A stretch of DNA of 59,194 nt, taken from Patescibacteria group bacterium (lineage in GTDB: Bacteria > Patescibacteriota > WWE3 > UBA101185 > 2-01-FULL-41-18). The position numbers were made by a program, and so were the translations under genes. Below are positions 1 through 59,194 of the stretch, piece after piece. Positions within the stretch are counted from its first letter, which is position 1, and each line of letters starts with the position of its first letter. The notes under the pieces were generated by a model. That model was not told the origin of the DNA. It saw only the letters and a program-made list of their open reading frames with translations, and did not search any database. The stretch is from assembly GCA_038064575.1 (NCBI GenBank), contig JBBTST010000011.1, positions 1 to 59,194 of the forward strand, given 5' to 3'.

Positions 1-24
1 CAGAAGAAATTATGTTAAAAGAGG

Positions 25-312
25 TTGGGTGGGGAAATTCGTATTGAATTCAGCGCTTTAGGGCTCGCAATTGCGATCGTGGTTTTCCTTGGCCTGCACA
101 TCGCCATTCCGGCGATCATCGCAGGTCAAACACCGGCCGGGCTGGCCGTATCGTTTTTTGTCTGGGTCATTGAGGGCTTGCTTGTTGTTGCCCTCTCCAT
201 GGCCCAGGACCTCCCCCCAAGCAGCCGGTTTAAAATTGGCCTAGGGGGAATTGCTTCCATTCCACTGCTTATCAGCATTAAGGCAGTGGAATTTCTCTCG
301 GGCAATAAGTAA
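25..312 (+). CDS. Hypothetical small integral membrane protein (GC-rich ORF, TTG start)
   Basis: 95-aa ORF with about three hydrophobic helices. Its GC is far above the rest of the window. It is followed by a strong hairpin terminator. The start is uncertain because a stop lies at 16-18 in the same frame. Confidence 0.35.
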   Translation: MGGEIRIEFSALGLAIAIVVFLGLHIAIPAIIAGQTPAGLAVSFFVWVIEGLLVVALSMAQDLPPSSRFKIGLGGIASIPLLISIKAVEFLSGNK

Positions 313-332
313 CTTGTAGCCCGGGAGATCCC

Positions 333-368
333 AAAAGCCTCATAGATCAAAAATCTGTGAGGCTTTTT
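333..368. terminator. Bidirectional rho-independent terminator between convergent genes
   Basis: Perfect 10-bp stem AAAAGCCTCA (333-342) / TGAGGCTTTT (358-367), flanked by an A-run and a T-run. It sits between the 3' ends of ORF 25-312 (+) and RNase J (-). Confidence 0.6.
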
Positions 369-398
369 CATTTATTTAATGTTTAAAGGATAGGATTA

Positions 399-2162
399 CT
401 AAATCTCAACAACACTTACTAGCACTAAAGGTTCCCTACCTGTTTTCTTGTACAAAAACTTAGACAAAGCTTTTTCTATGCTTCCTTTTATCAAGCCCTT
501 ATTCTTCCACTCATTTTTATTCTCATTAAATATACGCTCTATCACTTCAAATGAATCGCGCAATAACTCTTTTGACTCTTTAACATATACAAAACCCCGG
601 GTAACAATATCAACTTTTCCAAGCTGCCCGTTTTGAGAAACCGGAACTACAACAACTACAATCCCATCCTGAGAAAGAGCGTTTCTGTCTTGGATCACCT
701 TTTCCCCTACATCCCCCACAATTCTTCCATCCACAAACACATTTGAAACCGCAACTTTTTCCCCACGCGTAGCAGTCCCATTCCTAAGAATTAACACATC
801 TCCTTCAAGACACTCAAACACGCAACCAGGCACTGCCCCCATTTCATACAGCATATTTGCATAAGCTCGCATGTGCTTGACCGTTCCGCCAATTGGCATA
901 AAGTATTTTGCTCTGGACAGAGCTGCCACAAGTCTTTGATCTCCTCTCAAGCCGTGTCCTGAAACGTGCAAGTTTTCCTGGATCTCAGAATAGATAACTA
1001 TTGCATTCTTAAGAGTGAGTCTGTCAATTAAGGCATCCACATCCTCACGCACGCCCGGAGGATTTGGATCAGCTGAAAAAATCACGTATGCTCCTTCTTC
1101 TAAAATAAGACTTTCATGCTCGCCTCTTGAAATTCTTGAAATTGCAGACTCGGATTGACCATAGGCTCCGGCAATAATGTAGAGTATTTCTCCCTGAGGA
1201 AATTTCATAGCTTTATCTTTTTCAATAAACAGTGAGGGATCGGATTTCAAATAGCCAAGTTTTTGCGCTACGTCCACAGTCTGCTCAATTGACCTGCCTG
1301 CAAGAACTATCCTTCTTCCATGTTTTTTAGCGCTATCAATTGCCTGAGCCATTCGTGAAACATTTGAAGAGATTGTGGTTACAAAAACCTGCTTACCTTT
1401 GGCTTTCTCCAACAATTCATCAAAAGTTGATTCAATTGACTTTTCACTTCTTGCATAGCCTTCTGTTGTTGCTCCAAGACAGTCTGATAGCAAAAGTGTT
1501 GTGCCCTCATCTCCTACAAGACGGGTCATTTTGGCAACGTCAAAAGGCTTATCCAAAACAGGCGTCCAGTCAAATTTAAAGTCTGCGCAGTGTAAAATCT
1601 TTCCGTGCGGGGTTTTTATGGAAATACCACATGCGTCCGGAACCGAGTGATTTACTCTAAAATAATCTACCCTAAAAGGTCCTATCTCAACTCCTTCCCC
1701 TTCAGGATCCATAAGCTTAAGACTTACATTATTCAAGGCATTTACCTCTCTTAGCTTAACTTCAATCAGCCCTTTGACAAGTCTTGTTGAATATATTGGA
1801 ACAGCCAAGTCTCTAATTAAAAAGGGGATTGCACCAATATGATCATCATGACCATGTGTTATAAAAACAGCTTTGAGTTTGTTTTTTCTTTCTAAAATAT
1901 AGGAAATATCTGGAAGAACAACGTCAACCCCTAGCATTTCCGAATCAGGAAAGCCAAAGCCGCAATCTACAACAATCATAAAGTCACCGCATTCGTAGAC
2001 CGTCATGTTTTTAGTAACGGCTGTTGTTCCACCCAGAGAAATAATCCTAAGCTCAGGATATAAGTTAGGTGTTGTATCGGTTTGAGGATGAGAAGGCAGC
2101 GCAGCATCTTGAGTTTGAGGATTTACTACATCATCACTTTTGTTTTGAAACTTAAATTTCAT
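399..2162 (-). CDS. rnj: Ribonuclease J (metallo-beta-lactamase/beta-CASP RNase)
   Basis: 587 aa with the HxHxDH motif in 'FITHGHDDHIGAIPFL' and beta-CASP-like architecture. Length is typical of RNase J, with a short Q/P/T-rich N-terminal extension. Confidence 0.9.
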   Translation of the reverse strand: MKFKFQNKSDDVVNPQTQDAALPSHPQTDTTPNLYPELRIISLGGTTAVTKNMTVYECGDFMIVVDCGFGFPDSEMLGVDVVLPDISYILERKNKLKAVFITHGHDDHIGAIPFLIRDLAVPIYSTRLVKGLIEVKLREVNALNNVSLKLMDPEGEGVEIGPFRVDYFRVNHSVPDACGISIKTPHGKILHCADFKFDWTPVLDKPFDVAKMTRLVGDEGTTLLLSDCLGATTEGYARSEKSIESTFDELLEKAKGKQVFVTTISSNVSRMAQAIDSAKKHGRRIVLAGRSIEQTVDVAQKLGYLKSDPSLFIEKDKAMKFPQGEILYIIAGAYGQSESAISRISRGEHESLILEEGAYVIFSADPNPPGVREDVDALIDRLTLKNAIVIYSEIQENLHVSGHGLRGDQRLVAALSRAKYFMPIGGTVKHMRAYANMLYEMGAVPGCVFECLEGDVLILRNGTATRGEKVAVSNVFVDGRIVGDVGEKVIQDRNALSQDGIVVVVVPVSQNGQLGKVDIVTRGFVYVKESKELLRDSFEVIERIFNENKNEWKNKGLIKGSIEKALSKFLYKKTGREPLVLVSVVEI

Positions 2163-2171
2163 AGTTGAATT

Positions 2172-2786
2172 CTATAGGAGAGTCATCTGCCTGTCATCTT
2201 TTTTGACAACCCCCGAATCCTTTAGTTCTATAGGGGAAGAAAGCAATGTTTTTATTTTCCTAAATTCGCTTCTTAAGACCTGATCAACAGCAGGATTTCT
2301 AAGAGCAGCAGCAGGGTGATATAAAGGATAAACAATAAAATTCCCAATTTTTTTTGGGACGCCGTGATCTCTTGAAATTTTTCCTTCTTTATCAAAAAAT
2401 TCCAACGCAAACTTTCCAAGAGTGACAATTATCTTAGGATTAATGGCTTTGAGTTGAGCCTCCAAATAAGGACTGCATGCTCTTACTTCATCAGCCATGG
2501 GACTTCTATTTTCAGGTGGTCTGTGCTTGATAATATTGCCAATCCAAACCGACTCTCTCTTAAGGCCTATGCCTCTTAACATGTCATCAAGTAATTTTCC
2601 AGCTCTACCCACAAAAGGTCTGCCCTGCTCGTCTTCATTTGCGCCGGGGGCTTCTCCAATGAATACAACTTTTGAATTGATGTCTCCTTCCCCGGGAACT
2701 GCATTTTTTGCTCCCTTGCAAAGTCTGCATTTTTTGCAGGTTTTAACGGCTTTTTCAATTTGAGAAAGAACCTCAAGTTTGTTCAT
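2172..2786 (-). CDS. Uracil-DNA glycosylase, family 4 (Fe-S type)
   Basis: N-terminal 'CKKCRLC' cysteines, the 'GEAPGANEDEQGRPFVGRAG' active-site motif and a C-terminal 'HPAA' motif. Confidence 0.85.
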   Translation of the reverse strand: MNKLEVLSQIEKAVKTCKKCRLCKGAKNAVPGEGDINSKVVFIGEAPGANEDEQGRPFVGRAGKLLDDMLRGIGLKRESVWIGNIIKHRPPENRSPMADEVRACSPYLEAQLKAINPKIIVTLGKFALEFFDKEGKISRDHGVPKKIGNFIVYPLYHPAAALRNPAVDQVLRSEFRKIKTLLSSPIELKDSGVVKKDDRQMTLL

Positions 2787-2906
2787 AAGATTTATAATGC
2801 AAAGACTCTACCATACCTTAAATTATTTAAACACTGTTTTGACCTTTTACAGTTTTTCAAAAAGTTACTATGATGAAGAAAATTCAAAGAAAAGGAGAAA
2901 TTTGAC

Positions 2907-3161
2907 ATGGGAACGGAAATAGACCCTAAGCTGATCCTCTTGGGGATTTGGCTTTTGTATTGCGTGGTTGTGTGGGTCGTTATTGGCTATATGCTACTTG
3001 GCTTGGGTAAATTCCCGGCATACGCATATGGACACAGCTCAAACGGCCCCGACTGGTTCTTTGTCAGTCTGTTCTGGCTGTTTTCACCTGTAGTTGTCAT
3101 CCTTGCTATATTCGGATTTCTCACCTTGGTTGATGACGCACAGGGAACCCAATCGGAGTAA
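2907..3161 (+). CDS. Small two-helix membrane protein, hypothetical
   Basis: 84-aa ORF with AAAGGAG 9 nt upstream of the ATG and two hydrophobic helices. GC is elevated. It shares a C-terminal helix motif with the next ORF. Confidence 0.5.
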   Translation: MGTEIDPKLILLGIWLLYCVVVWVVIGYMLLGLGKFPAYAYGHSSNGPDWFFVSLFWLFSPVVVILAIFGFLTLVDDAQGTQSE

Positions 3162-3176
3162 GGAGGCCTCCAAAAG

Positions 3177-3422
3177 ATGAACATTTTTTGGGCGTTTTTA
3201 TGTGCGTCCTACATCTTTACTGGCTACCACGCCGTTAGAGCTTTGCGGGAAGAGCACAAAACAATAGCTGAACTTGCCTTAGAGGGGCACAAAATTCACT
3301 TTCCATTATGGGGAGATTATGTGATTTGGATTGTTGCGTGGGTTATCTCTCCCATAACGGCAATTGTTATTTTGCTGATGTTACTCAGAAAAGAAGATTC
3401 CCTAGACGAGTTTCTAAAATGA
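3177..3422 (+). CDS. Small two-helix membrane protein, hypothetical (possible paralog of 2907-3161)
   Basis: 81-aa ORF with AAGGAGG upstream. The motif 'GDYVIWIVAWVISPITAIVIL' parallels 'GPDWFFVSLFWLFSPVVVILAI' in the preceding ORF. Confidence 0.5.
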   Translation: MNIFWAFLCASYIFTGYHAVRALREEHKTIAELALEGHKIHFPLWGDYVIWIVAWVISPITAIVILLMLLRKEDSLDEFLK

Positions 3423-3432
3423 ACTCTCAAGA

Positions 3433-3463
3433 GTAAGCCGTTTGAGTCTTTTAAACGGCTTAC
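3433..3463 (+). terminator. Hairpin terminator after the small-membrane-protein pair
   Basis: Perfect 11-bp stem GTAAGCCGTTT (3433-3443) / AAACGGCTTAC (3453-3463), 11 nt after the stop codon. The downstream T-tract is weak. Confidence 0.5.
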
Positions 3464-3505
3464 AAAGTCTTTACATTAAAAAAACAAAAAAGGTATCATT
3501 CCTTG

Positions 3506-4579
3506 ATGAACCCAATCAAAATTCTTGGCTCAGGTCCTTCCGCATTGTCTGCTGCTATAAATTTGGCAAAAGAAAAATTTGAAGTTCATGTGTATGAACA
3601 ACATGAGGAAATAGGTAAAAGGTTTCATGGGGACATTCAGGGACTTGAAAACTGGTCAAGAAGGGAAGATGTACTTGATACACTCGCAAAAATGAACATT
3701 AGTATAAATTTTGATTGTCAGCCATCATCAAAAATAATCGTTTCTAACGGGTCAAATACAAAAGAAGACATAACATTTAAAAGACCTATATATTACTTAG
3801 TTAAAAGAGGCTCGGTTGATGGTAGCTTTGATCAGGGGCTGAAAGATCAAGCTTCAAGTCTTGGGGTTAATATTCATTTTAATTCAACAATACCCAAAGA
3901 AGAGGCGGATATAATTGCCACCGGGCCAATTTCCCAAGAGCTTTTTGCTGCTGATGAGGGACTTATTTTTAAAACAGATATGGAAGACATGGTTGTGGCA
4001 ATAATCAATGACAAAGCTGCTCCTAAGGGTTATGCCTACCTAATAGTCACAAAAGGGTATGGTTGCCTTTGTACTTGCATATTTGAAGATTTTCCACATC
4101 TAAAAGATTATTTGGAAAGGGCAAAAGAGATGTTTGCTAAAATTGTAGATTTAAGAATTATTGAAAAGATAAGAGATGTAGGAGGGGTAGGATGTTTTTC
4201 CACTAAAAATATTTTCAAAGAAGGAAAAGCTCTGTTTGTGGGAGAAGCCTCAGGTCTTCAGGATATGCTCTGGGGATTTGGTATAAGAAACGCCCTAACT
4301 TCAGGGTTTTTGGCCGCAAGAAGCATTATTGAAAAGAGCGATTATGAAAAAGAAGCAAAAAGCTTTTTTATACCAAGATTAAGGGCAAGTCTTGTAAATA
4401 GATTCCTATACGAACTTTTTGCAATTGGTAACTACGCTCCTCTTATCAACAAATTCAAAAACGAACAGAATTTATTTGGTTGGATGGAATCCTTACATAA
4501 CTTCAATAAGATTCAGAAGGTTATCTACCCATTGGCCCTGGTCTATATGAGAAAGAGATACCCAAAACTTAGAATCTAA
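3506..4579 (+). CDS. FAD-dependent oxidoreductase, geranylgeranyl-reductase-like family
   Basis: N-terminal dinucleotide fold 'ILGSGPSALSAAINLAKEKFEVHVYEQ' followed by 'EEIGKRFHGDIQGL'. The C-terminal part carries 'FVGEASGLQDMLWGFGIRNALTSGFLAA', resembling the GDAAG...G.GI..A..SG motif of GGR-type flavoproteins. The ATG at 3506 is preferred over the TTG at 3503. Confidence 0.6.
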   Translation: MNPIKILGSGPSALSAAINLAKEKFEVHVYEQHEEIGKRFHGDIQGLENWSRREDVLDTLAKMNISINFDCQPSSKIIVSNGSNTKEDITFKRPIYYLVKRGSVDGSFDQGLKDQASSLGVNIHFNSTIPKEEADIIATGPISQELFAADEGLIFKTDMEDMVVAIINDKAAPKGYAYLIVTKGYGCLCTCIFEDFPHLKDYLERAKEMFAKIVDLRIIEKIRDVGGVGCFSTKNIFKEGKALFVGEASGLQDMLWGFGIRNALTSGFLAARSIIEKSDYEKEAKSFFIPRLRASLVNRFLYELFAIGNYAPLINKFKNEQNLFGWMESLHNFNKIQKVIYPLALVYMRKRYPKLRI

Positions 4580-4765
4580 CTAAATCTAGTGCTTTGACAA
4601 ACATAATTTACCACTGGTCAAGCGATTCACTTAAAGACCTAATGAATAAAAAATTATCAAGATTAACGGTTGAAGAAATTATAGACCTAGGCTTTAACTA
4701 CAACTTTAAAATAGCCATAAAAACAGCTCTTTTTTAACAAGACTCTTCATCAAAGGCGCCAAAAC

Positions 4766-5446
4766 TTACTGAACGCGCCTTAAAATTGCCATGGGAGTCT
4801 GCTCATCTCTCTGTCCAAACGGGTTATCTCTAAAAGCTTTTAGAATCAGATTCCTATCTACATTTTTTGAAACACCTTCCAATCTTTGTCCAAGGTCATT
4901 TGCATCTATAATTGCAGCACCAACCCCAAGAATTTTTCTCAGTTCTTCAGCAACCTGATCAGGCTTTTTAGGCCCAAGTTTGGCAGACATGTTCCCGGGG
5001 GGCAAGGTATAATCGCACGGCCCATCAATTGCATTGAGTCCATTTCCTGCAACTTTATAAAAAACTCCTTTCAGACCAAACGGCTTTGTAACAGCTGAAG
5101 TCAAGCAGGCTAGTAATATTCTCACAAGCCCTGCTTCCTTTAAAGCAAGCTCCATAGTATAAGGGCTTCTTAAACCTATTCCTCCAGGATTTTTTGTTAC
5201 AAATTTGTAAAGAGACCTGGCCCAGAAAGTAGGCTTAATGTCTGCAATCAAAAAACTTCTCCCCTGAGTTATGGCAACAACTCGTTCAGAAATTACAAAA
5301 ATATCTCCCAACTTAATTAGTCCATCAGTGTAATTTTTTGCAATTTCAATTATGTCCTCTTTAGCAGAAATAAGGTGGGTTTTTATCAACAATCTATCAT
5401 AAACTACACCTTCAACTTTAATTGGTTTATTTAAGGGCTCAATCAT
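4766..5446 (-). CDS. F420-0:gamma-glutamyl ligase (CofE)-like domain protein
   Basis: 226 aa with overall resemblance to the CofE-like fold family. It lies 12 nt downstream of asnB on the same strand. The family call is from memory only. Confidence 0.45.
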   Translation of the reverse strand: MIEPLNKPIKVEGVVYDRLLIKTHLISAKEDIIEIAKNYTDGLIKLGDIFVISERVVAITQGRSFLIADIKPTFWARSLYKFVTKNPGGIGLRSPYTMELALKEAGLVRILLACLTSAVTKPFGLKGVFYKVAGNGLNAIDGPCDYTLPPGNMSAKLGPKKPDQVAEELRKILGVGAAIIDANDLGQRLEGVSKNVDRNLILKAFRDNPFGQRDEQTPMAILRRVQ

Positions 5447-5458
5447 AATAAAAACTCA

Positions 5459-7294
5459 TTAACTAGAGGCTTTTTTGTCTACAAAAACCCTTAGCCATAT
5501 CTCAACATTTATAAATCGCCAGATTACCATACTCTCTTCATGTTTTCCTTCATAAAAACCATCAACAAAAGTTTTTACATTGGTGTAGTTAAAATAGGGG
5601 CGGCTCTTAAAGGTCTCAGAGTCAATAATTTCATAAACTTTCTCCTTTTGGCTTTTAAACCAAGCAATCTCAGGCGTAGTAAAACCAACCTTCCATTTTC
5701 TCTCAGCTATATTTTTAGGAAGTAAATCTTTAAGAGCTTGTCTTAGAACATACTTTCCGCAACCGTGTCTGATAATTAAGTCGTTTGGTAGGGAGAATAT
5801 AAAGTTAATAAGGTCAATGTCTAAAAACGGGACTCTGCCTTCTATTGAAAACGCCATTGAATTTTTGTCTTCATATCTTAAAAGTGCCGGTACGCTGTCT
5901 AAAAATAAATCATCATGAAATCTTTTTTTAAGATCTTTTTTCTCAACCCTAACTACTTCTCCCAAATACTTGTGCGCAAATTCCTTATTAATTAAATCTT
6001 TTTCTTTCAAAGATCCGCTGAAGTTAAACTTTAACTTATCAAGAACAAGACTTCTGATTTGGGGCAGGCTTCCTATAAACTCTTTTAAAAAAAGTCCTAT
6101 CTTCAATTGGCTAAGTAGCTGCCTTAAATAAACCACGAGATAAGGATTATAACCAGCTAATACCTCATCAGCACCCTGCCCATCAAGTAGAACTTTGATT
6201 TTTTTACTTGCCTGCCTCATTACGCACCACTGAGAGTAAGGGCCACTTGATATTGTGGGCTCTTCCTGAGCATAAACAAAGTTCCTAAGCTCCTCAAACA
6301 AATCTTTACTGTTTGGGTAGACAAAATTTTTTTCAGTCTTGGTTTTTTCTAAAATCTCATTAATATAGTTTTGCTCATCATTTATTTCTTTTGGGAAAAC
6401 AGCTGAAAAAGTTTTTTGTTTATCCCCAATTTGGGAATCTTCCAAATTGGTTTTTAGTAACTCATCATTTATTACACAAACTATTGAAGATGAATCAAGT
6501 CCGCCTGAAAGACAAGATCCAACAGGGACTTCTGACATCAATCTGTCCTTTACACTTTTTATAAAAAGCTCTCTGAATTTTTGAAGATTCTCCTTTTCAG
6601 AAGCATGGTTGGTTTCTCTTTTTTGATACAAGTTCTCTGTATTGAAGTATCTATTTACTCTAATAGTATCTTCTGAGAACAGTGCGTACTCACCAGGTAG
6701 CAATTTATTTACCCCCTCAAAAAAAGTTTCATTCAGATCATCATGCTTTCTATGCTTTAAAAACCTGAAAACCATTCGGTTGTTTGGCAATGCTCTGAAT
6801 GAGGAGGCTTTCAAAAAAGCTTTTATTTCAGAAGAAAAGAGGTAACCTTCAGTAACCTTGCAGTAATAAAAAGGTTTGATGCCAAACTGGTCCCGAGCTG
6901 CAAAAACTTCATTTTTAGACACATCATAAATTGCAAAAGCAAACATACCATTAAACTTTTCAACACAAGATACGCCCCACTGCTCATAGGCATGTAAAAC
7001 CATTTCTGTATCTGAATGCGATTTAAAGTTGTGCCTCAGGCTTTTTAAGGTTTCCGAAAGTGCCAAGTAATTATATATTTCCCCGTTATAAACTATCCAT
7101 TTAGTAGCGTCTTCATTTGAGATGGGCATACCGCCCCCTGCAACATCAATGATGGCAAGCCTTCTACTACCTAGCCCCCCTTTACTTCCAATGAAAAAAC
7201 CCTCGCCATCCGGCCCTCTATGACCAATGGAATCTGCCATGCCTTTGAGAAGTTTTTCATCCGTAAAACCATACATACCCACAATTCCACACAT
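5459..7294 (-). CDS. asnB: Asparagine synthase (glutamine-hydrolysing), AsnB family
   Basis: 'MCGIVG' Ntn-amidotransferase N-terminus and the 'SGGLDSS' PP-loop. The track ORF extends to 7375, but the catalytic Cys must be residue 2, so the start is placed at the ATG at 7294. Confidence 0.85.
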   Translation of the reverse strand: MCGIVGMYGFTDEKLLKGMADSIGHRGPDGEGFFIGSKGGLGSRRLAIIDVAGGGMPISNEDATKWIVYNGEIYNYLALSETLKSLRHNFKSHSDTEMVLHAYEQWGVSCVEKFNGMFAFAIYDVSKNEVFAARDQFGIKPFYYCKVTEGYLFSSEIKAFLKASSFRALPNNRMVFRFLKHRKHDDLNETFFEGVNKLLPGEYALFSEDTIRVNRYFNTENLYQKRETNHASEKENLQKFRELFIKSVKDRLMSEVPVGSCLSGGLDSSSIVCVINDELLKTNLEDSQIGDKQKTFSAVFPKEINDEQNYINEILEKTKTEKNFVYPNSKDLFEELRNFVYAQEEPTISSGPYSQWCVMRQASKKIKVLLDGQGADEVLAGYNPYLVVYLRQLLSQLKIGLFLKEFIGSLPQIRSLVLDKLKFNFSGSLKEKDLINKEFAHKYLGEVVRVEKKDLKKRFHDDLFLDSVPALLRYEDKNSMAFSIEGRVPFLDIDLINFIFSLPNDLIIRHGCGKYVLRQALKDLLPKNIAERKWKVGFTTPEIAWFKSQKEKVYEIIDSETFKSRPYFNYTNVKTFVDGFYEGKHEESMVIWRFINVEIWLRVFVDKKASS

Positions 7295-7337
7295 AGTAAA
7301 AGCAGTATAACAGAAGCTTTTTAAAATCTGATAGAAT

Positions 7338-7640
7338 GTGAAGGTGAGCGCCAAAACAATAATACTGGCAAGCACTATAATTTTCTCTATGGCATGGACT
7401 ATAATGGCCTCTAGTGTGCTTTTGCCAAAAATGCCCTCTAATGGTTATTTTTGCCAAGACTCCAAATATGGCATAGAAGACTGCAGACCCTTTAGCTATG
7501 TAAACATTAAAGACTTGGTTTTGCTAACAAACCTAATAATAGGTACCATTTCACTTCATTCAATAATTGGTTCGGCAATAGGATTTCTGGGTGGTTTGAT
7601 AGTTTACTTAATTAGAGGCAGGGTTCTCAGAAAACTCTAA
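7338..7640 (+). CDS. Hypothetical small protein with a C-terminal transmembrane helix
   Basis: 100-aa ORF (GTG start; alternative ATG at 7389) filling the otherwise empty 350-nt gap. The C-terminal helix 'IIGSAIGFLGGLIVYLI' looks genuine. Confidence 0.3.
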   Translation: MKVSAKTIILASTIIFSMAWTIMASSVLLPKMPSNGYFCQDSKYGIEDCRPFSYVNIKDLVLLTNLIIGTISLHSIIGSAIGFLGGLIVYLIRGRVLRKL

Positions 7641-7646
7641 ATATAA

Positions 7647-8714
7647 TTATAAGTTTCCTTTTGGCAGATAATCTTTCAAATTTTCCTCAGTGATGGTTAC
7701 AGACTTGTGCTTCCCTTCCACTATTTCCTTGGCAACCTTCCTTGTCATATTTTCAAGAGTTCTATTTAAGCTTCTGATACCGGAATCAAAACCTAAAGGC
7801 CTTATAATGGACTGCCATAAATTAGGATCAATAATAAGCTCATCCTTATGTAATCCTGAATTCTCAACAACTTTAGGCAGAAGGTACTCTTTTGCTATAA
7901 CCTCCTTTTCATAATCAGTATAGGAGGGCATTTTTATAACTTCCATCCTATCAAGAAGCGCTGCCGTAAGAGTGCCCAAACCGTTTGCCGTGCAAATAAA
8001 TAAAACCCCTGACAAATCAACAGGATAATCAACATAGTGATCCCTAAACGAGCTGTTTTGATTGGGGTCCAGAATTTCAAGAAGAGTTGCCATGATATCC
8101 ATTCTCACTCCCGTGTCACCGCTGGCTTTTTCAATTTCGTCAAGTAGAATCAAGGGATTCATAACCTGAGACTTAACCAGAGCTTTAACAATTTGTCCTG
8201 GCTCTGCTTCAGGAAAGGCCTTACTTCTACCCCTAAGCTCAAGGACAGAACCAATACCACCCATAGATATTCTGATAAACTTTCTCCCAAGGGCTTCCGC
8301 CAATGAAATTGCAAAAGTAGTTTTTCCAATACCCTGAAGCCCCACAAAAAGGAGAATCGGAGCCCTGGATATATTCCCTTTCTCATCTCTAGTTCTTAGA
8401 ATTACTGTAGAAAGATATTGAAGAATTCTTTCCTTCACATCTTCAAGCCCATAGTGATGATCATCCAAAAGTTTTTTTGTAAGCGGGAGATTTAGATTAT
8501 CAACAGTTCTTTTCCCCCAAGGAATAGTAGTTATAAGATCAATATATCTGGCCATTGTGTCATAAGCTTCAGTATAACCACCAATCTTTGCCATACGATT
8601 GAGCCTATCAAGCATCCCTTCAATTTTATTTGTAAGCTCTCCAGGCATGGCCGGTGTGCTTTTCACCCTTTCAGACAGATCTTTAAGTTCTTTAAATATA
8701 AATTCTTCAGCCAT
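7647..8714 (-). CDS. Lon-type AAA+ ATPase module without a protease domain
   Basis: Walker A 'GLQGIGKTT', Walker B 'LILLDEIEK', and Lon-like 'HYGLEDVKERILQYL' and 'ELRGRSK...EPGQIVKAL'. The protein ends where the Lon S16 protease domain would begin. Confidence 0.7.
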   Translation of the reverse strand: MAEEFIFKELKDLSERVKSTPAMPGELTNKIEGMLDRLNRMAKIGGYTEAYDTMARYIDLITTIPWGKRTVDNLNLPLTKKLLDDHHYGLEDVKERILQYLSTVILRTRDEKGNISRAPILLFVGLQGIGKTTFAISLAEALGRKFIRISMGGIGSVLELRGRSKAFPEAEPGQIVKALVKSQVMNPLILLDEIEKASGDTGVRMDIMATLLEILDPNQNSSFRDHYVDYPVDLSGVLFICTANGLGTLTAALLDRMEVIKMPSYTDYEKEVIAKEYLLPKVVENSGLHKDELIIDPNLWQSIIRPLGFDSGIRSLNRTLENMTRKVAKEIVEGKHKSVTITEENLKDYLPKGNL

Positions 8715-8715
8715 A

Positions 8716-9678
8716 CTATTTAACTATAAAACCGGTTTTATTGATTTTTTCAACTTCCAATAAAAGCTTTGAAAAAGAGTCTGTGAATAAACCAAAACTT
8801 GCAAGGTCTCCAACAAATTTTTTGCTCCCATCAGTTGATAAATAGACCAAAAGTTTACCATTCCCGCTAAAAGATCTCTTTTCTGAAGCAAACTTGGGGC
8901 TTAAAGACAGGCTCAGAATCTTTTTTTCCTTAGCAGCAGTGATATCCTCAAGAAGCTCCTGATCAGATGCCAATACTAAAAAACCATATATGCTCTTTGC
9001 GGAAACGGAGGCTTCTTTGGAAGCGACTTCCAATAGAGTGTTATTAGACCCAAAGTTGCCATCAAATATGACCGCTGCTACTCTTTGATTCTCACCACTT
9101 TTAAGTGATTTATTTCTTGAAAACAGAGCAAATCCAGATGGGTTTTGTAAGATTATTTCCTTCAACAAATTAGCAAACTTGACATCCTCTTTAGTAAAAA
9201 CCTGATCAAAAATAAATTTGTGAATGCTTGTAAAATCGTGGCCTTCTATATAAAGATCTGAATCATAGGGAATCATTGAAGTATACTTCTCAAAGTCAAA
9301 AGACTCATCTTCCACCACATTCAAAAAGGCTGTACTCTCACTTTTTAAAACCTCCTGAATTAAGACTCCCTTAGTTGTTTCAGTTGAAGTGCTAAGCTTT
9401 CTTCCGCCAGTATTTAAAAAGTAGTAGTTATAGGAAGTATTTATTATAACAACAAAAGCAATTAAACTTCCAACAAAAAATAGCGCTTTTTTAAGAACTA
9501 GGATTGGCAAAGAGACTAGCATATCTTTAATAACAAGAGGAGGAGGTGATGAAACATTAAGTTGTGAGACATTGCTTAAATTTATAAATTCATCCGGAAG
9601 ACGGGAACCACAATTAAGACAAAAATACTTCTCAGAAAACCCCAAATCATTCTTACACTGCGGACAGAGTCTTTCCAT
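8716..9678 (-). CDS. Zinc-ribbon, single-pass membrane protein, hypothetical
   Basis: N-terminal 'CPQCKN...CLNCGS' zinc ribbon, one TM helix ('FFVGSLIAFVVII') and a roughly 230-aa C-terminal domain. Its stop lies 1 nt before the Lon-like ATPase start. Confidence 0.55.
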   Translation of the reverse strand: MERLCPQCKNDLGFSEKYFCLNCGSRLPDEFINLSNVSQLNVSSPPPLVIKDMLVSLPILVLKKALFFVGSLIAFVVIINTSYNYYFLNTGGRKLSTSTETTKGVLIQEVLKSESTAFLNVVEDESFDFEKYTSMIPYDSDLYIEGHDFTSIHKFIFDQVFTKEDVKFANLLKEIILQNPSGFALFSRNKSLKSGENQRVAAVIFDGNFGSNNTLLEVASKEASVSAKSIYGFLVLASDQELLEDITAAKEKKILSLSLSPKFASEKRSFSGNGKLLVYLSTDGSKKFVGDLASFGLFTDSFSKLLLEVEKINKTGFIVK

Positions 9679-9713
9679 ATAGTTTCATTTTATCAAATTA
9701 AGAACTCTTTAAG

Positions 9714-11966
9714 TTAAGAACTTCTGTAGGATCTTCCTGACCTGCCTGAATGCTTATCAAAACCTCCTCTTGAACCCCCTCCTCTGTTAGGAGAAAAAGG
9801 CCTTCTCTCAAAACGCCTTCCTGAAAAATCATCAGGTCTATAAGGAGGCTCCCCACCATTTTCCCCATTGGCCGGTCTTTCTTCCAGAGCTTTTTTAGAA
9901 AGACTAATCTTGCCCATAGGATCAACATCTAAAACTTGAACCTTTATAACATCCCCTTCCTTAACTATATCTCTTACATTTCTAACAAAACCATAAGCCA
10001 GCTCACTTACATGTACCAAGCCTTCTTTACCCGGCAGGATTTCAACAAAAGCACCAAAGTCAACAATTCTCTTGACTGTAGCATCATAAATCTCACCCAG
10101 TTCAACCTGTCTGGTCAAACCATCAACATATTTTCTTGCCTGCTCTACGCCATCTGCATTATTTCCGGTGATAGATACAAGCCCGTCTTCATCAATACCA
10201 AGGGTTGACCCAGTTTTTGATTCAATGTCTCTAATTGTTTTACCACCGCTTCCAATTACCAACCCAATCTGATCCGGCTTAATCTTAATTGTTGTCATTC
10301 TTGGAGCATGTTGGCTTAATTGCTCTCTTGACGCGGAAATATGCAAATCCATAGCATCAAGAATTTCAAGTCTTGCTTTTCTTGATTGTGTAACAATTGT
10401 TGGCAAAAGCTTAAGGGGAATTCCCGGAAGCTTTATATCCACCTGAATTGCTGTAACACCTTGCCTAGTTCCTGTCATCTTGAAATCCATAAAACCATAA
10501 GCATCCTCTTTATAGGCCATGTCCGTTATCAGCACATATTTTGTTTCTTCTTCATCTGTCATAACGCCAATTGCAATACCGGCAACAGGGGCCTTTATAG
10601 GAACTCCGGCGTCCATTAACGCAAGTGAGGACCCACAGGTTGCGGCCATGGATGAAGACCCACTGGAACTTAAAATCTCACTTACAACTCTAATTGTATA
10701 TGGAAATAAAGCTTTTTCAGGCACAACCGGAATTAGAGCTCTTTCAGCAAGCATGCCATGACCTATCTCACGAGCGTTGGGTCCGCCTCTTCCTTTTGCC
10801 ATTTCACCAACGGAATACTGAGGCATATTGTAGTGATGCATATATCTTTTGGATTCCTCACCATACATTGTCTGTATTAGCTGCTCCATAGATGAAGAAC
10901 CAAGAGTCACTACTGATAAACCTTGGGTTATTCCTCTTGTAAAGAGCGCACTTCCATGAGTTCGGGGCAAAATACCTATTTCAACAGAGATTGGCCTAAC
11001 CTGCTCAACACTTCTGCCATCCGGTCTTTTACCCTCATCTAAAATCAAATGCCTCATCTCATCTGTCTCTAGTTTTGAGAATGCTCTTGTCATATCGTTC
11101 TTACTATGTTTACCTTCAAACTTTGCAAAAACCTCCTCTAACAGAAGCGATTCTTCCTCCTGCATCTCGGTTTTTTCAAGATTTTTTGCCATCATTTCCC
11201 TAATTTTCTGACCTACCAAATTTTTAACGTCAGTTACAAGCTCTGGAGCCAGAGCTTTTGACACATAAACATATTTGTCTTTTTCTACTTCTTTTGAAAA
11301 ACCCTCTATAAAATCGTGCAATTCTTGTGTTTGATCATTAACAAAGTTAACAGCTTCAACAATCTTTTCCTCCGGGATAATATTGCACCCAGCCTCCATT
11401 GCCAAAAACTTGCCCTCAACAAGAGAGACCACTAAATCAAGATCAGATTGCCCAAGCTGCTCCTCCGAAGGGTTTAATATAAACTCACCTGAGCTTGTCA
11501 TTCCAACTCTTGAAGAGACCATAGGCCCTTTCCAAGGAATATCCGAAGAGTGTAAACAGGCTGAAGCTGCAATCATGGAGAGCACTTCCGGATCTGACAT
11601 TTTATCTACTGAAAGCACAGTTGCAATAACATTAACTTCATCCTGATAGTCTTTTGGAAATAAAGGTCTTATGGCATGATCAATCAATCGGCCTGCAATT
11701 CTTGCCTGATCTGTAGGTGCTCCTTCTCTTTTTACCCACCTAGAACTTTTTATCAAACCCCCGGCGTAAAGTTTTTCTTCATAGCTTACTGTCAGGGGTA
11801 AAAAATCTACTTCGTTTTTAGGCTTAGCGGAAACCGTTGCTACCAAAACCATTGTTTCTCCCCAACTGGCAAGAACACTCATATTAGCCTGTTGAGCAAG
11901 TTTTCCGGTTTCGAGTGTAAGTGTTCTCCCTGCAAATTCCATTTGTTTTTTTACTACTTTATTCAT
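9714..11966 (-). CDS. pnp: Polynucleotide phosphorylase with an Arg/Gly-rich C-terminal tail
   Basis: 750 aa with two RNase PH domains, a KH domain ('GLVIGSGGKTIR') and an S1 domain ('GEIYDATVKRIVDFGAFVEILPGKEGLVHVSELA'). It carries an extra 55-aa RGG-type tail. Confidence 0.95.
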   Translation of the reverse strand: MNKVVKKQMEFAGRTLTLETGKLAQQANMSVLASWGETMVLVATVSAKPKNEVDFLPLTVSYEEKLYAGGLIKSSRWVKREGAPTDQARIAGRLIDHAIRPLFPKDYQDEVNVIATVLSVDKMSDPEVLSMIAASACLHSSDIPWKGPMVSSRVGMTSSGEFILNPSEEQLGQSDLDLVVSLVEGKFLAMEAGCNIIPEEKIVEAVNFVNDQTQELHDFIEGFSKEVEKDKYVYVSKALAPELVTDVKNLVGQKIREMMAKNLEKTEMQEEESLLLEEVFAKFEGKHSKNDMTRAFSKLETDEMRHLILDEGKRPDGRSVEQVRPISVEIGILPRTHGSALFTRGITQGLSVVTLGSSSMEQLIQTMYGEESKRYMHHYNMPQYSVGEMAKGRGGPNAREIGHGMLAERALIPVVPEKALFPYTIRVVSEILSSSGSSSMAATCGSSLALMDAGVPIKAPVAGIAIGVMTDEEETKYVLITDMAYKEDAYGFMDFKMTGTRQGVTAIQVDIKLPGIPLKLLPTIVTQSRKARLEILDAMDLHISASREQLSQHAPRMTTIKIKPDQIGLVIGSGGKTIRDIESKTGSTLGIDEDGLVSITGNNADGVEQARKYVDGLTRQVELGEIYDATVKRIVDFGAFVEILPGKEGLVHVSELAYGFVRNVRDIVKEGDVIKVQVLDVDPMGKISLSKKALEERPANGENGGEPPYRPDDFSGRRFERRPFSPNRGGGSRGGFDKHSGRSGRSYRSS

Positions 11967-12108
11967 TTTTTTCCTTTCTAAAAAGCAACAGAAGCTAAAA
12001 GTGTAAGGTTAAGAGGCTTAAATCTGAAAAACGTGCTTGATTTACAGATTTATACCTCCTAAAAATATCCTTGCTTTTAGCAAGCTCGTGCCTACACTTA
12101 AGTTATTA

Positions 12109-12378
12109 TTACTTTTCAAGTTTTAATTTTTTTACTACTGTTTGATACCTTTCCTCATCCTTCTTTTTCAGGTATAAAAGAAGCTTTCTTCTTTTATTAA
12201 CCATTTGCAAAAGTCCCCTTCTGGAGTGAACATCCTTTTTATGGCCTTTAAGATGCCCCGTCAAAAGATTTATTCTTTCTGTAAGAAGAGCTACTTGAAC
12301 TTCCGGGGAACCTGTATCAGCTTTATGGGTTTTATATTCATCAATAATTACTGTCTTTTTATCCTTATTAAGCGTCAT
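12109..12378 (-). CDS. rpsO: 30S ribosomal protein S15
   Basis: '[37 protein letters not shown]' is the canonical S15 core. The ATG at 12378 is preferred over the upstream TTG at 12399. Confidence 0.9.
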
Positions 12379-12444
12379 ATTCTGGACCGATTGTAGCAAT
12401 TAAACGGTTAAAGAGCAATGGCATTAGTTTATCCCTTACAAATT

Positions 12445-13104
12445 TTACTCTGTTTTTTGAAGTTTTTTTGAAGTCATTCCAATTAACAAAAGTTTGGCAA
12501 CATCTTCAGTAATTCTAAAATTCCAAGACACAAGTTTATGAAGAAGCAGATGACACATGGAAGAAGCTTGGGGTTCAACAACATTTATTGTTGCAAAATT
12601 GGTATTTACATGAGAATTATCAATATTTATGGCATAGAGCTTTTTAAGATCATTTTCAAATTCTGCATATAATGCTGTGTGGTCCTTCCAGGCTTTAGCC
12701 CCAATAGAAATCACCAAGTCATAATCAAGCCCTATGTTTTCATAAGTTATTTTTGACGAATCAAAGTCTTTTGAAACAGGTGTCAGAACCACTTTACAAA
12801 TATCACCATCAACTGCCCAGTTTACTCTTTCAATTCTGGTTCCGGAGAAATCAATACTTATAATAAAATCCCTGTCTGTTGGAATAGGTGTTATATCCTC
12901 ATGGGAAAGAAATTCTTTTAGCTCTTCAGGTATAGGAGAAGAATAAATAAGGATAACATCTTTGTTTGTGTTTTTAAGAACTTTGTATAAAGCTCCAGAC
13001 GCACAAAAACCATCAATTCCTGAGGTGGGGCTTGGAATTACTGCAATTTTCTTGCCCTCATAGATCAAATCCTTAACTTGTTTGCTGTCTTGTAGTATTT
13101 GCAT
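12445..13104 (-). CDS. DHH-family (NrnA-like) phosphoesterase-like protein, motifs degenerate
   Basis: Its position after infB matches the usual nusA-infB-(rbfA)-nrnA neighbourhood. The N-terminal 'GIDGFCASGALYKVL' resembles DHH motif I, but no clear DHH triad is visible. Confidence 0.35.
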   Translation of the reverse strand: MQILQDSKQVKDLIYEGKKIAVIPSPTSGIDGFCASGALYKVLKNTNKDVILIYSSPIPEELKEFLSHEDITPIPTDRDFIISIDFSGTRIERVNWAVDGDICKVVLTPVSKDFDSSKITYENIGLDYDLVISIGAKAWKDHTALYAEFENDLKKLYAINIDNSHVNTNFATINVVEPQASSMCHLLLHKLVSWNFRITEDVAKLLLIGMTSKKLQKTE

Positions 13105-13168
13105 AAATTGTGTGTTCGAGGGGGGAACCTGAGATTATAACACTATAGGTAAAAAGGTCAAAATAGGT

Positions 13169-14647
13169 TTAAATAACTTCAATAATGTCCTGAGGTTTAA
13201 TATCTTTAAAAACGGGTTTTAACAAAATTCCGCAATCATTGTCGCGACCAACAGAGGAAACTTCATCTCTCCCTCTTCTCACACTTTTAACTTTTCCTGT
13301 ATAAACGGGCTGTTCAATACCTTCCCTGAAGACTGAAACCCTGCTGATATTTTTTATGGAGCCTGCTAATACTTTGCTTCCGGCAACAATATCTCCAGAT
13401 GCCAATGTAAAAGTCTGCAACACTTGAGCCCTGCCCTTAACTTTAACTTCTTCTTTATACATAAGCTCTGCTATAACATCTTTTAGGGTTTCTATGAGTT
13501 CATAAATTATTTTATATGTCTTAACTTTGACTTTTAGATTTTCTGATAAATCCAAAACCTTACCCGGGACCTTTGAATTAAATCCAAGAATTACAGCCTT
13601 TGAACTTTCCGCCATCAAGACATCAGATTCATTCACATCTCCCGTTGATTTGGAAATAATTCTGATGGGAAGGTTGTCTTTAATAAGCTCATCAATAGAA
13701 TATTCAAGCGCTTCTAAAGAACCTTCAGTGTCTGCTTTCAAAATAACATTACATGTATCAACACCACTTGCAAAGCCTCCTTTTGCTGCCCCAGAGCCGT
13801 CTGACAGCTCAACAAGATCCTTATTTTTAATATCAACAAAAACATCTCCCACTCTTGGCGCGTGGGAAAAGCCTAGGACTTCAACCGGATCACCGGGAAG
13901 AGCCTCTTTTAGCTGCTCTCCATTATAAGAAACCAAAGCTTTCACTTTTCCTTGCGCTTTGGAAGAATAAACTTCTAGTCCAACTCTCAACGTCCCATTT
14001 TTCACAATCCCGGTAAACAAAGGGCCTTTCTTTTGATCAAGTCTGGATTCAATTATAAGGCCTTCAAGATCCCCATTTGGATTTGCTTTTAATTCAATAA
14101 GATCGGCCAGAGTAACTATTGACTCAATTAATTTATCAACACCTAAGCCAGTTTTAGCTGAAACTTCACATGAAATAACATCCCCACCCCAAGTTTCAAC
14201 AAGGACATCGCTCTCTGCAAGTTCTTTTTTAACTTTTTCCGGGTTTGCTCCAGGAAGGTCAGATTTATTTAGAGCCACTATTAAAGGCGTTTTTGTCTCT
14301 TTTATTATTGAAATGGATTCCTTTGTTTGAGGTTGGACCCCATCTACAACAGAAACCACAAGAACAACAATGTCTGCGGCCCTTCCACCCCTAAGCCTCA
14401 TTTTTGTAAAAGCCGCATGCCCAGGAGTATCAATAAAAGTGATTTTTCTGGTCTTGTGCAGGATCTGATAAGCACCTATAGATTGAGTAATTCCACCTGC
14501 TTCTTTTTCTGCAACTTTGGTTTTTCTAATGTAGTCTAAAAGGGAAGTTTTACCATGATCTACATGACCCATTATGGTAATAATTGGAGGTCTTATAAAA
14601 TTGTCGGATTCCTTGCTTTGCATAAGATCCATATTCTGATTTGGCAA
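13169..14647 (-). CDS. infB: Translation initiation factor IF-2 (short form, TTG start)
   Basis: G-domain 'GHVDHGKTSLLD', 'DTPGH' and 'NKSD'. The 492-aa length means the N-terminal domains of long IF-2 forms are absent. Confidence 0.9.
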   Translation of the reverse strand: MPNQNMDLMQSKESDNFIRPPIITIMGHVDHGKTSLLDYIRKTKVAEKEAGGITQSIGAYQILHKTRKITFIDTPGHAAFTKMRLRGGRAADIVVLVVSVVDGVQPQTKESISIIKETKTPLIVALNKSDLPGANPEKVKKELAESDVLVETWGGDVISCEVSAKTGLGVDKLIESIVTLADLIELKANPNGDLEGLIIESRLDQKKGPLFTGIVKNGTLRVGLEVYSSKAQGKVKALVSYNGEQLKEALPGDPVEVLGFSHAPRVGDVFVDIKNKDLVELSDGSGAAKGGFASGVDTCNVILKADTEGSLEALEYSIDELIKDNLPIRIISKSTGDVNESDVLMAESSKAVILGFNSKVPGKVLDLSENLKVKVKTYKIIYELIETLKDVIAELMYKEEVKVKGRAQVLQTFTLASGDIVAGSKVLAGSIKNISRVSVFREGIEQPVYTGKVKSVRRGRDEVSSVGRDNDCGILLKPVFKDIKPQDIIEVI

Positions 14648-14671
14648 ATACCATCCAGTTCCTCATAGAAA

Positions 14672-15769
14672 TTATTTACCAACTTTTTTGTCTTCTACTT
14701 TTTCTGTATCAGGTTGTACAGGCTTTTCTTCTTCTGATAATTTATCAGATTCTTTGACGACTGGCTCCTCTGAAAGCTTTTCTTCACTTACTGAGCCCTC
14801 TTGAGAAGCCTCCTTTTCTACCTTTTCTGAAGTCCCATGCAAACCCTTAACATCTATTCTCCACCCTGTAAGTTTTGCCGCAAGCCTTACATTTTGTCCT
14901 TCTTTTCCTATTGCAAGGCTTAATTGATCATCAGGAACAATCACTTTTGCTTCTTTATCCTCTTTATTTAAAATTACATCAACAACTTTTGCGGGGGAGA
15001 GAGCTGCTGCAATAAATCTGTCCATTTCCGGATTGTAGGCAACTATGTCTATCTTTTCCCCATTTAGCTCTGAAATTATTGATTGAACTCTAACCCCCTT
15101 CTGCCCAACGCAGCTTCCAACAGGGTCTACTTTTTCTTCCCTTGAGGAAACAGCCATTTTAGTTCTACTTCCCGCTTCTCTGGAAATTGCCTCTATTTTA
15201 ACAACTCCTGTAGAAACCTCCGGTACCTCCATGGTAAAAAGAGCAATCACAAATTGAGGATCACTTCTTGAAACAAAAACCTCCAAACCTCTTGAACCTT
15301 CTCTAATGTCCTTAACTAACACTCTAATCTTTTGATTTATGGTGTATCTATCATTTGAAGCTTGTTCCGACTGAGGAAGAATTCCCTGAATTTTCCCAAG
15401 GTCAACAATAACAACACCCTTTTCTATCCTAAAAATATGCGCGTTAACAATTGTGCCAATCTTTTTTTGATATTCTGAAAGGACTGACTCTTTTTCTGTT
15501 TCTCTGATTTTTTGTAAAATTACCTGCTTTGCTGTCTGAGCTGCAATTCTGCCAAATCCGGAAGGAGTGACATTTTCCTCACCCCTAAATACTTTTGCCT
15601 CCCCGGTTTCAGGATCAACTTTTGCAATAAGGTCCTCTGACGAGCCTCCAAAATCCTTTTTATAGGCTGATACAAGCGCCATTTCTATGCTTGAAATAAC
15701 AGCCGCTACCGGAATACCTCTTTCTGCTGCCACCTGATTTAACGCCGCTTTAAATTCTGAAATTGCCAT
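14672..15769 (-). CDS. nusA: Transcription termination/antitermination factor NusA
   Basis: N-terminal domain, S1 and two KH domains ('GSCVGQKGVRVQSI', 'AIGKEGQNVRLAAKLTGWRIDV'), plus an acidic C-terminal tail. Confidence 0.9.
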   Translation of the reverse strand: MAISEFKAALNQVAAERGIPVAAVISSIEMALVSAYKKDFGGSSEDLIAKVDPETGEAKVFRGEENVTPSGFGRIAAQTAKQVILQKIRETEKESVLSEYQKKIGTIVNAHIFRIEKGVVIVDLGKIQGILPQSEQASNDRYTINQKIRVLVKDIREGSRGLEVFVSRSDPQFVIALFTMEVPEVSTGVVKIEAISREAGSRTKMAVSSREEKVDPVGSCVGQKGVRVQSIISELNGEKIDIVAYNPEMDRFIAAALSPAKVVDVILNKEDKEAKVIVPDDQLSLAIGKEGQNVRLAAKLTGWRIDVKGLHGTSEKVEKEASQEGSVSEEKLSEEPVVKESDKLSEEEKPVQPDTEKVEDKKVGK

Positions 15770-15923
15770 ATCAAAAATTTAGGTGGGACATTAACCCCAC
15801 CTCATTACCAAAAACTTATTACTTGATGAGTAAATTAACACAAAACTTAAGCTAAATCAAGGAAGGTTCCAGATCAACCCCATATCAAAACCGTGATCTG
15901 ACCCCAAATGGTATTATCTTCTT

Positions 15924-16499
15924 ATGTCAAGGGCGATTTTCTATGTCACTCAATTAACAGCTTATTTTACTGTTGGTTTAATAATAAGAATTATTATCAG
16001 ACCAAAGGTCAAAAGGCTATTCCAAAAGATAAACAAGCCGCTAATTATAGCCTCAAATCATCAGCATTTTTTAGATCCTTTTTTTGTCATGGCGAGTTTG
16101 TCTTTTAAGGACTTTCTGAAATGCCTCCCAATAAGATTTATTACGGCAAATAAATACATGAAATTTCCATTGCTCCCCTTACTTCTCACCTTTGGCTGTT
16201 ATAAAGCAAATAAAGAGGAGAACTACTCATGCACAGATGAATCAATTAAGTTTATTAAAAATGGGTTTACAGTATTTATCTTTCCTGAAGGAGGTATAGT
16301 TAAAGAAAAGCTCAACAACCCAAAGATTGGCGTTGGGGTTATAGCCATAAAATCAACTGCCAAAGTTTTGCCCGTAAATGTATCCTTAAACAACCTTGTA
16401 CTCAAAATAACTTTTGGTAGTTTCTTACTCTCAAAATCGGTGGAAGACCCAAAAGCCTTTGCAAACAAAGTTCTTAAAGTAATATATGAATACGAATAG
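15924..16499 (+). CDS. PlsC-type (lysophospholipid/glycerol-phosphate) acyltransferase
   Basis: HX4D motif in 'ASNHQHFLDPF' and block III 'FPEGG'. It overlaps the next gene by 14 nt. Confidence 0.7.
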   Translation: MSRAIFYVTQLTAYFTVGLIIRIIIRPKVKRLFQKINKPLIIASNHQHFLDPFFVMASLSFKDFLKCLPIRFITANKYMKFPLLPLLLTFGCYKANKEENYSCTDESIKFIKNGFTVFIFPEGGIVKEKLNNPKIGVGVIAIKSTAKVLPVNVSLNNLVLKITFGSFLLSKSVEDPKAFANKVLKVIYEYE

Positions 16500-17415
16500 A
16501 AAGATTGTACTTATTACCGGAGGAACTGGCAGACTAGGTACTCCTTTAATTAATAACCTCTCAAAAGATTATGAAAAGATCATAGTTCTTACAAGAAATA
16601 CAAATCTCAAAGGGAAAAACAATAAAATAAGTTTTTTGAACGCAGATATCACAAAAGAGAACTTAGGTCTCAACAGCAACGTTTATTCACAATTAACAAG
16701 CAACATAACAGAAATAATTCATATGGCGGCAAACACAAGCTTCACAGCATCATATCAAAAAGCAGCTTTGGTAAATATTAAGGGCACAAAGAACATACTG
16801 GGTCTGGCTAAAAAAACAAGGAATCTGAGAAAGTTTATACACTTTAGTACAGCGTTTATAAGCGGGGAAAGAGAGGGTGACATATTCGAGGAAGGACTTG
16901 AGCACAATGCAGGATTTGTTAATAATTATGAGTTAACCAAATATCAAAGCGAACTTATTGCTAGAGAGCATTTTTCCCAACTTCCAATTTCTGTAATTAG
17001 ACCGGTTCTAATTTTAACTAATGACAGTAAAAACATATTCAACGTCATGCTTGATAAAATCAAACAAAGCAAATTCTTCATAATTACGGGGTGTCCAGTA
17101 ACAAACTTGCATCTCATTCCTCTAAATAGCTTTGTTAAAAGAGTTTCTTCATCTCTTAATGATCTTCAGTCCGGAAAAGCTTATCACTTTGCAAATAAAC
17201 CGGACCAATTAATGACTCTTAGAGAACTTGTTGCTTTTGTAGAAAAGCTAATGAACAAAAAGATTATGATTATTAATCATAAAATTCAACTTGGAAAACT
17301 TTATAACTTAACAGGTCAGCTTTTTCACAGTAAAACTTTTTTCTCGGAAGACAAAAATAATTATTTGGGAGGAAAAAAACAAATTTTTTCCCATATTGAG
17401 GAGTATCTTAAATAG
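16486..17415 (+). CDS. Thioester (acyl-CoA/acyl-ACP) reductase-like SDR ('male sterility'/NAD_binding_4 type)
   Basis: 'LITGGTGRLG' Rossmann motif. 'ADITKENLGLNSNVYSQLTSNITEIIHMAANTSF', 'VNIKGTKNIL' and 'FSTAFISG' match the reductase-domain pattern. YxxxK is present in 'NNYELTKYQSE'. Confidence 0.6.
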   Translation: MNTNRKIVLITGGTGRLGTPLINNLSKDYEKIIVLTRNTNLKGKNNKISFLNADITKENLGLNSNVYSQLTSNITEIIHMAANTSFTASYQKAALVNIKGTKNILGLAKKTRNLRKFIHFSTAFISGEREGDIFEEGLEHNAGFVNNYELTKYQSELIAREHFSQLPISVIRPVLILTNDSKNIFNVMLDKIKQSKFFIITGCPVTNLHLIPLNSFVKRVSSSLNDLQSGKAYHFANKPDQLMTLRELVAFVEKLMNKKIMIINHKIQLGKLYNLTGQLFHSKTFFSEDKNNYLGGKKQIFSHIEEYLK

Positions 17416-17417
17416 AT

Positions 17418-18017
17418 ATGTTAGAAATTATAATTTTTTATTTTCTTCCACTTCTTAGTGCTAATGTCATACACCATAGCATTGTTATTAAAAAGAACTT
17501 ATTGGCAACTCTAGCCATACCCCTTGATTTAGGAAGCTACCTTAAGGGCAAAAGACTATTAGGGAAGTCAAAAACATTCAGGGGTTTTGTAGTGATAGCT
17601 TTTATCTCTACAAGCTTAACTTTTCTGTTAACAATGCTTGTTCATGAAAAAGATTTTGTATCAGTTACTCTGAGGAGTTTTATCATAAGTACTGGTTATA
17701 TGTTTGGTGAGCTTCCCACAAGTTTTTTAAAAAGAAGATTTAACATCAATCCCTCTCAACAGGCTGGCGGTATTAAAGGGTTTTTTTTCTACAGTTTAGA
17801 ACAAATTGATTCGGTAACAGTAGCGGTAGCCTTATCAGGTCTAATGAACAATCTAAGCATATATCAAATGACAATGCTATTGATCTTAGGAACGGCCACT
17901 CACATAGTGATTGATTTATCTTTATATTTTAAGGGGTATAAAAAACTGATTTCAAAACCTTTCTTTTTAACGCTTCTCACAAAAGAGAGAAGAAATACAA
18001 AGCTCCCCCGGCAATAG
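17418..18017 (+). CDS. CDP-archaeol synthase (CarS)/DUF46-like CTP-transferase membrane protein
   Basis: 'PLDLGSYLKGKRLLGKSKTFRG' and 'GELPTSFLKRRFNI...SLEQIDS' parallel the archaeal CarS signatures (P.D.G....G.R.LG.GKT.RG and GD...SF.KRR......LDQ.D). The protein has 5-6 TM helices. Confidence 0.55.
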   Translation: MLEIIIFYFLPLLSANVIHHSIVIKKNLLATLAIPLDLGSYLKGKRLLGKSKTFRGFVVIAFISTSLTFLLTMLVHEKDFVSVTLRSFIISTGYMFGELPTSFLKRRFNINPSQQAGGIKGFFFYSLEQIDSVTVAVALSGLMNNLSIYQMTMLLILGTATHIVIDLSLYFKGYKKLISKPFFLTLLTKERRNTKLPRQ

Positions 18018-18570
18018 GAACAAAAAGGTTATCTGTGCCATTTAAACTGGAAGCTTCAATAACTGAAAGAATAAACGAATAAAAAATGCTAAAAGGAAGC
18101 ATCACTCCAAAAGAACTATATACAAAGGTGGATACAACAATAAAAGACAAAGACCCTGCTAAACTCTTTTTTATAAACATTGGGCTTCTCACACAATAGC
18201 CCACCAAAAAGGCAAAAGTGTCGCTAAAGGCTAAAAGTATTACTGAAATCTGAAAAGTGGTAACAGATCTGGGCCAATACAAAAAAGCACAAATGCTGAG
18301 AGCTAAAGGCATTATATAGGATCCCTTTGTTTTTCTAGAAACGCCAGTAACACTTTTTAGAAAAGCATACTTTTCTAAAAAGAAAAATAAAACAGCAAAC
18401 AGAACTCCAATGGATAATGCAGAATTTAAACTTAAAAAATAAGGGAAAAAGTAAACCACAACACCAGCAAAAAGATGAGAAAACTTCCTTGTGAACTCCG
18501 GCTCCACACCAAGTTTCAAAAGAACTTCCCCAACTAGAAATATCAAAAGTAGAAGTACAATCAGGAACAT
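17977..18570 (-). CDS. Polyprenol/phytol/dolichol-kinase-like membrane protein (CTP-transferase-1 superfamily)
   Basis: Multi-pass membrane protein with 'FTRKFSHLFAG' near the N-terminus and 'EASSLNGTDNLFVPIAGG' near the C-terminus, as in phytol/dolichol kinases. It is the last gene of the minus-strand operon. Confidence 0.5.
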   Translation of the reverse strand: MFLIVLLLLIFLVGEVLLKLGVEPEFTRKFSHLFAGVVVYFFPYFLSLNSALSIGVLFAVLFFFLEKYAFLKSVTGVSRKTKGSYIMPLALSICAFLYWPRSVTTFQISVILLAFSDTFAFLVGYCVRSPMFIKKSLAGSLSFIVVSTFVYSSFGVMLPFSIFYSFILSVIEASSLNGTDNLFVPIAGGALYFFSLL

Positions 18571-19067
18571 CTTCTTAGATAGCTTTCAAACTTGTTTTTT
18601 CTTAATTTCATAAAGTTTTGGATAGCATGCCTGTTTAAATACCTTAAATAAAGCTTAAGTTTAACTATAAGAGGCAACAGCGAAAATTCAATCTTTTCAA
18701 AACCCCTCTCTGTAATAAACTTTGCAACACCCTCATTTGATGTTGTTGCAAGGGTGTTAGTCCCTGACAAATCTTCAAAGGCTTTAAGGATCAGGCCTCT
18801 GCTCACTCCCTCCCGTCTAAACTGCGGATATACATATAAATTTGAAACCACACCATAACTTGCCGTAATCTTTTCTCTTTCAATCCAGCCTATTAAAGTT
18901 TTATTGACATAAGCAAAAACAAACGTTTCTTTCACCAAGTTCTTTTTAAGAAGTCCTTTTGATCTTATTCCAAGTGTTTTTTCTGAACAACAAATCTTAT
19001 AGATAGTATCAATAAGTAAGTCCGGATTTGTAAAAGGTGGAAAGGACCCATCTAGGCATGCTATCAT
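18561..19067 (-). CDS. GNAT-family N-acetyltransferase
   Basis: 'LYVYPQFRREGVSRGLILKAFEDL' matches acetyl-CoA binding motif A (Q/R-x-x-G-x-G/A type). It overlaps both neighbours, by 4 and 10 nt. Confidence 0.6.
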   Translation of the reverse strand: MIACLDGSFPPFTNPDLLIDTIYKICCSEKTLGIRSKGLLKKNLVKETFVFAYVNKTLIGWIEREKITASYGVVSNLYVYPQFRREGVSRGLILKAFEDLSGTNTLATTSNEGVAKFITERGFEKIEFSLLPLIVKLKLYLRYLNRHAIQNFMKLRKNKFESYLRRCS

Positions 19068-19648
19068 TTCACCCCCATTGCAGAATAAACATAAAAAGAG
19101 AAAAGCCCAAAAGAGAGCATTAATAAAATATAAAAAATGGCTGAAACCTTAGGAAAGATAAACTTCTGTATCATCAGAAAACCCAGTATTAAATTAGAAA
19201 CCATAATTTGATATGTTTTCCCTTGAAAGGGCAAAAACCAAATAAAAAAAAGGCTATAAAGACTAAAAACAACAGGCAAACCCATATATCCTCTGGTTTT
19301 GCCTATATATGAATACCCGAATGTGTTAAATCTGATCAGTCTAAACACTCCACAGCAGACAAAAATAAAAAGCGACAGCTTTTCTCCAAAACTCAATGCA
19401 AAAGCACTCAAGAAAAAAATGGTGGGATAAACCAGATAAATAAAAATATCGGACGCGGAATCCAACTGCCTGCCAAAATTGGATTCTTCTTTGAAAAATC
19501 TTGCCACGTATCCATCCAAACCATCAAGCACAGCTGAAAAAAAAGCTAAGGCAATTGATAGCGTGTAGGAGCCTTGCACTGCAAGATCGATTGCAAACAA
19601 GACCAGCATTAAGGCCAGAAATGTCATGGCATTGGCTTTATGTTTCAT
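19064..19648 (-). CDS. CDP-alcohol phosphatidyltransferase (phosphatidylserine/archaetidylserine-synthase-like)
   Basis: Complete D-G-x2-A-R-x8-G-x3-D-x3-D motif in 'DGLDGYVARFFKEESNFGRQLDSASD'. The 194-aa protein is multi-pass membrane. Confidence 0.8.
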   Translation of the reverse strand: MKHKANAMTFLALMLVLFAIDLAVQGSYTLSIALAFFSAVLDGLDGYVARFFKEESNFGRQLDSASDIFIYLVYPTIFFLSAFALSFGEKLSLFIFVCCGVFRLIRFNTFGYSYIGKTRGYMGLPVVFSLYSLFFIWFLPFQGKTYQIMVSNLILGFLMIQKFIFPKVSAIFYILLMLSFGLFSFYVYSAMGVK

Positions 19649-21311
19649 TTATATACACTCTTCCGCTTTTTAGATCAACTTCTATAGTATCCCCATTTTT
19701 GATAACATCAGTTGCTCCAGAAACAGATACCACACAGGGAAGCCCATACTCTCTAGCAACAACTGCCGCATGGGAAAGAAGTCCTCCCCTTTCCACAATA
19801 ACACCCCTAAGAAGCGGGAATATTATTGTCCAACCCGGGTCAGTTTGGGAAGTCACCAGTATTTTATCTCTAAATGAGGCGTTATAATCAAATTCTTTTA
19901 GTACTAAAGCTTTTCCATTCAGCCTCATTGTGTCCCCAGTTGATGCTATCTTTCCCACCAGTTTACCCAAAATTTCCTTCTTATTAACGGTTAGTGAGAA
20001 ATCCAATTTTTTTCTTTTAGCTAATCTTTTATTTAAATCATCAGAAGTAAGCTTTGTCTCAATTCTTCTTGGAGGGTTTATACCTTTGAAAAGCTTAAAG
20101 AATCTTTTTCTTTTTCCTATCACTCGTTTTAAGAAGTCTTTCTTTTTACCAGCCAAAAGCATAAGCAGTTCTTCAACCTTCAAATAAAAAATGTCTTCTT
20201 GGTTATCAATTAAATGCTTATTCTTTAATCTTTGTGCCATCTCCAAAAAAACTTCTCTGGCAAAAGCAAAAATTTGAGCTCTTCTAAACCTTGCGTGTTC
20301 CCGTCTTGCAATTGAAGTGCTAACCCACCCCTTCAGAAAGGAAAAGGGCAAACTTATAAACCCCGATTCTCTTTCTTGTGCTTTGTCAGAAGAGAGCTTA
20401 GAGGGCACCTTTAGAGCATTTACAAGTATAGTAAGGACAAAGCTTTCATTTTGCTCAAAAGTTTTAGATTCTAATTTAAGCTCGCCCGGAACTTTGCTTC
20501 CAAAGTCTTTTATATATGAAACAACTAACTTTTTGAAAGCAAAATCAAAATTTTCAACATAAATCTTTTTATGCAAATTCTCAATAGAGTCAGTTAAAAA
20601 GATTTCTTTAAGTTTGGGATTGGCAGTTATAACTTCAAGCATCTCCATAAGTTTTTTTGATGGCTCTACACTTTTGATCAGCTGAGAACTCTTGAGAAGG
20701 GCAATAAGATTGGAATCGCCCTTTGACTGAGCTAGCCTGGAAAGCAAGCCAACACTAACCATAACTGCAAAATCATTAACTATGGGAATTCTAAAATCCT
20801 TAGTCATATTTTTTTCTGCATTTAAATAAAGTTTGCAAAGAGCAGAATCAGACAATAAAGAAAGATTTTCAGATTTTAAAAGCAATAATTTTTTGTCAAA
20901 ACTTTTAGTAAAAGCTCTAATTAATAAGGGCATAAATATAAAACTGAGGGTTATACAACACAAAGAATACAAAAAATGCAGAAGGGGTTGAGCATTAACC
21001 TTTTGTTTATAACTTTTTTCTACCCCAATCATCTGTTCAAGAAATTGTCTGGTGGATGAATAGAGAGGTAAAAAACTGAGGAGTCGGTGCCAATTTTTAA
21101 TGTGGTAATACATTCTCCCCCCAATATGAACAACAAGGTTATCAAAAAGCTTTGGGACTGAGGCAACTTTTTTTTCAGGCACCCCGAGTGCAAAACAAAA
21201 TTCTTTATAAACTCCGGAATATACTCTTTTTGCAAAGGAAAAAGTTAGAGTTGATGAAATACCTGAGTAGCTCTCTATCAAATTAGAGTTGTCATAAATA
21301 TACCTATTCAT
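19638..21311 (-). CDS. PEP-utilizing-enzyme mobile (phospho-His swivel) domain protein with a novel N-terminal region
   Basis: The C-terminal roughly 90 aa contain 'VIVERGGLLSHAAVVAREYGLPCVV', the swivel-domain His motif. The N-terminal roughly 450 aa are helical with no ATP-grasp motifs that I recognise. Confidence 0.6.
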   Translation of the reverse strand: MNRYIYDNSNLIESYSGISSTLTFSFAKRVYSGVYKEFCFALGVPEKKVASVPKLFDNLVVHIGGRMYYHIKNWHRLLSFLPLYSSTRQFLEQMIGVEKSYKQKVNAQPLLHFLYSLCCITLSFIFMPLLIRAFTKSFDKKLLLLKSENLSLLSDSALCKLYLNAEKNMTKDFRIPIVNDFAVMVSVGLLSRLAQSKGDSNLIALLKSSQLIKSVEPSKKLMEMLEVITANPKLKEIFLTDSIENLHKKIYVENFDFAFKKLVVSYIKDFGSKVPGELKLESKTFEQNESFVLTILVNALKVPSKLSSDKAQERESGFISLPFSFLKGWVSTSIARREHARFRRAQIFAFAREVFLEMAQRLKNKHLIDNQEDIFYLKVEELLMLLAGKKKDFLKRVIGKRKRFFKLFKGINPPRRIETKLTSDDLNKRLAKRKKLDFSLTVNKKEILGKLVGKIASTGDTMRLNGKALVLKEFDYNASFRDKILVTSQTDPGWTIIFPLLRGVIVERGGLLSHAAVVAREYGLPCVVSVSGATDVIKNGDTIEVDLKSGRVYINET

Positions 21312-22209
21312 ACTTAAGAAAGATTATCATGCCAAGATATACAAAGACACAATAAATGGAAATGCCATAAAAAAGAGTTTTTGAGGAATCACGGCTCTTA
21401 TGATTTAAATAATTAAGTACAAAGGGCAGAGGAAAAGAACTTAAAAAGATACTAAAGATAAGATGCCTTGACAATAAATAGCTTAAGCTTTCCATAAAAA
21501 GAAATAAGGATACAGATAGCAGGCAGCTTAATGCCACAAGTACTATGCTCACAAAATGTAATCCGTATCTTGCACTGTATGTGTCTTTGGAAGCATTTTC
21601 ATCAAGCTTGAAACGCGATTTTCTGGCAACCTCTATAAGCACAATAGTAAGAATAAAGAGTATAAGTTGCCAAAACATAGATCTGTTAATTGTAAAAGGG
21701 TTATTTATCCCAAAAAAAAAGAGCCAAAAATAAACAAATACAAAAACTAACTCGTGCAAGATAAGGTACAGAAGAAGTTTGCTTTTTATGAAGGCTCCTA
21801 CAAAAAATTCCTTATACATAAAAAATGTATAAATAGAAGCAAGTACAAAAACCGTTAAAGAAATTCCGTAACCTAAGAATAGGGTAATCAATAACTCTAT
21901 TAAAAAGGCTGTTATACCTAAGAGTTTCAATTCCAACAGTGAGAGTAGACCTTTCTGAATGGGTCTATCAGGATAATATTTAGAGTCATGAGCAAAATCT
22001 TTTAGCTCGTCCAAAACCCTTAATTTAAACAAAAATATAAAAAACATAAAGGCTCTTAAAACTACCAGTTTATAGCTGTGCTCAAAACCAAGTCGCCAAC
22101 TCAAAAGGCTTACACTAAGTCCTACTAAAAGAGTAAGAAGTAAAACTGAAAAGAAAGGAAAACGAAGGTGAACATATTGCCAAAGCCTCAATAAAAAGTT
22201 TTTTTTCAT
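21304..22209 (-). CDS. UbiA-superfamily-like polyprenyltransferase membrane protein
   Basis: About 8 TM helices. The first Asp-rich motif is 'LDELKDFAHDSKYYPDRPIQKGLLS' (compare NDxxDxxxD...RP..SG). The second region is 'KLDENASKDTYSARYG'. Confidence 0.5.
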   Translation of the reverse strand: MKKNFLLRLWQYVHLRFPFFSVLLLTLLVGLSVSLLSWRLGFEHSYKLVVLRAFMFFIFLFKLRVLDELKDFAHDSKYYPDRPIQKGLLSLLELKLLGITAFLIELLITLFLGYGISLTVFVLASIYTFFMYKEFFVGAFIKSKLLLYLILHELVFVFVYFWLFFFGINNPFTINRSMFWQLILFILTIVLIEVARKSRFKLDENASKDTYSARYGLHFVSIVLVALSCLLSVSLFLFMESLSYLLSRHLIFSIFLSSFPLPFVLNYLNHKSRDSSKTLFYGISIYCVFVYLGMIIFLKYE

Positions 22210-22231
22210 ATGTAATTGTAGCTTTGTTGAC

Positions 22232-22642
22232 TTAGGGCTTTGGGGCAGAAGATAAAACGCTTGATACCAATTCCGACTTCCAACCTTTACTTATTAATGA
22301 GGTGCTTATTAGTTCATCATTCATTCCAGATGCTCTTGCTTTTGCAATATAGTCAAGAAGCACACCCTCCTCCTTATTCTTAAGCTTAGTAGAAACAGAT
22401 ATCAAAATTTCTTTCTCAATATAAGCTCTAGTGCTTGGAATAAGGTTTGGTATAACTAGCGCTAACATTATGTGCCCTATAAGAAGAGACAATCCAAACC
22501 ACACAAAAGCCCCCATCCCCGCAGTACACACAATAGAAAAAAACGCCAAAGTCATCACCTGATCAAATCCGCCAGAAGATAAAGCCAAAAAGATAACTAA
22601 AACCGGAAGACCAACTAAAGTTTTAATTAAATCTCTTTTCAT
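22232..22642 (-). CDS. Hypothetical membrane protein (3 TM helices plus a soluble C-terminal domain)
   Basis: 136-aa ORF that is co-directional and tightly packed in the operon. Confidence 0.5.
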   Translation of the reverse strand: MKRDLIKTLVGLPVLVIFLALSSGGFDQVMTLAFFSIVCTAGMGAFVWFGLSLLIGHIMLALVIPNLIPSTRAYIEKEILISVSTKLKNKEEGVLLDYIAKARASGMNDELISTSLISKGWKSELVSSVLSSAPKP

Positions 22643-22645
22643 AAC

Positions 22646-23695
22646 TTACAGCCTACTTTCCAGAATACAGTCGTGGTAAAAAACAAACGCAAGAATCAAA
22701 GCAAAATACAAGGGTATTGCCATAGCAACTTCAACTGGAATATGTGTAATAACTGTATTAAACCCTGAAAAACTTTGAGTGGCTGTTGGTCCATAAACTC
22801 TGATCCCATAATTCATGAATAGAGATTCTAACGGAAAGGCCACTACAGAAGTCAATCCCACAGAAAGAAGAAATTTCCACCTTGCGGAAAGAGTATAAAA
22901 AAGGTCTTCAACTACAAGAACTGACAGCGTAACCAAACAAACCCAAACTATACTCACCAAGAAACTTATATCCCTATAAAAATAAGACCAGCTAGGAAGA
23001 TTTCTATTGTAAACCATAGGCTCTATCATAAGTTCAAAGAGAAAAACTCCAATTAGAGACAGAATAAAAATTCTAAGAGTGCTTTTCTTTTTTGAGGGAA
23101 TGATTGGGCGTTTATCATAATCAAGCGTCATGTATTTATAAAAAGAGATAATTAAAAGAGAAAACACTGAGACATAATACAAAGCCTCAATTGGGGTACC
23201 CATAAAGGAGGTACCGCTTAAAACCTCCTTAACTTCCAAAGAGTATTCCCTTATACCAACACTAAGAACTACTGATTCAGCACTAAAGACTATTGCCGTT
23301 GTAATAATAAGATACACAGCAAATCTCAAATATTCTTTTCTTTTTTTCAGTAGAGTGTCAACAAGAGTCGTTACACCTAAAAATAGAGCTGTCCAAATTA
23401 AAGAAAGAATCCAGCTAATATCAAGATAAATATATGCAAATTTTCCAAGATGGCTATTTGTCCACATAGGAGCCGTGAACAATTCAAAAAGGAGCACCCC
23501 CGTAAAAGTTATTACGAACCTCATAAAAAACCTATTAACCATCTTGTAAACTACAAAGAGTGTGGCAAGACTTAAAAGCCCATAAATAAGTTCAAAAAGA
23601 AAGGCTTGAGAGGTAAGAGTCTTATCAAAAGAACATAAAGAACCAAGCAAACAGGGATCAATTACAGGCGCTTTTATAATAGAACTAAAATCCAT
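22646..23695 (-). CDS. Internally duplicated polytopic membrane protein (2 x ~150 aa), possibly lycopene-cyclase-domain-like
   Basis: Two halves align at a 150-aa offset: 'GVLLFELFTAPM..DIS..AES..GIREY..TPIE' versus 'GVFLFELMIEPM..DIS..LES..GIRVY..IPVE'. Confidence 0.6.
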   Translation of the reverse strand: MDFSSIIKAPVIDPCLLGSLCSFDKTLTSQAFLFELIYGLLSLATLFVVYKMVNRFFMRFVITFTGVLLFELFTAPMWTNSHLGKFAYIYLDISWILSLIWTALFLGVTTLVDTLLKKRKEYLRFAVYLIITTAIVFSAESVVLSVGIREYSLEVKEVLSGTSFMGTPIEALYYVSVFSLLIISFYKYMTLDYDKRPIIPSKKKSTLRIFILSLIGVFLFELMIEPMVYNRNLPSWSYFYRDISFLVSIVWVCLVTLSVLVVEDLFYTLSARWKFLLSVGLTSVVAFPLESLFMNYGIRVYGPTATQSFSGFNTVITHIPVEVAMAIPLYFALILAFVFYHDCILESRL

Positions 23696-23713
23696 ATCAG
23701 TTATATAATAAAA

Positions 23714-24880
23714 CTATTCAGGGCAACCGCAAGATTTTCCTACTCTTACTGAAGCTTGACTGCGAGTTGCAGAATCCTTGACCTTACAACCGCCCCATTT
23801 GGCTCTTAAAAAATCTGGAGAAGATGAAAGTTCTTCCCAAATTGCGAAAAGTGGTTTTTCCAATATATTTCCAAAAACAGCATGATTGAAATCACAAGAG
23901 CAAACATCTCCATAAGGGATTATATAGAAATAGCTTGTTCCACAGGAGCAACCCACACTCCTAAAACTTGTTGCATACGCAAAAAGTAAAACTCCAGGGT
24001 AGGAACTGTCATTATTATACTTTTTGGATTCCTCGATCATTGCTTCAACCCATGCGTTGTTATCTACAAGGTCTTCTCTTTTTTTAAGCCGTCCTGTAGG
24101 AAGCGAGTCAAAAATCAAGACTTCATGAATACCAATTTGCTTTCCAAACTCAATAATTTTGTCAAATTCCCCTTTTGCATAAGACTCGGGAGTTAAAGTT
24201 GCGGAGATGCCACATGACATCCCAAATTTCTTGGCTTCAAGAATACCCTCAACCGCTTTGTCAAAAAGTCCTTTCCTTCCCCTTAACATGTCATGGATTT
24301 CAGGATTTGCCGAATCAAGACTTATATAAACGCTATCAAGCCCTGCTTTTTTGTAAGAGAGTATATTCTCCTTAAGCAGGAAACCGTTTGTAAACATAAC
24401 CGTTGTTGATTGGTTCTTATCCACACTTGCAATAATTTCAGGCATATCCTCTCTTAATGAGGGTTCCCCACCAACAAAATTGATAGTGGAAACACCAAGT
24501 TCCTGCGCGTCTCTAATAAGTTTTTTTGCTTGTTCTAAATTTAAAACTTTTCTTGATTTGTCTTCAACTGCGCTGAAAAAACTGCAATGCTGACAATTTG
24601 CATTGCAAATATCATTTACCGCAAAACTAATAAGATTTGGTAGATTTTTGTTTTGTATACCTTTGTACACAGCTCTTGCCAGAAAGTTTGCAGCGGGTTT
24701 ACTAAAAAGCGCCGGTGTAGAAAGCGAATAAACAGGAAAGCCACCCCTATAATGAATCACTTTGTTATGATTTAGATAAATTTTATAAAGAATATCAACA
24801 TAGTCTACAGTGTAGCCAAGAGTCCTTTTTGCAATAAAATATTTGAGTTTTAATCTGTTGAGTAATTGGTTAATAATCAT
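23714..24880 (-). CDS. Radical SAM enzyme with a SPASM/twitch-like C-terminal Cys cluster
   Basis: CX3CX2C in 'CNANCQHC' and the 'GGEPSL' SAM-binding motif. The C-terminal 'GCSCGTSYFYIIPYGDVCSCDF...WGGCKV...CGCPE' suggests an auxiliary-cluster domain. It is the first gene of the minus-strand operon. Confidence 0.8.
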   Translation of the reverse strand: MIINQLLNRLKLKYFIAKRTLGYTVDYVDILYKIYLNHNKVIHYRGGFPVYSLSTPALFSKPAANFLARAVYKGIQNKNLPNLISFAVNDICNANCQHCSFFSAVEDKSRKVLNLEQAKKLIRDAQELGVSTINFVGGEPSLREDMPEIIASVDKNQSTTVMFTNGFLLKENILSYKKAGLDSVYISLDSANPEIHDMLRGRKGLFDKAVEGILEAKKFGMSCGISATLTPESYAKGEFDKIIEFGKQIGIHEVLIFDSLPTGRLKKREDLVDNNAWVEAMIEESKKYNNDSSYPGVLLFAYATSFRSVGCSCGTSYFYIIPYGDVCSCDFNHAVFGNILEKPLFAIWEELSSSPDFLRAKWGGCKVKDSATRSQASVRVGKSCGCPE

Positions 24881-24924
24881 TAACTAAAGTTTAATATAGG
24901 TTTAAGGATTTAGATACAAATTTC

Positions 24925-25521
24925 TTGTATCATGTGAAGGTGGGTTTTTCCTTAGCAGAAGCAGACAATCAAAAAAATGAGGTACTGAATGCGGAAGTCA
25001 AAAAGGAAGTAGAAACACTCCTACAAAATGTTGCCGGCTCCGCACGGTTTCATAACGCTATGAGTGGTTCTTATACTAGCGGAAAGTATTCTTTAGCAGA
25101 TCTCTCATCCGAAGCATTAGAAACCCTTTTAGGACCATATTATTTGAACACAAATTTACCAGACAAGCCAAGTTTTAGTAGCCCAACCACAATACCACTT
25201 TTGACTGCGGCTAAAATTAAGGACGAGTTCTTTCTTTACTTAGAGTCCCCTGAACTTGGAGGAAAGGAGTTGGACACCACCAACAGAACAGAACCAATTA
25301 TTCTGGAAATAAGAAGTTATATTAACCAAAGACAAAGGTCATATGAAACTACCAGGAACCGATATGAGGAAATAGCTAGTAAGGCTTTAGAAAAGACCAA
25401 AGCCTGGTTTTCACCCGCTTTAGGTATACCAGCAACTGATGCCTTTATCAAACTTAGGGTACTTAACAAGCTAGCCAAAAACGAGCTCATTGATAAGGCA
25501 TGGGTTGAAGGGGAAAAATAG
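24925..25521 (+). CDS. Hypothetical protein (no recognisable domain)
   Basis: 198-aa ORF with a TTG start (GTG alternative at 24934). Its stop lies 3 nt before the next ORF. Confidence 0.45.
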   Translation: MYHVKVGFSLAEADNQKNEVLNAEVKKEVETLLQNVAGSARFHNAMSGSYTSGKYSLADLSSEALETLLGPYYLNTNLPDKPSFSSPTTIPLLTAAKIKDEFFLYLESPELGGKELDTTNRTEPIILEIRSYINQRQRSYETTRNRYEEIASKALEKTKAWFSPALGIPATDAFIKLRVLNKLAKNELIDKAWVEGEK

Positions 25522-25524
25522 GGT

Positions 25525-26400
25525 TTGGATGATTTAGTACAAGCTGAAAGGCTTTCAAGAAAACTTACAATTGGTTGCGAGATTGAAATACCCTACACAG
25601 GCAGATCGCCTGCATATGGTTCCATCAAAGATTTAAAGCCTGCAAGTTATATTCATTTTGCGGAAAGTTCGAGGATTCTAAATATCCTAGACGTTCCATA
25701 TGAAACAGATAAACAAGGCGAAGCAGCTATACCTAAAACTAGAAACATAAAACTTCAACTGGCTATAATTCAGGAACTTCACCAAATGGGTTTTTTACCT
25801 CTCGATTTTGATAAACAGCATCAGTTGAATTTCACACTGCATGTCAATATAGGTATTCCTAAAGAATTAATAGATTTTCTACAAAGTACAAACTATGAGG
25901 GTACAAAAAGAAACACACCTTATGAAAGTAGGGAGAAAACATCCGATTTTGTAAAGCAAGAAGTATTACTACTCTCAACGTTGTTTGGTATTGCTTATAC
26001 CACGCCTAACAGAATAACAAAAGGTGCCTATACAATACCTGCTGAAGTAAAAGGCCATGGAGAAGATCTTAGAATTGAGTTTAGAAATCAAACTTATGTC
26101 CCAGAAAATGACAATGAAGCTCTTCTTGAAAACATGAGATTAACAACTCTAGGTTTTATGCTTGCGCTTTCACAAAATGGTAATGATGAAGTGAAAGAAG
26201 CTTATCAAGCATTTCTTAATACAACTTTTGACGACATAGAAAAAGAGCTGGGAGGGAGAACACTTAAAGGCGTACAACTTGGATTTAGCAACCATGCGGG
26301 AAAAGCTTGTGAAAATGAAACAGTAAAATCTAAAGTTGCGCTAAATATAGCCACTTTTGCAAAAATTGTTGAAAACTCAACTAAAGGTACCTACTCATAA
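25525..26400 (+). CDS. Hypothetical protein, possible glutamine-synthetase-fold carboxylate-amine ligase (amidoligase)
   Basis: Three spaced motifs, 'LTIGCEIEIPY', 'FTLHVNIGIP' and 'LRIEFRNQ', resemble the G.E.E / H.H.G / E.R pattern of GCS2/amidoligase enzymes. It has a TTG start and is coupled to the upstream ORF. Confidence 0.35.
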   Translation: MDDLVQAERLSRKLTIGCEIEIPYTGRSPAYGSIKDLKPASYIHFAESSRILNILDVPYETDKQGEAAIPKTRNIKLQLAIIQELHQMGFLPLDFDKQHQLNFTLHVNIGIPKELIDFLQSTNYEGTKRNTPYESREKTSDFVKQEVLLLSTLFGIAYTTPNRITKGAYTIPAEVKGHGEDLRIEFRNQTYVPENDNEALLENMRLTTLGFMLALSQNGNDEVKEAYQAFLNTTFDDIEKELGGRTLKGVQLGFSNHAGKACENETVKSKVALNIATFAKIVENSTKGTYS

Positions 26401-26442
26401 TTATCTAAGAGGTTTTTCAAAAACTGGTGTGCTCTACTAGTC

Positions 26443-27393
26443 TTAAAAAATCCTCTTATACTCCTCCAAAAGCTTCTTTTGCTCCCTTGAAAGCTTTTGG
26501 GGAATTTTAATTAAAGCTCTAACATACAGATCACCGCGACCTGAAGCTCTTAGGTGGGGCATGCCTTTGCCTTTAATTCTAAATTCTGTATCGGGTTGAG
26601 TTCCTGAAGGAATCTTTAGTTTGGTTGTTGATTCGCCTGTAGAAGAAGATGGCTCCACAACAGGTATTTCTACCTCACCCCCCAGTGCGGCATCAACAAA
26701 ATTCACTTCTTTAACAAGATAACAATCATCTCCATGTCTTTGGAAAATTTTATGAGGTTGAACTCTTAAATGAAGTATCAAATCTCCGGGAGGAGTGTTG
26801 GCATCAGGACCCGGTTCGCCAAGACCCTCAAATCTGAGTTGATTACCATCCCTGATACCTGAGGGTATCTTAACTTTGATTTTCTTTCCGCTAATTGAAA
26901 CCTCCTCCTCTCTACCCCGCACGCTGTCCGCAAAGGTTATCACCATCTCATATTGAAGAGTCTTGCCTTTTCTTTGCCTTCTTCCCCCTCCAAAATCTCT
27001 AAAACCAAATACCTGCTCAAAAATATCCATGGGATCAAAATCTTCTCCCAAACCTCCAGCCCCAAAAGGCGAGCCTCCCTTGGAACCTTGGGAAGTGTAG
27101 GTATAAGTAAACGGCCCCCACTGACCAGACTGGGAACCACCAAAAGGTCCCTGCCCACCAAAGCCCGCCCCAGGCTGTGCAGTTCCATAAGTGTCATACA
27201 TCTTCTTCTTTTCCGAATCGGACAAAACCTGATAGGCCTCGTTTATTTCCTTAAACTTTGCCTCAGCCTGCGCTTTGTCTTTTGCAACGTCAGGATGAAA
27301 CTCCTTTGCAAGGCGCTTGTACGCCTGTTTAATATCCTCTGAAGAAGCGTTTTTTGAAAGTCCCAGTATATCGTAATAATCTTTTTTAGCCAT
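26443..27393 (-). CDS. dnaJ: DnaJ-family co-chaperone lacking the zinc-finger domain (class B/CbpA-like)
   Basis: J domain 'KDYYDILGLSKNASSEDIKQAYKRLAKEFHPD', a G/F-rich region and C-terminal substrate-binding domains. No CxxCxGxG repeats are present. The start is set at the ATG at 27393; the track ORF carries a 54-aa spurious extension. Confidence 0.85.
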   Translation of the reverse strand: MAKKDYYDILGLSKNASSEDIKQAYKRLAKEFHPDVAKDKAQAEAKFKEINEAYQVLSDSEKKKMYDTYGTAQPGAGFGGQGPFGGSQSGQWGPFTYTYTSQGSKGGSPFGAGGLGEDFDPMDIFEQVFGFRDFGGGRRQRKGKTLQYEMVITFADSVRGREEEVSISGKKIKVKIPSGIRDGNQLRFEGLGEPGPDANTPPGDLILHLRVQPHKIFQRHGDDCYLVKEVNFVDAALGGEVEIPVVEPSSSTGESTTKLKIPSGTQPDTEFRIKGKGMPHLRASGRGDLYVRALIKIPQKLSREQKKLLEEYKRIF

Positions 27394-27569
27394 AGTGGAT
27401 GGTATTTTACCAGATAATTTGAGTTTAATGAGTACTTCCTGGTTTGTGTTGAGGGAGTGGTAGAATGAACTGAAATGAACATCAAAATAAAAGCCTTCAA
27501 AATTCCTAAAAACCACTGAATTACGCCCAAGAACTCTACTCCTTAGTAGAACCAAAGATCATTTACCAC

Positions 27570-29483
27570 CTATTCAACAACTTCCCCCTCGACCGGACCT
27601 GTGGAGGGTTCTCCCCCACCTGACGGGCCTTGATTACCGCTCGGACCGCTTTGTGGACCGGTATCCGGACCAGTTTGAGTTCCCGGCTGGCCTTGACCAT
27701 ACATATGTTGACCAATCTTCTGCAAGCTCAAGGATAAATCTTGGGTTTTGGCTTTCAAGTCTTCTACGGAAGCTGTTGCCAATACGTCACGGATTGCTTT
27801 TACTTTACCTTCAATTTCACTCTTCAGCTCAACAGGAACTTTATCACCTGCATCTCTCAAAGACTTCTCAGCTGTATAGCATAAATTGTCTGCAAGGTTA
27901 CGGGCTTCCACCTGCTCTTTACGCTTGGAGTCTTCGCTTGCATGAGCTGTGGCCTCCTTGACCATCCTATCAACCTCATCTTTACTCAAACCCGTTCCGC
28001 CTTGAATTGTTATGTGTTGCTCTTTGTTTGTAGCCTTGTCTTTGGCTTTAACATTTAAAATTCCGTTGGCATCAATATCAAATGTAACTTCAACCTGAGG
28101 GACGCCCCGGGGCGCGGGTGGGATACCATCTAAAATAAAGCGCCCTAAAGATTTGTTATCAGAAGCAAATTCACGCTCCCCCTGCAAAACATTTATCTCA
28201 ACACTTGTTTGATTATCAGCTGCAGTGGAAAACACTTGAGAAGCAGATGTTGGAATTGTGGTATTTCTCTTAATCAACGGCGTACTTACGCCACCCAAAG
28301 TTTCAAGCCCAAAAGTCAAAGGAGTAACATCCAAAAGCAAAATGTCTTTAACTTCACCTCCAAGAACACCTCCCTGAATTGCTGCACCAATGGCAACAAC
28401 TTCATCCGGGTTAACTCCCATGTGAGGCTCTTTCTTAAAGTAAGTTTTGACTGTCTCAACAACTTTGGGCATTCTGGTCATACCACCAACCAACACAACC
28501 TCATTAACCTGGTTTATAGTTACCCCAGCATCTTTTAACGCGTTATCAATGGGTTTAATTGTTCTTTGAATTAAGCGGTCAACAAGAGCCTCAAGTTTTG
28601 CGCGCGTTAATTTGAGCTGTAGGTGTTTGGGCCCGGACGAATCCGCCGTAATAAACGGGATATTAACTTCTGTTTCCATAACGGAGGATAATTCAATTTT
28701 TGCTTTCTCCGCGGCGTCTTTTAAGCGTTGCAAAGCCTGTTTATCAGCTGATAAATCAACTCCCTGTTCTTTTTTAAATTCTTCAATCAAGAAACTTATC
28801 AAAACCTGATCAAAGTCGTCCCCTCCAAGGTGTGTGTCACCATTTGTTGATTTAACTTCAAAGACACCATCGCCAATTTCCAGAATTGAAACGTCAAAAG
28901 TTCCGCCGCCAAGATCATAAACACAAATTCTTTCATTCTTCTTTTTATCAAGGCCATAAGCTAAAGCTGCAGCTGTAGGTTCATTGATTATTCTTTTGAC
29001 TTCAAGCCCCGCAATTTGTCCAGCCTCTTTTGTGGCATTTCTCTGTGAATCATCAAAGTACGCGGGCACTGTAATTACTGCCTCAGTTACACTCTGGCCT
29101 AGGAAAGCCTCCGCATCAGCTTTAAGCTTTGACAGAATTTTGGCGGATATCTCCTGGGGTGTGTAGGCTGTACCTTCAACCTCAACACAGGCAAGCCCAC
29201 CTCTACCTTCTACTATGCTGTAAGGGCTTTTTTTGATAAGCGACTGAACCTCTGGATCAGAAAACCTGCGGCCCATTAATCTCTTAATAGAAAAAATTGT
29301 GTTTTTTGGATTTACTATCTGCTGTCTTTTAGCCGGAACACCCACAAGATTTTTAATAGGGTCTACAATAGAAGGCGTTGTATTGCCTCCTTCCCTGTTT
29401 GGCATTACCTTTGGAGCACCCCCCTCCATAACAGCCATACATGAGTTTGTAGTACCAAGATCAATACCTATAATTTTTCCCAT
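27570..29483 (-). CDS. dnaK: Molecular chaperone DnaK (Hsp70)
   Basis: '[13 protein letters not shown]', '[10 protein letters not shown]' and '[10 protein letters not shown]', with a typical 637-aa length. Confidence 0.97.
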
Positions 29484-29500
29484 ATAATACCTCCTTAAAT

Positions 29501-29944
29501 TTAACCCTTATTTTTTGAAACAATAACACGTGCCGGTCTTAACACTTTATCAAAAAATTTGAAACCTTTTAAAATAACTTTCACAACTTTGTCTTCCTCA
29601 CCCTCAACAATTTCCGTGGCTTCCATAAGTTCCGGATTAAAAGTTCCCCCTTCCACCAAAATCTCTTCAACTCCCGCGTCTTTAAGTATAGTTCTAAACT
29701 CCTTAGCAGTCATTTCAAGACCGGTGTCAGTAAGATGACTACACACACTCTCAAGATTATCAAGTATTGGAAGAAGCCTTTCAAGTAAAAGCGCATTTGA
29801 AAACTTGACAATAACTTCTCTTTCCTCAGAAAATCGCCTTTCAAGATTTTTATAATCCGCTAAAGCTCTTTTCCAGCAAGTTTCAAGCTCCTCAATTTTC
29901 AAATCTTTCTCATCTTTAGTTGTTACATCATTAGTATCAGACAT
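29501..29944 (-). CDS. grpE: Nucleotide exchange factor GrpE
   Basis: It sits between hrcA and dnaK, and carries 'ADYKNLERR' and a beta-domain C-terminus ending '[10 protein letters not shown]'. Confidence 0.85.
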
Positions 29945-29971
29945 AAATAATCTTAATTTTGCAATTTGAAA

Positions 29972-30697
29972 TTACCAAGTTGCACCAAGCTCTTCTATTT
30001 GGCTTTTAATAAACCTCACTGCCGGAACCACTGTTGAATATTCCATTCTTGAGGGACCTAACACACTCACCACTCCAGATCTTCTTCCTGCGTCAAACTT
30101 TGAATACACCAGACAACATGTATTTAGGTTTGGAAGAGCCATCTCCTCCCCTATTGTAACCATAACCTCATGCGCTACCCTACCTTTTTCAAAAACATTA
30201 TGTAGTATATCGTGGCTGTCAATAAGGTGAAGTGCAGCCTTAGCCACATCAATATCCCAAAACTCGGGAGATTCTAAAACGTTTACGCTTCCAGAATGAA
30301 AGAGATGTCCATCATTTGTTGTGGTTACAGCTATTTGCTTTGTAACATCCGCCAGGGCAAGGGAAGCCTGTCTTAACAGTTTTTCAAATTCAAAGCGGGC
30401 GGGCCAGAGTCTTTGCTTCATTGCAACTTCCTGCAAAATAGGAAGTTCCGCCTCATGCATAATTTCATCTACATAAAGCCTAAACCCCATTGTTGTTGGA
30501 ACTCTACCGGATGATGTGTGGCGCATTTCAAGAAAGCCTTTCCTGATTAAATCCGCCATTTCATTTCTAACCGTGGCTGGAGATACTTTAAGATTGTATT
30601 TGCCAACTAGCTTCTGAGAACCAACCGGTTCAGTGGATTTTGTATACTCCTCAACAATCGCTTTAAGTAGTTCAATCTGTCTTTGTGATAAATCCAT
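29972..30697 (-). CDS. hrcA: Heat-inducible transcription repressor HrcA (short, ~241 aa)
   Basis: Winged-helix N-terminus 'RQIELLKAIVEEYTKSTEPVGSQKLV...VSPATVRNEMADL'. The start is at the ATG at 30697. Confidence 0.8.
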   Translation of the reverse strand: MDLSQRQIELLKAIVEEYTKSTEPVGSQKLVGKYNLKVSPATVRNEMADLIRKGFLEMRHTSSGRVPTTMGFRLYVDEIMHEAELPILQEVAMKQRLWPARFEFEKLLRQASLALADVTKQIAVTTTNDGHLFHSGSVNVLESPEFWDIDVAKAALHLIDSHDILHNVFEKGRVAHEVMVTIGEEMALPNLNTCCLVYSKFDAGRRSGVVSVLGPSRMEYSTVVPAVRFIKSQIEELGATW

Positions 30698-30759
30698 AGG
30701 CAGGCTGCGCCGGGCAATAAGGGCAGCAAATTTTTGCAATCAAATACTTTTAATATCTA

Positions 30760-30786
30760 TTATCAGTTTTAAAACTTGAGTGCCAG
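30760..30786 (-). promoter_or_regulatory. Degenerate CIRCE-like inverted repeat upstream of hrcA
   Basis: TTATCAGTT-N9-GAGTGCCAG compared with the CIRCE consensus TTAGCACTC-N9-GAGTGCTAA (6/9 and 7/9 matches). On the minus strand a TTGACA (30789-30794) lies immediately upstream. Confidence 0.3.
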
Positions 30787-30817
30787 ATTGTCAATGGTTT
30801 TGTTGAAATAAAAAAAC

Positions 30818-32638
30818 TTATTTGTAACCCTCTGCCTGAAGATTAAAAAGCTCTGCATATCTGCCATTTAGCTCCAATAACTCTTTATGCGACCCGCTTT
30901 CTGTTATCCCACCGTCTTCAAGGACCAATATTTTATTGGCAAGTCTGACAGTTGAAAATCGGTGAGATATAAGAATTGTAATTTTTCCCTCAACAAGCTC
31001 CCTAAACCTTTTGAAAATCTCATATTCCGCCTTAGCATCAAGCGCAGCTGTTGGCTCATCCAAAATCAACAGTGAGCAATCTCTAATAAAAGCGCGTGAC
31101 AAGGCAATTTTTTGCCATTGTCCTCCGGAAACATCAATTCCATTTTCAAACCAAGTACCCAGTATTGATTCATACTTATCTTGTAAAGTTTCTATGAAAA
31201 TATTTACCCCGGATTTTTCCGCAGCTTTTTTTATCTCTTCCATATTTTCAAGTTTCTCAATCTGTCCGAATGCTATATTTTCCCGGGCAGTGAGATAATA
31301 TTGTAAAAAATCCTGAAAAACTGTTCCCATTGATCTCCATAAAGAGTCAAGGGTATATTCTTTTATGTCTACGCCATTTATTAAGATAGAGCCACTACTA
31401 ACCTCATACAACCTCATCATAAGCTTGATTAGAGTTGTTTTCCCGGCACCGTTTTGACCAACCAGCGCAACGTTTTCATTTTCTTTTATTTCAAAAGAAA
31501 CATCTTTCAAAATATATGGCAATTCCTCTCTATACTTAAAAGAAACGTTTTCAAACTTAATTGAATCTATAGATTTTAGCTCTAGTGCCCCTTCTTTGGT
31601 TAAAATCTTTGGTTTGAGCCTAATAAAGGCATTAAAGTCATCAATATACAAAGCACTTCTATAAAGATTGTTAAAATAGCGCAGCATACGCTTTAGCGTT
31701 TCTGAAGTTTTGCCAAAAGATTGAATGTATAAAGTTAAATCACCAATTGTTAACTTTCCAGCAATAGTTTTTAAAATAACCCAAAAATAAAAGGAATAAT
31801 AAGCAAGATCAGACACAAAAGTGGTCATGAAAGCCCCGGAAAATTGCCTCTTGGCAATTTTTGAAGTTTCATAAATAACTTTATTTAAAAAGGTTTCATA
31901 CTTTCCCAAAAAGTAACCACCAAGATTAAAAAGCTTAACCTCCTTAATAGACTGCTTGTATGAAACAAGGTCAGCAAGATAGGCGGCTTTCCTTCCCTCG
32001 GGAATAAGAGAATTACTAAGATCATGGGTGACCATAGAATACCCCATTCCCCAAACAAGTATAGGAAGATTGATAATTACTATCACAGGTAGGAGAAGAT
32101 AATTTATCTCAATTAATATTACAGAAACAGAGATGAAAGTAACTACAAGCCCAAACAAGTCAACGGCGTCAAAAAAGGCGCTAGGGAGGTACACATCTAT
32201 GCTTTTTCTGGCTTTTTCAAATTTATTATAAAACTCCGGATTTTCAAAATGTTCCATATCAAGCCTTAAACTTTGTTTCATAAACTGGATTTGTGCGTAT
32301 TTAGCAAGTTCTGCCCATAGCCTTGAGTGAGTGAAAAACTCAATACTAATTAAAACGTTCTGAAAAGTTACAAGTACCAAAGCTAGCAGTAATAAGGAAA
32401 TTAAATAGCTTGATAGTCCTTCTTTGTTTTGTGCAAGATTTATAACCTCGTCGATTATTGATTTACTTACCAGTATTTCAAAAACCGGAACCAGAGAATT
32501 CAAAAACCTTGAAACAATCAAAAAAAATGAGGGCCAGAAAGAAGCCTTAAGAGCCAAGTTCATTGAGTTGAAAACAGTTCTTAAAATTTGTATGTAATCC
32601 CCAAGATTTTTTGCCTTTTGATTACTAGTATCAATCAT
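30818..32638 (-). CDS. ABC transporter, fused permease/ATPase (MsbA/exporter type)
   Basis: Six N-terminal TM helices, Walker A 'GQNGAGKTT', signature 'VSGGQWQK' and Walker B 'LLILDEPT'. Confidence 0.85.
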   Translation of the reverse strand: MIDTSNQKAKNLGDYIQILRTVFNSMNLALKASFWPSFFLIVSRFLNSLVPVFEILVSKSIIDEVINLAQNKEGLSSYLISLLLLALVLVTFQNVLISIEFFTHSRLWAELAKYAQIQFMKQSLRLDMEHFENPEFYNKFEKARKSIDVYLPSAFFDAVDLFGLVVTFISVSVILIEINYLLLPVIVIINLPILVWGMGYSMVTHDLSNSLIPEGRKAAYLADLVSYKQSIKEVKLFNLGGYFLGKYETFLNKVIYETSKIAKRQFSGAFMTTFVSDLAYYSFYFWVILKTIAGKLTIGDLTLYIQSFGKTSETLKRMLRYFNNLYRSALYIDDFNAFIRLKPKILTKEGALELKSIDSIKFENVSFKYREELPYILKDVSFEIKENENVALVGQNGAGKTTLIKLMMRLYEVSSGSILINGVDIKEYTLDSLWRSMGTVFQDFLQYYLTARENIAFGQIEKLENMEEIKKAAEKSGVNIFIETLQDKYESILGTWFENGIDVSGGQWQKIALSRAFIRDCSLLILDEPTAALDAKAEYEIFKRFRELVEGKITILISHRFSTVRLANKILVLEDGGITESGSHKELLELNGRYAELFNLQAEGYK

Positions 32639-32775
32639 ACCTAGTAATCATAGCTTAAGAAGAACTGATTTTCACAGATTTGCTGAGGGTGCAGATATAT
32701 TACCTTGTTTAAACCTATAAAAAAATTAATATGGGTGAAATCTAAAAATACTACTTGAAAAGGAGAAAAATAAAA

Positions 32776-33180
32776 ATGGCACAACAAGACCTGCAAGCAA
32801 TGCTACTCGGAATCCTGATCTTTTTTGCCTATTCAATGATTGTCTTTGCTTCTAAGGCCTTCTTGATTAGAGCGCAAAAGCCTCGGCAGGCTTCCAGACT
32901 TTTTCTAACATGGATTGTATCTGCGTGGATTGGTTTATTGATCTACACACTACGATTTAATGTTTACCTTCAGGAGGGAGGGATAGTCTGGAAAATCCTT
33001 GGGCTATATGTTGGACTTGCTCTACTAACAGCATCCTTAGTTTTAATGGCTTTAGTAGTTTACATGCCCAAAAAATATTACTACACACAAGGGAGGAAAG
33101 TTAAGATTATGGGAATTATTAGTTTTGCTCTGGGAATACTGGGAGGCTTAGTTTCAGTTATTACCTTGCTCACAGTCTAA
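32776..33180 (+). CDS. Hypothetical four-helix membrane protein
   Basis: An ATG preceded by AAAGGAG and followed by a terminator. The track ORF begins at an upstream TTG (32755). Confidence 0.5.
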   Translation: MAQQDLQAMLLGILIFFAYSMIVFASKAFLIRAQKPRQASRLFLTWIVSAWIGLLIYTLRFNVYLQEGGIVWKILGLYVGLALLTASLVLMALVVYMPKKYYYTQGRKVKIMGIISFALGILGGLVSVITLLTV

Positions 33181-33186
33181 ACTTAA

Positions 33187-33222
33187 AAAAGGGGGTCCTG
33201 AAAACCTACGATCCCCTTTTTT
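33187..33222 (+). terminator. Rho-independent terminator
   Basis: Stem AAAAGGGGGTC / GATCCCCTTTT (one G-U pair) followed by a T-run, directly after the stop at 33180. Confidence 0.6.
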
Positions 33223-33254
33223 ACAGAAGGTGCATATATGATACCATCCAACAT

Positions 33255-33701
33255 ATGAAATGTATTATATGTAAATCAGAAAATATAATAGTCACTGTTT
33301 CAAAACCCACACATCAAAACACGAGTGTAAGAAGACGTAGAAAATGTCTTGCCTGTGGCTACAAGTTCACAACTTATGAGGAAGCTGATAAATCCTATTT
33401 GAAAGTAATCAAAAGAGATAAAACATTAGAACCGTTTAACAAAACCAAATTGCTTGCTGGAATCACAAAAAGCTTTGCTAACTTAGATTTGCCTTTAGAA
33501 AAACAGAATTTAATAGCGGATAGTATTGAGAGAAATATATATCTTTCCGGTAAAGAGAAAATAAAAAGCACTTTCATAGGTGAGGAAATTTTAAAAAAAT
33601 TAAGAACAACAAATGAAGTTGCTTATGTTAGATTTGCTTCAGTTTACTTTAAATTTAGAAGCGTTGACGAATTTAACAAATTAATCACAACTCTTAAATA
33701 A
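33255..33701 (+). CDS. nrdR: Transcriptional repressor NrdR (zinc ribbon plus ATP-cone)
   Basis: 'MKCIICKS...RRRRKCLACGYKFTTYE' followed by an ATP-cone region. Confidence 0.9.
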   Translation: MKCIICKSENIIVTVSKPTHQNTSVRRRRKCLACGYKFTTYEEADKSYLKVIKRDKTLEPFNKTKLLAGITKSFANLDLPLEKQNLIADSIERNIYLSGKEKIKSTFIGEEILKKLRTTNEVAYVRFASVYFKFRSVDEFNKLITTLK

Positions 33702-33734
33702 ACCTTGAAACAACAGGCATGAGATAATGGTTAA

Positions 33735-34598
33735 GTGACACACCAAGACTTAAGACAATCTGACATGTGGTCTGACTATTTAGAGTTATATTGTTGGAAA
33801 TCTCTAAAAACTGCAAATGGAGTAGTGATCAGAATAATTAGGGTACTGTGTTTTAATGTTGCCAAAATTCAAAGACCTTCACCCTTGTCTCAAAAAGATA
33901 TTGAGGAAATAAAAATGCTTTGCAGAAAGAAGCATGTAGTGTACTTGGTAATTGAACCTTCTCTAAATCAAGACTTGCAATTACTAAAAAAAGACGGTTT
34001 TAGAGAAACAAAAAGCCCTTATTTACCTCCTAAAACCACAATTATTGACCTGACTAAGGATATAAATGCCTTGTGGAATACCTTGAGCAAAACTGCAAGA
34101 AATTCCATAAAAAAAGCGGAAAGGGATAATATTAAAATTGATATAATACAATTTCCAAACCAGGAGGCTCTAAGGCGCTTCCATATTGAAGCAAAAAAAA
34201 CAGGAAAACAAAAAGGATTCTATGTGCAAGGCTTCTCAGATATCTTAAAAAAATCCCAGATTTTTGGTAATAATTCCTTCCTCATCAACTCTTATACAAA
34301 AGAGGGTTTTCTGGCCAATTCAAACTTCTACTTAGCTTACCAAAAAAAGGTTTGGTTCATGCACGCCGCAACAACAAAAGAAGGAAGAAAATCCAACTCC
34401 GGTTATAAACTTATGTGGCAGGCAATAAACTACTTTAAAAGCATGGGTTTTGAAAAGTTGGATTTGGAAGGAATCAAAGATAATAGATTTCCTGAATATA
34501 CAAAAAAATGGGGTGGCATCACAAGCTTCAAACAAAAATTTGGCGGAGAAATTGTGGAATTTCCCCCATCCATGATTAAATATATAATCCCTTTATGA
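33735..34598 (+). CDS. FemAB/FemX-like peptidoglycan bridge-forming aminoacyltransferase (GNAT fold), tentative
   Basis: Pattern similarity in the N-terminal region and in 'MHAATTKEGRKSNSGYKLMWQAINYFKSMGFEKLDLEGI'. It has a GTG start, and its TGA overlaps the trmD ATG. Confidence 0.45.
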   Translation: MTHQDLRQSDMWSDYLELYCWKSLKTANGVVIRIIRVLCFNVAKIQRPSPLSQKDIEEIKMLCRKKHVVYLVIEPSLNQDLQLLKKDGFRETKSPYLPPKTTIIDLTKDINALWNTLSKTARNSIKKAERDNIKIDIIQFPNQEALRRFHIEAKKTGKQKGFYVQGFSDILKKSQIFGNNSFLINSYTKEGFLANSNFYLAYQKKVWFMHAATTKEGRKSNSGYKLMWQAINYFKSMGFEKLDLEGIKDNRFPEYTKKWGGITSFKQKFGGEIVEFPPSMIKYIIPL

Positions 34599-35290
34599 CA
34601 TTTAAAATAATCACACTTTTCCCTTCCCTTTTTGATAGTGTATTCAGCCAGTCTATAATAAAAAGAGCTATAGAAAAAAAGCTGATAGAAATAAAACTTA
34701 TAAATCTAAGAGATTTTGCACTGGATAGCTATGGCACTGTTGATGATAAGCCCTACGGAGGGGGTACAGGAATGCTTCTTATGGCCGAGCCTATTTTCAA
34801 AGCATTAAGAAGTTTAGATGTGGAGCCACTAAAATCAAAAAGAACCAAAGATGATTCAAAAATTTTACTCACAACACCAAGAGGTCATCAGTTAAATCAG
34901 GCAAAAATAAGAGATTTTTCTCATCTTTCTGAACTTATTATTATTTGCGGAAGATATGAGGGCGTTGATGAGAGGATACATAAGTTTGTCTGTGATGAAG
35001 AAGTTTCAGTTGGAGATTATGTTTTAACCGGCGGAGAAATTCCGGCAATGGTTATAGTAGATTCAATTACAAGGCTTCTTGAAGGGGTTTTAGCAAAGAA
35101 GGACGCAACAACAAAAGAATCCTTTTCTGAAAACCTACTTGAGTACCCTCAATACACCAGGCCCGAGAATTTTGAAGGACTAGAAGTTCCCAAAATCCTG
35201 CTCTCAGGAAACCATAAAGAAATAGAAAACTGGCAGTTTAATGAAGCTAAAAAAGTGACTTCTCAAAAAAGACCTGACCTAGTAACTTAG
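34595..35290 (+). CDS. trmD: tRNA (guanine37-N1)-methyltransferase TrmD
   Basis: 'IITLFPSLF', 'DDKPYGGGTGMLL' and 'CGRYEGVDERI'. Confidence 0.9.
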   Translation: MTFKIITLFPSLFDSVFSQSIIKRAIEKKLIEIKLINLRDFALDSYGTVDDKPYGGGTGMLLMAEPIFKALRSLDVEPLKSKRTKDDSKILLTTPRGHQLNQAKIRDFSHLSELIIICGRYEGVDERIHKFVCDEEVSVGDYVLTGGEIPAMVIVDSITRLLEGVLAKKDATTKESFSENLLEYPQYTRPENFEGLEVPKILLSGNHKEIENWQFNEAKKVTSQKRPDLVT

Positions 35291-35363
35291 GATTTTAGTG
35301 CCATCGTTTCCTCAAACTAGTTTGTATTTGAATAAGTAGTGCTAATGGGTCTACAATAGTAGG

Positions 35364-36581
35364 GTGATCAAATTTAAGAAAATAAGTTTAAGTTTCTTAG
35401 CAATCTTTTATTTTTCTTCTCTGGTAGGACCAGGCCCCAAAAAGGCCTTAGCAACAATAGTTTTTGATCCTTACTACCCAGTTTATGTAAATCAAGAAAA
35501 AGCCGTGATTTTATACGATAAGTCTTCTGGTAAGGAAACTCTGATTATATCTCCTACATTTCAGGGCTCAGCAAAAGAATTTGGCCTTCTTATACCAACT
35601 CCTACAAAACCGACCGTTGATACAGTCAGGAGTGATGTGTTCACAACTCTTGAACAAATAACAAGCCCTAAATATTATCCTTATGCAACAAGAGGATTAG
35701 AGTCGTTTTCAGGGTTATCACTTTCTCAAGCACCCTCAAAAGAAAGTGCTGACTATGTAACAGTAGTTGAAACCAATGGCGTGGATGTTTATGAAACGTC
35801 AATCTTAGAAGCCACCAATGAAGAAGCTCTGGCAAAATGGCTAAAAGAAAATGGATACACAGTTCCTAATTCTGCTGATTTTGTTATTAAGGACTATATT
35901 AAAAAAGGTTACTTTTTTGTGGCTGCAAAGATAGACACAAGTGCTCTTGGTCCTTTTGTTGAGGGACAGTTAAAAAATGGCCATATCAACCCACTAAGAA
36001 TAGTATTTGAATCTAAAAACCTTTTTTATCCTGTCAAAATTACCGGAGCGCTGCTTGCCGAATCAATCAATCCCAAACCAAGGCTGCCTTCCAACCCTGT
36101 AGTTCAGGAAGAAAATACAAAAGTGACTGTCATCCTACCAGAACCTCAGCCTTCTCCAGACAGACCTGTTGAAATACCAACACCCTACCCATACCCCTAT
36201 CCTACCCCGTTCAAACCCTCTTATGTAACTTACACTTTTTATATTATTGGGGATCACAAAAAGGAGCTCCCAGGATTCTCAACTATGTACGCAGGAGCAC
36301 TAAAGAAGGAGTCTCTTGAAAAATTAATAACAGATGAAAACAGCAATTTGCTGTTGAGCACCTCTGACAAGAAATTTATTACAAAACTTACAAAAAGCAT
36401 GAACTTCTCTGAAATGAATAACGATTTATTAATAAGGGATGCAAAAGACAACGAACCAGTGGGAACAGGTGAAATTTATGTTGAAAATCCGACCAGACTT
36501 GTGCTTATTGTTGCAACACCTATTATCCTTGAAGCTCTGGTTATACTTGTAATTCTCTTAAGAAAGAGGAAAAAGTTATGA
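35364..36581 (+). CDS. Secreted, C-terminally anchored protein, possibly DUF2330 family
   Basis: Signal peptide, 'EKAVILYDKSSGKETLIISPTFQG...FGLLIPTP', 'WLKENGYTVP...YIKKGYFFVAAKID', a P-rich linker and a C-terminal TM helix plus 'RKRKKL'. The family call is from memory. Confidence 0.4.
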   Translation: MIKFKKISLSFLAIFYFSSLVGPGPKKALATIVFDPYYPVYVNQEKAVILYDKSSGKETLIISPTFQGSAKEFGLLIPTPTKPTVDTVRSDVFTTLEQITSPKYYPYATRGLESFSGLSLSQAPSKESADYVTVVETNGVDVYETSILEATNEEALAKWLKENGYTVPNSADFVIKDYIKKGYFFVAAKIDTSALGPFVEGQLKNGHINPLRIVFESKNLFYPVKITGALLAESINPKPRLPSNPVVQEENTKVTVILPEPQPSPDRPVEIPTPYPYPYPTPFKPSYVTYTFYIIGDHKKELPGFSTMYAGALKKESLEKLITDENSNLLLSTSDKKFITKLTKSMNFSEMNNDLLIRDAKDNEPVGTGEIYVENPTRLVLIVATPIILEALVILVILLRKRKKL

Positions 36582-37276
36582 TTGATGTTTATTCCCCACC
36601 TCTAAGAAGACTCCCTTATCTTGCGGATTTTGATTTTGTGAGTGTTCTGCTGCTTGTGTTATTTGCCCCTCTGGCTATTTTTATAGTTAAACTTGCTCTG
36701 TCAAAGGGGAGTTTTGAAGAGAAATTGGAAGTTGTTAAGAAAAGCTATTTATTTGCTGGATCTTTTATCTCCCTCATTGTTTTCTATCTGGTATTGGCAG
36801 ATCTTATCAATATTGTAATAAATTTATTATCAGGAAACTTCTCAACTGTCTTAACAAGTGTTCTTAGCGGTGGCCTTTCAGGTTATGGAACACCTTCCTT
36901 TGAAACCGTAGCAAAAGGTTTATCTTACAGAGTATCAATAGCTTTGGTCTTTATGCCTTTGTTTGCCTACCACTTTATAGAGGCATTGACACCTCTTAAA
37001 ACTCAAACCCAAGATTTAACAACCTTGTTCAAAATACTCAGAAACTTATACTTGTGGATGATAATTCTTTTGTTTTCTATAATACTCCTAGGTTTTGGTA
37101 TTGGACTTATAAACAAAGCTTTACAATACGCCCTTGGCGTAAAAGGGATAACTCTTTCAGAAATCGCAGCGCCTTTAAGTTTTACAGTGCCGGCGGTGCT
37201 GTTTCACATTCTTCATATAATTACGCTTAAGAAAAAAGAGAATCACTTAGACAGGACACTTCTAAAAGCCTCTTGA
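36578..37276 (+). CDS. Hypothetical polytopic membrane protein
   Basis: 232-aa ORF overlapping the upstream stop by 4 nt, with 5-6 TM helices. Its 3' end overlaps convergent lepA by 34 nt. Confidence 0.5.
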   Translation: MIDVYSPPLRRLPYLADFDFVSVLLLVLFAPLAIFIVKLALSKGSFEEKLEVVKKSYLFAGSFISLIVFYLVLADLINIVINLLSGNFSTVLTSVLSGGLSGYGTPSFETVAKGLSYRVSIALVFMPLFAYHFIEALTPLKTQTQDLTTLFKILRNLYLWMIILLFSIILLGFGIGLINKALQYALGVKGITLSEIAAPLSFTVPAVLFHILHIITLKKKENHLDRTLLKAS

Positions 37277-39108
37277 GGGATGTCCACCCTCCCAAATCTT
37301 TTGAGTCGTTTCTTTCCTTCTTTTTGTTTCTCCATTAACTTGTCTTTTCTTTCTCTATGCCCACCGGACATTTTAGACAGAACATCTTTTCTCATTGCGG
37401 AAATTGTCTCTCTTGCAATTACTTTTCCACCTATTGCTGCCTGAAGCGCAACCTCAAACTGATGCTTTGGTATGACACTCTTAAGACTCAGTAAAAGGCC
37501 TCTTGCAACCTTTTGTGCGGATTCTTCTACAACAACAAAAGACAGCGGCTCAACAACAGAACCATGGACCAGAATATCAACCTTAACGGCATTAACCTCT
37601 CTATAATCTAAGAAATCATAATCCATACTTGCATAACCAGAAGACACAGACTTTAAACTGTCATAAAAGTTTAGTATTAGCTCTGAAAGTGGCATTTCAT
37701 ATTCAAGATGAACATTTTGAGGAGTTAGATATTCCATAGTTTTTAAAGTACCTCTATGCTCTTCACAAAGCTGAATTACACCACCAAGGAAATTTGAAGG
37801 AACAAAAACTTTAATAAGTATCCAAGGTTCTTTTATAAAAGCTATGTGGGAAGGGTTAGGAAATTGCCCTGGGGACCTAATTTCAAATTCTTCTTGTGAA
37901 GTAGTTGTAAGCTTGTAAGAGACGTTTGGCGTTGAGGAAAGAAGATTGAGATTGTACTCCCTCTCAAGTCTTTCTTGAACAACATCAGCATGCAAAAGCC
38001 CTAAAAACCCGCATCTAAAACCAAAACCTAGTGCGGAGCTTGACTCGGGCTCAAAACTTAGCGCTGAATCTGAAAGACTAAGTTTTGACAAAGCCTCTCT
38101 AAATTCCGGAAACTTGTCATTATCAACAGGATACAAAGACAAAAACACTACCGGTTTTGCCTCTTTATAACCCGGAAGCGGCTCCGCAATGTTTCTTGCA
38201 AAGGTTATAGTATCTCCGACTCTGACTTTTTTAATTTCTTTTAGACCAGTGGCAATATACCCCACCTCTCCAGTTTTTAAAAAATCAACTTTTTTTCTTG
38301 AGGGGGAAAACACCCCCAACTCCTCAGGGATAGCTAGAGCACCAGTAGCTAAAAATTTAAGGTTTTCTCTTTTTGATAAATCTCCTACTAAGATTTCTCC
38401 GTCCGCCACCTTAACAACAGCAACAACCCCCAAATGTTCGTCAAAAAATGAATCAAAGATCAAAGACCTGAAAGGTTTAAGGTGACTTCCTTTAGGTGGG
38501 GGAATTCTTTTAACAACCTCCTCCAAAAGTTTTTCCACATTTTGTCCTGTTTTTGCGGATACAAACAGTAAATCTTCTTTTTTGAAGCCAAAAGTTTTGA
38601 TCACATCTTCTGCAACTCTTTCAGGCTCACTCATTGGAAGATCAATTTTATTAATTACTGGAATAATTGTTAGGTTGGCTTCAAGTGCTTTATAAATATT
38701 TGAGAGGGTTTGCGCCTGAATACCCTGAGTGGCATCAACCACCAGTATTGCCCCTTCGCAGGCGGCTAGGGACCTGGACACTTCATAGGAAAAATCTACA
38801 TGTCCTGGCGTATCAATTAAATTAAGCTCATAACTATTGCCTGCGCTTTCAAAGAACATTCTCACCGCTTTGAGCTTTATTGTTATACCCTTCTCCCGCT
38901 CTAAGTCCATGCTATCTAGCATCTGCTCTTTCATATCCCTTTTTGTAAGGGTTCCTGTCAATTCCAAAAATCTATCAGCAAGAGTAGATTTTCCATGATC
39001 AATATGTGCAATGATTGAGAAGTTTCTAATGTTTTCCACAAAGGGGATTCTAACACAAACACTTGTTTTGAAGACCCACCCAAGAACAAGAGCTATGGGC
39101 AAAACCAC
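37243..39108 (-). CDS. lepA: Elongation factor 4 (LepA)
   Basis: 'IRNFSIIAHIDHGKSTLADR', 'DTPGHVDF' and the LepA-specific C-terminal domain. The GTG at 39108 has GGAGAGG upstream; an alternative GTG at 39039 would give the canonical N-terminus. Confidence 0.9.
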   Translation of the reverse strand: MVLPIALVLGWVFKTSVCVRIPFVENIRNFSIIAHIDHGKSTLADRFLELTGTLTKRDMKEQMLDSMDLEREKGITIKLKAVRMFFESAGNSYELNLIDTPGHVDFSYEVSRSLAACEGAILVVDATQGIQAQTLSNIYKALEANLTIIPVINKIDLPMSEPERVAEDVIKTFGFKKEDLLFVSAKTGQNVEKLLEEVVKRIPPPKGSHLKPFRSLIFDSFFDEHLGVVAVVKVADGEILVGDLSKRENLKFLATGALAIPEELGVFSPSRKKVDFLKTGEVGYIATGLKEIKKVRVGDTITFARNIAEPLPGYKEAKPVVFLSLYPVDNDKFPEFREALSKLSLSDSALSFEPESSSALGFGFRCGFLGLLHADVVQERLEREYNLNLLSSTPNVSYKLTTTSQEEFEIRSPGQFPNPSHIAFIKEPWILIKVFVPSNFLGGVIQLCEEHRGTLKTMEYLTPQNVHLEYEMPLSELILNFYDSLKSVSSGYASMDYDFLDYREVNAVKVDILVHGSVVEPLSFVVVEESAQKVARGLLLSLKSVIPKHQFEVALQAAIGGKVIARETISAMRKDVLSKMSGGHRERKDKLMEKQKEGKKRLKRFGRVDIPQEAFRSVLSK

Positions 39109-39135
39109 TCCTAGCCTCTCCCAAAAAGGGGAAAT

Positions 39136-40803
39136 TTAAGAAAGTTCCGTTGTAGTCCCTTCTGGCATGGAACTTGCCCCTTTTAGAGCTTCAATACTTG
39201 GTCTAACCTTAAATCTGGAAACAAGCGAGTATAACAAGTCCACTTCTTTTACAGCAAACATTCTGGTAAAAAACAAATAAGAAACTATACCAAAACTTGT
39301 TGCAATTATTGTTAAAAAAATTAGTGGGACTGTCCTTGTGGTATCAAAGATAAATTTTTCTAAAATCTTCATTGGGGCATACAAAGAAATTCCCATAAAA
39401 AATGCTGCATAGCTTATTTTTACAAAAGGCTCTATCAATGTATTTGAATCAAACCACCCAACCTTTTTACCAAGTAGATGTAATAAGATCAAAAAATCAA
39501 AGATGCTACTTATGGAATAAGAAAGGGCTATAGACCACACACCAAAATTTAAATATTTAATAAAGAAAACGGATAATAAAATATCAAACGGAACTGAAAA
39601 AAACATAACTTTAAGAGGTGTTCTGGTGTCTTTTATTGCATAGAAGGCTCTTGTTATTAAATAAGTTGCTGCTTGAGAAAAAATTGAGAAGCTGAAAAAG
39701 GCTACGGAGTAAGATGTTAGAATTGTAGCTTCCCAAGAAAACTTTGAAGCTCCATAAACAAGTCTAACCAGTGGAACTCGCAAAACTAAAAGAATTATAG
39801 AAATAGGTATGACTAAAAAAAGCATCTGGTGCAGGGAAGTTAGGAAAGTGTCTTTAAACTTTGAGAAATCTTTGTCATCTGATTCCAAAGAAAGTGTAGG
39901 CAGCGCGGCAGAGGCTATAGACACACCAAAAAGATTTACGGGAAAGCTTTGGAGCTGCTCGGCAAATTTGAAAATTACTACGGAAGGAGCTGAAATCAAT
40001 ATGGCCAAAGAGGTATCAATAATTGCTGATACCTGATAAAAAACCGTGGCAAGAAGGCGGTGTGGTATTAGGCCCATAAGTTCTGACACACCCTCCTCTT
40101 TTAGGTTAATAGAGAAAGAGTGTTTGAACTTTATCTTTCTAAGCAGTGGGAGCTGAACCAAAAGATGAAAAAAGGAACCAATCACTACCCCATAAGCTGC
40201 TCCATAAATTCCTAAAAAAGGCGTCAAAAAAACAACTCCTAAAATCATTCCAATGTTATAAAGTATTGGTGCAAGCGCGGGAATTATAAAATATCTGAAG
40301 GATTGCAAAATAACACTTATAAAACTTGAAAAAATCAATACAAACTGGGCAAGCATCATAATCCTCATAAGGGACGCACCAAGAAGCAGACCCTCCTTGG
40401 AAAGGTGACCGGCAGAAAGTCCTAACATAACTTGCCTGGCAAAAATAAATGCCAAAACACCAAACACAGAGAAAGTAAGCAACGAAATATTTATTACGGT
40501 TGAGGAAAGTTTCCAAGCACAGTCCTGATCTTTTTTCATAATTGATGCAAAAATTGGCATGAAAACTGCAGATAAAGTTCCAACAACTAAAAGGCTGTAA
40601 ATAAAGGAAGGGATCCTATCCGCCACAAAAAACACTCCAAGTTCAAAAGAATCTCCAAAATAAGTTGCTAAAACCCTTGTTCTCACAAAGGAGAGTCCTG
40701 CGGAGATTGCATAAGCAAAGGATAATATCGATGCTGCAGAGATTATGGTTTTCTGGGTTTGAAATAAAAAAGAAGTGCCATTTTTAACCATTGACTTGAC
40801 CAT
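39136..40803 (-). CDS. murJ: Lipid II flippase MurJ (MviN)
   Basis: 555 aa with about 14 TM helices and a MurJ-type N-terminus 'AASILSFAYAISAGLSFVRTRVLATYFG'. Confidence 0.8.
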   Translation of the reverse strand: MVKSMVKNGTSFLFQTQKTIISAASILSFAYAISAGLSFVRTRVLATYFGDSFELGVFFVADRIPSFIYSLLVVGTLSAVFMPIFASIMKKDQDCAWKLSSTVINISLLTFSVFGVLAFIFARQVMLGLSAGHLSKEGLLLGASLMRIMMLAQFVLIFSSFISVILQSFRYFIIPALAPILYNIGMILGVVFLTPFLGIYGAAYGVVIGSFFHLLVQLPLLRKIKFKHSFSINLKEEGVSELMGLIPHRLLATVFYQVSAIIDTSLAILISAPSVVIFKFAEQLQSFPVNLFGVSIASAALPTLSLESDDKDFSKFKDTFLTSLHQMLFLVIPISIILLVLRVPLVRLVYGASKFSWEATILTSYSVAFFSFSIFSQAATYLITRAFYAIKDTRTPLKVMFFSVPFDILLSVFFIKYLNFGVWSIALSYSISSIFDFLILLHLLGKKVGWFDSNTLIEPFVKISYAAFFMGISLYAPMKILEKFIFDTTRTVPLIFLTIIATSFGIVSYLFFTRMFAVKEVDLLYSLVSRFKVRPSIEALKGASSMPEGTTTELS

Positions 40804-40834
40804 AGCAAGCTATATGGTATCATAGCTTCCGCCT

Positions 40835-41125
40835 ATGCCAAACATCAAATCGGCCCAGAAAGCCCTAAGACAATCAAGAAAAAGACACTCCAAAAACTCT
40901 TCAGACAAGGAGAAAATCAAGGTTTTACTAAGATCCTTAAGGATTACAAAGTCCAATCCTGATATACTGAACGAAGAGTTTAACAAGTTACAAAGCGTTC
41001 TGGACAAAGCTTCAAAAAACAATATTATTCACAAGAATAAGGTTGCAAGGCTTAAGTCCAGAATCTATAAAGCTGCCCATGCTGCAACCCACACAGCCAA
41101 AACAAGAAAGACCCAGAAACCCTAA
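40835..41125 (+). CDS. rpsT: 30S ribosomal protein S20
   Basis: 'MPNIKSAQKALRQSRKRHSKN', with a basic, helical 96-aa sequence. Confidence 0.9.
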   Translation: MPNIKSAQKALRQSRKRHSKNSSDKEKIKVLLRSLRITKSNPDILNEEFNKLQSVLDKASKNNIIHKNKVARLKSRIYKAAHAATHTAKTRKTQKP

Positions 41126-41180
41126 TCTTATTAGTCCCAATGAGATTCTTTCCACAAACAAATTAAGGGTAGTTGAGAAA

Positions 41181-41639
41181 GTGCTAAAAACAAGCGGTAC
41201 TGTTTTGGTCCTGGTCCAGTTCTTCACACTCTTTCTGGTAATAAGACTAATAGTAATTTCAACTCAGGTACAAGAAGCTGATAAAAAGTTGTCTGCACAA
41301 TATAAAGAGGTGTTAAGTCTAGGAGAATTTGAGAGAGATGTAAAAAAACTTCAAAAAAAAATAAATGCGTTTAAGTTGATCAGAGAACAAAATTTAAAAG
41401 TCCAAGATAAAGTAGACCTTGTTTATAAATCAACGCCATATGAAATAGAACTATTGGGAATGGGCTACGAAGGTGGTGCCATTTCCTTGATTCTTAAAAC
41501 TCAAAAAGGGGAGTATTTTACCAAGTTTATTTCCAGTTTTCTTCAGTCTGGAAAGGTATCCTTTATTGCCCTCACCAGAGCTTTGTATAGGACTGACACC
41601 GATTACTATGATTTTGAGGTAACAATTTATTTAAAATAG
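41181..41639 (+). CDS. Bitopic membrane protein, PilN-like (tentative)
   Basis: A short cytoplasmic N-terminus, one TM helix ('VLVLVQFFTLFLVIRLIVI'), a coiled coil and then a beta-rich domain. The track ORF begins at 41043 inside rpsT, so an internal GTG at 41181 is proposed. Confidence 0.3.
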   Translation: MLKTSGTVLVLVQFFTLFLVIRLIVISTQVQEADKKLSAQYKEVLSLGEFERDVKKLQKKINAFKLIREQNLKVQDKVDLVYKSTPYEIELLGMGYEGGAISLILKTQKGEYFTKFISSFLQSGKVSFIALTRALYRTDTDYYDFEVTIYLK

Positions 41640-41640
41640 T

Positions 41641-42234
41641 ATGAAAGACCAAGGAGTTAGGTTCTGGAGCAGATACACAAGAGAATACCTTTATGAACCG
41701 GCCAAAAAAGCCTCGTTAACTACTTTTCTTATAGGAGCTTATATAACTAGCCTATACATTCTTGGTATTGGTCCCTTACTTAAGAAAATTGATGTTAAAA
41801 AGTCTATGCTTAGTGAGAGGGAGAAAACTATAGCCCTTACAGACGAACGTTTAAAAAATATTAAAAGCTTAAAACCCCTTTATAGAGAAGCCGAGCAAGA
41901 AGTTTTGGAGCTTAATGAGTCTATTCCAAACAATGAAGGGCTCTCCAATTTTATTGAAAATATATTTTTTACAACCTCAAATAATGAGTTTAGAATTGTA
42001 TATCTGAGCCCGAATTCAATTCTTGGGGAAGATAACCTGATTACAACAAACATCACCCTCCACCTTGAGGGAAACCCTAACAATATATTAAAGTTAGTCA
42101 AGGATCTGGAGGGGAGCACAAGATTTATTGGCATTAAGAGCTTTAATATCAACAAAGACACAAACACTCTCTATGATGAAGGTAAAGTTTTCATGATTAT
42201 TTCAATATATGCAATAAAGGATCAGGCACTATGA
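41641..42234 (+). CDS. Bitopic membrane protein, PilO-like (tentative)
   Basis: Its ATG lies 1 nt after the upstream stop. It has one TM helix, a coiled coil and a C-terminal alpha/beta domain. Confidence 0.3.
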   Translation: MKDQGVRFWSRYTREYLYEPAKKASLTTFLIGAYITSLYILGIGPLLKKIDVKKSMLSEREKTIALTDERLKNIKSLKPLYREAEQEVLELNESIPNNEGLSNFIENIFFTTSNNEFRIVYLSPNSILGEDNLITTNITLHLEGNPNNILKLVKDLEGSTRFIGIKSFNINKDTNTLYDEGKVFMIISIYAIKDQAL

Positions 42235-42407
42235 TAAAACAAGCCGCTTTTTTGATATGGACATCTCTTTTAAGTGTAGTATTATTACTAGTATTGGAGA
42301 TAAACCCACCCTATAGGGGAATAGATATACCAAGGGGTTTGCAAGATTTTGTGAGCATTGATACAAAATCAATAGATTTTGATGCTCTCAGAAACCTTTC
42401 CAGATAA
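42231..42407 (+). CDS. Small (58 aa) single-TM protein, translationally coupled (ATGA overlap)
   Basis: It falls below the ORF-track cutoff. Translation gives MIKQAAFLIWTSLLSVVLLLVLEINPPYRG..., and the ATG overlaps the TGA of the preceding gene. Confidence 0.3.
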   Translation: MIKQAAFLIWTSLLSVVLLLVLEINPPYRGIDIPRGLQDFVSIDTKSIDFDALRNLSR

Positions 42408-42415
42408 ACCTGCCT

Positions 42416-42874
42416 ATGAACGATTACGAAGCAAAAAGAGGATTTTTAACGTTTTTTGTAACACTTGTGGTTGCTGTCGGTATTTTCTTATCTGCTTATT
42501 ACACAATCAACACACTTAATACCACATCTACTGTTAAAGAGGAGAATAAAAGTAGTTTATCAGATACTCCTAAACAAGAACTCCCACCAACCGCAGATAA
42601 TAAGACCAGTGTTTTTGCAAATTTAGTGACAGAAACTCCTACAAACACAGTTGCCAAACGAGTAGTTATAGAAACCGAGGACTCACCAAAAGTTTTGGGA
42701 GCAGCAGGGCCTAGTGAATCAACATCGGGTGCTGTTCCTACAACAGGTTCCAATGGCATTTCTTTGTTAATACTTGTTGGCAGTAGTTTTGTGCTTATCC
42801 TTGCTTACTTAACCAAAAACAAAGCCCGCGCTTATGCTCTGAAAACTTTTGAAAAAAGAGCCAGACAAAGCTAA
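42416..42874 (+). CDS. Putative sortase substrate: low-complexity surface protein with a VPTTG sorting signal
   Basis: An N-terminal signal/anchor helix and a T/S/P/E-rich segment, then 'VPTTG' (nt 42734-42748), a hydrophobic helix and a basic tail 'KNKARAY...'. The gene is convergent with the adjacent sortase gene. Confidence 0.5.
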   Translation: MNDYEAKRGFLTFFVTLVVAVGIFLSAYYTINTLNTTSTVKEENKSSLSDTPKQELPPTADNKTSVFANLVTETPTNTVAKRVVIETEDSPKVLGAAGPSESTSGAVPTTGSNGISLLILVGSSFVLILAYLTKNKARAYALKTFEKRARQS

Positions 42875-43563
42875 TTGGTTAATTTTCCAACAATCAATAA
42901 TCTCAAAACTTTAGAACCCGGGGGAACGCAAGTCAGTAAGGTCACTGTGGAGGAATCCTTAGGCAGAAACTGTGATTGCTGCTCAAAAACCTTTACATAG
43001 GACGGTTTAAGAGTAAGCTTTTCAACAACAACATAGGTAAAAGAATTACCCGCAAAATCCACATAAAACTTATCCCCCTCCTTAAGTTGAGGCAATGTTG
43101 AAAAGATTGTTCTGTAATCATGTGGGTTAAAAAAAACAGGAAGGACCGAATGGCCGTAAATCAGCGCATTTCCTGGCTCCCCCGGATAAGAAGTACCCTT
43201 ATAATGCCCAAGTAACAGATCAGGACTTAAACTTTTAGCATTAGTTTCCACTTTTGCATTAACTATTTTCAACTTTGGGATAGTCAAAGAAAAAGTGGCA
43301 GGAAGATGCTTAACCGCGAGGGAGGAGGATGCCTCATTTAACAACTCGTTAAAACTAAAACGGTCAAAACCGGCAACCTTTTTGACGCCTCCAGGAATAA
43401 CGGGGTTATCAAAAACCCTGCTAACTTTAAAATTAAGATATGGAAAAACAAAAAAAACAAATATTACTGTTAAAAAGAGAAGAAGCACCACCGCCGGCAG
43501 CGCAACTGAGATGATAAAAAAAGATATGTTAACCTTTCTTAGAGTGTTTTGAATAAGCTTCAT
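42871..43563 (-). CDS. Sortase-family transpeptidase
   Basis: An N-terminal TM anchor, catalytic His in 'ALIYGHSV', the 'TVTLLTCVPPG' (TLxTC) motif and a downstream Arg in 'KVLRLLIV'. Confidence 0.75.
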   Translation of the reverse strand: MKLIQNTLRKVNISFFIISVALPAVVLLLFLTVIFVFFVFPYLNFKVSRVFDNPVIPGGVKKVAGFDRFSFNELLNEASSSLAVKHLPATFSLTIPKLKIVNAKVETNAKSLSPDLLLGHYKGTSYPGEPGNALIYGHSVLPVFFNPHDYRTIFSTLPQLKEGDKFYVDFAGNSFTYVVVEKLTLKPSYVKVFEQQSQFLPKDSSTVTLLTCVPPGSKVLRLLIVGKLTN

Positions 43564-44252
43564 AGCTTTGCAGTTACTTTTTCAATCACAAGTGGAAGGA
43601 GTAGTTCACTGCTTATTTTTCCACCTTTGATAAGCTTATCAACCTCATACATAACTGTGTAAAGGTTACTGACATACAACTTATTAAAATGCTTTGCCTG
43701 AACTTTTATCTTAGACTTAACAAAAGGGTGCAGCTTTTCAAAAGATGTGCTGCCATAAACAAAAAATGCTATATTTCTCAAAGCGTAAGTAATCATGGAA
43801 AAAACAGAAAGGATCTCCTCACCCTGCAAAAGTAAACTATTACACGAGTTATAGGCCTCCTTCTTTTTCCCTTCAAATAAAAGATCCAGAAAGTTAAATA
43901 TGCTGATATCAAAGTCTTTAGTAAACTCCTTAACCACTACATCTTTTGGTAAGTTTTTCAAAAGTACATGCCCTTTTTCAAGCTTTTTTGGAGCATAAAA
44001 AAGAATGCTATTTTGTGCTTGCATTGTTATCAAGCTTTTCACTTGAGAAAAATCAAATTTGGCGTTTGCTGGTATATCTATCACAAAAAGTTTGGAGGGA
44101 TTAAAAAGGTCTTGTGAGTAATATAATGAGGAAAGCTCCCCTGGTTTAATCTCTAAAAGTTTTATATTTTCTCTCAAAGAGAAGTTTTGAGCTAAAAGCC
44201 TTATTTCCTCCAATAAAAAAACTTCATCATTTCCGTGAAATACGTAAATCAT
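43560..44252 (-). CDS. holA: DNA polymerase III delta subunit (HolA)-like, short
   Basis: 'MIYVFHGNDEVFLLEEI' N-terminus, a helical C-terminal half, and a 230-aa size. Confidence 0.5.
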   Translation of the reverse strand: MIYVFHGNDEVFLLEEIRLLAQNFSLRENIKLLEIKPGELSSLYYSQDLFNPSKLFVIDIPANAKFDFSQVKSLITMQAQNSILFYAPKKLEKGHVLLKNLPKDVVVKEFTKDFDISIFNFLDLLFEGKKKEAYNSCNSLLLQGEEILSVFSMITYALRNIAFFVYGSTSFEKLHPFVKSKIKVQAKHFNKLYVSNLYTVMYEVDKLIKGGKISSELLLPLVIEKVTAKL

Positions 44253-44257
44253 ATCAA

Positions 44258-45343
44258 TTAGTTATCGCTAAACAGCAGTTTTTGTATGTAACCGTGAATT
44301 TGTGAGTAGTCCCCTGTCTTTGGAATTAAAACATAAGCCCCGCCGTACAATGTAGAATCTTCAGGTTTATACAATAGCCCACCCGAATCTATATTACTTC
44401 TGTCATCCAAAACAACCGATCGATTTTTAGAAAGGTTTACACTTCTAATAAGCTCATAAAACTTTTGCCCCTCTACAAAACCTACGTTAGTTTCAACAGA
44501 GTCCCTATAGGAATCATATAAATCTTTCATTTTTACAGGATTTGCCAGTACCTCTAAAGATAAGACTTTTTTCCAAACTGCATTAATAACTTTCTGTTGC
44601 CTTTTTGCTCTGGCAAAGTCTGTACCTTCCCCATTTGTTCCTTTTCTGGAACGGGAGTATATAAGCGCCGTCTTGGCATCCATCTTTTGAAACCCCTGTT
44701 CAAACCTAACATGTAAATATCTAAGCGCTTCAGGATAAGCATTTTCCATTCCTTCAATGGGATAATCGTAATCATCAAAAGCATGTTCAACATCAATCTC
44801 AATTCCACCTAAAATGTCTATGATTTTTTCAAAAAGTCTGAAATCTACTACAGCATAATAATGGATTGGTATACCAAGCACATCAGAAACAACTTTCACT
44901 GCATCCTCTCTTCCACTAAGAGCATAAACTGCATTTATTTTAGAAAAGGATCCTGATGGAGCTTTAACCCAAAGATCACGAGGCATAGAAATCATAACTA
45001 AATCTTTGGAAAACTTGCCAACAGACAAAACAAGAATAGTATCTGTAAGACCCGGGGAGGAATCGGCAATCCTTCTATCAACACCAAAAAGAACAACATT
45101 AACTCTTCCATCAGCTGAGGTAAGAGGCGTAGAGCTAACAAGGTTGGTAACAAGTGAAACAGGATTTAGAAGCGCCGCCACTCCTTTGGATCTCACTGCA
45201 AAGAGAAATGCTGCTCCAAAAAGCATTAAGAAGCCAAAAATAAGGGGTAGAATAATTCTTACTCTAACTTTCTTCTTCTCTTTTCTTTTTTCATTGAGGG
45301 CATTAACCGCTCCAAGATCAACATATCTCATATCATTTAACAC
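44258..45343 (-). CDS. LytR-CpsA-Psr (LCP) family cell-envelope phosphotransferase
   Basis: A TM anchor followed by 'NVVLFGVDRR...GLTDTILVLSV' and 'ISMPRDLWV'. Confidence 0.8.
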   Translation of the reverse strand: MLNDMRYVDLGAVNALNEKRKEKKKVRVRIILPLIFGFLMLFGAAFLFAVRSKGVAALLNPVSLVTNLVSSTPLTSADGRVNVVLFGVDRRIADSSPGLTDTILVLSVGKFSKDLVMISMPRDLWVKAPSGSFSKINAVYALSGREDAVKVVSDVLGIPIHYYAVVDFRLFEKIIDILGGIEIDVEHAFDDYDYPIEGMENAYPEALRYLHVRFEQGFQKMDAKTALIYSRSRKGTNGEGTDFARAKRQQKVINAVWKKVLSLEVLANPVKMKDLYDSYRDSVETNVGFVEGQKFYELIRSVNLSKNRSVVLDDRSNIDSGGLLYKPEDSTLYGGAYVLIPKTGDYSQIHGYIQKLLFSDN

Positions 45344-45998
45344 TTTTTAAAAGTGCATTAAACGTCTTGGCTTCAAGACTTGCTTTACCCACAAGAAAAC
45401 CATTAAAGTGCGCTCTATCATACAAAGCGCTTACATTATCCGGGTTTGCAGAGCCTCCATAAACCACTACTCTATCCCCTACTAACGCCTTTATCTTTTT
45501 TGAGGTCTCTATAATCTCATCTAAAGGCGTTTCACTATAAACACCTTCCTTTGAGATGGCTTTTGGGTCCTCCCATACCAATACAGCCTTTTCAGGCCAA
45601 TTCTGCTGAAAATTCTCGTAAGTTTTGAGGCAAAGTATTGGATTTATTCCATGTCTTAGACAGACTTCCACTTTTTCCTGTGTTTGATATAAGGGTTCAG
45701 ACCTCTCACTATGTCCAATTATTGAGAAGGTACCAAAATCTTTGAGCTGAAGCACTGAAACTTCACCGGTATGGGAGCCTTCTTCAAAAACTGAAATATC
45801 CTGGGACCCTACAAACACATTTGTTAAGTTAAACGACTCAATAAGACTTTTGACAAGAGGAAGATAAGGATAAGAGGGACAAATAACAACAATCTGATTA
45901 ACAGCCGACTGGTAAAGTAAAGAGAATTCCTCAAACCAAGAAAGAATTTGGCTAGATGTTTTATTTTGTTTCCAGTTTGCTATTAGATAATTTTTCAT
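45333..45998 (-). CDS. tpiA: Triosephosphate isomerase
   Basis: 'IANWKQN', 'IIGHSERS' and 'VVYGGSANPDN'. Confidence 0.85.
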   Translation of the reverse strand: MKNYLIANWKQNKTSSQILSWFEEFSLLYQSAVNQIVVICPSYPYLPLVKSLIESFNLTNVFVGSQDISVFEEGSHTGEVSVLQLKDFGTFSIIGHSERSEPLYQTQEKVEVCLRHGINPILCLKTYENFQQNWPEKAVLVWEDPKAISKEGVYSETPLDEIIETSKKIKALVGDRVVVYGGSANPDNVSALYDRAHFNGFLVGKASLEAKTFNALLKSVK

Positions 45999-46839
45999 AT
46001 ATAAAATTTGTGGTTGAGTTTACAAGTATTGGGAGGTTTTCTAAATCTCCGTGGTTATAATCGTAACCAAGAGTGTTCAAACATGCAAATACTAAAGATA
46101 GATCGGAATAAATTGGATCGGCAAACTTGCAGGCTACCAAACAGTGTGTAAAGACATCCCCCCCGCTTTCTCCAACCTTTGAATCCTTACAGCCCATAGG
46201 ACAGCCGGAGCAGGAGGCATTATTTGAAGGCTCTATAAGAAGCATTTTTACCTTTGACAGAATTTCCAAGTAAAGCTTTTCATATTTTGGGTTTAGCATA
46301 GTTTGTGTTTCTTCCGTTCCTGAAACAGTGATAGCAACAACACCTTTTGCCTGTAGTTTCTCAGAAAGCGCGTTACCACCAAAAGCAAAAACTCCATCTG
46401 TTAGAAACTGTTTGTGCTTTGAGTCAACAGACATAACACATCTTTTGCCCGGGGTTCCAACAGAAAACGGGTCCGTTGAGGCATTGTAAAAGTTTACCTC
46501 TCTTCCTGCGATTGAGATCACAACAGGGGCTTTAGCAGAACCTTCTAAAACTATGGCGTCAAAAGAAGAAAACTGTAATCTTGTTGATAACTTACCCCCT
46601 ACATAAACATCATGAAATGAAAAGTCTTCAACAAAAGAGGCACAAGTCTTTGAAACAAATGGGAAGAAACCGTTCAGAGGCCCCACAGAGAATACAACCG
46701 GATCAAAATCAAGCCTCTCCTTTGTCAAAAAAGAGGCAAAGCCTACACCCCCAACAAATTTGTGAATATCATCATATGATTTGGTGGTAGCCAACCTTTT
46801 TGTCAAATCTATATGAAGAATTACTTTATTAATCCCCAT
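45961..46839 (-). CDS. Truncated aldehyde:ferredoxin oxidoreductase (AOR)-like protein: AOR N-domain plus the CxxCxxxC cluster motif only
   Basis: 'NKVILHIDL...FVGGVGF...VGPLNG...FDAIVLEGSAKAPVVI...VVAITVSGT' follows the AOR N-terminal domain, then 'CSGCPMGC'. The protein ends at about 292 aa, so the pterin-binding C-terminal half is absent. The start is at the ATG at 46839. Confidence 0.5.
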   Translation of the reverse strand: MGINKVILHIDLTKRLATTKSYDDIHKFVGGVGFASFLTKERLDFDPVVFSVGPLNGFFPFVSKTCASFVEDFSFHDVYVGGKLSTRLQFSSFDAIVLEGSAKAPVVISIAGREVNFYNASTDPFSVGTPGKRCVMSVDSKHKQFLTDGVFAFGGNALSEKLQAKGVVAITVSGTEETQTMLNPKYEKLYLEILSKVKMLLIEPSNNASCSGCPMGCKDSKVGESGGDVFTHCLVACKFADPIYSDLSLVFACLNTLGYDYNHGDLENLPILVNSTTNFIYEKLSNSKLETK

Positions 46840-47113
46840 TAGATTCTCCTTCAAGCATATACTCCAGCTCAGATAAATCTTCCGTGTCATCAACAGAAAA
46901 ACAATCTTTGGGACAAATCCCAGCAATCTTGTCTATTTCAAGGTCATTAACCGATGGGTCCAAATGAATTTTAAAAGGCTTGTCTTTACCCAAAATCTTA
47001 ACTGGCGAGCCCGAAATACCAACTCTCCCACAAAGCCTGTTAGCCACAAAAGCACAAAGTTCACAACCTATACATTTATCAGGGTTTGTTACTCTCAAAA
47101 TTTTCCTGGTCAT
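46829..47113 (-). CDS. Small 4Fe-4S ferredoxin-like protein
   Basis: 'CIGCELC' plus a distal 'ICPKDC' (Cys-Pro), and an acidic C-terminal tail. It overlaps pgk (35 nt) and the AOR-like gene (11 nt). Confidence 0.6.
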   Translation of the reverse strand: MTRKILRVTNPDKCIGCELCAFVANRLCGRVGISGSPVKILGKDKPFKIHLDPSVNDLEIDKIAGICPKDCFSVDDTEDLSELEYMLEGESNGD

Positions 47114-48143
47114 AATAACCTAACTCCTCAAGTCCGGGAAGTATCCTACCTGAGATAAACTCAAGCATAGCACCACCACCCACAGATACAAATTTCATTC
47201 TGGGCATTAGTCCAGCCTTGTTCAAAGCGTCTATTGTATCACCACCGCCAACTACTGAAAAAGCAGCCGAGTCAGCCACCGCCTGAGCTATTTTTAGAGT
47301 TCCTGAAAAATAAGAGTCGTTTTCAAATTTTCCCATAGGCCCATTCCAAACTATGGTTTTTGCAATTTTGATAACACTTTCAAACATGGTGATAGTTTTT
47401 GGCCCAATATCTTCCTCAGCACCTACATAGTCAACCGGAGTTATTATTTTATTGTTTGTATCCCCTTCATAATAAATACCAAGCTTTCCTCCAAGAAGTA
47501 TGTAATCAGCAACCTGCAAGAATTTAGATATAACGGGAAGTTTTGTCTCAAGCTTGATTCCACCAAAAATACAAACAACGGGAGCCTCGGGTTCAACAAG
47601 TACTCTTGAAAGAGTTTCCACTTCCAGCTGAAGTCTTAAGCCGGCAAAGGACTTTACATATTGTGGAATCCCGTCTATGGAAGCATGTGCTCTGTGAGAA
47701 GTGGAAAAGCATTCATTCACATAAAGGTCAGCAACCGAAGCCAAGTCCTTTGCAAAAAGCACGTCATTCCCCTCTTCCCTCTTATCAAATCTTAAATTTT
47801 CAAGCATTAGAATTTCTCCATTGGTAAGAATTTCTAAATTTGCGTGCAGATCAGGACCAAGAATAGTGTTTAGCTTGATAACACTAAAACCAAGCTGCCT
47901 CAAATAGTCTGCAACAGGATCAAGTCTTAACAACTCAACTACTTTTCCGTCAGGCCTTCCAAGATGTCCAATAAGTATAATTTTTGCATCTCTTATAACC
48001 AGGTATTCAAGGGTTTCACGCATAGCTTCCAAACGAGACCCGTCAGCCACGCGACCGTCAACAATTGGAACATCAAGATCCCCTCTCACAAGAACTTTTT
48101 TCCCTTGGAGCAGAATCTTATTAAGAAGATTAATTGAATCCAT
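47079..48143 (-). CDS. pgk: Phosphoglycerate kinase
   Basis: 'VRGDLDVP', 'GHLGRP' and 'VVGGGDTIDAL'. At 354 aa it is on the short side. Confidence 0.9.
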   Translation of the reverse strand: MDSINLLNKILLQGKKVLVRGDLDVPIVDGRVADGSRLEAMRETLEYLVIRDAKIILIGHLGRPDGKVVELLRLDPVADYLRQLGFSVIKLNTILGPDLHANLEILTNGEILMLENLRFDKREEGNDVLFAKDLASVADLYVNECFSTSHRAHASIDGIPQYVKSFAGLRLQLEVETLSRVLVEPEAPVVCIFGGIKLETKLPVISKFLQVADYILLGGKLGIYYEGDTNNKIITPVDYVGAEEDIGPKTITMFESVIKIAKTIVWNGPMGKFENDSYFSGTLKIAQAVADSAAFSVVGGGDTIDALNKAGLMPRMKFVSVGGGAMLEFISGRILPGLEELGYYDQENFESNKP

Positions 48144-48176
48144 AGCTATTTTTATTCTAGCAGATTATAGTATATC

Positions 48177-49265
48177 TTAGTTATGAGCGCCTATTTTAAC
48201 AGCCAATTCAACCAGCCTGTTGGAATATCCCCATTCGTTGTCATACCAGGCTACAACTTTTAATAAATCCCCCGCTATAACCTTGGTTAAGGAAAGGTCA
48301 ACAATTGAAGAAAAAGCTGACCCAACAATGTCAGAGGAAACCAGTGGTTCGTATGTTGCATGCAAAACACCTTTATATAACGGCTCCTCCTTTGCTTTTA
48401 GGAATCTCTCATTTACTTCCTCAACAGTTACCACTCTTTTAAGAAGCATTGTAAAGTCTGATAAAGAACCTACAGCTATGGGAGCTCTGACTGACAAACC
48501 ATCAAACAGGCCTTTAAGCTCGGGAATTACTTCTGTTGTTGAGATTGCAGCACCCGTTGTTGTTGGGACCAGATTAAATCCTGCGGCTCTGGCTCTTCTT
48601 AAATCCGGGTGTAGCGGGGGTGGTGGAGAATCCACTAGATTTTGTTCCGCTGTAATAGCATGAATTGTTGTCATAGAAGCCTTAACTATGCCAAAAGTGG
48701 CGTGGATTATTGACGCAACAGGAGAAATACAATTTGTAGTACAAGACGCATTTGATACCACTGCTTCACCTTTGTAATCCTGGGAGTTGACCCCTAATAG
48801 ATATGTTTGAGTGTTACCTCCTTTTGTAGGAGCAGAAACAACAACTTTTTTAGCTCCCGATTTTATATGCACTTCAGAAGCCCCGTCTTCCGTAAATCGC
48901 CCCGTACACTCCAAAACAACATCAACACCAAGTTCACCCCATGGCAGAAGCGAAGGGTCTTTTTGCGCCAACACCCTTATTCTTTTACCATTGACTATCA
49001 GATAATCATCACTCCCTTCAACTTTTGTTAAATGTGATTTTGGAGTTGCATTTCCTTCAATGTGAACTATAGTTGCCTTCTCTTCAACAGCTACTTCTTT
49101 ATGATAAACACCATAATTTGAATCGTACTTTAATAGATGGGCTAAAATCTTGGGGTCAGTCAGATCATTTATTGCTACTAGCTCAACATCACTTCTATCA
49201 GAAGCTATCTTAAAAGCAGCGCGGCCTATTCGACCAAAGCCATTTATGGCAAGTTTGATGGGCAT
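48177..49265 (-). CDS. gap: Glyceraldehyde-3-phosphate dehydrogenase (type I)
   Basis: 'INGFGRIGR', 'SNASCTTNC' and 'WYDNEWGYS'. Confidence 0.95.
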   Translation of the reverse strand: MPIKLAINGFGRIGRAAFKIASDRSDVELVAINDLTDPKILAHLLKYDSNYGVYHKEVAVEEKATIVHIEGNATPKSHLTKVEGSDDYLIVNGKRIRVLAQKDPSLLPWGELGVDVVLECTGRFTEDGASEVHIKSGAKKVVVSAPTKGGNTQTYLLGVNSQDYKGEAVVSNASCTTNCISPVASIIHATFGIVKASMTTIHAITAEQNLVDSPPPPLHPDLRRARAAGFNLVPTTTGAAISTTEVIPELKGLFDGLSVRAPIAVGSLSDFTMLLKRVVTVEEVNERFLKAKEEPLYKGVLHATYEPLVSSDIVGSAFSSIVDLSLTKVIAGDLLKVVAWYDNEWGYSNRLVELAVKIGAHN

Positions 49266-49275
49266 AATTATGCTT

Positions 49276-49542
49276 TCAGCCTAGTTGGGAATCAAGCCAG
49301 GTTTTAAGCTTATCTTTTGTGACAGCTCCAATTTTTCTGTCAACCTCTTTAGCATCTTTTTGTATCACATAGGTTGGTATGCTCATGACGCCATACTTAC
49401 CAGCCAGATCTTGGTTTTTATCAACATCTACTTTTGAAAATTTAACTTTTCCAGAATAGACTTTCTCAAATTCATCAATAATTGGCTTCATAGCATGGCA
49501 AGGACCACACCATTCTGCATAAAAATCAATAAATTCAATCAT
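49276..49542 (-). CDS. trxA: Thioredoxin
   Basis: A 'WCGPC' active site in an 88-aa protein. Confidence 0.9.
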   Translation of the reverse strand: MIEFIDFYAEWCGPCHAMKPIIDEFEKVYSGKVKFSKVDVDKNQDLAGKYGVMSIPTYVIQKDAKEVDRKIGAVTKDKLKTWLDSQLG

Positions 49543-49593
49543 AAATTAGTACCTTTCGCATTGCATCTTAACATGGTGTTTTTAAAATGAGAA

Positions 49594-49618
49594 GACCCTG
49601 AATAAAAAATTCAGGGTC
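49594..49618 (-). terminator. Hairpin terminator overlapping the stop of ORF 49611-49901
   Basis: Perfect 10-bp stem GACCCTGAAT / ATTCAGGGTC with a 5-nt A loop. On the minus strand it is followed by a moderately T-rich tract. Confidence 0.5.
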
Positions 49619-49901
49619 CTTGTTTTACAGATCTGAAACCTACCAGTAAATCACTGATTGTAGATTCAGTTAACCGCTGGGGCAATTGCGCTTGGTAAGG
49701 AATATAAGAAAGCTGAGGCTTACCCTTTTTTTTACCAATTCCTCTAGCTTGCCATTCACTTATTTTTCTTGCAAGGTCCCTCTGTCCAGTAAACACAACC
49801 ATTCCTTCAAAGGGAGTTCCTACCCAAACATACTCCAACTTTCCTTCCTTAATTCTTGCAATAATAAAATCAAGGGACGCCATCTGGATCAGAAACCACA
49901 T
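49611..49901 (-). CDS. Hypothetical protein
   Basis: 96-aa ORF with AAGGAGAG 5-6 nt upstream of the ATG and its own terminator. I recognise no domain. Confidence 0.45.
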   Translation of the reverse strand: MWFLIQMASLDFIIARIKEGKLEYVWVGTPFEGMVVFTGQRDLARKISEWQARGIGKKKGKPQLSYIPYQAQLPQRLTESTISDLLVGFRSVKQGP

Positions 49902-50045
49902 TGTTCTCTCCTTTTCTTATGGAAAACAGCTGTCATAAAGAATCCAACTGCTGTACATTCTAGTTTTGAATTTTATTTAGTAGTATCATTTTCCATACAA
50001 GTTTTCAACTTGATACGAAGAATAATTATTATCCAAATAAATATA

Positions 50046-51041
50046 ATGAAAAATAAAACTCTTGTTTTTTCACTTGTAGCATCTACAATATTGCCTTTAG
50101 GTTTGGGGACTTTCTTTTTGTTTGCCGGTGCTGCCAATAGCAACAATCTTAGCTTTTTGCATCCAACAGAAAATAAGAAAAAAACCGATTACAAAGAAAC
50201 TTACATTAAAAGTTATTTAAGCTCAAGAAATTCTTCAGATTTGGATTTCTCAGAAAAGACGGTTAATTCCAATGTTAACCCACAGCCAAAAACTAACGCA
50301 CTTAGTGCAATTGCGGTTAGCCTAAACAACAATGCTATTCTGTTTGCTAAAGATTATAAAAGAAAGCTGCCAATTGCTTCTCTTACAAAAATGATGACTG
50401 CCGTTGTTGCCCTTGAACATCAAAATCTTAAGAAAGAGGTTATAGTTTCTCAAAAAGCTGCGAATATTGGAGAAAACGTTATGGGCATCTCAGAAGGAGA
50501 AACTTACACACTTGAGGAGCTCTTGTATGGTCTTTTTTTACATTCAGGAAATGATGCCTCATATGCAATAGCAGGGGACGTAGCAGAAACTTCAGAAGTA
50601 TTCACAAGCTTCATGAATTTTAAGGCAAAGGAATTAAATCTTACAGACACTCATTTTTCTGACCCTAGCGGTTTGGATGATAATAATCAGTCCACAGCAT
50701 ACGATCTTGCTAAACTGACAAAATATGCCCTACAGAACCCTGATTTCAAAAGAATTGTGGCTACAGTAAATTACGTTATCCTGTCCTCTGAAAAGCACAA
50801 ATATTTACCACTTTCCAATCAAACAAACCTGCTTACAACCTACCCGGGGGTGAAAGGCGTTAAAACAGGGTATACAGAAAAGGCAAACATGTGTCTTATA
50901 ACTTATGCAGAAAATAACGGACAGGAAATAATTGGGGTAGTACTCGGCAGCAATAGCAGAAAAGCCGATATGGTTAACATGCTTGATTTCTCATACCAAC
51001 AGTTAGGCATAAAAATACACCACCCACTTTTAGATCTTTAA
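50046..51041 (+). CDS. dacA: D-alanyl-D-alanine carboxypeptidase (S11, PBP5-like)
   Basis: Signal anchor, SxxK in 'ASLTKMMT', SxN in 'HSGND' and KTG in 'KTGYT'. The start is at the ATG at 50046; the track ORF is extended upstream to 49686. Confidence 0.85.
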   Translation: MKNKTLVFSLVASTILPLGLGTFFLFAGAANSNNLSFLHPTENKKKTDYKETYIKSYLSSRNSSDLDFSEKTVNSNVNPQPKTNALSAIAVSLNNNAILFAKDYKRKLPIASLTKMMTAVVALEHQNLKKEVIVSQKAANIGENVMGISEGETYTLEELLYGLFLHSGNDASYAIAGDVAETSEVFTSFMNFKAKELNLTDTHFSDPSGLDDNNQSTAYDLAKLTKYALQNPDFKRIVATVNYVILSSEKHKYLPLSNQTNLLTTYPGVKGVKTGYTEKANMCLITYAENNGQEIIGVVLGSNSRKADMVNMLDFSYQQLGIKIHHPLLDL

Positions 51042-51159
51042 GACACTAAAAACACTTTCAGCTATTGCACCTGCCTACATATAACAGGGCTTGCTGCCAT
51101 TCAGTTTTATAGAGCGTGCAAGATTACCACTTAAAGAGCATTCTGTTAAACTTCACATC

Positions 51160-53091
51160 ATGGATTTGTCCTCACTTAATAAATACCAACTTCCTGCTGT
51201 TTACCATACTGAAGGTCCTGCTTTGGTTGTGGCAGGGCCGGGAAGCGGAAAGACAAGAGTTCTTACCTTCAGAGTGGCAAACTTAATAGAGGCACATAAA
51301 GTTGCCCACTCAAACATTTTAGTTGTAACTTTCACAAATAAGGCTGCAAAAGAAATCAAAGAAAGACTGAATCTTGTCCTTAAAGAACAAAACATCCTCC
51401 CCTGGGCCGGAACATTTCACTCAATATGTTCAAGAATTCTAAGAAAAGACGGCTACAGCATTGGGATAAGTCCATCATTTGTGATCTATGATGATGCTGA
51501 TCAAAAGACTCTGATAAGAAATGTGTTAAAGGAGCTTAATATACCCTCAAATAAAGCAAATCCCTACGCAGTTCTAGGAAGAATAAGCAGCGCAAAAAAC
51601 GAGCTTATAACACCAGAGGAATACAAAAAGTATGCATCTGGGTTTTTTAATGAAATTGTTGCAAAAGCTTATCCTCTCTATCAAAAAAAACTCAAGGATA
51701 ATTTAGCTTTAGATTTTGATGATCTGATAATGGAAACAGTAAGACTTTTTGAAACAGTTCTACAAGTATTAGAAAAATACCAAAATCAATTTCTGTATAT
51801 TTTAATAGACGAGTATCAAGATACTAATAGATCCCAGTACGTGTTATCAAAGCTTTTAGCTCAAAAACATAAAAATATTTTTGTGGTTGGCGACATGGCT
51901 CAGGCAATTTATTCTTTTAGAGGAGCAGATGTTAGAAATATTCTAAACTTTGAAAAAGATTACAAGAATGCCAAAACATACAATCTTGAACAAAATTATA
52001 GATCGACTAAAAATATAATTGAGGCTGCCAAAAACCTGATTTCCAAAAACTCTTCTCATATTCCTTTAAATTTGTGGACAAGCAATGCCGAGGGGGAAAA
52101 GCTAAGCGTGTATCAGGGGTTAAATGAAGTAGATGAAGCCCTTTTCATAACAGGAAAAATAAAAGAGCGCATTTTGGAAGGCGGTTATTCTTTTGCCCAT
52201 TTTTGTGTTTTGTATAGAACTAATGCCCAATCCCGTTCAATTGAAGAAATGTTTTTGAAAGAAGGCATTCCCTACAGATTAATAGGAGGCGTGAGATTTT
52301 ATTCAAGAAAAGAGATTAAAGATTTAATTTCTTATTTGAGAGTGATCTATAATCCCTTTGATAAAGTTTCCTGGGAAAGGGTTATCAACACCCCTCCAAG
52401 AGGAATCGGCAAGAAATCGCAGGAAAGACTGGAAACTGAAAATTATAATTTAGACAAAGTTGAAGCATTAACAAAACTGCCCTTTAAGATTTGGCAGGAA
52501 CAAAAGGAACTGGCTACAACTCTTGAGTTTTTAAATTCTGTTTTAGAAAAAACTAAATATGTTGAATGGGTTGATGATGGGAGCGAAGAAAGCTTATCAA
52601 GAATTGAGAACATTAAGGAGTTAAAGTCTGTTGCAACTCTTTTTCCGCTTTTAGGAGATTTTTTGGATAATGTTTCTTTGGTAGAACAAGATAGCGCAAG
52701 AAGAAACAGCCATGAAAACGATGCGGTAACGCTAATGACAATCCATGCTGCAAAGGGATTGGAATTCCCGGTTGTTTTTTTAGTCGGCATGGAAGAGGGG
52801 TTGTTCCCTCACTCCAGGTCTTTAATGGAAATAAGTGAGTTGGAAGAAGAAAGAAGACTTTGTTATGTGGCAATTACAAGGGCAAAAGAAAAGGTTTTTT
52901 TAACCCACACAAGATCCCGACTCTACTTTGGAAAAGTTCAGGCAATGATAATTTCACGGTTTCTAATTGACATTCCTGAAGAGTTTTTAGACTTTAAATT
53001 AAGTGACCAAGGGCTTTCAAAACCTGTCTTTAACGCTTCCAATTTTGAGATTCAGAAGTTTTTGGATAAACTCGAAGAAGAAAGATTGTAA
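51160..53091 (+). CDS. pcrA: ATP-dependent DNA helicase, UvrD/PcrA family
   Basis: Walker A 'AGPGSGKT', motif II 'DEYQDTN', 'NYRST' and 'MTIHAAKGLEF'. The start is at the ATG at 51160. Confidence 0.9.
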   Translation: MDLSSLNKYQLPAVYHTEGPALVVAGPGSGKTRVLTFRVANLIEAHKVAHSNILVVTFTNKAAKEIKERLNLVLKEQNILPWAGTFHSICSRILRKDGYSIGISPSFVIYDDADQKTLIRNVLKELNIPSNKANPYAVLGRISSAKNELITPEEYKKYASGFFNEIVAKAYPLYQKKLKDNLALDFDDLIMETVRLFETVLQVLEKYQNQFLYILIDEYQDTNRSQYVLSKLLAQKHKNIFVVGDMAQAIYSFRGADVRNILNFEKDYKNAKTYNLEQNYRSTKNIIEAAKNLISKNSSHIPLNLWTSNAEGEKLSVYQGLNEVDEALFITGKIKERILEGGYSFAHFCVLYRTNAQSRSIEEMFLKEGIPYRLIGGVRFYSRKEIKDLISYLRVIYNPFDKVSWERVINTPPRGIGKKSQERLETENYNLDKVEALTKLPFKIWQEQKELATTLEFLNSVLEKTKYVEWVDDGSEESLSRIENIKELKSVATLFPLLGDFLDNVSLVEQDSARRNSHENDAVTLMTIHAAKGLEFPVVFLVGMEEGLFPHSRSLMEISELEEERRLCYVAITRAKEKVFLTHTRSRLYFGKVQAMIISRFLIDIPEEFLDFKLSDQGLSKPVFNASNFEIQKFLDKLEEERL

Positions 53092-53117
53092 CAATCAAAA
53101 AGGGAAGGGAGTAGACT

Positions 53118-53252
53118 ATGAGAAAAAAAAGGAAAGGACCATGGGGGCTCAAGAGATTTCTCCTAAGATTAGCCTGGTGCAAAAGTTGTGATCGACCTTT
53201 CTACAAGTGCCTGCTTGCAGGTCACATCAGGGTGAAATTTAAACCTGAGTAA
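53118..53252 (+). CDS. Small basic Cys-containing ORF (44 aa), hypothetical
   Basis: GGGAG lies 7 nt upstream of the ATG. Translation gives MRKKRKGPWGLKRFLLRLAWCKSCDRPFYKCLLAGHIRVKFKPE. It falls below the ORF-track cutoff. Confidence 0.25.
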   Translation: MRKKRKGPWGLKRFLLRLAWCKSCDRPFYKCLLAGHIRVKFKPE

Positions 53253-53301
53253 TTCAGTACCTTTGGTCGGGATGTATATAAAACAGCCCGACCAAGCATT
53301 T

Positions 53302-54072
53302 ATGCAACAAAAAAAACCGTTTGGTCAAAACTTCATTTCAGACCCTGGTGTTATCCAAGCTCTAGTTCAAGCAGCAAACATCTCAAAGAGTGATAGTGTT
53401 TTGGAAATCGGTCCAGGACTTGGAAAGGTGACTGAGGAGCTTCTCAAAACAACAGATTTTTTGATTTCTGTAGAAATAGATTGGGATTTAATTCCTATTC
53501 TAAACTCTAAGTTTTCACAAGTTTTAAACTTTCAGTTGGTTCATAAGGACGCTTTAAAATTTGTTCAGGAATTAATTACAGAAAACGGGTTTTTCAACGG
53601 TAAAAAAATCAATAAATTGGTTTCTTCTCTTCCCTATCAAATCACCTCCCCACTCCTGCACAAGCTGCCTTTTACTCTTAATTTTATAGAAAAAACTGCT
53701 CTCATTATTCAAAAAGAAGTTGCGCAAAGGATTATGGCAAAAACCGCTCATTCAAATTATATGGCAACTTTTTTATCCGCTTTTTTTGATATTAACTATA
53801 TTGAAACTATAGAAAAGGTGTTTTTTGATCCGATTCCGGAGGTTGACGGCGCGTTGATTACACTTACACCACTAAAAAAACGGCTGCTTAACACACAACA
53901 AATACAAAGCTTCTCAAAGTTTTTGCACCATGGCTTTTTGCAGCAGCGGAAGATGCTCAACAAAAGATTTGATATGGAACTACTTGAAAAAGTCGGGATT
54001 GACCCAACAAGAAGAGCTGAAACACTAAGCCTAAAAGAATGGCTTAAACTATTTAATTTGTACTCTCACTGA
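53302..54072 (+). CDS. rsmA: 16S rRNA (adenine1518/1519-N6)-dimethyltransferase RsmA/KsgA
   Basis: 'FGQNFISDPGVI', SAM motif 'VLEIGPGLGKVT' and 'SSLPYQITSP'. The ATG at 53302 is preferred because 53263-53295 forms a 9-bp hairpin. Confidence 0.85.
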   Translation: MQQKKPFGQNFISDPGVIQALVQAANISKSDSVLEIGPGLGKVTEELLKTTDFLISVEIDWDLIPILNSKFSQVLNFQLVHKDALKFVQELITENGFFNGKKINKLVSSLPYQITSPLLHKLPFTLNFIEKTALIIQKEVAQRIMAKTAHSNYMATFLSAFFDINYIETIEKVFFDPIPEVDGALITLTPLKKRLLNTQQIQSFSKFLHHGFLQQRKMLNKRFDMELLEKVGIDPTRRAETLSLKEWLKLFNLYSH

Positions 54073-54766
54073 TTTCAACTGATTCCAAAGTCACATCCTC
54101 TAAAGGCGTGGAAGATTCGCCGGAGAGACTTGTTTTAACTTTAACGGAAGCTATAGCATCGACTGTTTCCAAGCCTTCAACAACCTCACCAAAGATTACG
54201 TAGTTTTTAGGAAGAGGATAATCAGCGTGCATTATAAAAAATTGACTGCCGTTTGTATTAGGACCGGCATTTGCCATAGCAACTGTTCCTCTTTTATAAT
54301 CACGCTTTATTGACTCATCATCAAATCTATAACCGGGGCCTCCTCTTCCTGTACCTTCAGGATCTCCTCCCTGAAGCATAAAACCTTTAATAATTCTGTG
54401 AAACTTTGTCCCGTCATAAAACCCCTCTTTAGCCAAGAAAACAAAGTTATTGACCGCTTTAGGTGTTTCTTTATCAAAAAGTTTGATCTTTATATCCCCT
54501 TTTGGGGTTTTAAGAATAGCAGAATACATAACACCCTCCTTCAAAAGCATTTCGGGGTAGGCTGTGTATTTTTTTGAGTCGGGTGTTTGCATCTTATTAG
54601 TTTTAACAGATTGAGTAGACTCCTGTGAAGAGGCTATTGGCTCAATAGTGTTTTTAGTGAGCAAGATTTTATCAGCTTGGTTCTTAGTTTCATTAATTAA
54701 AAAAAAGATACCCAGCAGGGCTATTACCAAACAAATTATTATTACTACTTTTATATTTTTGGACAT
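54053..54766 (-). CDS. Cyclophilin-type peptidyl-prolyl isomerase with an N-terminal membrane anchor
   Basis: 'FHRIIKGFMLQGGDP' and 'GTVAMANAGPNTNGSQFFI'. The start is at the ATG at 54766. Confidence 0.85.
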   Translation of the reverse strand: MSKNIKVVIIICLVIALLGIFFLINETKNQADKILLTKNTIEPIASSQESTQSVKTNKMQTPDSKKYTAYPEMLLKEGVMYSAILKTPKGDIKIKLFDKETPKAVNNFVFLAKEGFYDGTKFHRIIKGFMLQGGDPEGTGRGGPGYRFDDESIKRDYKRGTVAMANAGPNTNGSQFFIMHADYPLPKNYVIFGEVVEGLETVDAIASVKVKTSLSGESSTPLEDVTLESVEISESTN

Positions 54767-54824
54767 GGTGTGAATTCTATAAGGCTTAGTTAAAAAGTTC
54801 AAGATAAAAGGCTATAATGTATTT

Positions 54825-56546
54825 GTGACCAAAGCCATTAAAATATTTTTTGTATCCCTTTTGACCCTTCTTGTAATTGAACCTGCACAAGTAAAAGCTC
54901 ACAATGGGGAGGAAATACTACTTTTTGATGCACAAATTATTCTACAAAAAGATGGCACAGCCACAATAAAAGAAACAATTGATTACGACTTTGCAACGGA
55001 GCAAAAACATGGAATTTATAGAGACATAAAAACGGATTTCAAAAACGATGATGGGAAAACCTTAAGAACTGAGATTAAAGTGCAAGGTGTTACAGATGAA
55101 AGAAATAAACCATATAACTTCAAACTTCTTAAAAATAACGGGGCACTATCAATAAAGATTGGCAACCCTGACAAAACTATTACGGCTCTTCACACGTTCA
55201 TAATAACTTATCAAATAACCGGCCTAGTTGAGGACTTTTCAGATCATGCAGAAATATTTCACAACCTAACGGGAGATTTGTGGGAAGTCGCAATAGAAAA
55301 AGCCACTGCAACTATAACTCTGCCCGCTGATATCCCAATAACTGAAATTAAAGCCAAATGCTTCACGGGCAGACAGGGTTCAAAGGAGGCGGCATGCATC
55401 ACAAGGTTTGAAGAAAATAAGATTTTCTATGAAACAAATAAAACTCTTTTTCCGGGCGAGCAGATAACTGTTGGGACAAGTTTTCCAAAAGGGTATGTTG
55501 AAATTAAAGCCAAAACTTTAGTCCCTGAGTTCTCGCCCTTACAAATTATAATTTTTGCTGTTTGGTATGGACTTCTTCCTTTAGTAATACTCATTATTTA
55601 CTTCAAATTTGGCAGAGATCCAAGAGTAAATACCGCTATACCAGCACTTTTTGAACCGCCAAAGGAGGGGACTAGAAGGCTGACCCCGGCAGAAGCAGGA
55701 ACGCTGATTGATGAAAGTGCAGACAGTGAGGATCTATCAGCTACAATTGTTGATTTGGCAATAAGAGGCTATTTAACAATAGCTGAGGCAAAAAGAGAAA
55801 AGAATTTTATGAAAACTATGGACAGCCTTTTTGGCACTCCAAAGGATTTTATTTTCACTAAAAATAGCCCTGACAAAATAAAAGACAAAACAGCTCTTCT
55901 TCCACATGAAGAGATACTTCTTAACGGGCTCTTTGAAAAGGTTGATATGGTTTTCACAAATGAGCTTAAAAATAAATTTGTGGATAAATCTGAAGATTTT
56001 AAGAAAGCTTTATACAACTTTGTTGTTACACGCGGGTTTTTTCCAGCAAACCCAAAAACTGTGAGAGGCATTTGGATTGCTGTGGGAATTGCAGTAATAC
56101 TACTTACCGGAAACATCCCGCTTGGCATTTTGTGCCTGCTTTTGTCAAAAGCAATGCCAAGAAAAACACTTAAAGGCGCAAAAACTCAGGTTGAAATATT
56201 AGGTTTAAAAAAGTTTTTGAGCTCTCAAGAAAGACAGCTTGAATTTCAGGAAAAAAACTGGTTTATGTTTGAAAAGTTGCTTCCATACGCCGTTGCCTTT
56301 AATGTTACTGAAACTTGGGCAAAGCGTTTTGAGGATCTAACTGAGATGCCAAAAAATGGCTGGTACGTTTCTGATGGGGTATTTAATGCGCATGTCTTTG
56401 CTTCCTCCATATCTAGTTTTCAATCTTCCGTGTCAAACTTTTCAACGCCAACAAAATCGTCAAGCGGATTTGGCAGTGGTTTCTCTGGAGGCGGAGGTTT
56501 TAGCGGTGGTGGATTTAGTGGAGGCGGTGGAGGTAGGAGTTGGTAA
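54825..56546 (+). CDS. DUF2207-like membrane protein with a Gly-rich C-terminal tail
   Basis: Signal peptide, a large extracytoplasmic domain, TM helices and a terminal 'GFGSGFSGGGGFSGGGFSGGGGGRSW'. This architecture is typical of DUF2207 proteins (family call from memory). Confidence 0.55.
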   Translation: MTKAIKIFFVSLLTLLVIEPAQVKAHNGEEILLFDAQIILQKDGTATIKETIDYDFATEQKHGIYRDIKTDFKNDDGKTLRTEIKVQGVTDERNKPYNFKLLKNNGALSIKIGNPDKTITALHTFIITYQITGLVEDFSDHAEIFHNLTGDLWEVAIEKATATITLPADIPITEIKAKCFTGRQGSKEAACITRFEENKIFYETNKTLFPGEQITVGTSFPKGYVEIKAKTLVPEFSPLQIIIFAVWYGLLPLVILIIYFKFGRDPRVNTAIPALFEPPKEGTRRLTPAEAGTLIDESADSEDLSATIVDLAIRGYLTIAEAKREKNFMKTMDSLFGTPKDFIFTKNSPDKIKDKTALLPHEEILLNGLFEKVDMVFTNELKNKFVDKSEDFKKALYNFVVTRGFFPANPKTVRGIWIAVGIAVILLTGNIPLGILCLLLSKAMPRKTLKGAKTQVEILGLKKFLSSQERQLEFQEKNWFMFEKLLPYAVAFNVTETWAKRFEDLTEMPKNGWYVSDGVFNAHVFASSISSFQSSVSNFSTPTKSSSGFGSGFSGGGGFSGGGFSGGGGGRSW

Positions 56547-56554
56547 GAAACAAA

Positions 56555-56597
56555 AGCTGGTCATGCGCAAACTTAAAATTCTACGCATAAACCAGCT
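56555..56597. terminator. Compound hairpin between convergent genes
   Basis: AGCTGGT-c-ATGCG ... CGCAT-aa-ACCAGCT gives 12 paired positions. The structure spans the stop codon of the minus-strand Cys-rich ORF. Confidence 0.45.
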
Positions 56598-56874
56598 GTT
56601 CACAAAATGCGGGAAGAAGCACCTTGTGTGTAGAACAATACCTTTTTGTCCCAAATTTAACTAACGTAGTAGGCCAACCACAATCCGGGCAAACGGTATT
56701 GATGGGAACCCTTACCTTTTTCACTTGAGGTCTGGGTTCCTCTTTAACCTCAACAAAAGTGCAATGACCCTCATCACACCTCTTACAAAGCTCATCCCCG
56801 TCATGGCAATCACAGGAACACACCTTCATTGCCAAATCTCCTTTCTTAAACGATTCTACCTCTATCTTTTTCAT
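56581..56874 (-). CDS. Small Cys-rich (10 Cys) putative metal-binding protein
   Basis: 97 aa containing 'CSCDCHDGDELCKRCDEGHC' and a 'CPDC...C' zinc-ribbon-like half. Confidence 0.45.
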   Translation of the reverse strand: MKKIEVESFKKGDLAMKVCSCDCHDGDELCKRCDEGHCTFVEVKEEPRPQVKKVRVPINTVCPDCGWPTTLVKFGTKRYCSTHKVLLPAFCEQLVYA

Positions 56875-56931
56875 TCTCCAAACAGATATTTTGCGGATGC
56901 ATCTAGAACTGTTTTGGTATAAGTTAGTACA

Positions 56932-57831
56932 ATGAAAGCACTAAAACTAATTTATGAAGAGATGGCTCCGGATAAAAAGACATCAATTAAAGCTCTTTTT
57001 TCAACATCATTGGCCTCACAAAAAGGCAACATAGTAGCAGTGAGATCACAGGATATTGTCACCACCTTAGAAAGACTTGCAAGGGGCAAGATTCGTGTAG
57101 CAGTGGAGGACAAGCCAGCACAAGACCAAAGAATCATGTCCAAGGAACCTGGTTGGTTTTATGCTTCCCCTGTTTATGACTCTATATTCTTTAAGGCAAA
57201 CCCCCATCTTGTTCCACAAACCGGAAGAGGAAAATCAGGGGAATTGTATGAGGTGGTTGGAGCAAACACAGCAGTTTATGCTCCGAGTATTGTTCTTTCT
57301 ACAGCACTAATTCAAAACGCGGCCCCTGTACTTAAGGAGGATTGGTTTGAAAGAGCTTGTGAGGCAGCAACACACAGTCATATGGAAATGTTTATTGATA
57401 GAGATCCCATACCTAAGGCAGAAGCTATTGAAAGCATTGTTTCAGCCATTCAACGTGAAGTTGATACTCTTCCAAAAAAAGGTGACCCTGTCCATACAAT
57501 ATTAGAAGGCAAATACGGTTACTGGGTGTTAAAGTCTCTGGCTGCCAGTGTTAAAGAAGGCATCGATCCCAAAGAAATAATTGGTTTTCTTTTAGCCGTT
57601 CCCCAAAAAAGGGGTGGTGTAATTTTGGCTTTTTCAGCTAAACTTCTTGAACAGGGTGATTTTGTTACAAATGCAACCGAGGATGAGTACAGCACAGTCT
57701 TGCATGACTCTGATGAGCTTGCACTTCACCCCACAACAGGAAGTATTGACTTAGAAGGTGGGGTGGTCTTAGCAATTGAAACTCTTGGGGATTATGAGGA
57801 TGCGGTTTTAAAGCACTTGGGTCTTGCTTAA
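56932..57831 (+). CDS. Hypothetical soluble protein (299 aa), no recognisable domain
   Basis: A clean ATG ORF, divergent from the Cys-rich ORF. Confidence 0.55.
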   Translation: MKALKLIYEEMAPDKKTSIKALFSTSLASQKGNIVAVRSQDIVTTLERLARGKIRVAVEDKPAQDQRIMSKEPGWFYASPVYDSIFFKANPHLVPQTGRGKSGELYEVVGANTAVYAPSIVLSTALIQNAAPVLKEDWFERACEAATHSHMEMFIDRDPIPKAEAIESIVSAIQREVDTLPKKGDPVHTILEGKYGYWVLKSLAASVKEGIDPKEIIGFLLAVPQKRGGVILAFSAKLLEQGDFVTNATEDEYSTVLHDSDELALHPTTGSIDLEGGVVLAIETLGDYEDAVLKHLGLA

Positions 57832-57873
57832 TATGAAAGCTTTAGCATCAGCCAGCCATAACGGATAAAATAT

Positions 57874-58197
57874 ATGGAAATTGCAGTTGATATTTTAGAA
57901 CTTGAGGATTTTAAGGCTACAATTCAAAGGTCTGGAAGCGCCTTTTTAGATAAGCTTTTCACCAAAAACGAGCAGCAAAACTCTGAACCTGAACATCTTG
58001 CCGGCATCTTTTGTGTGAAGGAATGTGCCATAAAAGCGGGTATAATAAAGGTAGGAGAATGGTTAAGTATTGAGATAAAAAAAGATGCCTTGGGAAAGCC
58101 GTTTTTGTACTGGGTCGAAGGCATCAAAATTTCTGACACTGCAATATCAATTTCCCATACCAAAAATTATTGTGTAGCCAATTTAATAAAAGTGTGA
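57874..58197 (+). CDS. acpS: Holo-ACP synthase (AcpS-type 4'-phosphopantetheinyl transferase)
   Basis: 107 aa with 'FTKNEQ', 'LAGIFCVKECAIKA' and 'ISISHTKNYCVA', matching the AcpS pattern. Confidence 0.7.
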   Translation: MEIAVDILELEDFKATIQRSGSAFLDKLFTKNEQQNSEPEHLAGIFCVKECAIKAGIIKVGEWLSIEIKKDALGKPFLYWVEGIKISDTAISISHTKNYCVANLIKV

Positions 58198-58252
58198 ATG
58201 TTGGTATATCAAGCTTCTATACAAACCAAAATTATTAGGTTATTGTTTTTGC

Positions 58253-59194
58253 GTGGTTGATTTAAGATTTAGGTCGTTACTAGATTTAATAGACTTCATT
58301 TCAGAAAAATACTCGACCCAGCAGGCCTTTGTGATGAGGAAAGGCGTCAGAAGGTGGAAAGTCTTATATAAGGAAATACCCTCATATATAAATAAGATTG
58401 ATAAAATTCTTAAACAGGAAGGGGTAGGTTTTGGAGAGAAGTTCCTAGTATGGGGGACAAACTCTTATGAATATGCCCTTCTACTCTTAACGGCTTTATC
58501 AACAGGTAGAGTGGCAATCCCGGTAGATTTCAGAAATAAACCTGAAACCATTAAGATGATTCTTCAAAACACCCGCCCTAAGCTTGCCATAGTGTCTTCA
58601 TTTCTAAATTCAGCTTTCATAAAAGACGAACTTACAAACATTCTTACTTTTGAAAAGTTAACAGAAAAATTGCTGGAAACTTTGAAACAAGATAGCAACC
58701 CAGGAACCAAAGAGTCATTCAAAAACCCTGAAAACATTTGTGAAATTGTTTTTACTTCCGGAACAACGGGGGTACCAAAGGGTGTGATCATCAAACAAAA
58801 AAACATTACCTCAAACCTTCAGGCAATAACACACAGACTTCAATCTATTAACTCTGATACCACGATTTCTATTCTTCCCTTAAGTCATATGTTTGAACAG
58901 ATTGTGGGCTTACTACTACCTCTCAGTCTGGGGGCAAAAATAATCTATTTGCAAAAGATAAACAGCTTTAGAATGCTCTCCGCTTTCAAAGAATATAAGC
59001 CCTCACATCTAATATTTGTGCCTCAAATGTTAAAAATCATGTGGCAAAAATTTGAGGTTAAAGCTCACGAAAAAAACAAGTTTAATCAGTTTAAATTTGC
59101 TCTTGAACATGCTGATCTAATTCCACTGCCTATAAAAAGGTTTGTTTTTGGGGATATTTTTAAGCTGTTTGGCGGAAAAATTAAATACCTTGCT
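58253..59194 (+). CDS. AMP-dependent synthetase/ligase (long-chain acyl-CoA/ACP ligase-like), 3'-truncated by the window end
   Basis: The open frame runs to the window edge, so it is missing from the ORF track. It carries the AMP-binding motif 'IVFTSGTTGVPKGV' at about 58747-58788. A GTG start at 58253 is proposed, since a stop at 58187-58189 bounds the frame. Confidence 0.8.
   Translation, partial: MVDLRFRSLLDLIDFISEKYSTQQAFVMRKGVRRWKVLYKEIPSYINKIDKILKQEGVGFGEKFLVWGTNSYEYALLLLTALSTGRVAIPVDFRNKPETIKMILQNTRPKLAIVSSFLNSAFIKDELTNILTFEKLTEKLLETLKQDSNPGTKESFKNPENICEIVFTSGTTGVPKGVIIKQKNITSNLQAITHRLQSINSDTTISILPLSHMFEQIVGLLLPLSLGAKIIYLQKINSFRMLSAFKEYKPSHLIFVPQMLKIMWQKFEVKAHEKNKFNQFKFALEHADLIPLPIKRFVFGDIFKLFGGKIKYLA

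Follow-up and report, generated by a model that had tools for sequence, protein, structure and literature searches.

A widespread modular gene cluster that may build or remodel an isoprenoid-containing membrane lipid

The stretch of DNA analysed here (the window, 59,194 nt) is contig JBBTST010000011.1 of a groundwater (CPR-type) Patescibacteria group bacterium, and it contains a cluster of eleven genes at positions 15924-24880:

15924..16499, plus strand: PlsC-type (HX4D) acyltransferase, 191 aa (Acyltransferase PF01553, E 1e-10), accessory
16486..17415, plus strand: FAR/thioester-reductase-type SDR, 309 aa (NAD_binding_4, E 1e-36; TIGR01746, E 9e-30), accessory
17418..18017, plus strand: CarS-like CTP:lipid-phosphate cytidylyltransferase, 199 aa (CarS-like, PF01864), convergent with the main operon
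17977..18570, minus strand: polytopic membrane protein, 197 aa, near-core, without a Pfam or NCBIfam match of its own
18561..19067, minus strand: small GNAT acyl/acetyltransferase, 168 aa (PF00583, weak)
19064..19648, minus strand: CDP-alcohol phosphatidyltransferase, Pss-like, 194 aa (PF01066, CDP-OH_P_transf, E 1e-18), the head-group transferase
19638..21311, minus strand: rifampin-phosphotransferase-type (PEP-synthase-like) phosphotransferase, 557 aa, with substrate-binding and phosphohistidine swivel domains and no ATP-grasp domain
21304..22209, minus strand: UbiA-superfamily prenyltransferase, 301 aa (PF01040, below cutoff, with family-level support)
22232..22642, minus strand: small membrane protein, 136 aa, about 3 TM segments and a short soluble tail, accompanying the radical SAM/10-TM pair
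22646..23695, minus strand: internally duplicated (5+5 TM) membrane protein, 349 aa, putative distant relative of CrtYc/Yd-type lycopene-cyclase domains
23714..24880, minus strand: radical SAM/SPASM enzyme, 388 aa (Radical_SAM, E 5e-28, and SPASM), first gene of the operon

The eleven genes, their positions and their spacing, as given in a preliminary description made from the sequence alone, were all recovered in the list of open reading frames of the window. The minus-strand genes are separated by gaps of 3-22 nt or overlap by 4-11 nt, and the 3´ ends of the convergent plus- and minus-strand operons share 41 nt. The family identities proposed there held in profile searches for nine of the eleven proteins, the calls for the 197-aa and the 10-TM protein not being directly confirmed. 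None of the key proteins turned out to belong to an unrelated family: the CarS-like protein, UbiA, the CDP-alcohol transferase and the reductase were placed as proposed, and every recognisable enzyme of the cluster has its catalytic motifs intact.

The UbiA-like protein, which had been called a prenyltransferase, has a weak score of its own (PF01040 E 3e-7, 30.4 bits with a Pfam cutoff of 34.2; NF010118 E 5e-8) and is backed at the family level, where the only real PDB match of the family profile is the archaeal DGGGPS of M. jannaschii (6M31, E 0.003, full length). Of the two Asp-rich motifs, the first is invariant (D67ExxDxxxD75...RP); the second is non-canonical, with E193xxRK...D209TY in its place. 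The end of this gene, with its stop codon, runs 8 nt into the kinase gene. The product of the latter, described earlier as a PEP-utilizing swivel protein, does contain that domain (Rph_4th and PEP-utilizers in Pfam, the latter with E 8e-23). It aligns to positions 323-891 of the 898-position model NF004881 (E 3e-103), and its family profile finds the Listeria rifampin phosphotransferase in the PDB (5FBS/5HV1, E 3e-45); the phosphohistidine motif GGxxSH514 is invariant. These profile matches identify it as a kinase of the rifampin-phosphotransferase type from which the ATP-grasp domain has been lost here. Most relatives have the ATP-grasp domain, either fused or as a separate gene nearby; none is encoded anywhere in the 59-kb window.

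The 197-aa protein, which had been likened to polyprenol/phytol kinases, is the least certain member. The assignment rests partly on a motif resemblance, and direct confirmation was not obtained: the protein has no match of its own in Pfam or NCBIfam, its AF2 model (pLDDT 95.8) found no PDB neighbour with Foldseek, and hhalign of its family with the CarS-like family gave merely 14% probability. Weak support comes from five relatives that match CTP_transf_1 (E 0.009-0.04; 29 entries, two Pfam scans). The family is large (6952 clusters at E<=1e-3) and its invariant residues include R28, H32, G83, D117, E172, G178 and D180. Membership in the superfamily of CTP-dependent polyprenol kinases and cytidylyltransferases is thus possible on thin evidence, with neither Foldseek nor hhalign lending support.

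The CarS-like protein matches PF01864 with E 4e-13 and NF003114 with E 7e-19 (68 bits, cutoff 148), and the sole PDB match of its family profile is CDP-archaeol synthase (5GUF, E 3e-9). The top models for the CDP-alcohol transferase, archaetidylserine synthase (TIGR04217, E 5e-19) and PssA (TIGR00473, E 5e-18), are both below cutoff, and its motif D42GxDGxxAR-x8-G-x3-D-x3-D67 is complete. The small GNAT reaches 23.9 bits with PF00583 (cutoff 20.7) and E values of about 3-6e-5 with PF13508 and PF13673; it sits where most loci have a GNAT protein of ~347 aa, and hhalign relates it to this larger family with 93.8% probability.

For the radical SAM enzyme the top curated models, NirJ2 and AhbD, are far below cutoff, and the closest structures are the decarboxylase BlsE (E 4e-17), SkfB and GDGT-MAS (core only, E 2e-10). 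It contains the cysteines C92x3C96x2C99 and 8 further Cys, and is 63-66% identical to its cyanobacterial orthologs. The claim that the 10-TM protein is duplicated held clearly (hhalign of the two halves, probability 99.9%, E 3.5e-35), and in DPANN loci it is split into two half-genes. That it is a distant relative of lycopene-cyclase domains is inferred from its family, of which 13 of 40 members match Pfam Lycopene_cyc (best E 3.5e-5); the window protein itself has no such match, and its AF2 model (pLDDT 90, pTM 0.88) has no PDB neighbour (best E 0.23). Profile searches found no family for the 136-aa protein, homologs of which occupy the same position in 6-9 loci, also in cyanobacteria (30% identity to a 149-aa protein of Leptolyngbya).

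The PlsC-type acyltransferase (TIGR00530 AGP_acyltrn, E 3e-11, below cutoff) carries the motifs H46-x4-D51 and FPEG120, and the reductase carries G12xxGxxG and Y148xxxK; among solved structures the latter comes closest to the MxaA reductase domain (E 5e-11), followed by fatty acyl-CoA reductase 7EOZ (E 1e-10). The two had been described as a module. Their families held, and the pair proved to be accessory rather than core.

Conservation of the cluster was examined in 52 loci from different species, each with a full-length homolog of the 557-aa protein, and in a control set of about 25 loci sharing only the swivel-domain end of this protein. The loci are distributed over Patescibacteria, Elusimicrobia, Dehalococcoidia and DPANN archaea, and the cluster is also present in cyanobacteria, some of them culturable, and in Planctomycetota. 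UbiA is found in 51 of the 52 loci, the 197-aa protein in 41-45, and a GNAT in most, namely 47 or 48, where the count ran over 52-56 loci with a full-length homolog (small form 9, large form 38-39). The reductase occurs in about 28 loci and the PlsC-type acyltransferase in at least 20, both being missing from many; further counts are 23-25 for the radical SAM enzyme, 19 for the 10-TM protein, 17 for the CDP-alcohol transferase and 13 for CarS. Gene order in relatives, proposed earlier as a check, showed strong co-conservation: the CDP-alcohol transferase gene immediately follows the kinase gene, in the same direction, in 17 of 17 loci, the CarS-like gene is restricted to loci carrying that transferase and keeps its convergent orientation on the opposite strand in 13 of 13, and the remaining cluster genes follow a fixed order. 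The control loci were nearly devoid of the other families, with one radical SAM and one reductase match. Further lipid-related neighbours in relatives include CMAS cyclopropane synthase (12 loci), SRPBCC proteins and, in some loci, an AMP-binding acyl ligase.

With regard to gene content, the eleven genes are thus one variant of a widespread modular cluster; its lipid-building role is inferred. The core consists of the UbiA-family prenyltransferase, coupled translationally to the Rph-type kinase since start and stop codons overlap, usually together with the 200-aa CTP-transferase-like membrane protein. Onto this core a head-group module is placed, which is either the CarS-like and Pss-like CDP-alcohol transferase pair, as in the window, or a BtaA-like DUF3419 enzyme. 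DUF3419 is the domain of the betaine-lipid synthase BTA1/BtaA (PMC10685587), and this BtaA-like enzyme substitutes for the CarS and CDP-alcohol-transferase module in 31 loci; with the 17 loci carrying the CDP-alcohol transferase, co-occurrence is 0 of 48. By inference, both routes would install an amino-acid head group; a GNAT follows in either case. Two modules are optional, one comprising the radical SAM/SPASM enzyme, the duplicated lycopene-cyclase-like protein and the small TM protein, the other PlsC and the FAR-type reductase. The radical SAM, 10-TM, small-TM, UbiA, Rph-like and DUF3419 genes occur together in Leptolyngbya sp. PCC 7376, Gloeotrichia and a planctomycete; in Leptolyngbya they form a minimal six-gene version without PlsC and reductase. 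No description of the cluster was found in the literature searched. The preliminary description had stressed its setting in a streamlined genome; the cluster is not peculiar to such genomes, being also present in cyanobacteria, Dehalococcoidia and Planctomycetota. It may be relevant to the way in which "lipid-less" ultra-small microbes acquire or remodel their membranes.

The best explanation, to which we assign a probability of roughly 0.55, is a modular cluster building or remodelling an isoprenoid-containing membrane lipid, with the product and several steps inferred. The more general claim of a membrane-lipid pathway with an isoprenoid step and CDP-activated head-group transfer is likely. 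The earlier proposal of an isoprenoid phospholipid system is supported to this extent, "ether" chemistry and product remaining inference only. The isoprenoid link is itself inferred, from the first Asp-rich motif of UbiA and its DGGGPS relative, the Lycopene_cyc matches and the match of the CarS-like family to CDP-archaeol synthase. Counting against this explanation are the kinase without ATP-grasp, the sub-cutoff UbiA score with its odd second motif, and Lycopene_cyc matches that occur in relatives only.

A specific order of steps can be proposed for the window, which we regard as doubtful. A long-chain prenol, scavenged or endogenous, would be phosphorylated by the 197-aa protein and the Rph-like kinase, the ATP-grasp partner of which would be encoded elsewhere in the genome, to give a phosphorylated donor. 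UbiA would then move the prenyl chain to a hydroxyl of a glycerol-phosphate-based acceptor acylated by PlsC, with the reductase supplying or processing the acyl or alkyl part, yielding a mixed acyl/prenyl analogue of phosphatidic acid. This analogue would be activated with CTP by the CarS-like enzyme, L-serine would be added by the CDP-alcohol transferase, and the serine amine would be acylated or acetylated by the GNAT. Finally, modification of the isoprenoid tail may be the task of the radical SAM enzyme together with the lycopene-cyclase-like and small TM proteins; another possibility is that the radical SAM enzyme decarboxylates the amino-acid head group. The predicted product is probably a mixed acyl/prenyl lipid with a GNAT-modified serine head group (homoserine in BtaA-type variants), for which there are no experimental data. 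The place of PlsC and reductase in the pathway is uncertain because they are missing from many loci. Acceptor and prenyl source are unidentified, since the 59-kb window contains no genes for GGGPS, G1P dehydrogenase, the MEP or MVA pathway or fatty-acid synthesis.

The alternative that survives best, while still unlikely, is that the product is no bulk membrane lipid but a specialised isoprenoid metabolite or an envelope precursor linked to polyprenyl phosphate, such as a modified carrier lipid or a pigment-like compound made by a UbiA elongase and a cyclase. UbiA enzymes and lycopene-cyclase domains are paired in C50 carotenoid synthesis (CrtEb with CrtYe/Yf), the 10-TM family touches Lycopene_cyc, and the cluster occurs in large-genome cyanobacteria and planctomycetes that already make normal lipids. 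However, no phytoene synthase, desaturase or glycosyltransferase was found in or beside the clusters, and the CarS/CDP-alcohol and BtaA-like head-group enzymes, like PlsC, CMAS and the acyl ligases, are of a kind typically seen in glycerolipid assembly. In addition, retention of a 9-kb cluster in CPR and DPANN genomes, assumed to be very small, would suggest a central role.

We consider very unlikely a horizontal acquisition of a canonical archaeal-type diether (archaeol-like) phospholipid pathway, in which UbiA would be DGGGPS, CarS would make CDP-archaeol and the CDP-alcohol transferase archaetidylserine. In its favour are 5GUF, matched solely by the CarS-like family, DGGGPS as nearest solved relative of UbiA, archaetidylserine synthase as top model of the CDP-alcohol transferase and the presence of the cluster in DPANN archaea. 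Against it, GGGPS and G1P dehydrogenase are absent from the window, the CarS, UbiA and CDP-alcohol transferase matches are all far below equivalog cutoffs, and the cluster includes enzymes of fatty-acyl chains (PlsC and the FAR-type reductase, joined in relatives by CMAS and acyl ligases). Moreover, the archaeal pathway has no place for the obligatory Rph-like kinase or the BtaA-like alternative, and the DPANN loci lack CarS and the CDP-alcohol transferase.

An alkyl-ether route based on fatty alcohols has equally little in its favour. Here the reductase would produce a fatty alcohol for phosphorylation by the 197-aa protein and the Rph-like kinase, UbiA would alkylate glycerol phosphate with the resulting alkyl (di)phosphate and PlsC would acylate the second position. 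An unusual donor could explain the non-canonical second UbiA motif, and PlsC with a FAR-type reductase mirrors GNPAT and FAR of eukaryotic and myxobacterial ether-lipid synthesis. However, the known UbiA enzymes use allylic diphosphates or PRPP and are not known to transfer a saturated alkyl chain, many loci, the cyanobacterial minimal cluster among them, lack the reductase and PlsC, and the lycopene-cyclase-like partner suggests an isoprenoid substrate.

Chance juxtaposition of unrelated membrane-protein genes, for which only the weak individual family matches (UbiA, GNAT, 197-aa protein) would speak, is all but excluded, because gene content and order are kept in dozens of loci from different phyla and both prokaryotic domains, the swivel-end-only control loci nearly lack the other families, and start and stop codons overlap within the operon.

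Eleven genes at 15924-24880 form two convergent operons. The arrangement proposed in a preliminary description of this stretch held, since the ORF list gives exactly these genes:

15924-16499, plus strand, PlsC-type acyltransferase
16486-17415, plus strand, thioester reductase of the FAR type
17418-18017, plus strand, CarS-like protein
23714-24880, minus strand, radical SAM/SPASM enzyme
22646-23695, minus strand, duplicated membrane protein of 349 aa (10-TM protein)
22232-22642, minus strand, small TM protein of 136 aa
between the small TM protein and the kinase, minus strand, UbiA-type protein
19638-21311, minus strand, Rph-like kinase of 557 aa
between the kinase and the 197-aa protein, minus strand, CDP-alcohol transferase, then GNAT
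17977-18570, minus strand, membrane protein of 197 aa

The eight minus-strand genes run from 24880 down to 17977 and are separated by gaps of 3-22 nt or overlap by 4-11 nt. The PlsC-type and reductase genes are adjacent and overlap each other, and the last genes of the two operons share 41 nt at their 3' ends. The contig derives from a metagenome of Hainich groundwater collected on 0.1-µm filters (ENA ERZ1292625), and the nearest homologs are found in Woykebacteria and other Microgenomates. The remainder of the window is housekeeping, with genes for RNase J, PNPase, IF2, NusA, DnaK/DnaJ/GrpE/HrcA, TrmD, LepA and MurJ as well as sortase, LCP, TIM/PGK/GAPDH, UvrD and KsgA. From this we infer that the stretch is likely of CPR/Patescibacteria origin.

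Searching an alignment of homologs of the 557-aa kinase (alignment A1) against one genome per GTDB species yielded 80 loci, and family HMMs as well as the window proteins themselves were then run against the six-frame ORFs of these loci. Fifty-two loci contain a full-length homolog of the kinase, and the other cluster families recur beside it at the following frequencies.

Families encoded in the 52 loci with a full-length homolog of the 557-aa kinase
UbiA: 51/52
197-aa protein: 41-45/52
GNAT, large (~347 aa): 38-39/52
DUF3419: 31/52
Reductase: 28/52
Radical SAM: 23-25/52
PlsC: about 20/52
10-TM protein: 19/52
CDP-alcohol transferase: 17/52
CarS: 13/52
GNAT, small: 9/52

The approximately 25 loci with only the swivel end of the kinase served as an internal control and were nearly devoid of these families, with a single radical SAM hit and a single reductase hit. 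Gene order is also maintained: the CDP-alcohol transferase lies directly downstream of the kinase on the same strand in all 17 loci that contain it, the large GNAT is likewise directly downstream on the same strand in 38 of 38, and UbiA is on the strand of the kinase in 48 of 52. CarS is located on the opposite strand in 13 of 13 loci, as in the window. A chance juxtaposition of the genes is ruled out by this co-conservation.

The loci belong to numerous lineages of Patescibacteria, to Elusimicrobia and Dehalococcoidia and, among DPANN archaea, to Nanoarchaeota and Woesearchaeota. Five DPANN loci (L029, L031, L038, L042 and L044) have two half-size genes for the 10-TM protein and a kinase with a fused ATP-grasp domain; homologs of the 197-aa protein, of CarS and of the CDP-alcohol transferase were not found within these five loci. 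Following up the homologs of the 10-TM protein brought up complete genomes from organisms that are in culture or have large genomes. In Leptolyngbya sp. PCC 7376 (CP003946.1, about 2,399,000-2,407,500, including Lepto7376_2132) six genes stand in a row, for the radical SAM enzyme, the 10-TM protein, a 149-aa protein, UbiA, the kinase and DUF3419, and its kinase is full-length (PPDK_N, Rph_4th and PEP-utilizers). The Gloeotrichia version has an additional large GNAT and an AMP-binding ligase, and the same gene set is present in a planctomycete.

Pfam and NCBIfam searches bore out the earlier calls of a PlsC-type acyltransferase, a NAD_binding_4/thioester reductase, a CarS-like protein, a CDP-alcohol transferase and a radical SAM/SPASM enzyme, and gave weak support for GNAT and UbiA. 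The catalytic motifs are intact throughout the cluster enzymes. The closest solved relatives of the reductase are MxaA and a fatty acyl-CoA reductase. The CarS-like protein scores 50.3 bits with the Pfam CarS-like family (cutoff 22) and 68 bits with the NCBIfam equivalog NF003114, below the cutoff of 148, and the sole PDB match of its family profile is CDP-archaeol synthase 5GUF (E 3e-9). The CDP-alcohol transferase passes the threshold of PF01066 (68.2 bits, cutoff 22) and carries the complete motif D(x)2DG(x)2AR(x)8G(x)3D(x)3D at residues 42-67. Its best models are archaetidylserine synthase and PssA, each below cutoff, and from these we infer that serine is probably the acceptor. UbiA reaches 30.4 bits in Pfam, under the cutoff of 34.2, and its best PDB match, DGGGPS 6M31, is no stronger than E 0.003. 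Of the two Asp-rich motifs the first is invariant, and ExxRK...DTY takes the place of the second; in the alignment of the family to DGGGPS, Lys and variable residues occupy the second DxxDxxxD position. Because this second motif is non-canonical, the donor of UbiA is perhaps unusual. The large GNAT was also considered as an aminoacyl-PG-synthase or a FemAB-type dupGNAT, and both were rejected since the profile search gave generic GNAT N-acetyltransferases only.

The protein earlier described as PEP-utilizing could be defined more sharply as an RPH-type kinase without its ATP-grasp domain. Its alignment spans 323-891 of the 898 positions in the 'PEP synthase' model (E 3e-103), it contains Rph_4th and the PEP-utilizers swivel domain (E 8e-23), and its family profile matches the Listeria rifampin phosphotransferase 5FBS/5HV1 at E 3e-45. 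From these three results we conclude that the substrate-binding and phosphohistidine domains of an RPH are present and the ATP-grasp is not. H514 in the GGxxSH motif is invariant. Like RPH and the PigC/RedH branch, whose models also match, the protein combines Rph_4th with a phosphohistidine swivel domain, and the reaction is likely to be an ATP-dependent phosphate transfer to a hydroxyl or other oxygen via a phospho-His intermediate. It differs from RPH in that the window protein lacks the ATP-grasp, which in many relatives is a separate gene, and from both RPH and PigC in its context, which is lipid synthesis, always adjoining UbiA, and not antibiotic resistance or pigment formation. A reading of the 557-aa protein as a complete RPH enzyme was rejected, as the ATP-grasp is absent.

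A search of the 59-kb window with an HMM derived from the relatives' split genes gave no ATP-grasp (PPDK_N) ORF, even at E<=10. The domain was not found in the two unannotated ORFs beside the operon either, and it was not detectable in the closest relatives of the window. The domain is fused to the kinase in one large subgroup, DPANN loci included, and is encoded by a separate nearby gene in 14 loci. Since a split ATP-grasp can work in trans, the partner of the window kinase is probably encoded elsewhere in the genome, which remains unproven. A planctomycete locus (L087, 6611-8809) encodes a second PPDK_N plus PEP-utilizers protein of 732 aa without Rph_4th, directly upstream of the radical SAM gene, besides the full-length Rph-like kinase adjoining UbiA.

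The head-group part of the cluster is exchangeable. A DUF3419 protein (PF11899, E 2e-27), which is the BtaA/BTA1 betaine-lipid synthase domain, substitutes for CarS and the CDP-alcohol transferase in 31 related loci, and the CDP-alcohol transferase (with CarS) and DUF3419 were found together in none of 48 loci. DUF3419 enzymes move a 3-amino-3-carboxypropyl group from SAM onto diacylglycerol. Mutual exclusion and this chemistry together suggest that the two modules are alternative routes to an amino-acid head group; we infer that most likely either serine is attached via a CDP-lipid or homoserine via SAM, in both cases to a lipid made by the core. The replacement by DUF3419 therefore also suggests that the core product is a diradylglycerol-like lipid onto which a homoserine-type head group is placed. 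The GNAT comes next in both variants, sometimes with an acyl-AMP ligase, from which we infer that the amine of the head group may be acylated. Other lipid-specific neighbours in related loci are CMAS cyclopropane synthase, an acyl ligase and SRPBCC proteins. In the Parcubacteria-type loci with the BtaA-type version (L026-L049), we also observed two ORF families without a Pfam match, of about 221 aa (17 loci) and about 232 aa (13 loci), as well as a CMAS-type cyclopropane-fatty-acyl-phospholipid synthase in 12 loci.

For the 197-aa protein the earlier label 'prenol-kinase-like' remains a lead with weak support. The window protein has no Pfam or NCBIfam match of its own; 2 of 19 and 3 of 10 relatives match PF01148 (CTP_transf_1) at E 0.009-0.04. 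Foldseek with its AF2 model (pLDDT 95.8) gave no PDB neighbour, nor did the sequence profile match any PDB entry. Comparison of its family with the CarS-like family by hhalign gave a probability of 14%. The motifs of the protein may resemble those of VTE5 and Sec59. An initial word-index homology search returned only 4 hits, and an exhaustive search (E<=1e-3, no annotation) showed a large family of 6952 clusters at 50% identity. Members outside the cluster were seen in L088-L090, where the gene stands by itself, facing a P-type ATPase gene in convergent orientation; the genomic context of such stand-alone members is uninformative.

The 349-aa 10-TM protein is a genuine internal duplication (hhalign of one half against the other, E 3.5e-35), and its AF2 model (pLDDT 90) has no structural neighbour in the PDB by Foldseek. 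Thirteen of 40 family members match Pfam Lycopene_cyc (PF18916; best E 3.5e-5), which suggests an isoprenoid substrate; the window protein itself has no PF18916 match at E<=1. The family shares with CrtYc/Yd and CrtYe/Yf repeated membrane domains with conserved Glu/Pro motifs. Unlike these cyclases, it is duplicated in a 5+5 TM layout and has a radical SAM/SPASM enzyme as its partner, and no carotenoid genes are located near the window cluster.

The radical SAM enzyme is above cutoff for both PF04055 (98.6 bits) and PF13186 (26.7 bits) and has CX3CX2C at C92/C96/C99 as well as 8 other Cys. It falls short of every curated subfamily cutoff, and its closest relatives among solved structures and curated models, all scoring far under cutoff, are BlsE and AhbD/NirJ, which belong to the radical decarboxylases and enzymes related to them. 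It is 63-66% identical to its cyanobacterial orthologs in Leptolyngbya PCC 7376 and Gloeotrichia (L084, L086), whereas UbiA and the kinase from these clusters share only about 30% identity with their counterparts. This gap reflects either very strong constraint or a recent transfer of the module of radical SAM enzyme, 10-TM and small TM protein. An assignment as Tes/GDGT-MAS or Mss-type tetraether synthase was rejected: the criterion for Tes is full-length similarity with E<1e-50 and a length over 400 aa (PMC8941075), and the 388-aa window enzyme matches 7TOL at E 2.3e-10 in the core only (residues 80-227).

The conserved operon, the intact active sites and the swappable head-group modules are shown. 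The product and the order of steps are inferred. The earlier proposal of an undescribed ether/isoprenoid phospholipid system is supported as a candidate and refined. In the pathway we propose, the Rph-type kinase would make a phosphorylated donor, possibly assisted by the 197-aa protein, and UbiA would transfer it. The kinase and UbiA genes overlap by 8 nt, and we infer that the two are translationally coupled through this overlap. The acceptor would most simply be a glycerol-phosphate lipid acylated by PlsC; CarS would then form the CDP-lipid, the transferase would add serine and the GNAT would modify the amine. More speculatively, the radical SAM enzyme and the lycopene-cyclase-like protein may tailor the isoprenoid tail, or the radical SAM enzyme may decarboxylate the amino-acid head group. 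The bolder reading is a hybrid lipid class, not described before, with an isoprenoid chain added by UbiA (donor from the Rph-type kinase), a fatty-acyl chain, an N-acylated serine or homoserine head group, and tailoring of tail or head by the radical SAM enzyme with a new-fold membrane protein. Such a lipid would be the self-made or salvage-based membrane lipid of many CPR and DPANN organisms. We regard this reading as a real possibility that is less likely than not.

The late archaeal pathway (DGGGPS, CarS, archaetidylserine synthase) is among the nearest known systems. The same three superfamilies occur in the same logical order, with what would be UbiA-type prenyl transfer to a glycerol-phosphate lipid, CTP activation and CDP-alcohol head-group transfer, probably of serine. 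However, all three shared enzymes score below their equivalog cutoffs, and the cluster differs in its additional obligatory partners (Rph-type kinase, 197-aa protein and GNAT), in its bacterial acyl-lipid enzymes (PlsC and the FAR-type reductase, with CMAS in relatives) and in a head-group module that swaps with a BtaA-like enzyme. Neither GGGPS nor G1P dehydrogenase was found among the window ORFs of at least 120 aa scanned with Pfam and NCBIfam, which cover only 59 kb of the genome. For these reasons (no GGGPS or G1P dehydrogenase in the scanned 59 kb, scores below equivalog cutoff, acyl-lipid enzymes, obligatory kinase) the cluster resembles the archaeal pathway in its working and is not a member of it. 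We infer that it is a variant within isoprenoid and CDP-activated lipid biosynthesis, which is itself known.

Plant and cyanobacterial phytol salvage offers another parallel. There, VTE5 (phytol kinase) and VTE6 (phytyl-phosphate kinase) phosphorylate free prenol, which feeds the UbiA-family enzymes VTE2 and ChlG. The cluster would likewise use two successive prenol phosphorylations to feed a UbiA-family transferase, but its second kinase would be of the Rph/PEP-synthase type instead of VTE6/DUF92, and the 197-aa protein is only weakly tied to VTE5 and dolichol kinase. Betaine-lipid synthesis by BtaA/BTA1 is relevant to the sister variants and not to the window, which has no DUF3419, and even in the former no BtaB methyltransferase was identified and the GNAT comes next instead. 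The ether-lipid module of eukaryotes and myxobacteria (GNPAT/FAR/AGPS; ElbD) has in common with the cluster an HX4D acyltransferase side by side with a NAD_binding_4 reductase; across the related loci this pair is only an accessory. The window ORFs contain neither an alkyl-DHAP synthase of the AGPS type nor a carrier or CoA-ligase domain, and an ElbD/AGPS module was rejected since the alkyl-DHAP synthase and the fused CoA-ligase/ACP are absent.

A description of this cluster was not found in the literature searched; most subscription journals were not covered, and an earlier description is not excluded. The nearest remark concerns a UbiA gene near MEP genes in some Woesearchaeota (PMC8204110). 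CPR and DPANN are generally described as being without membrane-lipid biosynthesis, and the origin of their lipids is unsettled (bioRxiv 10.1101/465690 / PMC7242380; PMC8941075). A conserved lipid cluster common to these ultra-small organisms, about 9 kb long in the window, would be a concrete and testable candidate for this source. Archaeal-type enzymes (UbiA, CarS) stand in it beside enzymes of bacterial type (PlsC and FAR, joined in relatives by CMAS and BtaA), and it thus bears on the 'lipid divide'; the hybrid product, if true, would be a natural 'mixed' lipid across the bacterial and archaeal divide. In addition, a kinase of the rifampin-phosphotransferase type would have been recruited to lipid metabolism, and one membrane protein of the cluster has a confident model without a neighbour among solved structures. 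Since the minimal version is present in the culturable Leptolyngbya sp. PCC 7376, genetics and lipidomics are feasible without a CPR culture.

Several further genes of the window were observed. Adjacent to the cluster and divergent from the radical SAM gene are two neighbouring plus-strand ORFs of 198 and 291 aa (24925-25521 and 25525-26400), which have no Pfam or NCBIfam match and no homolog in any related locus and appear to lie outside the cluster. At 3503-4579 (plus strand), 11 kb from the cluster, a 358-aa flavoprotein shows weak likeness to the geranylgeranyl reductase family (TIGR02032, E 1.1e-9, 38 bits, cutoff 159), with further weak matches to digeranylgeranylglycerophospholipid reductase and BchP/ChlP. 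Such an enzyme would saturate isoprenoid chains; as a cluster member it was rejected, since no homolog is present in any related locus. A 226-aa protein at 4766-5446 (minus strand) contains a domain like F420-0:gamma-glutamyl ligase (CofE; Pfam E 1e-10), which is unexpected, as synthesis of F420 is unlikely in a CPR-type genome. Between the genes for triose-phosphate isomerase and phosphoglycerate kinase lies a 321-aa ORF (45961-46926, minus strand), which resembles only aldehyde ferredoxin oxidoreductase, in the N-terminal part of that enzyme (E 9e-13, well under the cutoff).

Follow-up and report, generated by a model that had tools for sequence, protein, structure and literature searches.

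A CarS-like protein of a patescibacterial genome, from a bacterial clade that is sister to archaeal CarS, lies in a candidate lipid gene cluster

The window analyzed in this study, a stretch of 59,194 nucleotides from a groundwater bacterium of the Patescibacteria (CPR), encodes a 199-residue membrane protein that, as judged from its sequence and its modeled fold, is a real member of the CarS/DUF46 family and, from sequence comparison, is no orthologue of archaeal CarS. The protein belongs to a distinct bacterial sister clade of CarS, which extends over hundreds of species, culturable Firmicutes among them. We consider it reasonably probable that it acts as a CTP:lipid-phosphate cytidylyltransferase on a prenyl- or alkyl-bearing glycerophosphate lipid, rather than on phosphatidic acid or on the archaeal substrate DGGGP.

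Family membership, predicted fold, and conserved residues

The open reading frame occupies positions 17418 to 18017 of the forward strand, running exactly from its ATG to its stop codon, and the strand opposite is rich in stops. The motifs quoted in a preliminary description of this DNA were located in the product, with PLDLGSYLKGKRLLGKSKTFRG at residues 35 to 56, GELPTSFLKRRF at residues 97 to 108, and SLEQIDS at residues 126 to 132, so that both the gene and its motifs are real. The protein matches PF01864 (CarS-like, the former DUF46) with 50.3 bits against a GA cut-off of 22 (E value, 3.7e-13), residues 5 to 175 aligning to positions 8 to 171 of the 175-position model. CarS of Aeropyrum pernix (PDB 5GUF) is its sole solved relative by sequence, with an E value of 9.9e-6 for the single sequence and of 5.1e-17 for the profile. 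Since a word-index search with the single protein retrieved 2 proteins only, an exhaustive profile search was required instead, which yielded 1675 relatives. The PF01864 and 5GUF matches, together with the number of relatives, argue that the reading frame did not arise by chance.

The AF2 model, obtained from a 116-sequence alignment (pLDDT, 92.8; pTM, 0.85), presents five long helices. When this predicted model was compared with the PDB by Foldseek, 5GUF was the only match at an E value of 0.001 or lower (probability, 1.00; target-normalised TM, 0.76; RMSD, 3.1 Å). An earlier model, built from a two-sequence alignment, had been discarded, as its pLDDT was 62 and its PDB matches were meaningless. 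Thus, the assignment to the CarS/DUF46 family, which had been proposed from the motifs, is borne out by the profile, by the sequence match to the A. pernix enzyme, and by the predicted fold.

In the alignment, the quoted loops contain columns that are conserved across the bacterial clade and archaeal CarS alike, namely, P35, D37, G49, K52, T53, G56, S102, F103, K105, R106, R107, Q129, and D131; H162 and K175 are also common to the window protein and both clades. In particular, P35, D37, G49, K52, G56, S102, K105, R106, Q129, D131, and H162 are invariant across the two clades and present in the window protein. The latter deviates from its own family, conservatively, at T101 and E128, where more than 90% of the relatives carry N and D, respectively.

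A comparison with CdsA (Thermotoga maritima 4Q2E; PF01148) places the protein in the same CTP-transferase superfamily, presumably with the same CMP-transfer chemistry and with a predicted place in the pathway ahead of a CDP-alcohol transferase. The match to PF01148 (CTP_transf_1) covers residues 34 to 111 only and, with 23.1 bits, falls below the cut-off (GA, 24). The architecture is unlike that of CdsA, which has about 250 to 290 residues, nine helices, and N-terminal and dimerisation domains; the CarS-like protein has five helices and some 100 residues fewer, the N-terminal and dimerisation helices being absent. CarS has likewise been described as devoid of the dimerisation domain of CdsA (PMC7018664). 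When the PDB was searched with the clade profile, no solved CdsA was found at an E value of 1 or lower.

A bacterial clade separate from archaeal CarS

On the NCBIfam CarS equivalog model NF003114, the window protein scores 68.3 bits, below the cut-off of 148, and a Firmicutes member of the bacterial clade scores 81.5 bits. An HMM of the bacterial clade gives the window protein 177 bits, compared to 67 bits on an HMM of archaeal CarS; archaeal CarS sequences score 163 to 232 bits on the archaeal HMM, and the two groups show no overlap in HMM scores. The bacterial and archaeal sequences were split in 100 of 100 bootstraps of a distance (NJ) tree of 45 + 45 sequences over 171 columns, and the nearest relatives of the window protein are all bacterial. 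The bacterial clade is marked by the motif ELPNSFxKR(R/Q). At the positions of E98, P100-N101, S132, and Y94, archaeal CarS has its own specific residues, which are D, A-G, F, and A, respectively.

The clade is carried by at least 582 bacterial species genomes of many phyla, including cultured Firmicutes; the labels 'Gammaproteobacteria' of the metagenome-assembled genomes of two loci (L001 and L052) were disregarded as taxonomic evidence. Many members bear the JGI label CDP-diglyceride synthetase. The carriers include Streptococcus, Paenibacillus, and Lachnospiraceae, where the gene is part of a specialised operon that also encodes a UbiA-like enzyme and two PEP-synthase-like kinases. These bacteria have an essential cdsA, and in Firmicutes the clade gene is accessory beside this housekeeping cdsA. 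The preliminary description would have given way to a phylogeny showing a widespread bacterial family with an established, different function; a widespread bacterial family is what we found, but the literature searched yielded no established function and no paper on bacterial CarS-like proteins or their gene cluster. CarS is not covered by Coleman et al. (2019).

The gene cluster in the window

The surroundings are those of a bacterial housekeeping region, as noticed earlier from the sequence, with NusA, IF-2, S15, and PNPase encoded upstream and DnaJ, DnaK, GrpE, HrcA, LepA, and TrmD downstream. The forward-strand unit begins with the gene of a small PlsC-type acyltransferase (15924 to 16499; PF01553, 42 bits), featuring the motifs HX4D (NHQHFLD) and FPEGG, and continues with that of a FAR-like, thioester-reductase-type SDR of the NAD_binding_4 kind (16486 to 17415; PF07993, 126.8 bits; TIGR01746, 104 bits), whose stop codon is 2 nt ahead of the ATG of the CarS-like gene.

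On the reverse strand, and convergent with the CarS-like gene, is memX (17977 to 18570), encoding a conserved polytopic membrane protein. The 3' ends of the two genes overlap by 41 nt, and this overlap is also kept in related CPR loci. MemX found no family match in Pfam (up to an E value of 10), in NCBIfam, or in a PDB profile search, and its hhalign comparison with the CarS-like protein was insignificant; it has invariant residues, adjoins the CarS-like gene in 10 of 82 independent loci, and may resemble polyprenol kinases. The same strand then encodes the short form of a GNAT-fold N-acyltransferase (18561 to 19067; PF00583, 23.9 bits; GA, 20.7), which aligns to the C-terminal GNAT domain of a protein of about 355 residues occurring in 27 of the 82 loci (hhalign probability, 82%).

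The following gene of the reverse strand (19064 to 19648) encodes a CDP-alcohol phosphatidyltransferase (PF01066, 68.2 bits), closest to the PssA/archaetidylserine-synthase type, with a complete DGxxDGxxAR..G...D...D motif and with scores of 69 bits on TIGR04217 and 65.8 bits on TIGR00473, both under the cut-off. The preliminary description had put this transferase beside the CarS-like gene; the two do belong to the same cluster, but they are not adjacent, as two genes lie between them and the transferase is part of the convergent transcription unit.

Further along the reverse strand, a 557-residue protein of the rifampin-phosphotransferase/PEP-synthase type (Rph-like; 19638 to 21311) was identified by PF00391 (80.2 bits) and by a match to PF27448 (Rph_4th). 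It has the part that binds the substrate and the His swivel domain but no ATP-grasp domain, NF004881 being aligned only at positions 323 to 891 of 898, and in the PDB it matches 5FBS and 5HV1 best (E value, 7e-25); no ATP-grasp partner for this shortened protein was detected in the 59-kb window. Next is a divergent membrane protein resembling UbiA-superfamily prenyltransferases (21304 to 22209, reverse strand; PF01040, 30.4 bits, under the GA of 34.2; NF010118, E value of 4.5e-8), with an atypical second Asp-rich motif. The top solved relative of its family profile is the archaeal DGGGP synthase 6M31 (E value, 2e-8), with chlorophyll synthase behind it.

A CPR-specific triad, also on the reverse strand, comes after these genes. 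It consists of a 136-residue protein without family match (22232 to 22642), kept in L001 and L062 according to tblastn and in L052 according to ORF clustering; of a 349-residue membrane protein, u349 (22646 to 23695), again without family match, which features an internal duplication and shares 39 to 43% identity with its counterparts in L001, L052, and L062; and of a radical SAM/SPASM enzyme (23714 to 24880; PF04055, 98.6 bits; PF13186, 26.7 bits), with 53 to 61% identity in L001, L010, L052, and L062. The membership of u349 in the 355-residue GNAT-like family was ruled out (hhalign probability, 0.2%), and a kinship of the radical SAM gene with tetraether synthase is unsupported, its PDB matches being confined to the generic radical-SAM core and that to 7TOL ranking under unrelated enzymes. 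Elsewhere in the window, a gene with a weak match to the geranylgeranyl reductase family occurs at positions 3503 to 4579. Genes for G1P dehydrogenase, GGGP synthase, and CdsA were not found in the 59 kb. When the cluster was scanned for promoters and terminators, the counts equalled those of shuffled controls.

Conservation of the module and fusions

Gene linkage was counted in the 41 loci that have at least 8 kb on each side. The partners in these well-flanked loci are Rph/PPS-like proteins (26 loci), UbiA-like proteins (20), CDP-alcohol transferases (16 to 19), GNAT-like proteins (18), and Psd (16), and such operons recur in Firmicutes, Chloroflexi, Proteobacteria, Bacteroidota, and CPR. 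Some loci add PS decarboxylase, an acyltransferase, or reductases of the FAR or HMG-CoA type, and nearby head-group genes are represented by Psd, PEMT, and DUF3419. The operons of 5 loci include an HMG-CoA reductase, which in two cases is fused to an EcKL/APH kinase. No partner gene is present in 15 of the 41 well-flanked loci, and a single function for the whole clade may consequently not hold.

Furthermore, the CarS-like protein itself is fused to an acyltransferase in 10 cases, to a UbiA-like protein in 2 (P0060 and P0131), to memX in 2 (P0085 and P0147), where memX precedes the CarS-like part, to a FAR-like protein in 1 (P0075; E value, 9e-32), and to an ATP-grasp domain in 1. The acyltransferase, of the PlsC type, follows the CarS-like part at the C terminus in all 10 representative proteins (BLASTP E values, 2e-23 to 2e-15). 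The linkage and the fusions to UbiA-type proteins, to serine/ethanolamine head-group enzymes, and to unusual kinases make the module a testable candidate for a new bacterial membrane-lipid pathway.

Proposed function and alternatives

The scheme that we suggest builds on the observed family, predicted fold, conserved polar residues, clade separation, gene linkage, and fusions; that CTP is used, in which order the steps proceed, and what kind of lipid is involved are what we infer. By analogy with CarS and CdsA, the CarS-like protein is predicted to attach CMP, taken from CTP, to the phosphate group of a lipid phosphate in the membrane, yielding a CDP-activated lipid, from which the PssA-like CDP-alcohol transferase would form a lipid with a serine-type head group. 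PS decarboxylase would then decarboxylate this head group in many other bacteria, and the GNAT protein may N-acylate it. The substrate could be provided by the UbiA-like prenyltransferase, by the PlsC-like acyltransferase, and by a supply arm of a reductase (FAR-like or HMG-CoA-reductase-like) and kinases, with the Rph-like enzyme and memX. It is probably neither ordinary phosphatidic acid nor archaeal DGGGP, and it may be a prenyl- or alkyl-bearing glycerophosphate, possibly of mixed ether/ester type; the HMG-CoA reductase of 5 loci and the likeness of the UbiA-like protein to DGGGP synthase are hints of an isoprenoid link. Several observations run counter to this scheme: the commonest fusion partner, the PlsC-type enzyme, is equally compatible with plain phosphatidic acid, 15 of the 41 well-flanked loci have none of the partners, the UbiA-like protein is under the Pfam cut-off and has its atypical Asp-rich motif, the Rph-like protein lacks ATP-grasp, and the CarS-like protein carries T101 and E128.

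It is conceivable, though unlikely, that the protein simply replaces CdsA in a lipid-scavenging CPR bacterium, producing CDP-diacylglycerol from ordinary phosphatidic acid for the PssA-like enzyme to make phosphatidylserine. The CDP-diglyceride synthetase labels, the weak PF01148 match, the lack of CdsA in the 59-kb window, and the fact that the top fusion partner is of a phosphatidic acid-making type are in agreement with such a role. It is, however, difficult to reconcile with the Streptococcus, Paenibacillus, and Lachnospiraceae carriers, where the essential cdsA is already present and the clade gene sits in the UbiA-like/PEP-synthase-like operon, with a family profile that finds CarS and misses solved CdsA, and with the short five-helix architecture. 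That the reading frame is a chance one or a decayed, non-functional gene is hardly credible; the two substituted near-invariant positions and the 41-nt overlap could be read in that sense, but the substitutions are conservative, the overlap is kept in related CPR loci, the alignment with the relatives is full length with all invariant residues retained, and 13 contigs from several samples encode an identical protein.

The activation of unsaturated archaetidic acid, suggested for the protein by the CarS likeness in the preliminary description, would imply a true CarS (EC 2.7.7.67) derived from archaea, acting on DGGGP/archaetidic acid and leading to archaeal-type diether lipids. The Pfam membership and the fold match to 5GUF are consistent with it, as are the UbiA-like gene with DGGGP synthase as its closest solved relative, the top score of the CDP-alcohol transferase on archaetidylserine synthase models, and the gene weakly matching the geranylgeranyl reductase family. 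We nevertheless regard this assignment as highly improbable, given the score of less than half the equivalog cut-off, the full bootstrap separation from all 45 sampled archaeal CarS with bacterial proteins as nearest relatives, the differing archaeal CarS-specific residues, and a window devoid of GGGP synthase and G1P dehydrogenase. Also improbable, if to a lesser degree, is the activation of a non-glycerol lipid phosphate (polyprenyl, fatty-alkyl, or diol), whose product would be a lipid-phospho-serine or -ethanolamine that contains no glycerol backbone. A thioester-to-alcohol reductase does stand directly 5' of the gene (FAR-like in the window and of the HMG-CoA-reductase type in 5 other loci, twice with the kinase fusion), Rph-like enzymes phosphorylate hydroxyl groups, memX may resemble polyprenol kinases, and the cluster contains no glycerol-phosphate supply gene. 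On the other hand, the fusions with an acyltransferase favor an intermediate of the lyso-glycerophosphate kind, memX matches nothing in Pfam, NCBIfam, or the PDB profile search, and no member of the CarS or CdsA family is known to act on a non-glycerol lipid phosphate.

Comparison with known systems and implications

The window protein shares with archaeal CarS (A. pernix 5GUF and Archaeoglobus fulgidus CarS) the PF01864 domain and, according to the prediction (TM, 0.76), a fold of five helices and two cytoplasmic loops, the polar residues of these loops (PxD...G..KT..G, SFxKRR, and DQxD) and H162, and a downstream partner of the CDP-alcohol (serine-type) transferase kind. Different from archaeal CarS, it has a bacterial host and its own clade, which presents L-P-N where the archaeal proteins have x-A-G, and lies near neither a GGGPS nor a G1PDH gene; the archaeal pathway, in turn, is without the Rph-like kinase, acyltransferase, FAR, and GNAT partners of the window.

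CarS is regarded as an archaeal enzyme that contributes to upholding the lipid divide (PMC9385802, PMC4244643), and it was reported missing when archaeal-type lipid genes were sought in bacteria of the FCB group (PMC7852524). The relevance to this divide suggested at the outset survives in an altered form, as the cluster parallels the archaeal membrane steps through distant bacterial homologues. In fact, DGGGP synthase, CarS, archaetidylserine synthase, and the decarboxylase find their respective counterparts in the UbiA-like protein, the CarS-like protein, the PssA/ASS-like transferase, and the PS decarboxylase of 16 of the 41 well-flanked loci. However, these homologues are all divergent, most of them under curated cut-offs, the window contains no G1PDH or GGGPS, and the bacterial cluster also comprises kinases and reductases as well as acyl- and N-acyltransferases. 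The existence of a separate, widespread bacterial branch with a conserved lipid cluster suggests an as yet unstudied phospholipid pathway of bacteria rather than borrowed archaeal lipids, and a second lineage of CarS-type enzymes becomes available to root the history of CDP-lipid activation.

It is tempting, if rather speculative, to hypothesize that the CarS-like protein and its partners form an unrecognised multi-phylum phospholipid pathway of bacteria, with archaeal-like membrane steps and with ether lipids of the prenyl or alkyl type, perhaps ether/ester hybrids, bearing serine or ethanolamine head groups. If such an ether-lipid pathway exists, the CarS/UbiA-type module would be an old bacterial inheritance or the outcome of an ancient exchange and no archaeal hallmark, and it could be the main route of lipid building or remodelling in the genome-reduced CPR. 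CPR bacteria are commonly regarded as lacking most of lipid synthesis; for them, the window offers a compact lipid module amid core housekeeping genes.

Two further systems resemble parts of the cluster. ElbD, a myxobacterial ether-lipid enzyme that leads to alkylglycerol lipids, combines fatty-acyl reductase and AGPAT domains, and we take the NAD_binding_4 thioester reductase and the PlsC-type acyltransferase of the window to be a similar pair. Unlike in ElbD, the two are individual small proteins that lack ligase and ACP domains, and their genes are linked to those of CarS-like and UbiA-like proteins. The 557-residue neighbor, in turn, shares with the Listeria Rph (5FBS/5HV1) both the region that binds the substrate and the His swivel domain, but, different from Rph, the window copy is without ATP-grasp and is found in a context of lipid biosynthesis instead of antibiotic resistance.

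Family assignment and predicted fold

The open reading frame at 17418-18017 (+) runs from ATG to stop and encodes 199 amino acids, with the opposite strand interrupted by many stops; the frame and the three strings quoted for it in the preliminary description were all found as reported, the latter at residues 35 to 56, 97 to 108, and 126 to 132. In Pfam, the protein matched the CarS-like family PF01864 over almost the whole model (50.3 bits versus a cutoff of 22), and the score for the CdsA family PF01148 was below threshold (23.1 bits versus 24). Among all PDB sequences, Aeropyrum pernix CarS (5GUF) was the sole relative (E 9.9e-6 for a single-sequence query, 5.1e-17 for the family profile), and neither search matched a solved CdsA. 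Furthermore, the model built on 116 aligned relatives (pLDDT 92.8, pTM 0.85) predicts five long helices and a structured loop, and its only PDB match at E <= 0.001 was 5GUF (probability 1.00, TM 0.76, RMSD 3.1 A, 24% identity). On the basis of these Pfam, PDB sequence, and predicted-fold matches, the CarS/DUF46 membership proposed earlier is established as far as computation allows. A first structure model, built on two sequences, was poor, and its PDB matches were noise.

A bacterial clade distinct from archaeal CarS

Sequence comparison indicates that the protein is not an archaeal CarS orthologue. It scored 68.3 bits against the 148-bit cutoff of the NCBI equivalog for CDP-2,3-bis-(O-geranylgeranyl)-sn-glycerol synthase, and a neighbor-joining tree of 45 + 45 sequences split the bacterial from the archaeal proteins in 100/100 bootstraps. 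A set of 120 archaeal CarS sequences was obtained with the A. pernix CarS (ApCarS) sequence as a query. The protein reached 177 bits on the bacterial-clade HMM versus 67 on the archaeal one, and the archaeal HMM scores of bacterial (38 to 94) and archaeal (163 to 232) sequences did not overlap.

The separate bacterial group is also widespread. An exhaustive profile search returned 1675 representative relatives, 700 of them with E <= 1e-10, and when a single genome for each species was scanned with the clade motif ELPNS[FY]xKR[RQ], at least 582 genomes contained a relative. Among the matches listed, all 80 genomes were bacterial, including Chloroflexi, CPR groups (Lloydbacteria, Moranbacteria, and CPR3), Acidobacteria, Planctomycetota, Myxococcales and other Deltaproteobacteria, Actinomycetota, Bacteroidota, Spirochaetales, and many Clostridia; cultured strains among them include Lachnospiraceae P6A3 and AC2028, Streptococcus ferus DSM 20646, and Paenibacillus agilis N4.

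Both clades share P35, D37, G49, K52, T53, G56, S102, F103, K105, R106, R107, D128, Q129, D131, H162, and K175, which are likely to be catalytic and nucleotide-binding residues. The diagnostic positions are E98 in bacteria versus D in archaea, L99-P100-N101 versus x-A-G, S132 versus F, and Y94 versus A. The protein under study deviates from its own clade at two near-invariant positions (T101 and E128), both conservatively.

In reviews, CarS is described as conserved among archaea and as telling archaeal from bacterial substrates (PMC4244643, PMC9385802); CarS was reported as undetected when Cloacimonadota were examined for archaeal-type lipid genes (PMC7852524) and lay outside the analysis of Coleman et al. 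2019. Our full-text literature search found nothing on the bacterial clade or its gene cluster. Public databases already hold the proteins, under the automatic names "CDP-archaeol synthase" or "CDP-diglyceride synthetase," so that their existence is not new. In the literature searched, there appears to be no description of them as a separate bacterial sister clade, of their conserved partners, or of the fusions.

Organization and conservation of the gene cluster

The CarS-like gene starts 2 nt past the stop of a FAR-like thioester reductase gene (16486-17415, +), itself preceded by a PlsC-type acyltransferase gene (15924-16499, +). Convergent with this unit, the minus strand carries memX, encoding a membrane protein with no assigned family (17977-18570), followed by genes for a GNAT protein (18561-19067), a CDP-alcohol transferase resembling PssA and archaetidylserine synthase (19064-19648), a protein like rifampin phosphotransferase (Rph) and PEP synthase (19638-21311), a divergent UbiA-like protein (21304-22209), a 136-amino-acid protein (22232-22642) and a 349-amino-acid membrane protein (22646-23695), both with no assigned family, and a radical SAM/SPASM enzyme (23714-24880). 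The 3' ends of the CarS-like and memX genes overlap by 41 nt (17977-18017), with no terminator-like site above chance at the overlap; in related CPR loci the overlap is about 18 to 24 nt (L001 10511-10534, L008 651-671, L062 10520-10537).

The cluster is kept in five other CPR loci (L001, L010, L052, L062, and L078), and its core occurs far outside CPR as well. Of the independent loci, 41 extend at least 8 kb to either side of the CarS-like gene; among these, we counted Rph/PEP-synthase-like genes in 26, UbiA-like genes in 20, a GNAT-like protein of about 355 amino acids in 18, CDP-alcohol transferases in 16 to 19, and PS decarboxylase in 16; all partners were missing from 15/41, and the clade may therefore be functionally heterogeneous. 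The gene order of the Lachnospiraceae AC2028 operon is CarS-like, PEP-synthase-like kinase, CDP-alcohol transferase, PS decarboxylase, UbiA-like, second PEP-synthase-like kinase, and GNAT-like protein. The CarS-like domain is also fused to acyltransferase (10 representatives), UbiA-like (2), memX (2), or FAR-like (1) proteins, and to a PPDK_N ATP-grasp domain in one metagenomic protein (P0015).

HMG-CoA reductase lies within the operon at five loci from several phyla, two of them encoding fusions to an EcKL/APH-type kinase (L082 10620-13448, P. agilis N4, 942 amino acids; L046 140-2869, 909 amino acids), which may make and phosphorylate the alcohol of the pathway. Additional genes at other loci encode PEMT, DUF3419, MMPL, or AMP-binding proteins. 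In some phyla, these operons include lipid head-group genes (L019 15067-16161 and L041 15711-16244; DUF3419 and PEMT-type phospholipid methyltransferase); DUF3419 is the family containing BtaA, of betaine-lipid synthesis.

The N-terminal ATP-grasp domain is absent from the Rph-like protein, and no such domain was detectable anywhere within the 59-kb window; CPR forms vary from truncated (566 to 571 amino acids) to a two-ORF split copy in L001 and a full-length protein of 864 amino acids in Moranbacteria (L062). The triad of radical SAM/SPASM enzyme, 349-amino-acid protein, and 136-amino-acid protein (22232-24880) is confined to CPR cluster versions (L001, L052, and L062). The 349-amino-acid protein carries an internal duplication, and no family match explained either it or the 136-amino-acid protein. 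Two MAGs labeled "uncultured Gammaproteobacteria" (L001, CAYSID010000006.1; L052, CAZXZY010000031.1) carry the CPR-type cluster, with the triad and the memX/GNAT order kept at 37 to 59% identity to the window proteins; these labels may be placeholders.

Putative function

Fold, conserved residues, and pathway position agree in pointing to a CTP:lipid-phosphate cytidylyltransferase that would feed the serine-type CDP-alcohol transferase. A serious rival is that the protein replaces CdsA in CPR. Neither CdsA nor PlsY was found within the 59-kb window. Firmicutes, which possess their own cdsA, carry the CarS-like gene as an accessory operon member. This accessory occurrence, as well as the linkage to a UbiA-type enzyme, thioester-to-alcohol reductases, and hydroxyl-phosphorylating enzymes, favors a specialized lipid over plain phosphatidic acid as the substrate. 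A lipid with a prenyl or alkyl group would be plausible, and the PlsC-like enzyme could acylate such a substrate. It is unlikely that the protein is a true CarS acting on DGGGP. The best solved relative of the UbiA-like profile was the archaeal DGGGP synthase 6M31 (E 2e-8, aligned over the first Asp-rich motif only), followed by chlorophyll synthase. The 59-kb window contains neither GGGP synthase nor G1P dehydrogenase. The original observation is confirmed, its interpretation is supported in part, and the protein is best regarded as a putative cytidylyltransferase with the CarS fold that belongs to a bacterial clade and would act in a pathway paralleling the archaeal membrane steps.

Flanking genes and host

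The bacterial housekeeping context noted previously is evident on both flanks, with RNase J, UDG, AsnB, PNPase, S15, IF-2, and NusA on one side and DnaJ, DnaK, GrpE, HrcA, NrdR, TrmD, LepA, MurJ, sortase, TIM, PGK, GAPDH, UvrD, and KsgA on the other. LepA is 75% identical to that of a Candidatus Saccharibacteria MAG and 61 to 64% identical to those of Patescibacteria MAGs, which places the host among the CPR bacteria. A protein identical to the CarS-like one occurs on Hainich groundwater contigs from the 0.1 um filter fraction. IF-2 (13169-14647, -) is short (487 to 492 amino acids), and the extended N-terminal region usual in the bacterial factor is missing, which fits a reduced CPR genome. 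A 358-amino-acid flavoprotein (3503-4579, +), 11 kb from the lipid cluster, weakly matches the geranylgeranyl reductase family (TIGR02032, 38 bits versus 158.8; digeranylgeranylglycerophospholipid reductase, E 2.8e-5), a thin indication that it might be linked to isoprenoid saturation. This CPR genome fragment also encodes an F420-0:gamma-glutamyl ligase-like protein (4766-5446, -; PF01996, E 1e-10) and, according to the contig annotation, an AFOR_N-domain protein at about 45961-46926.
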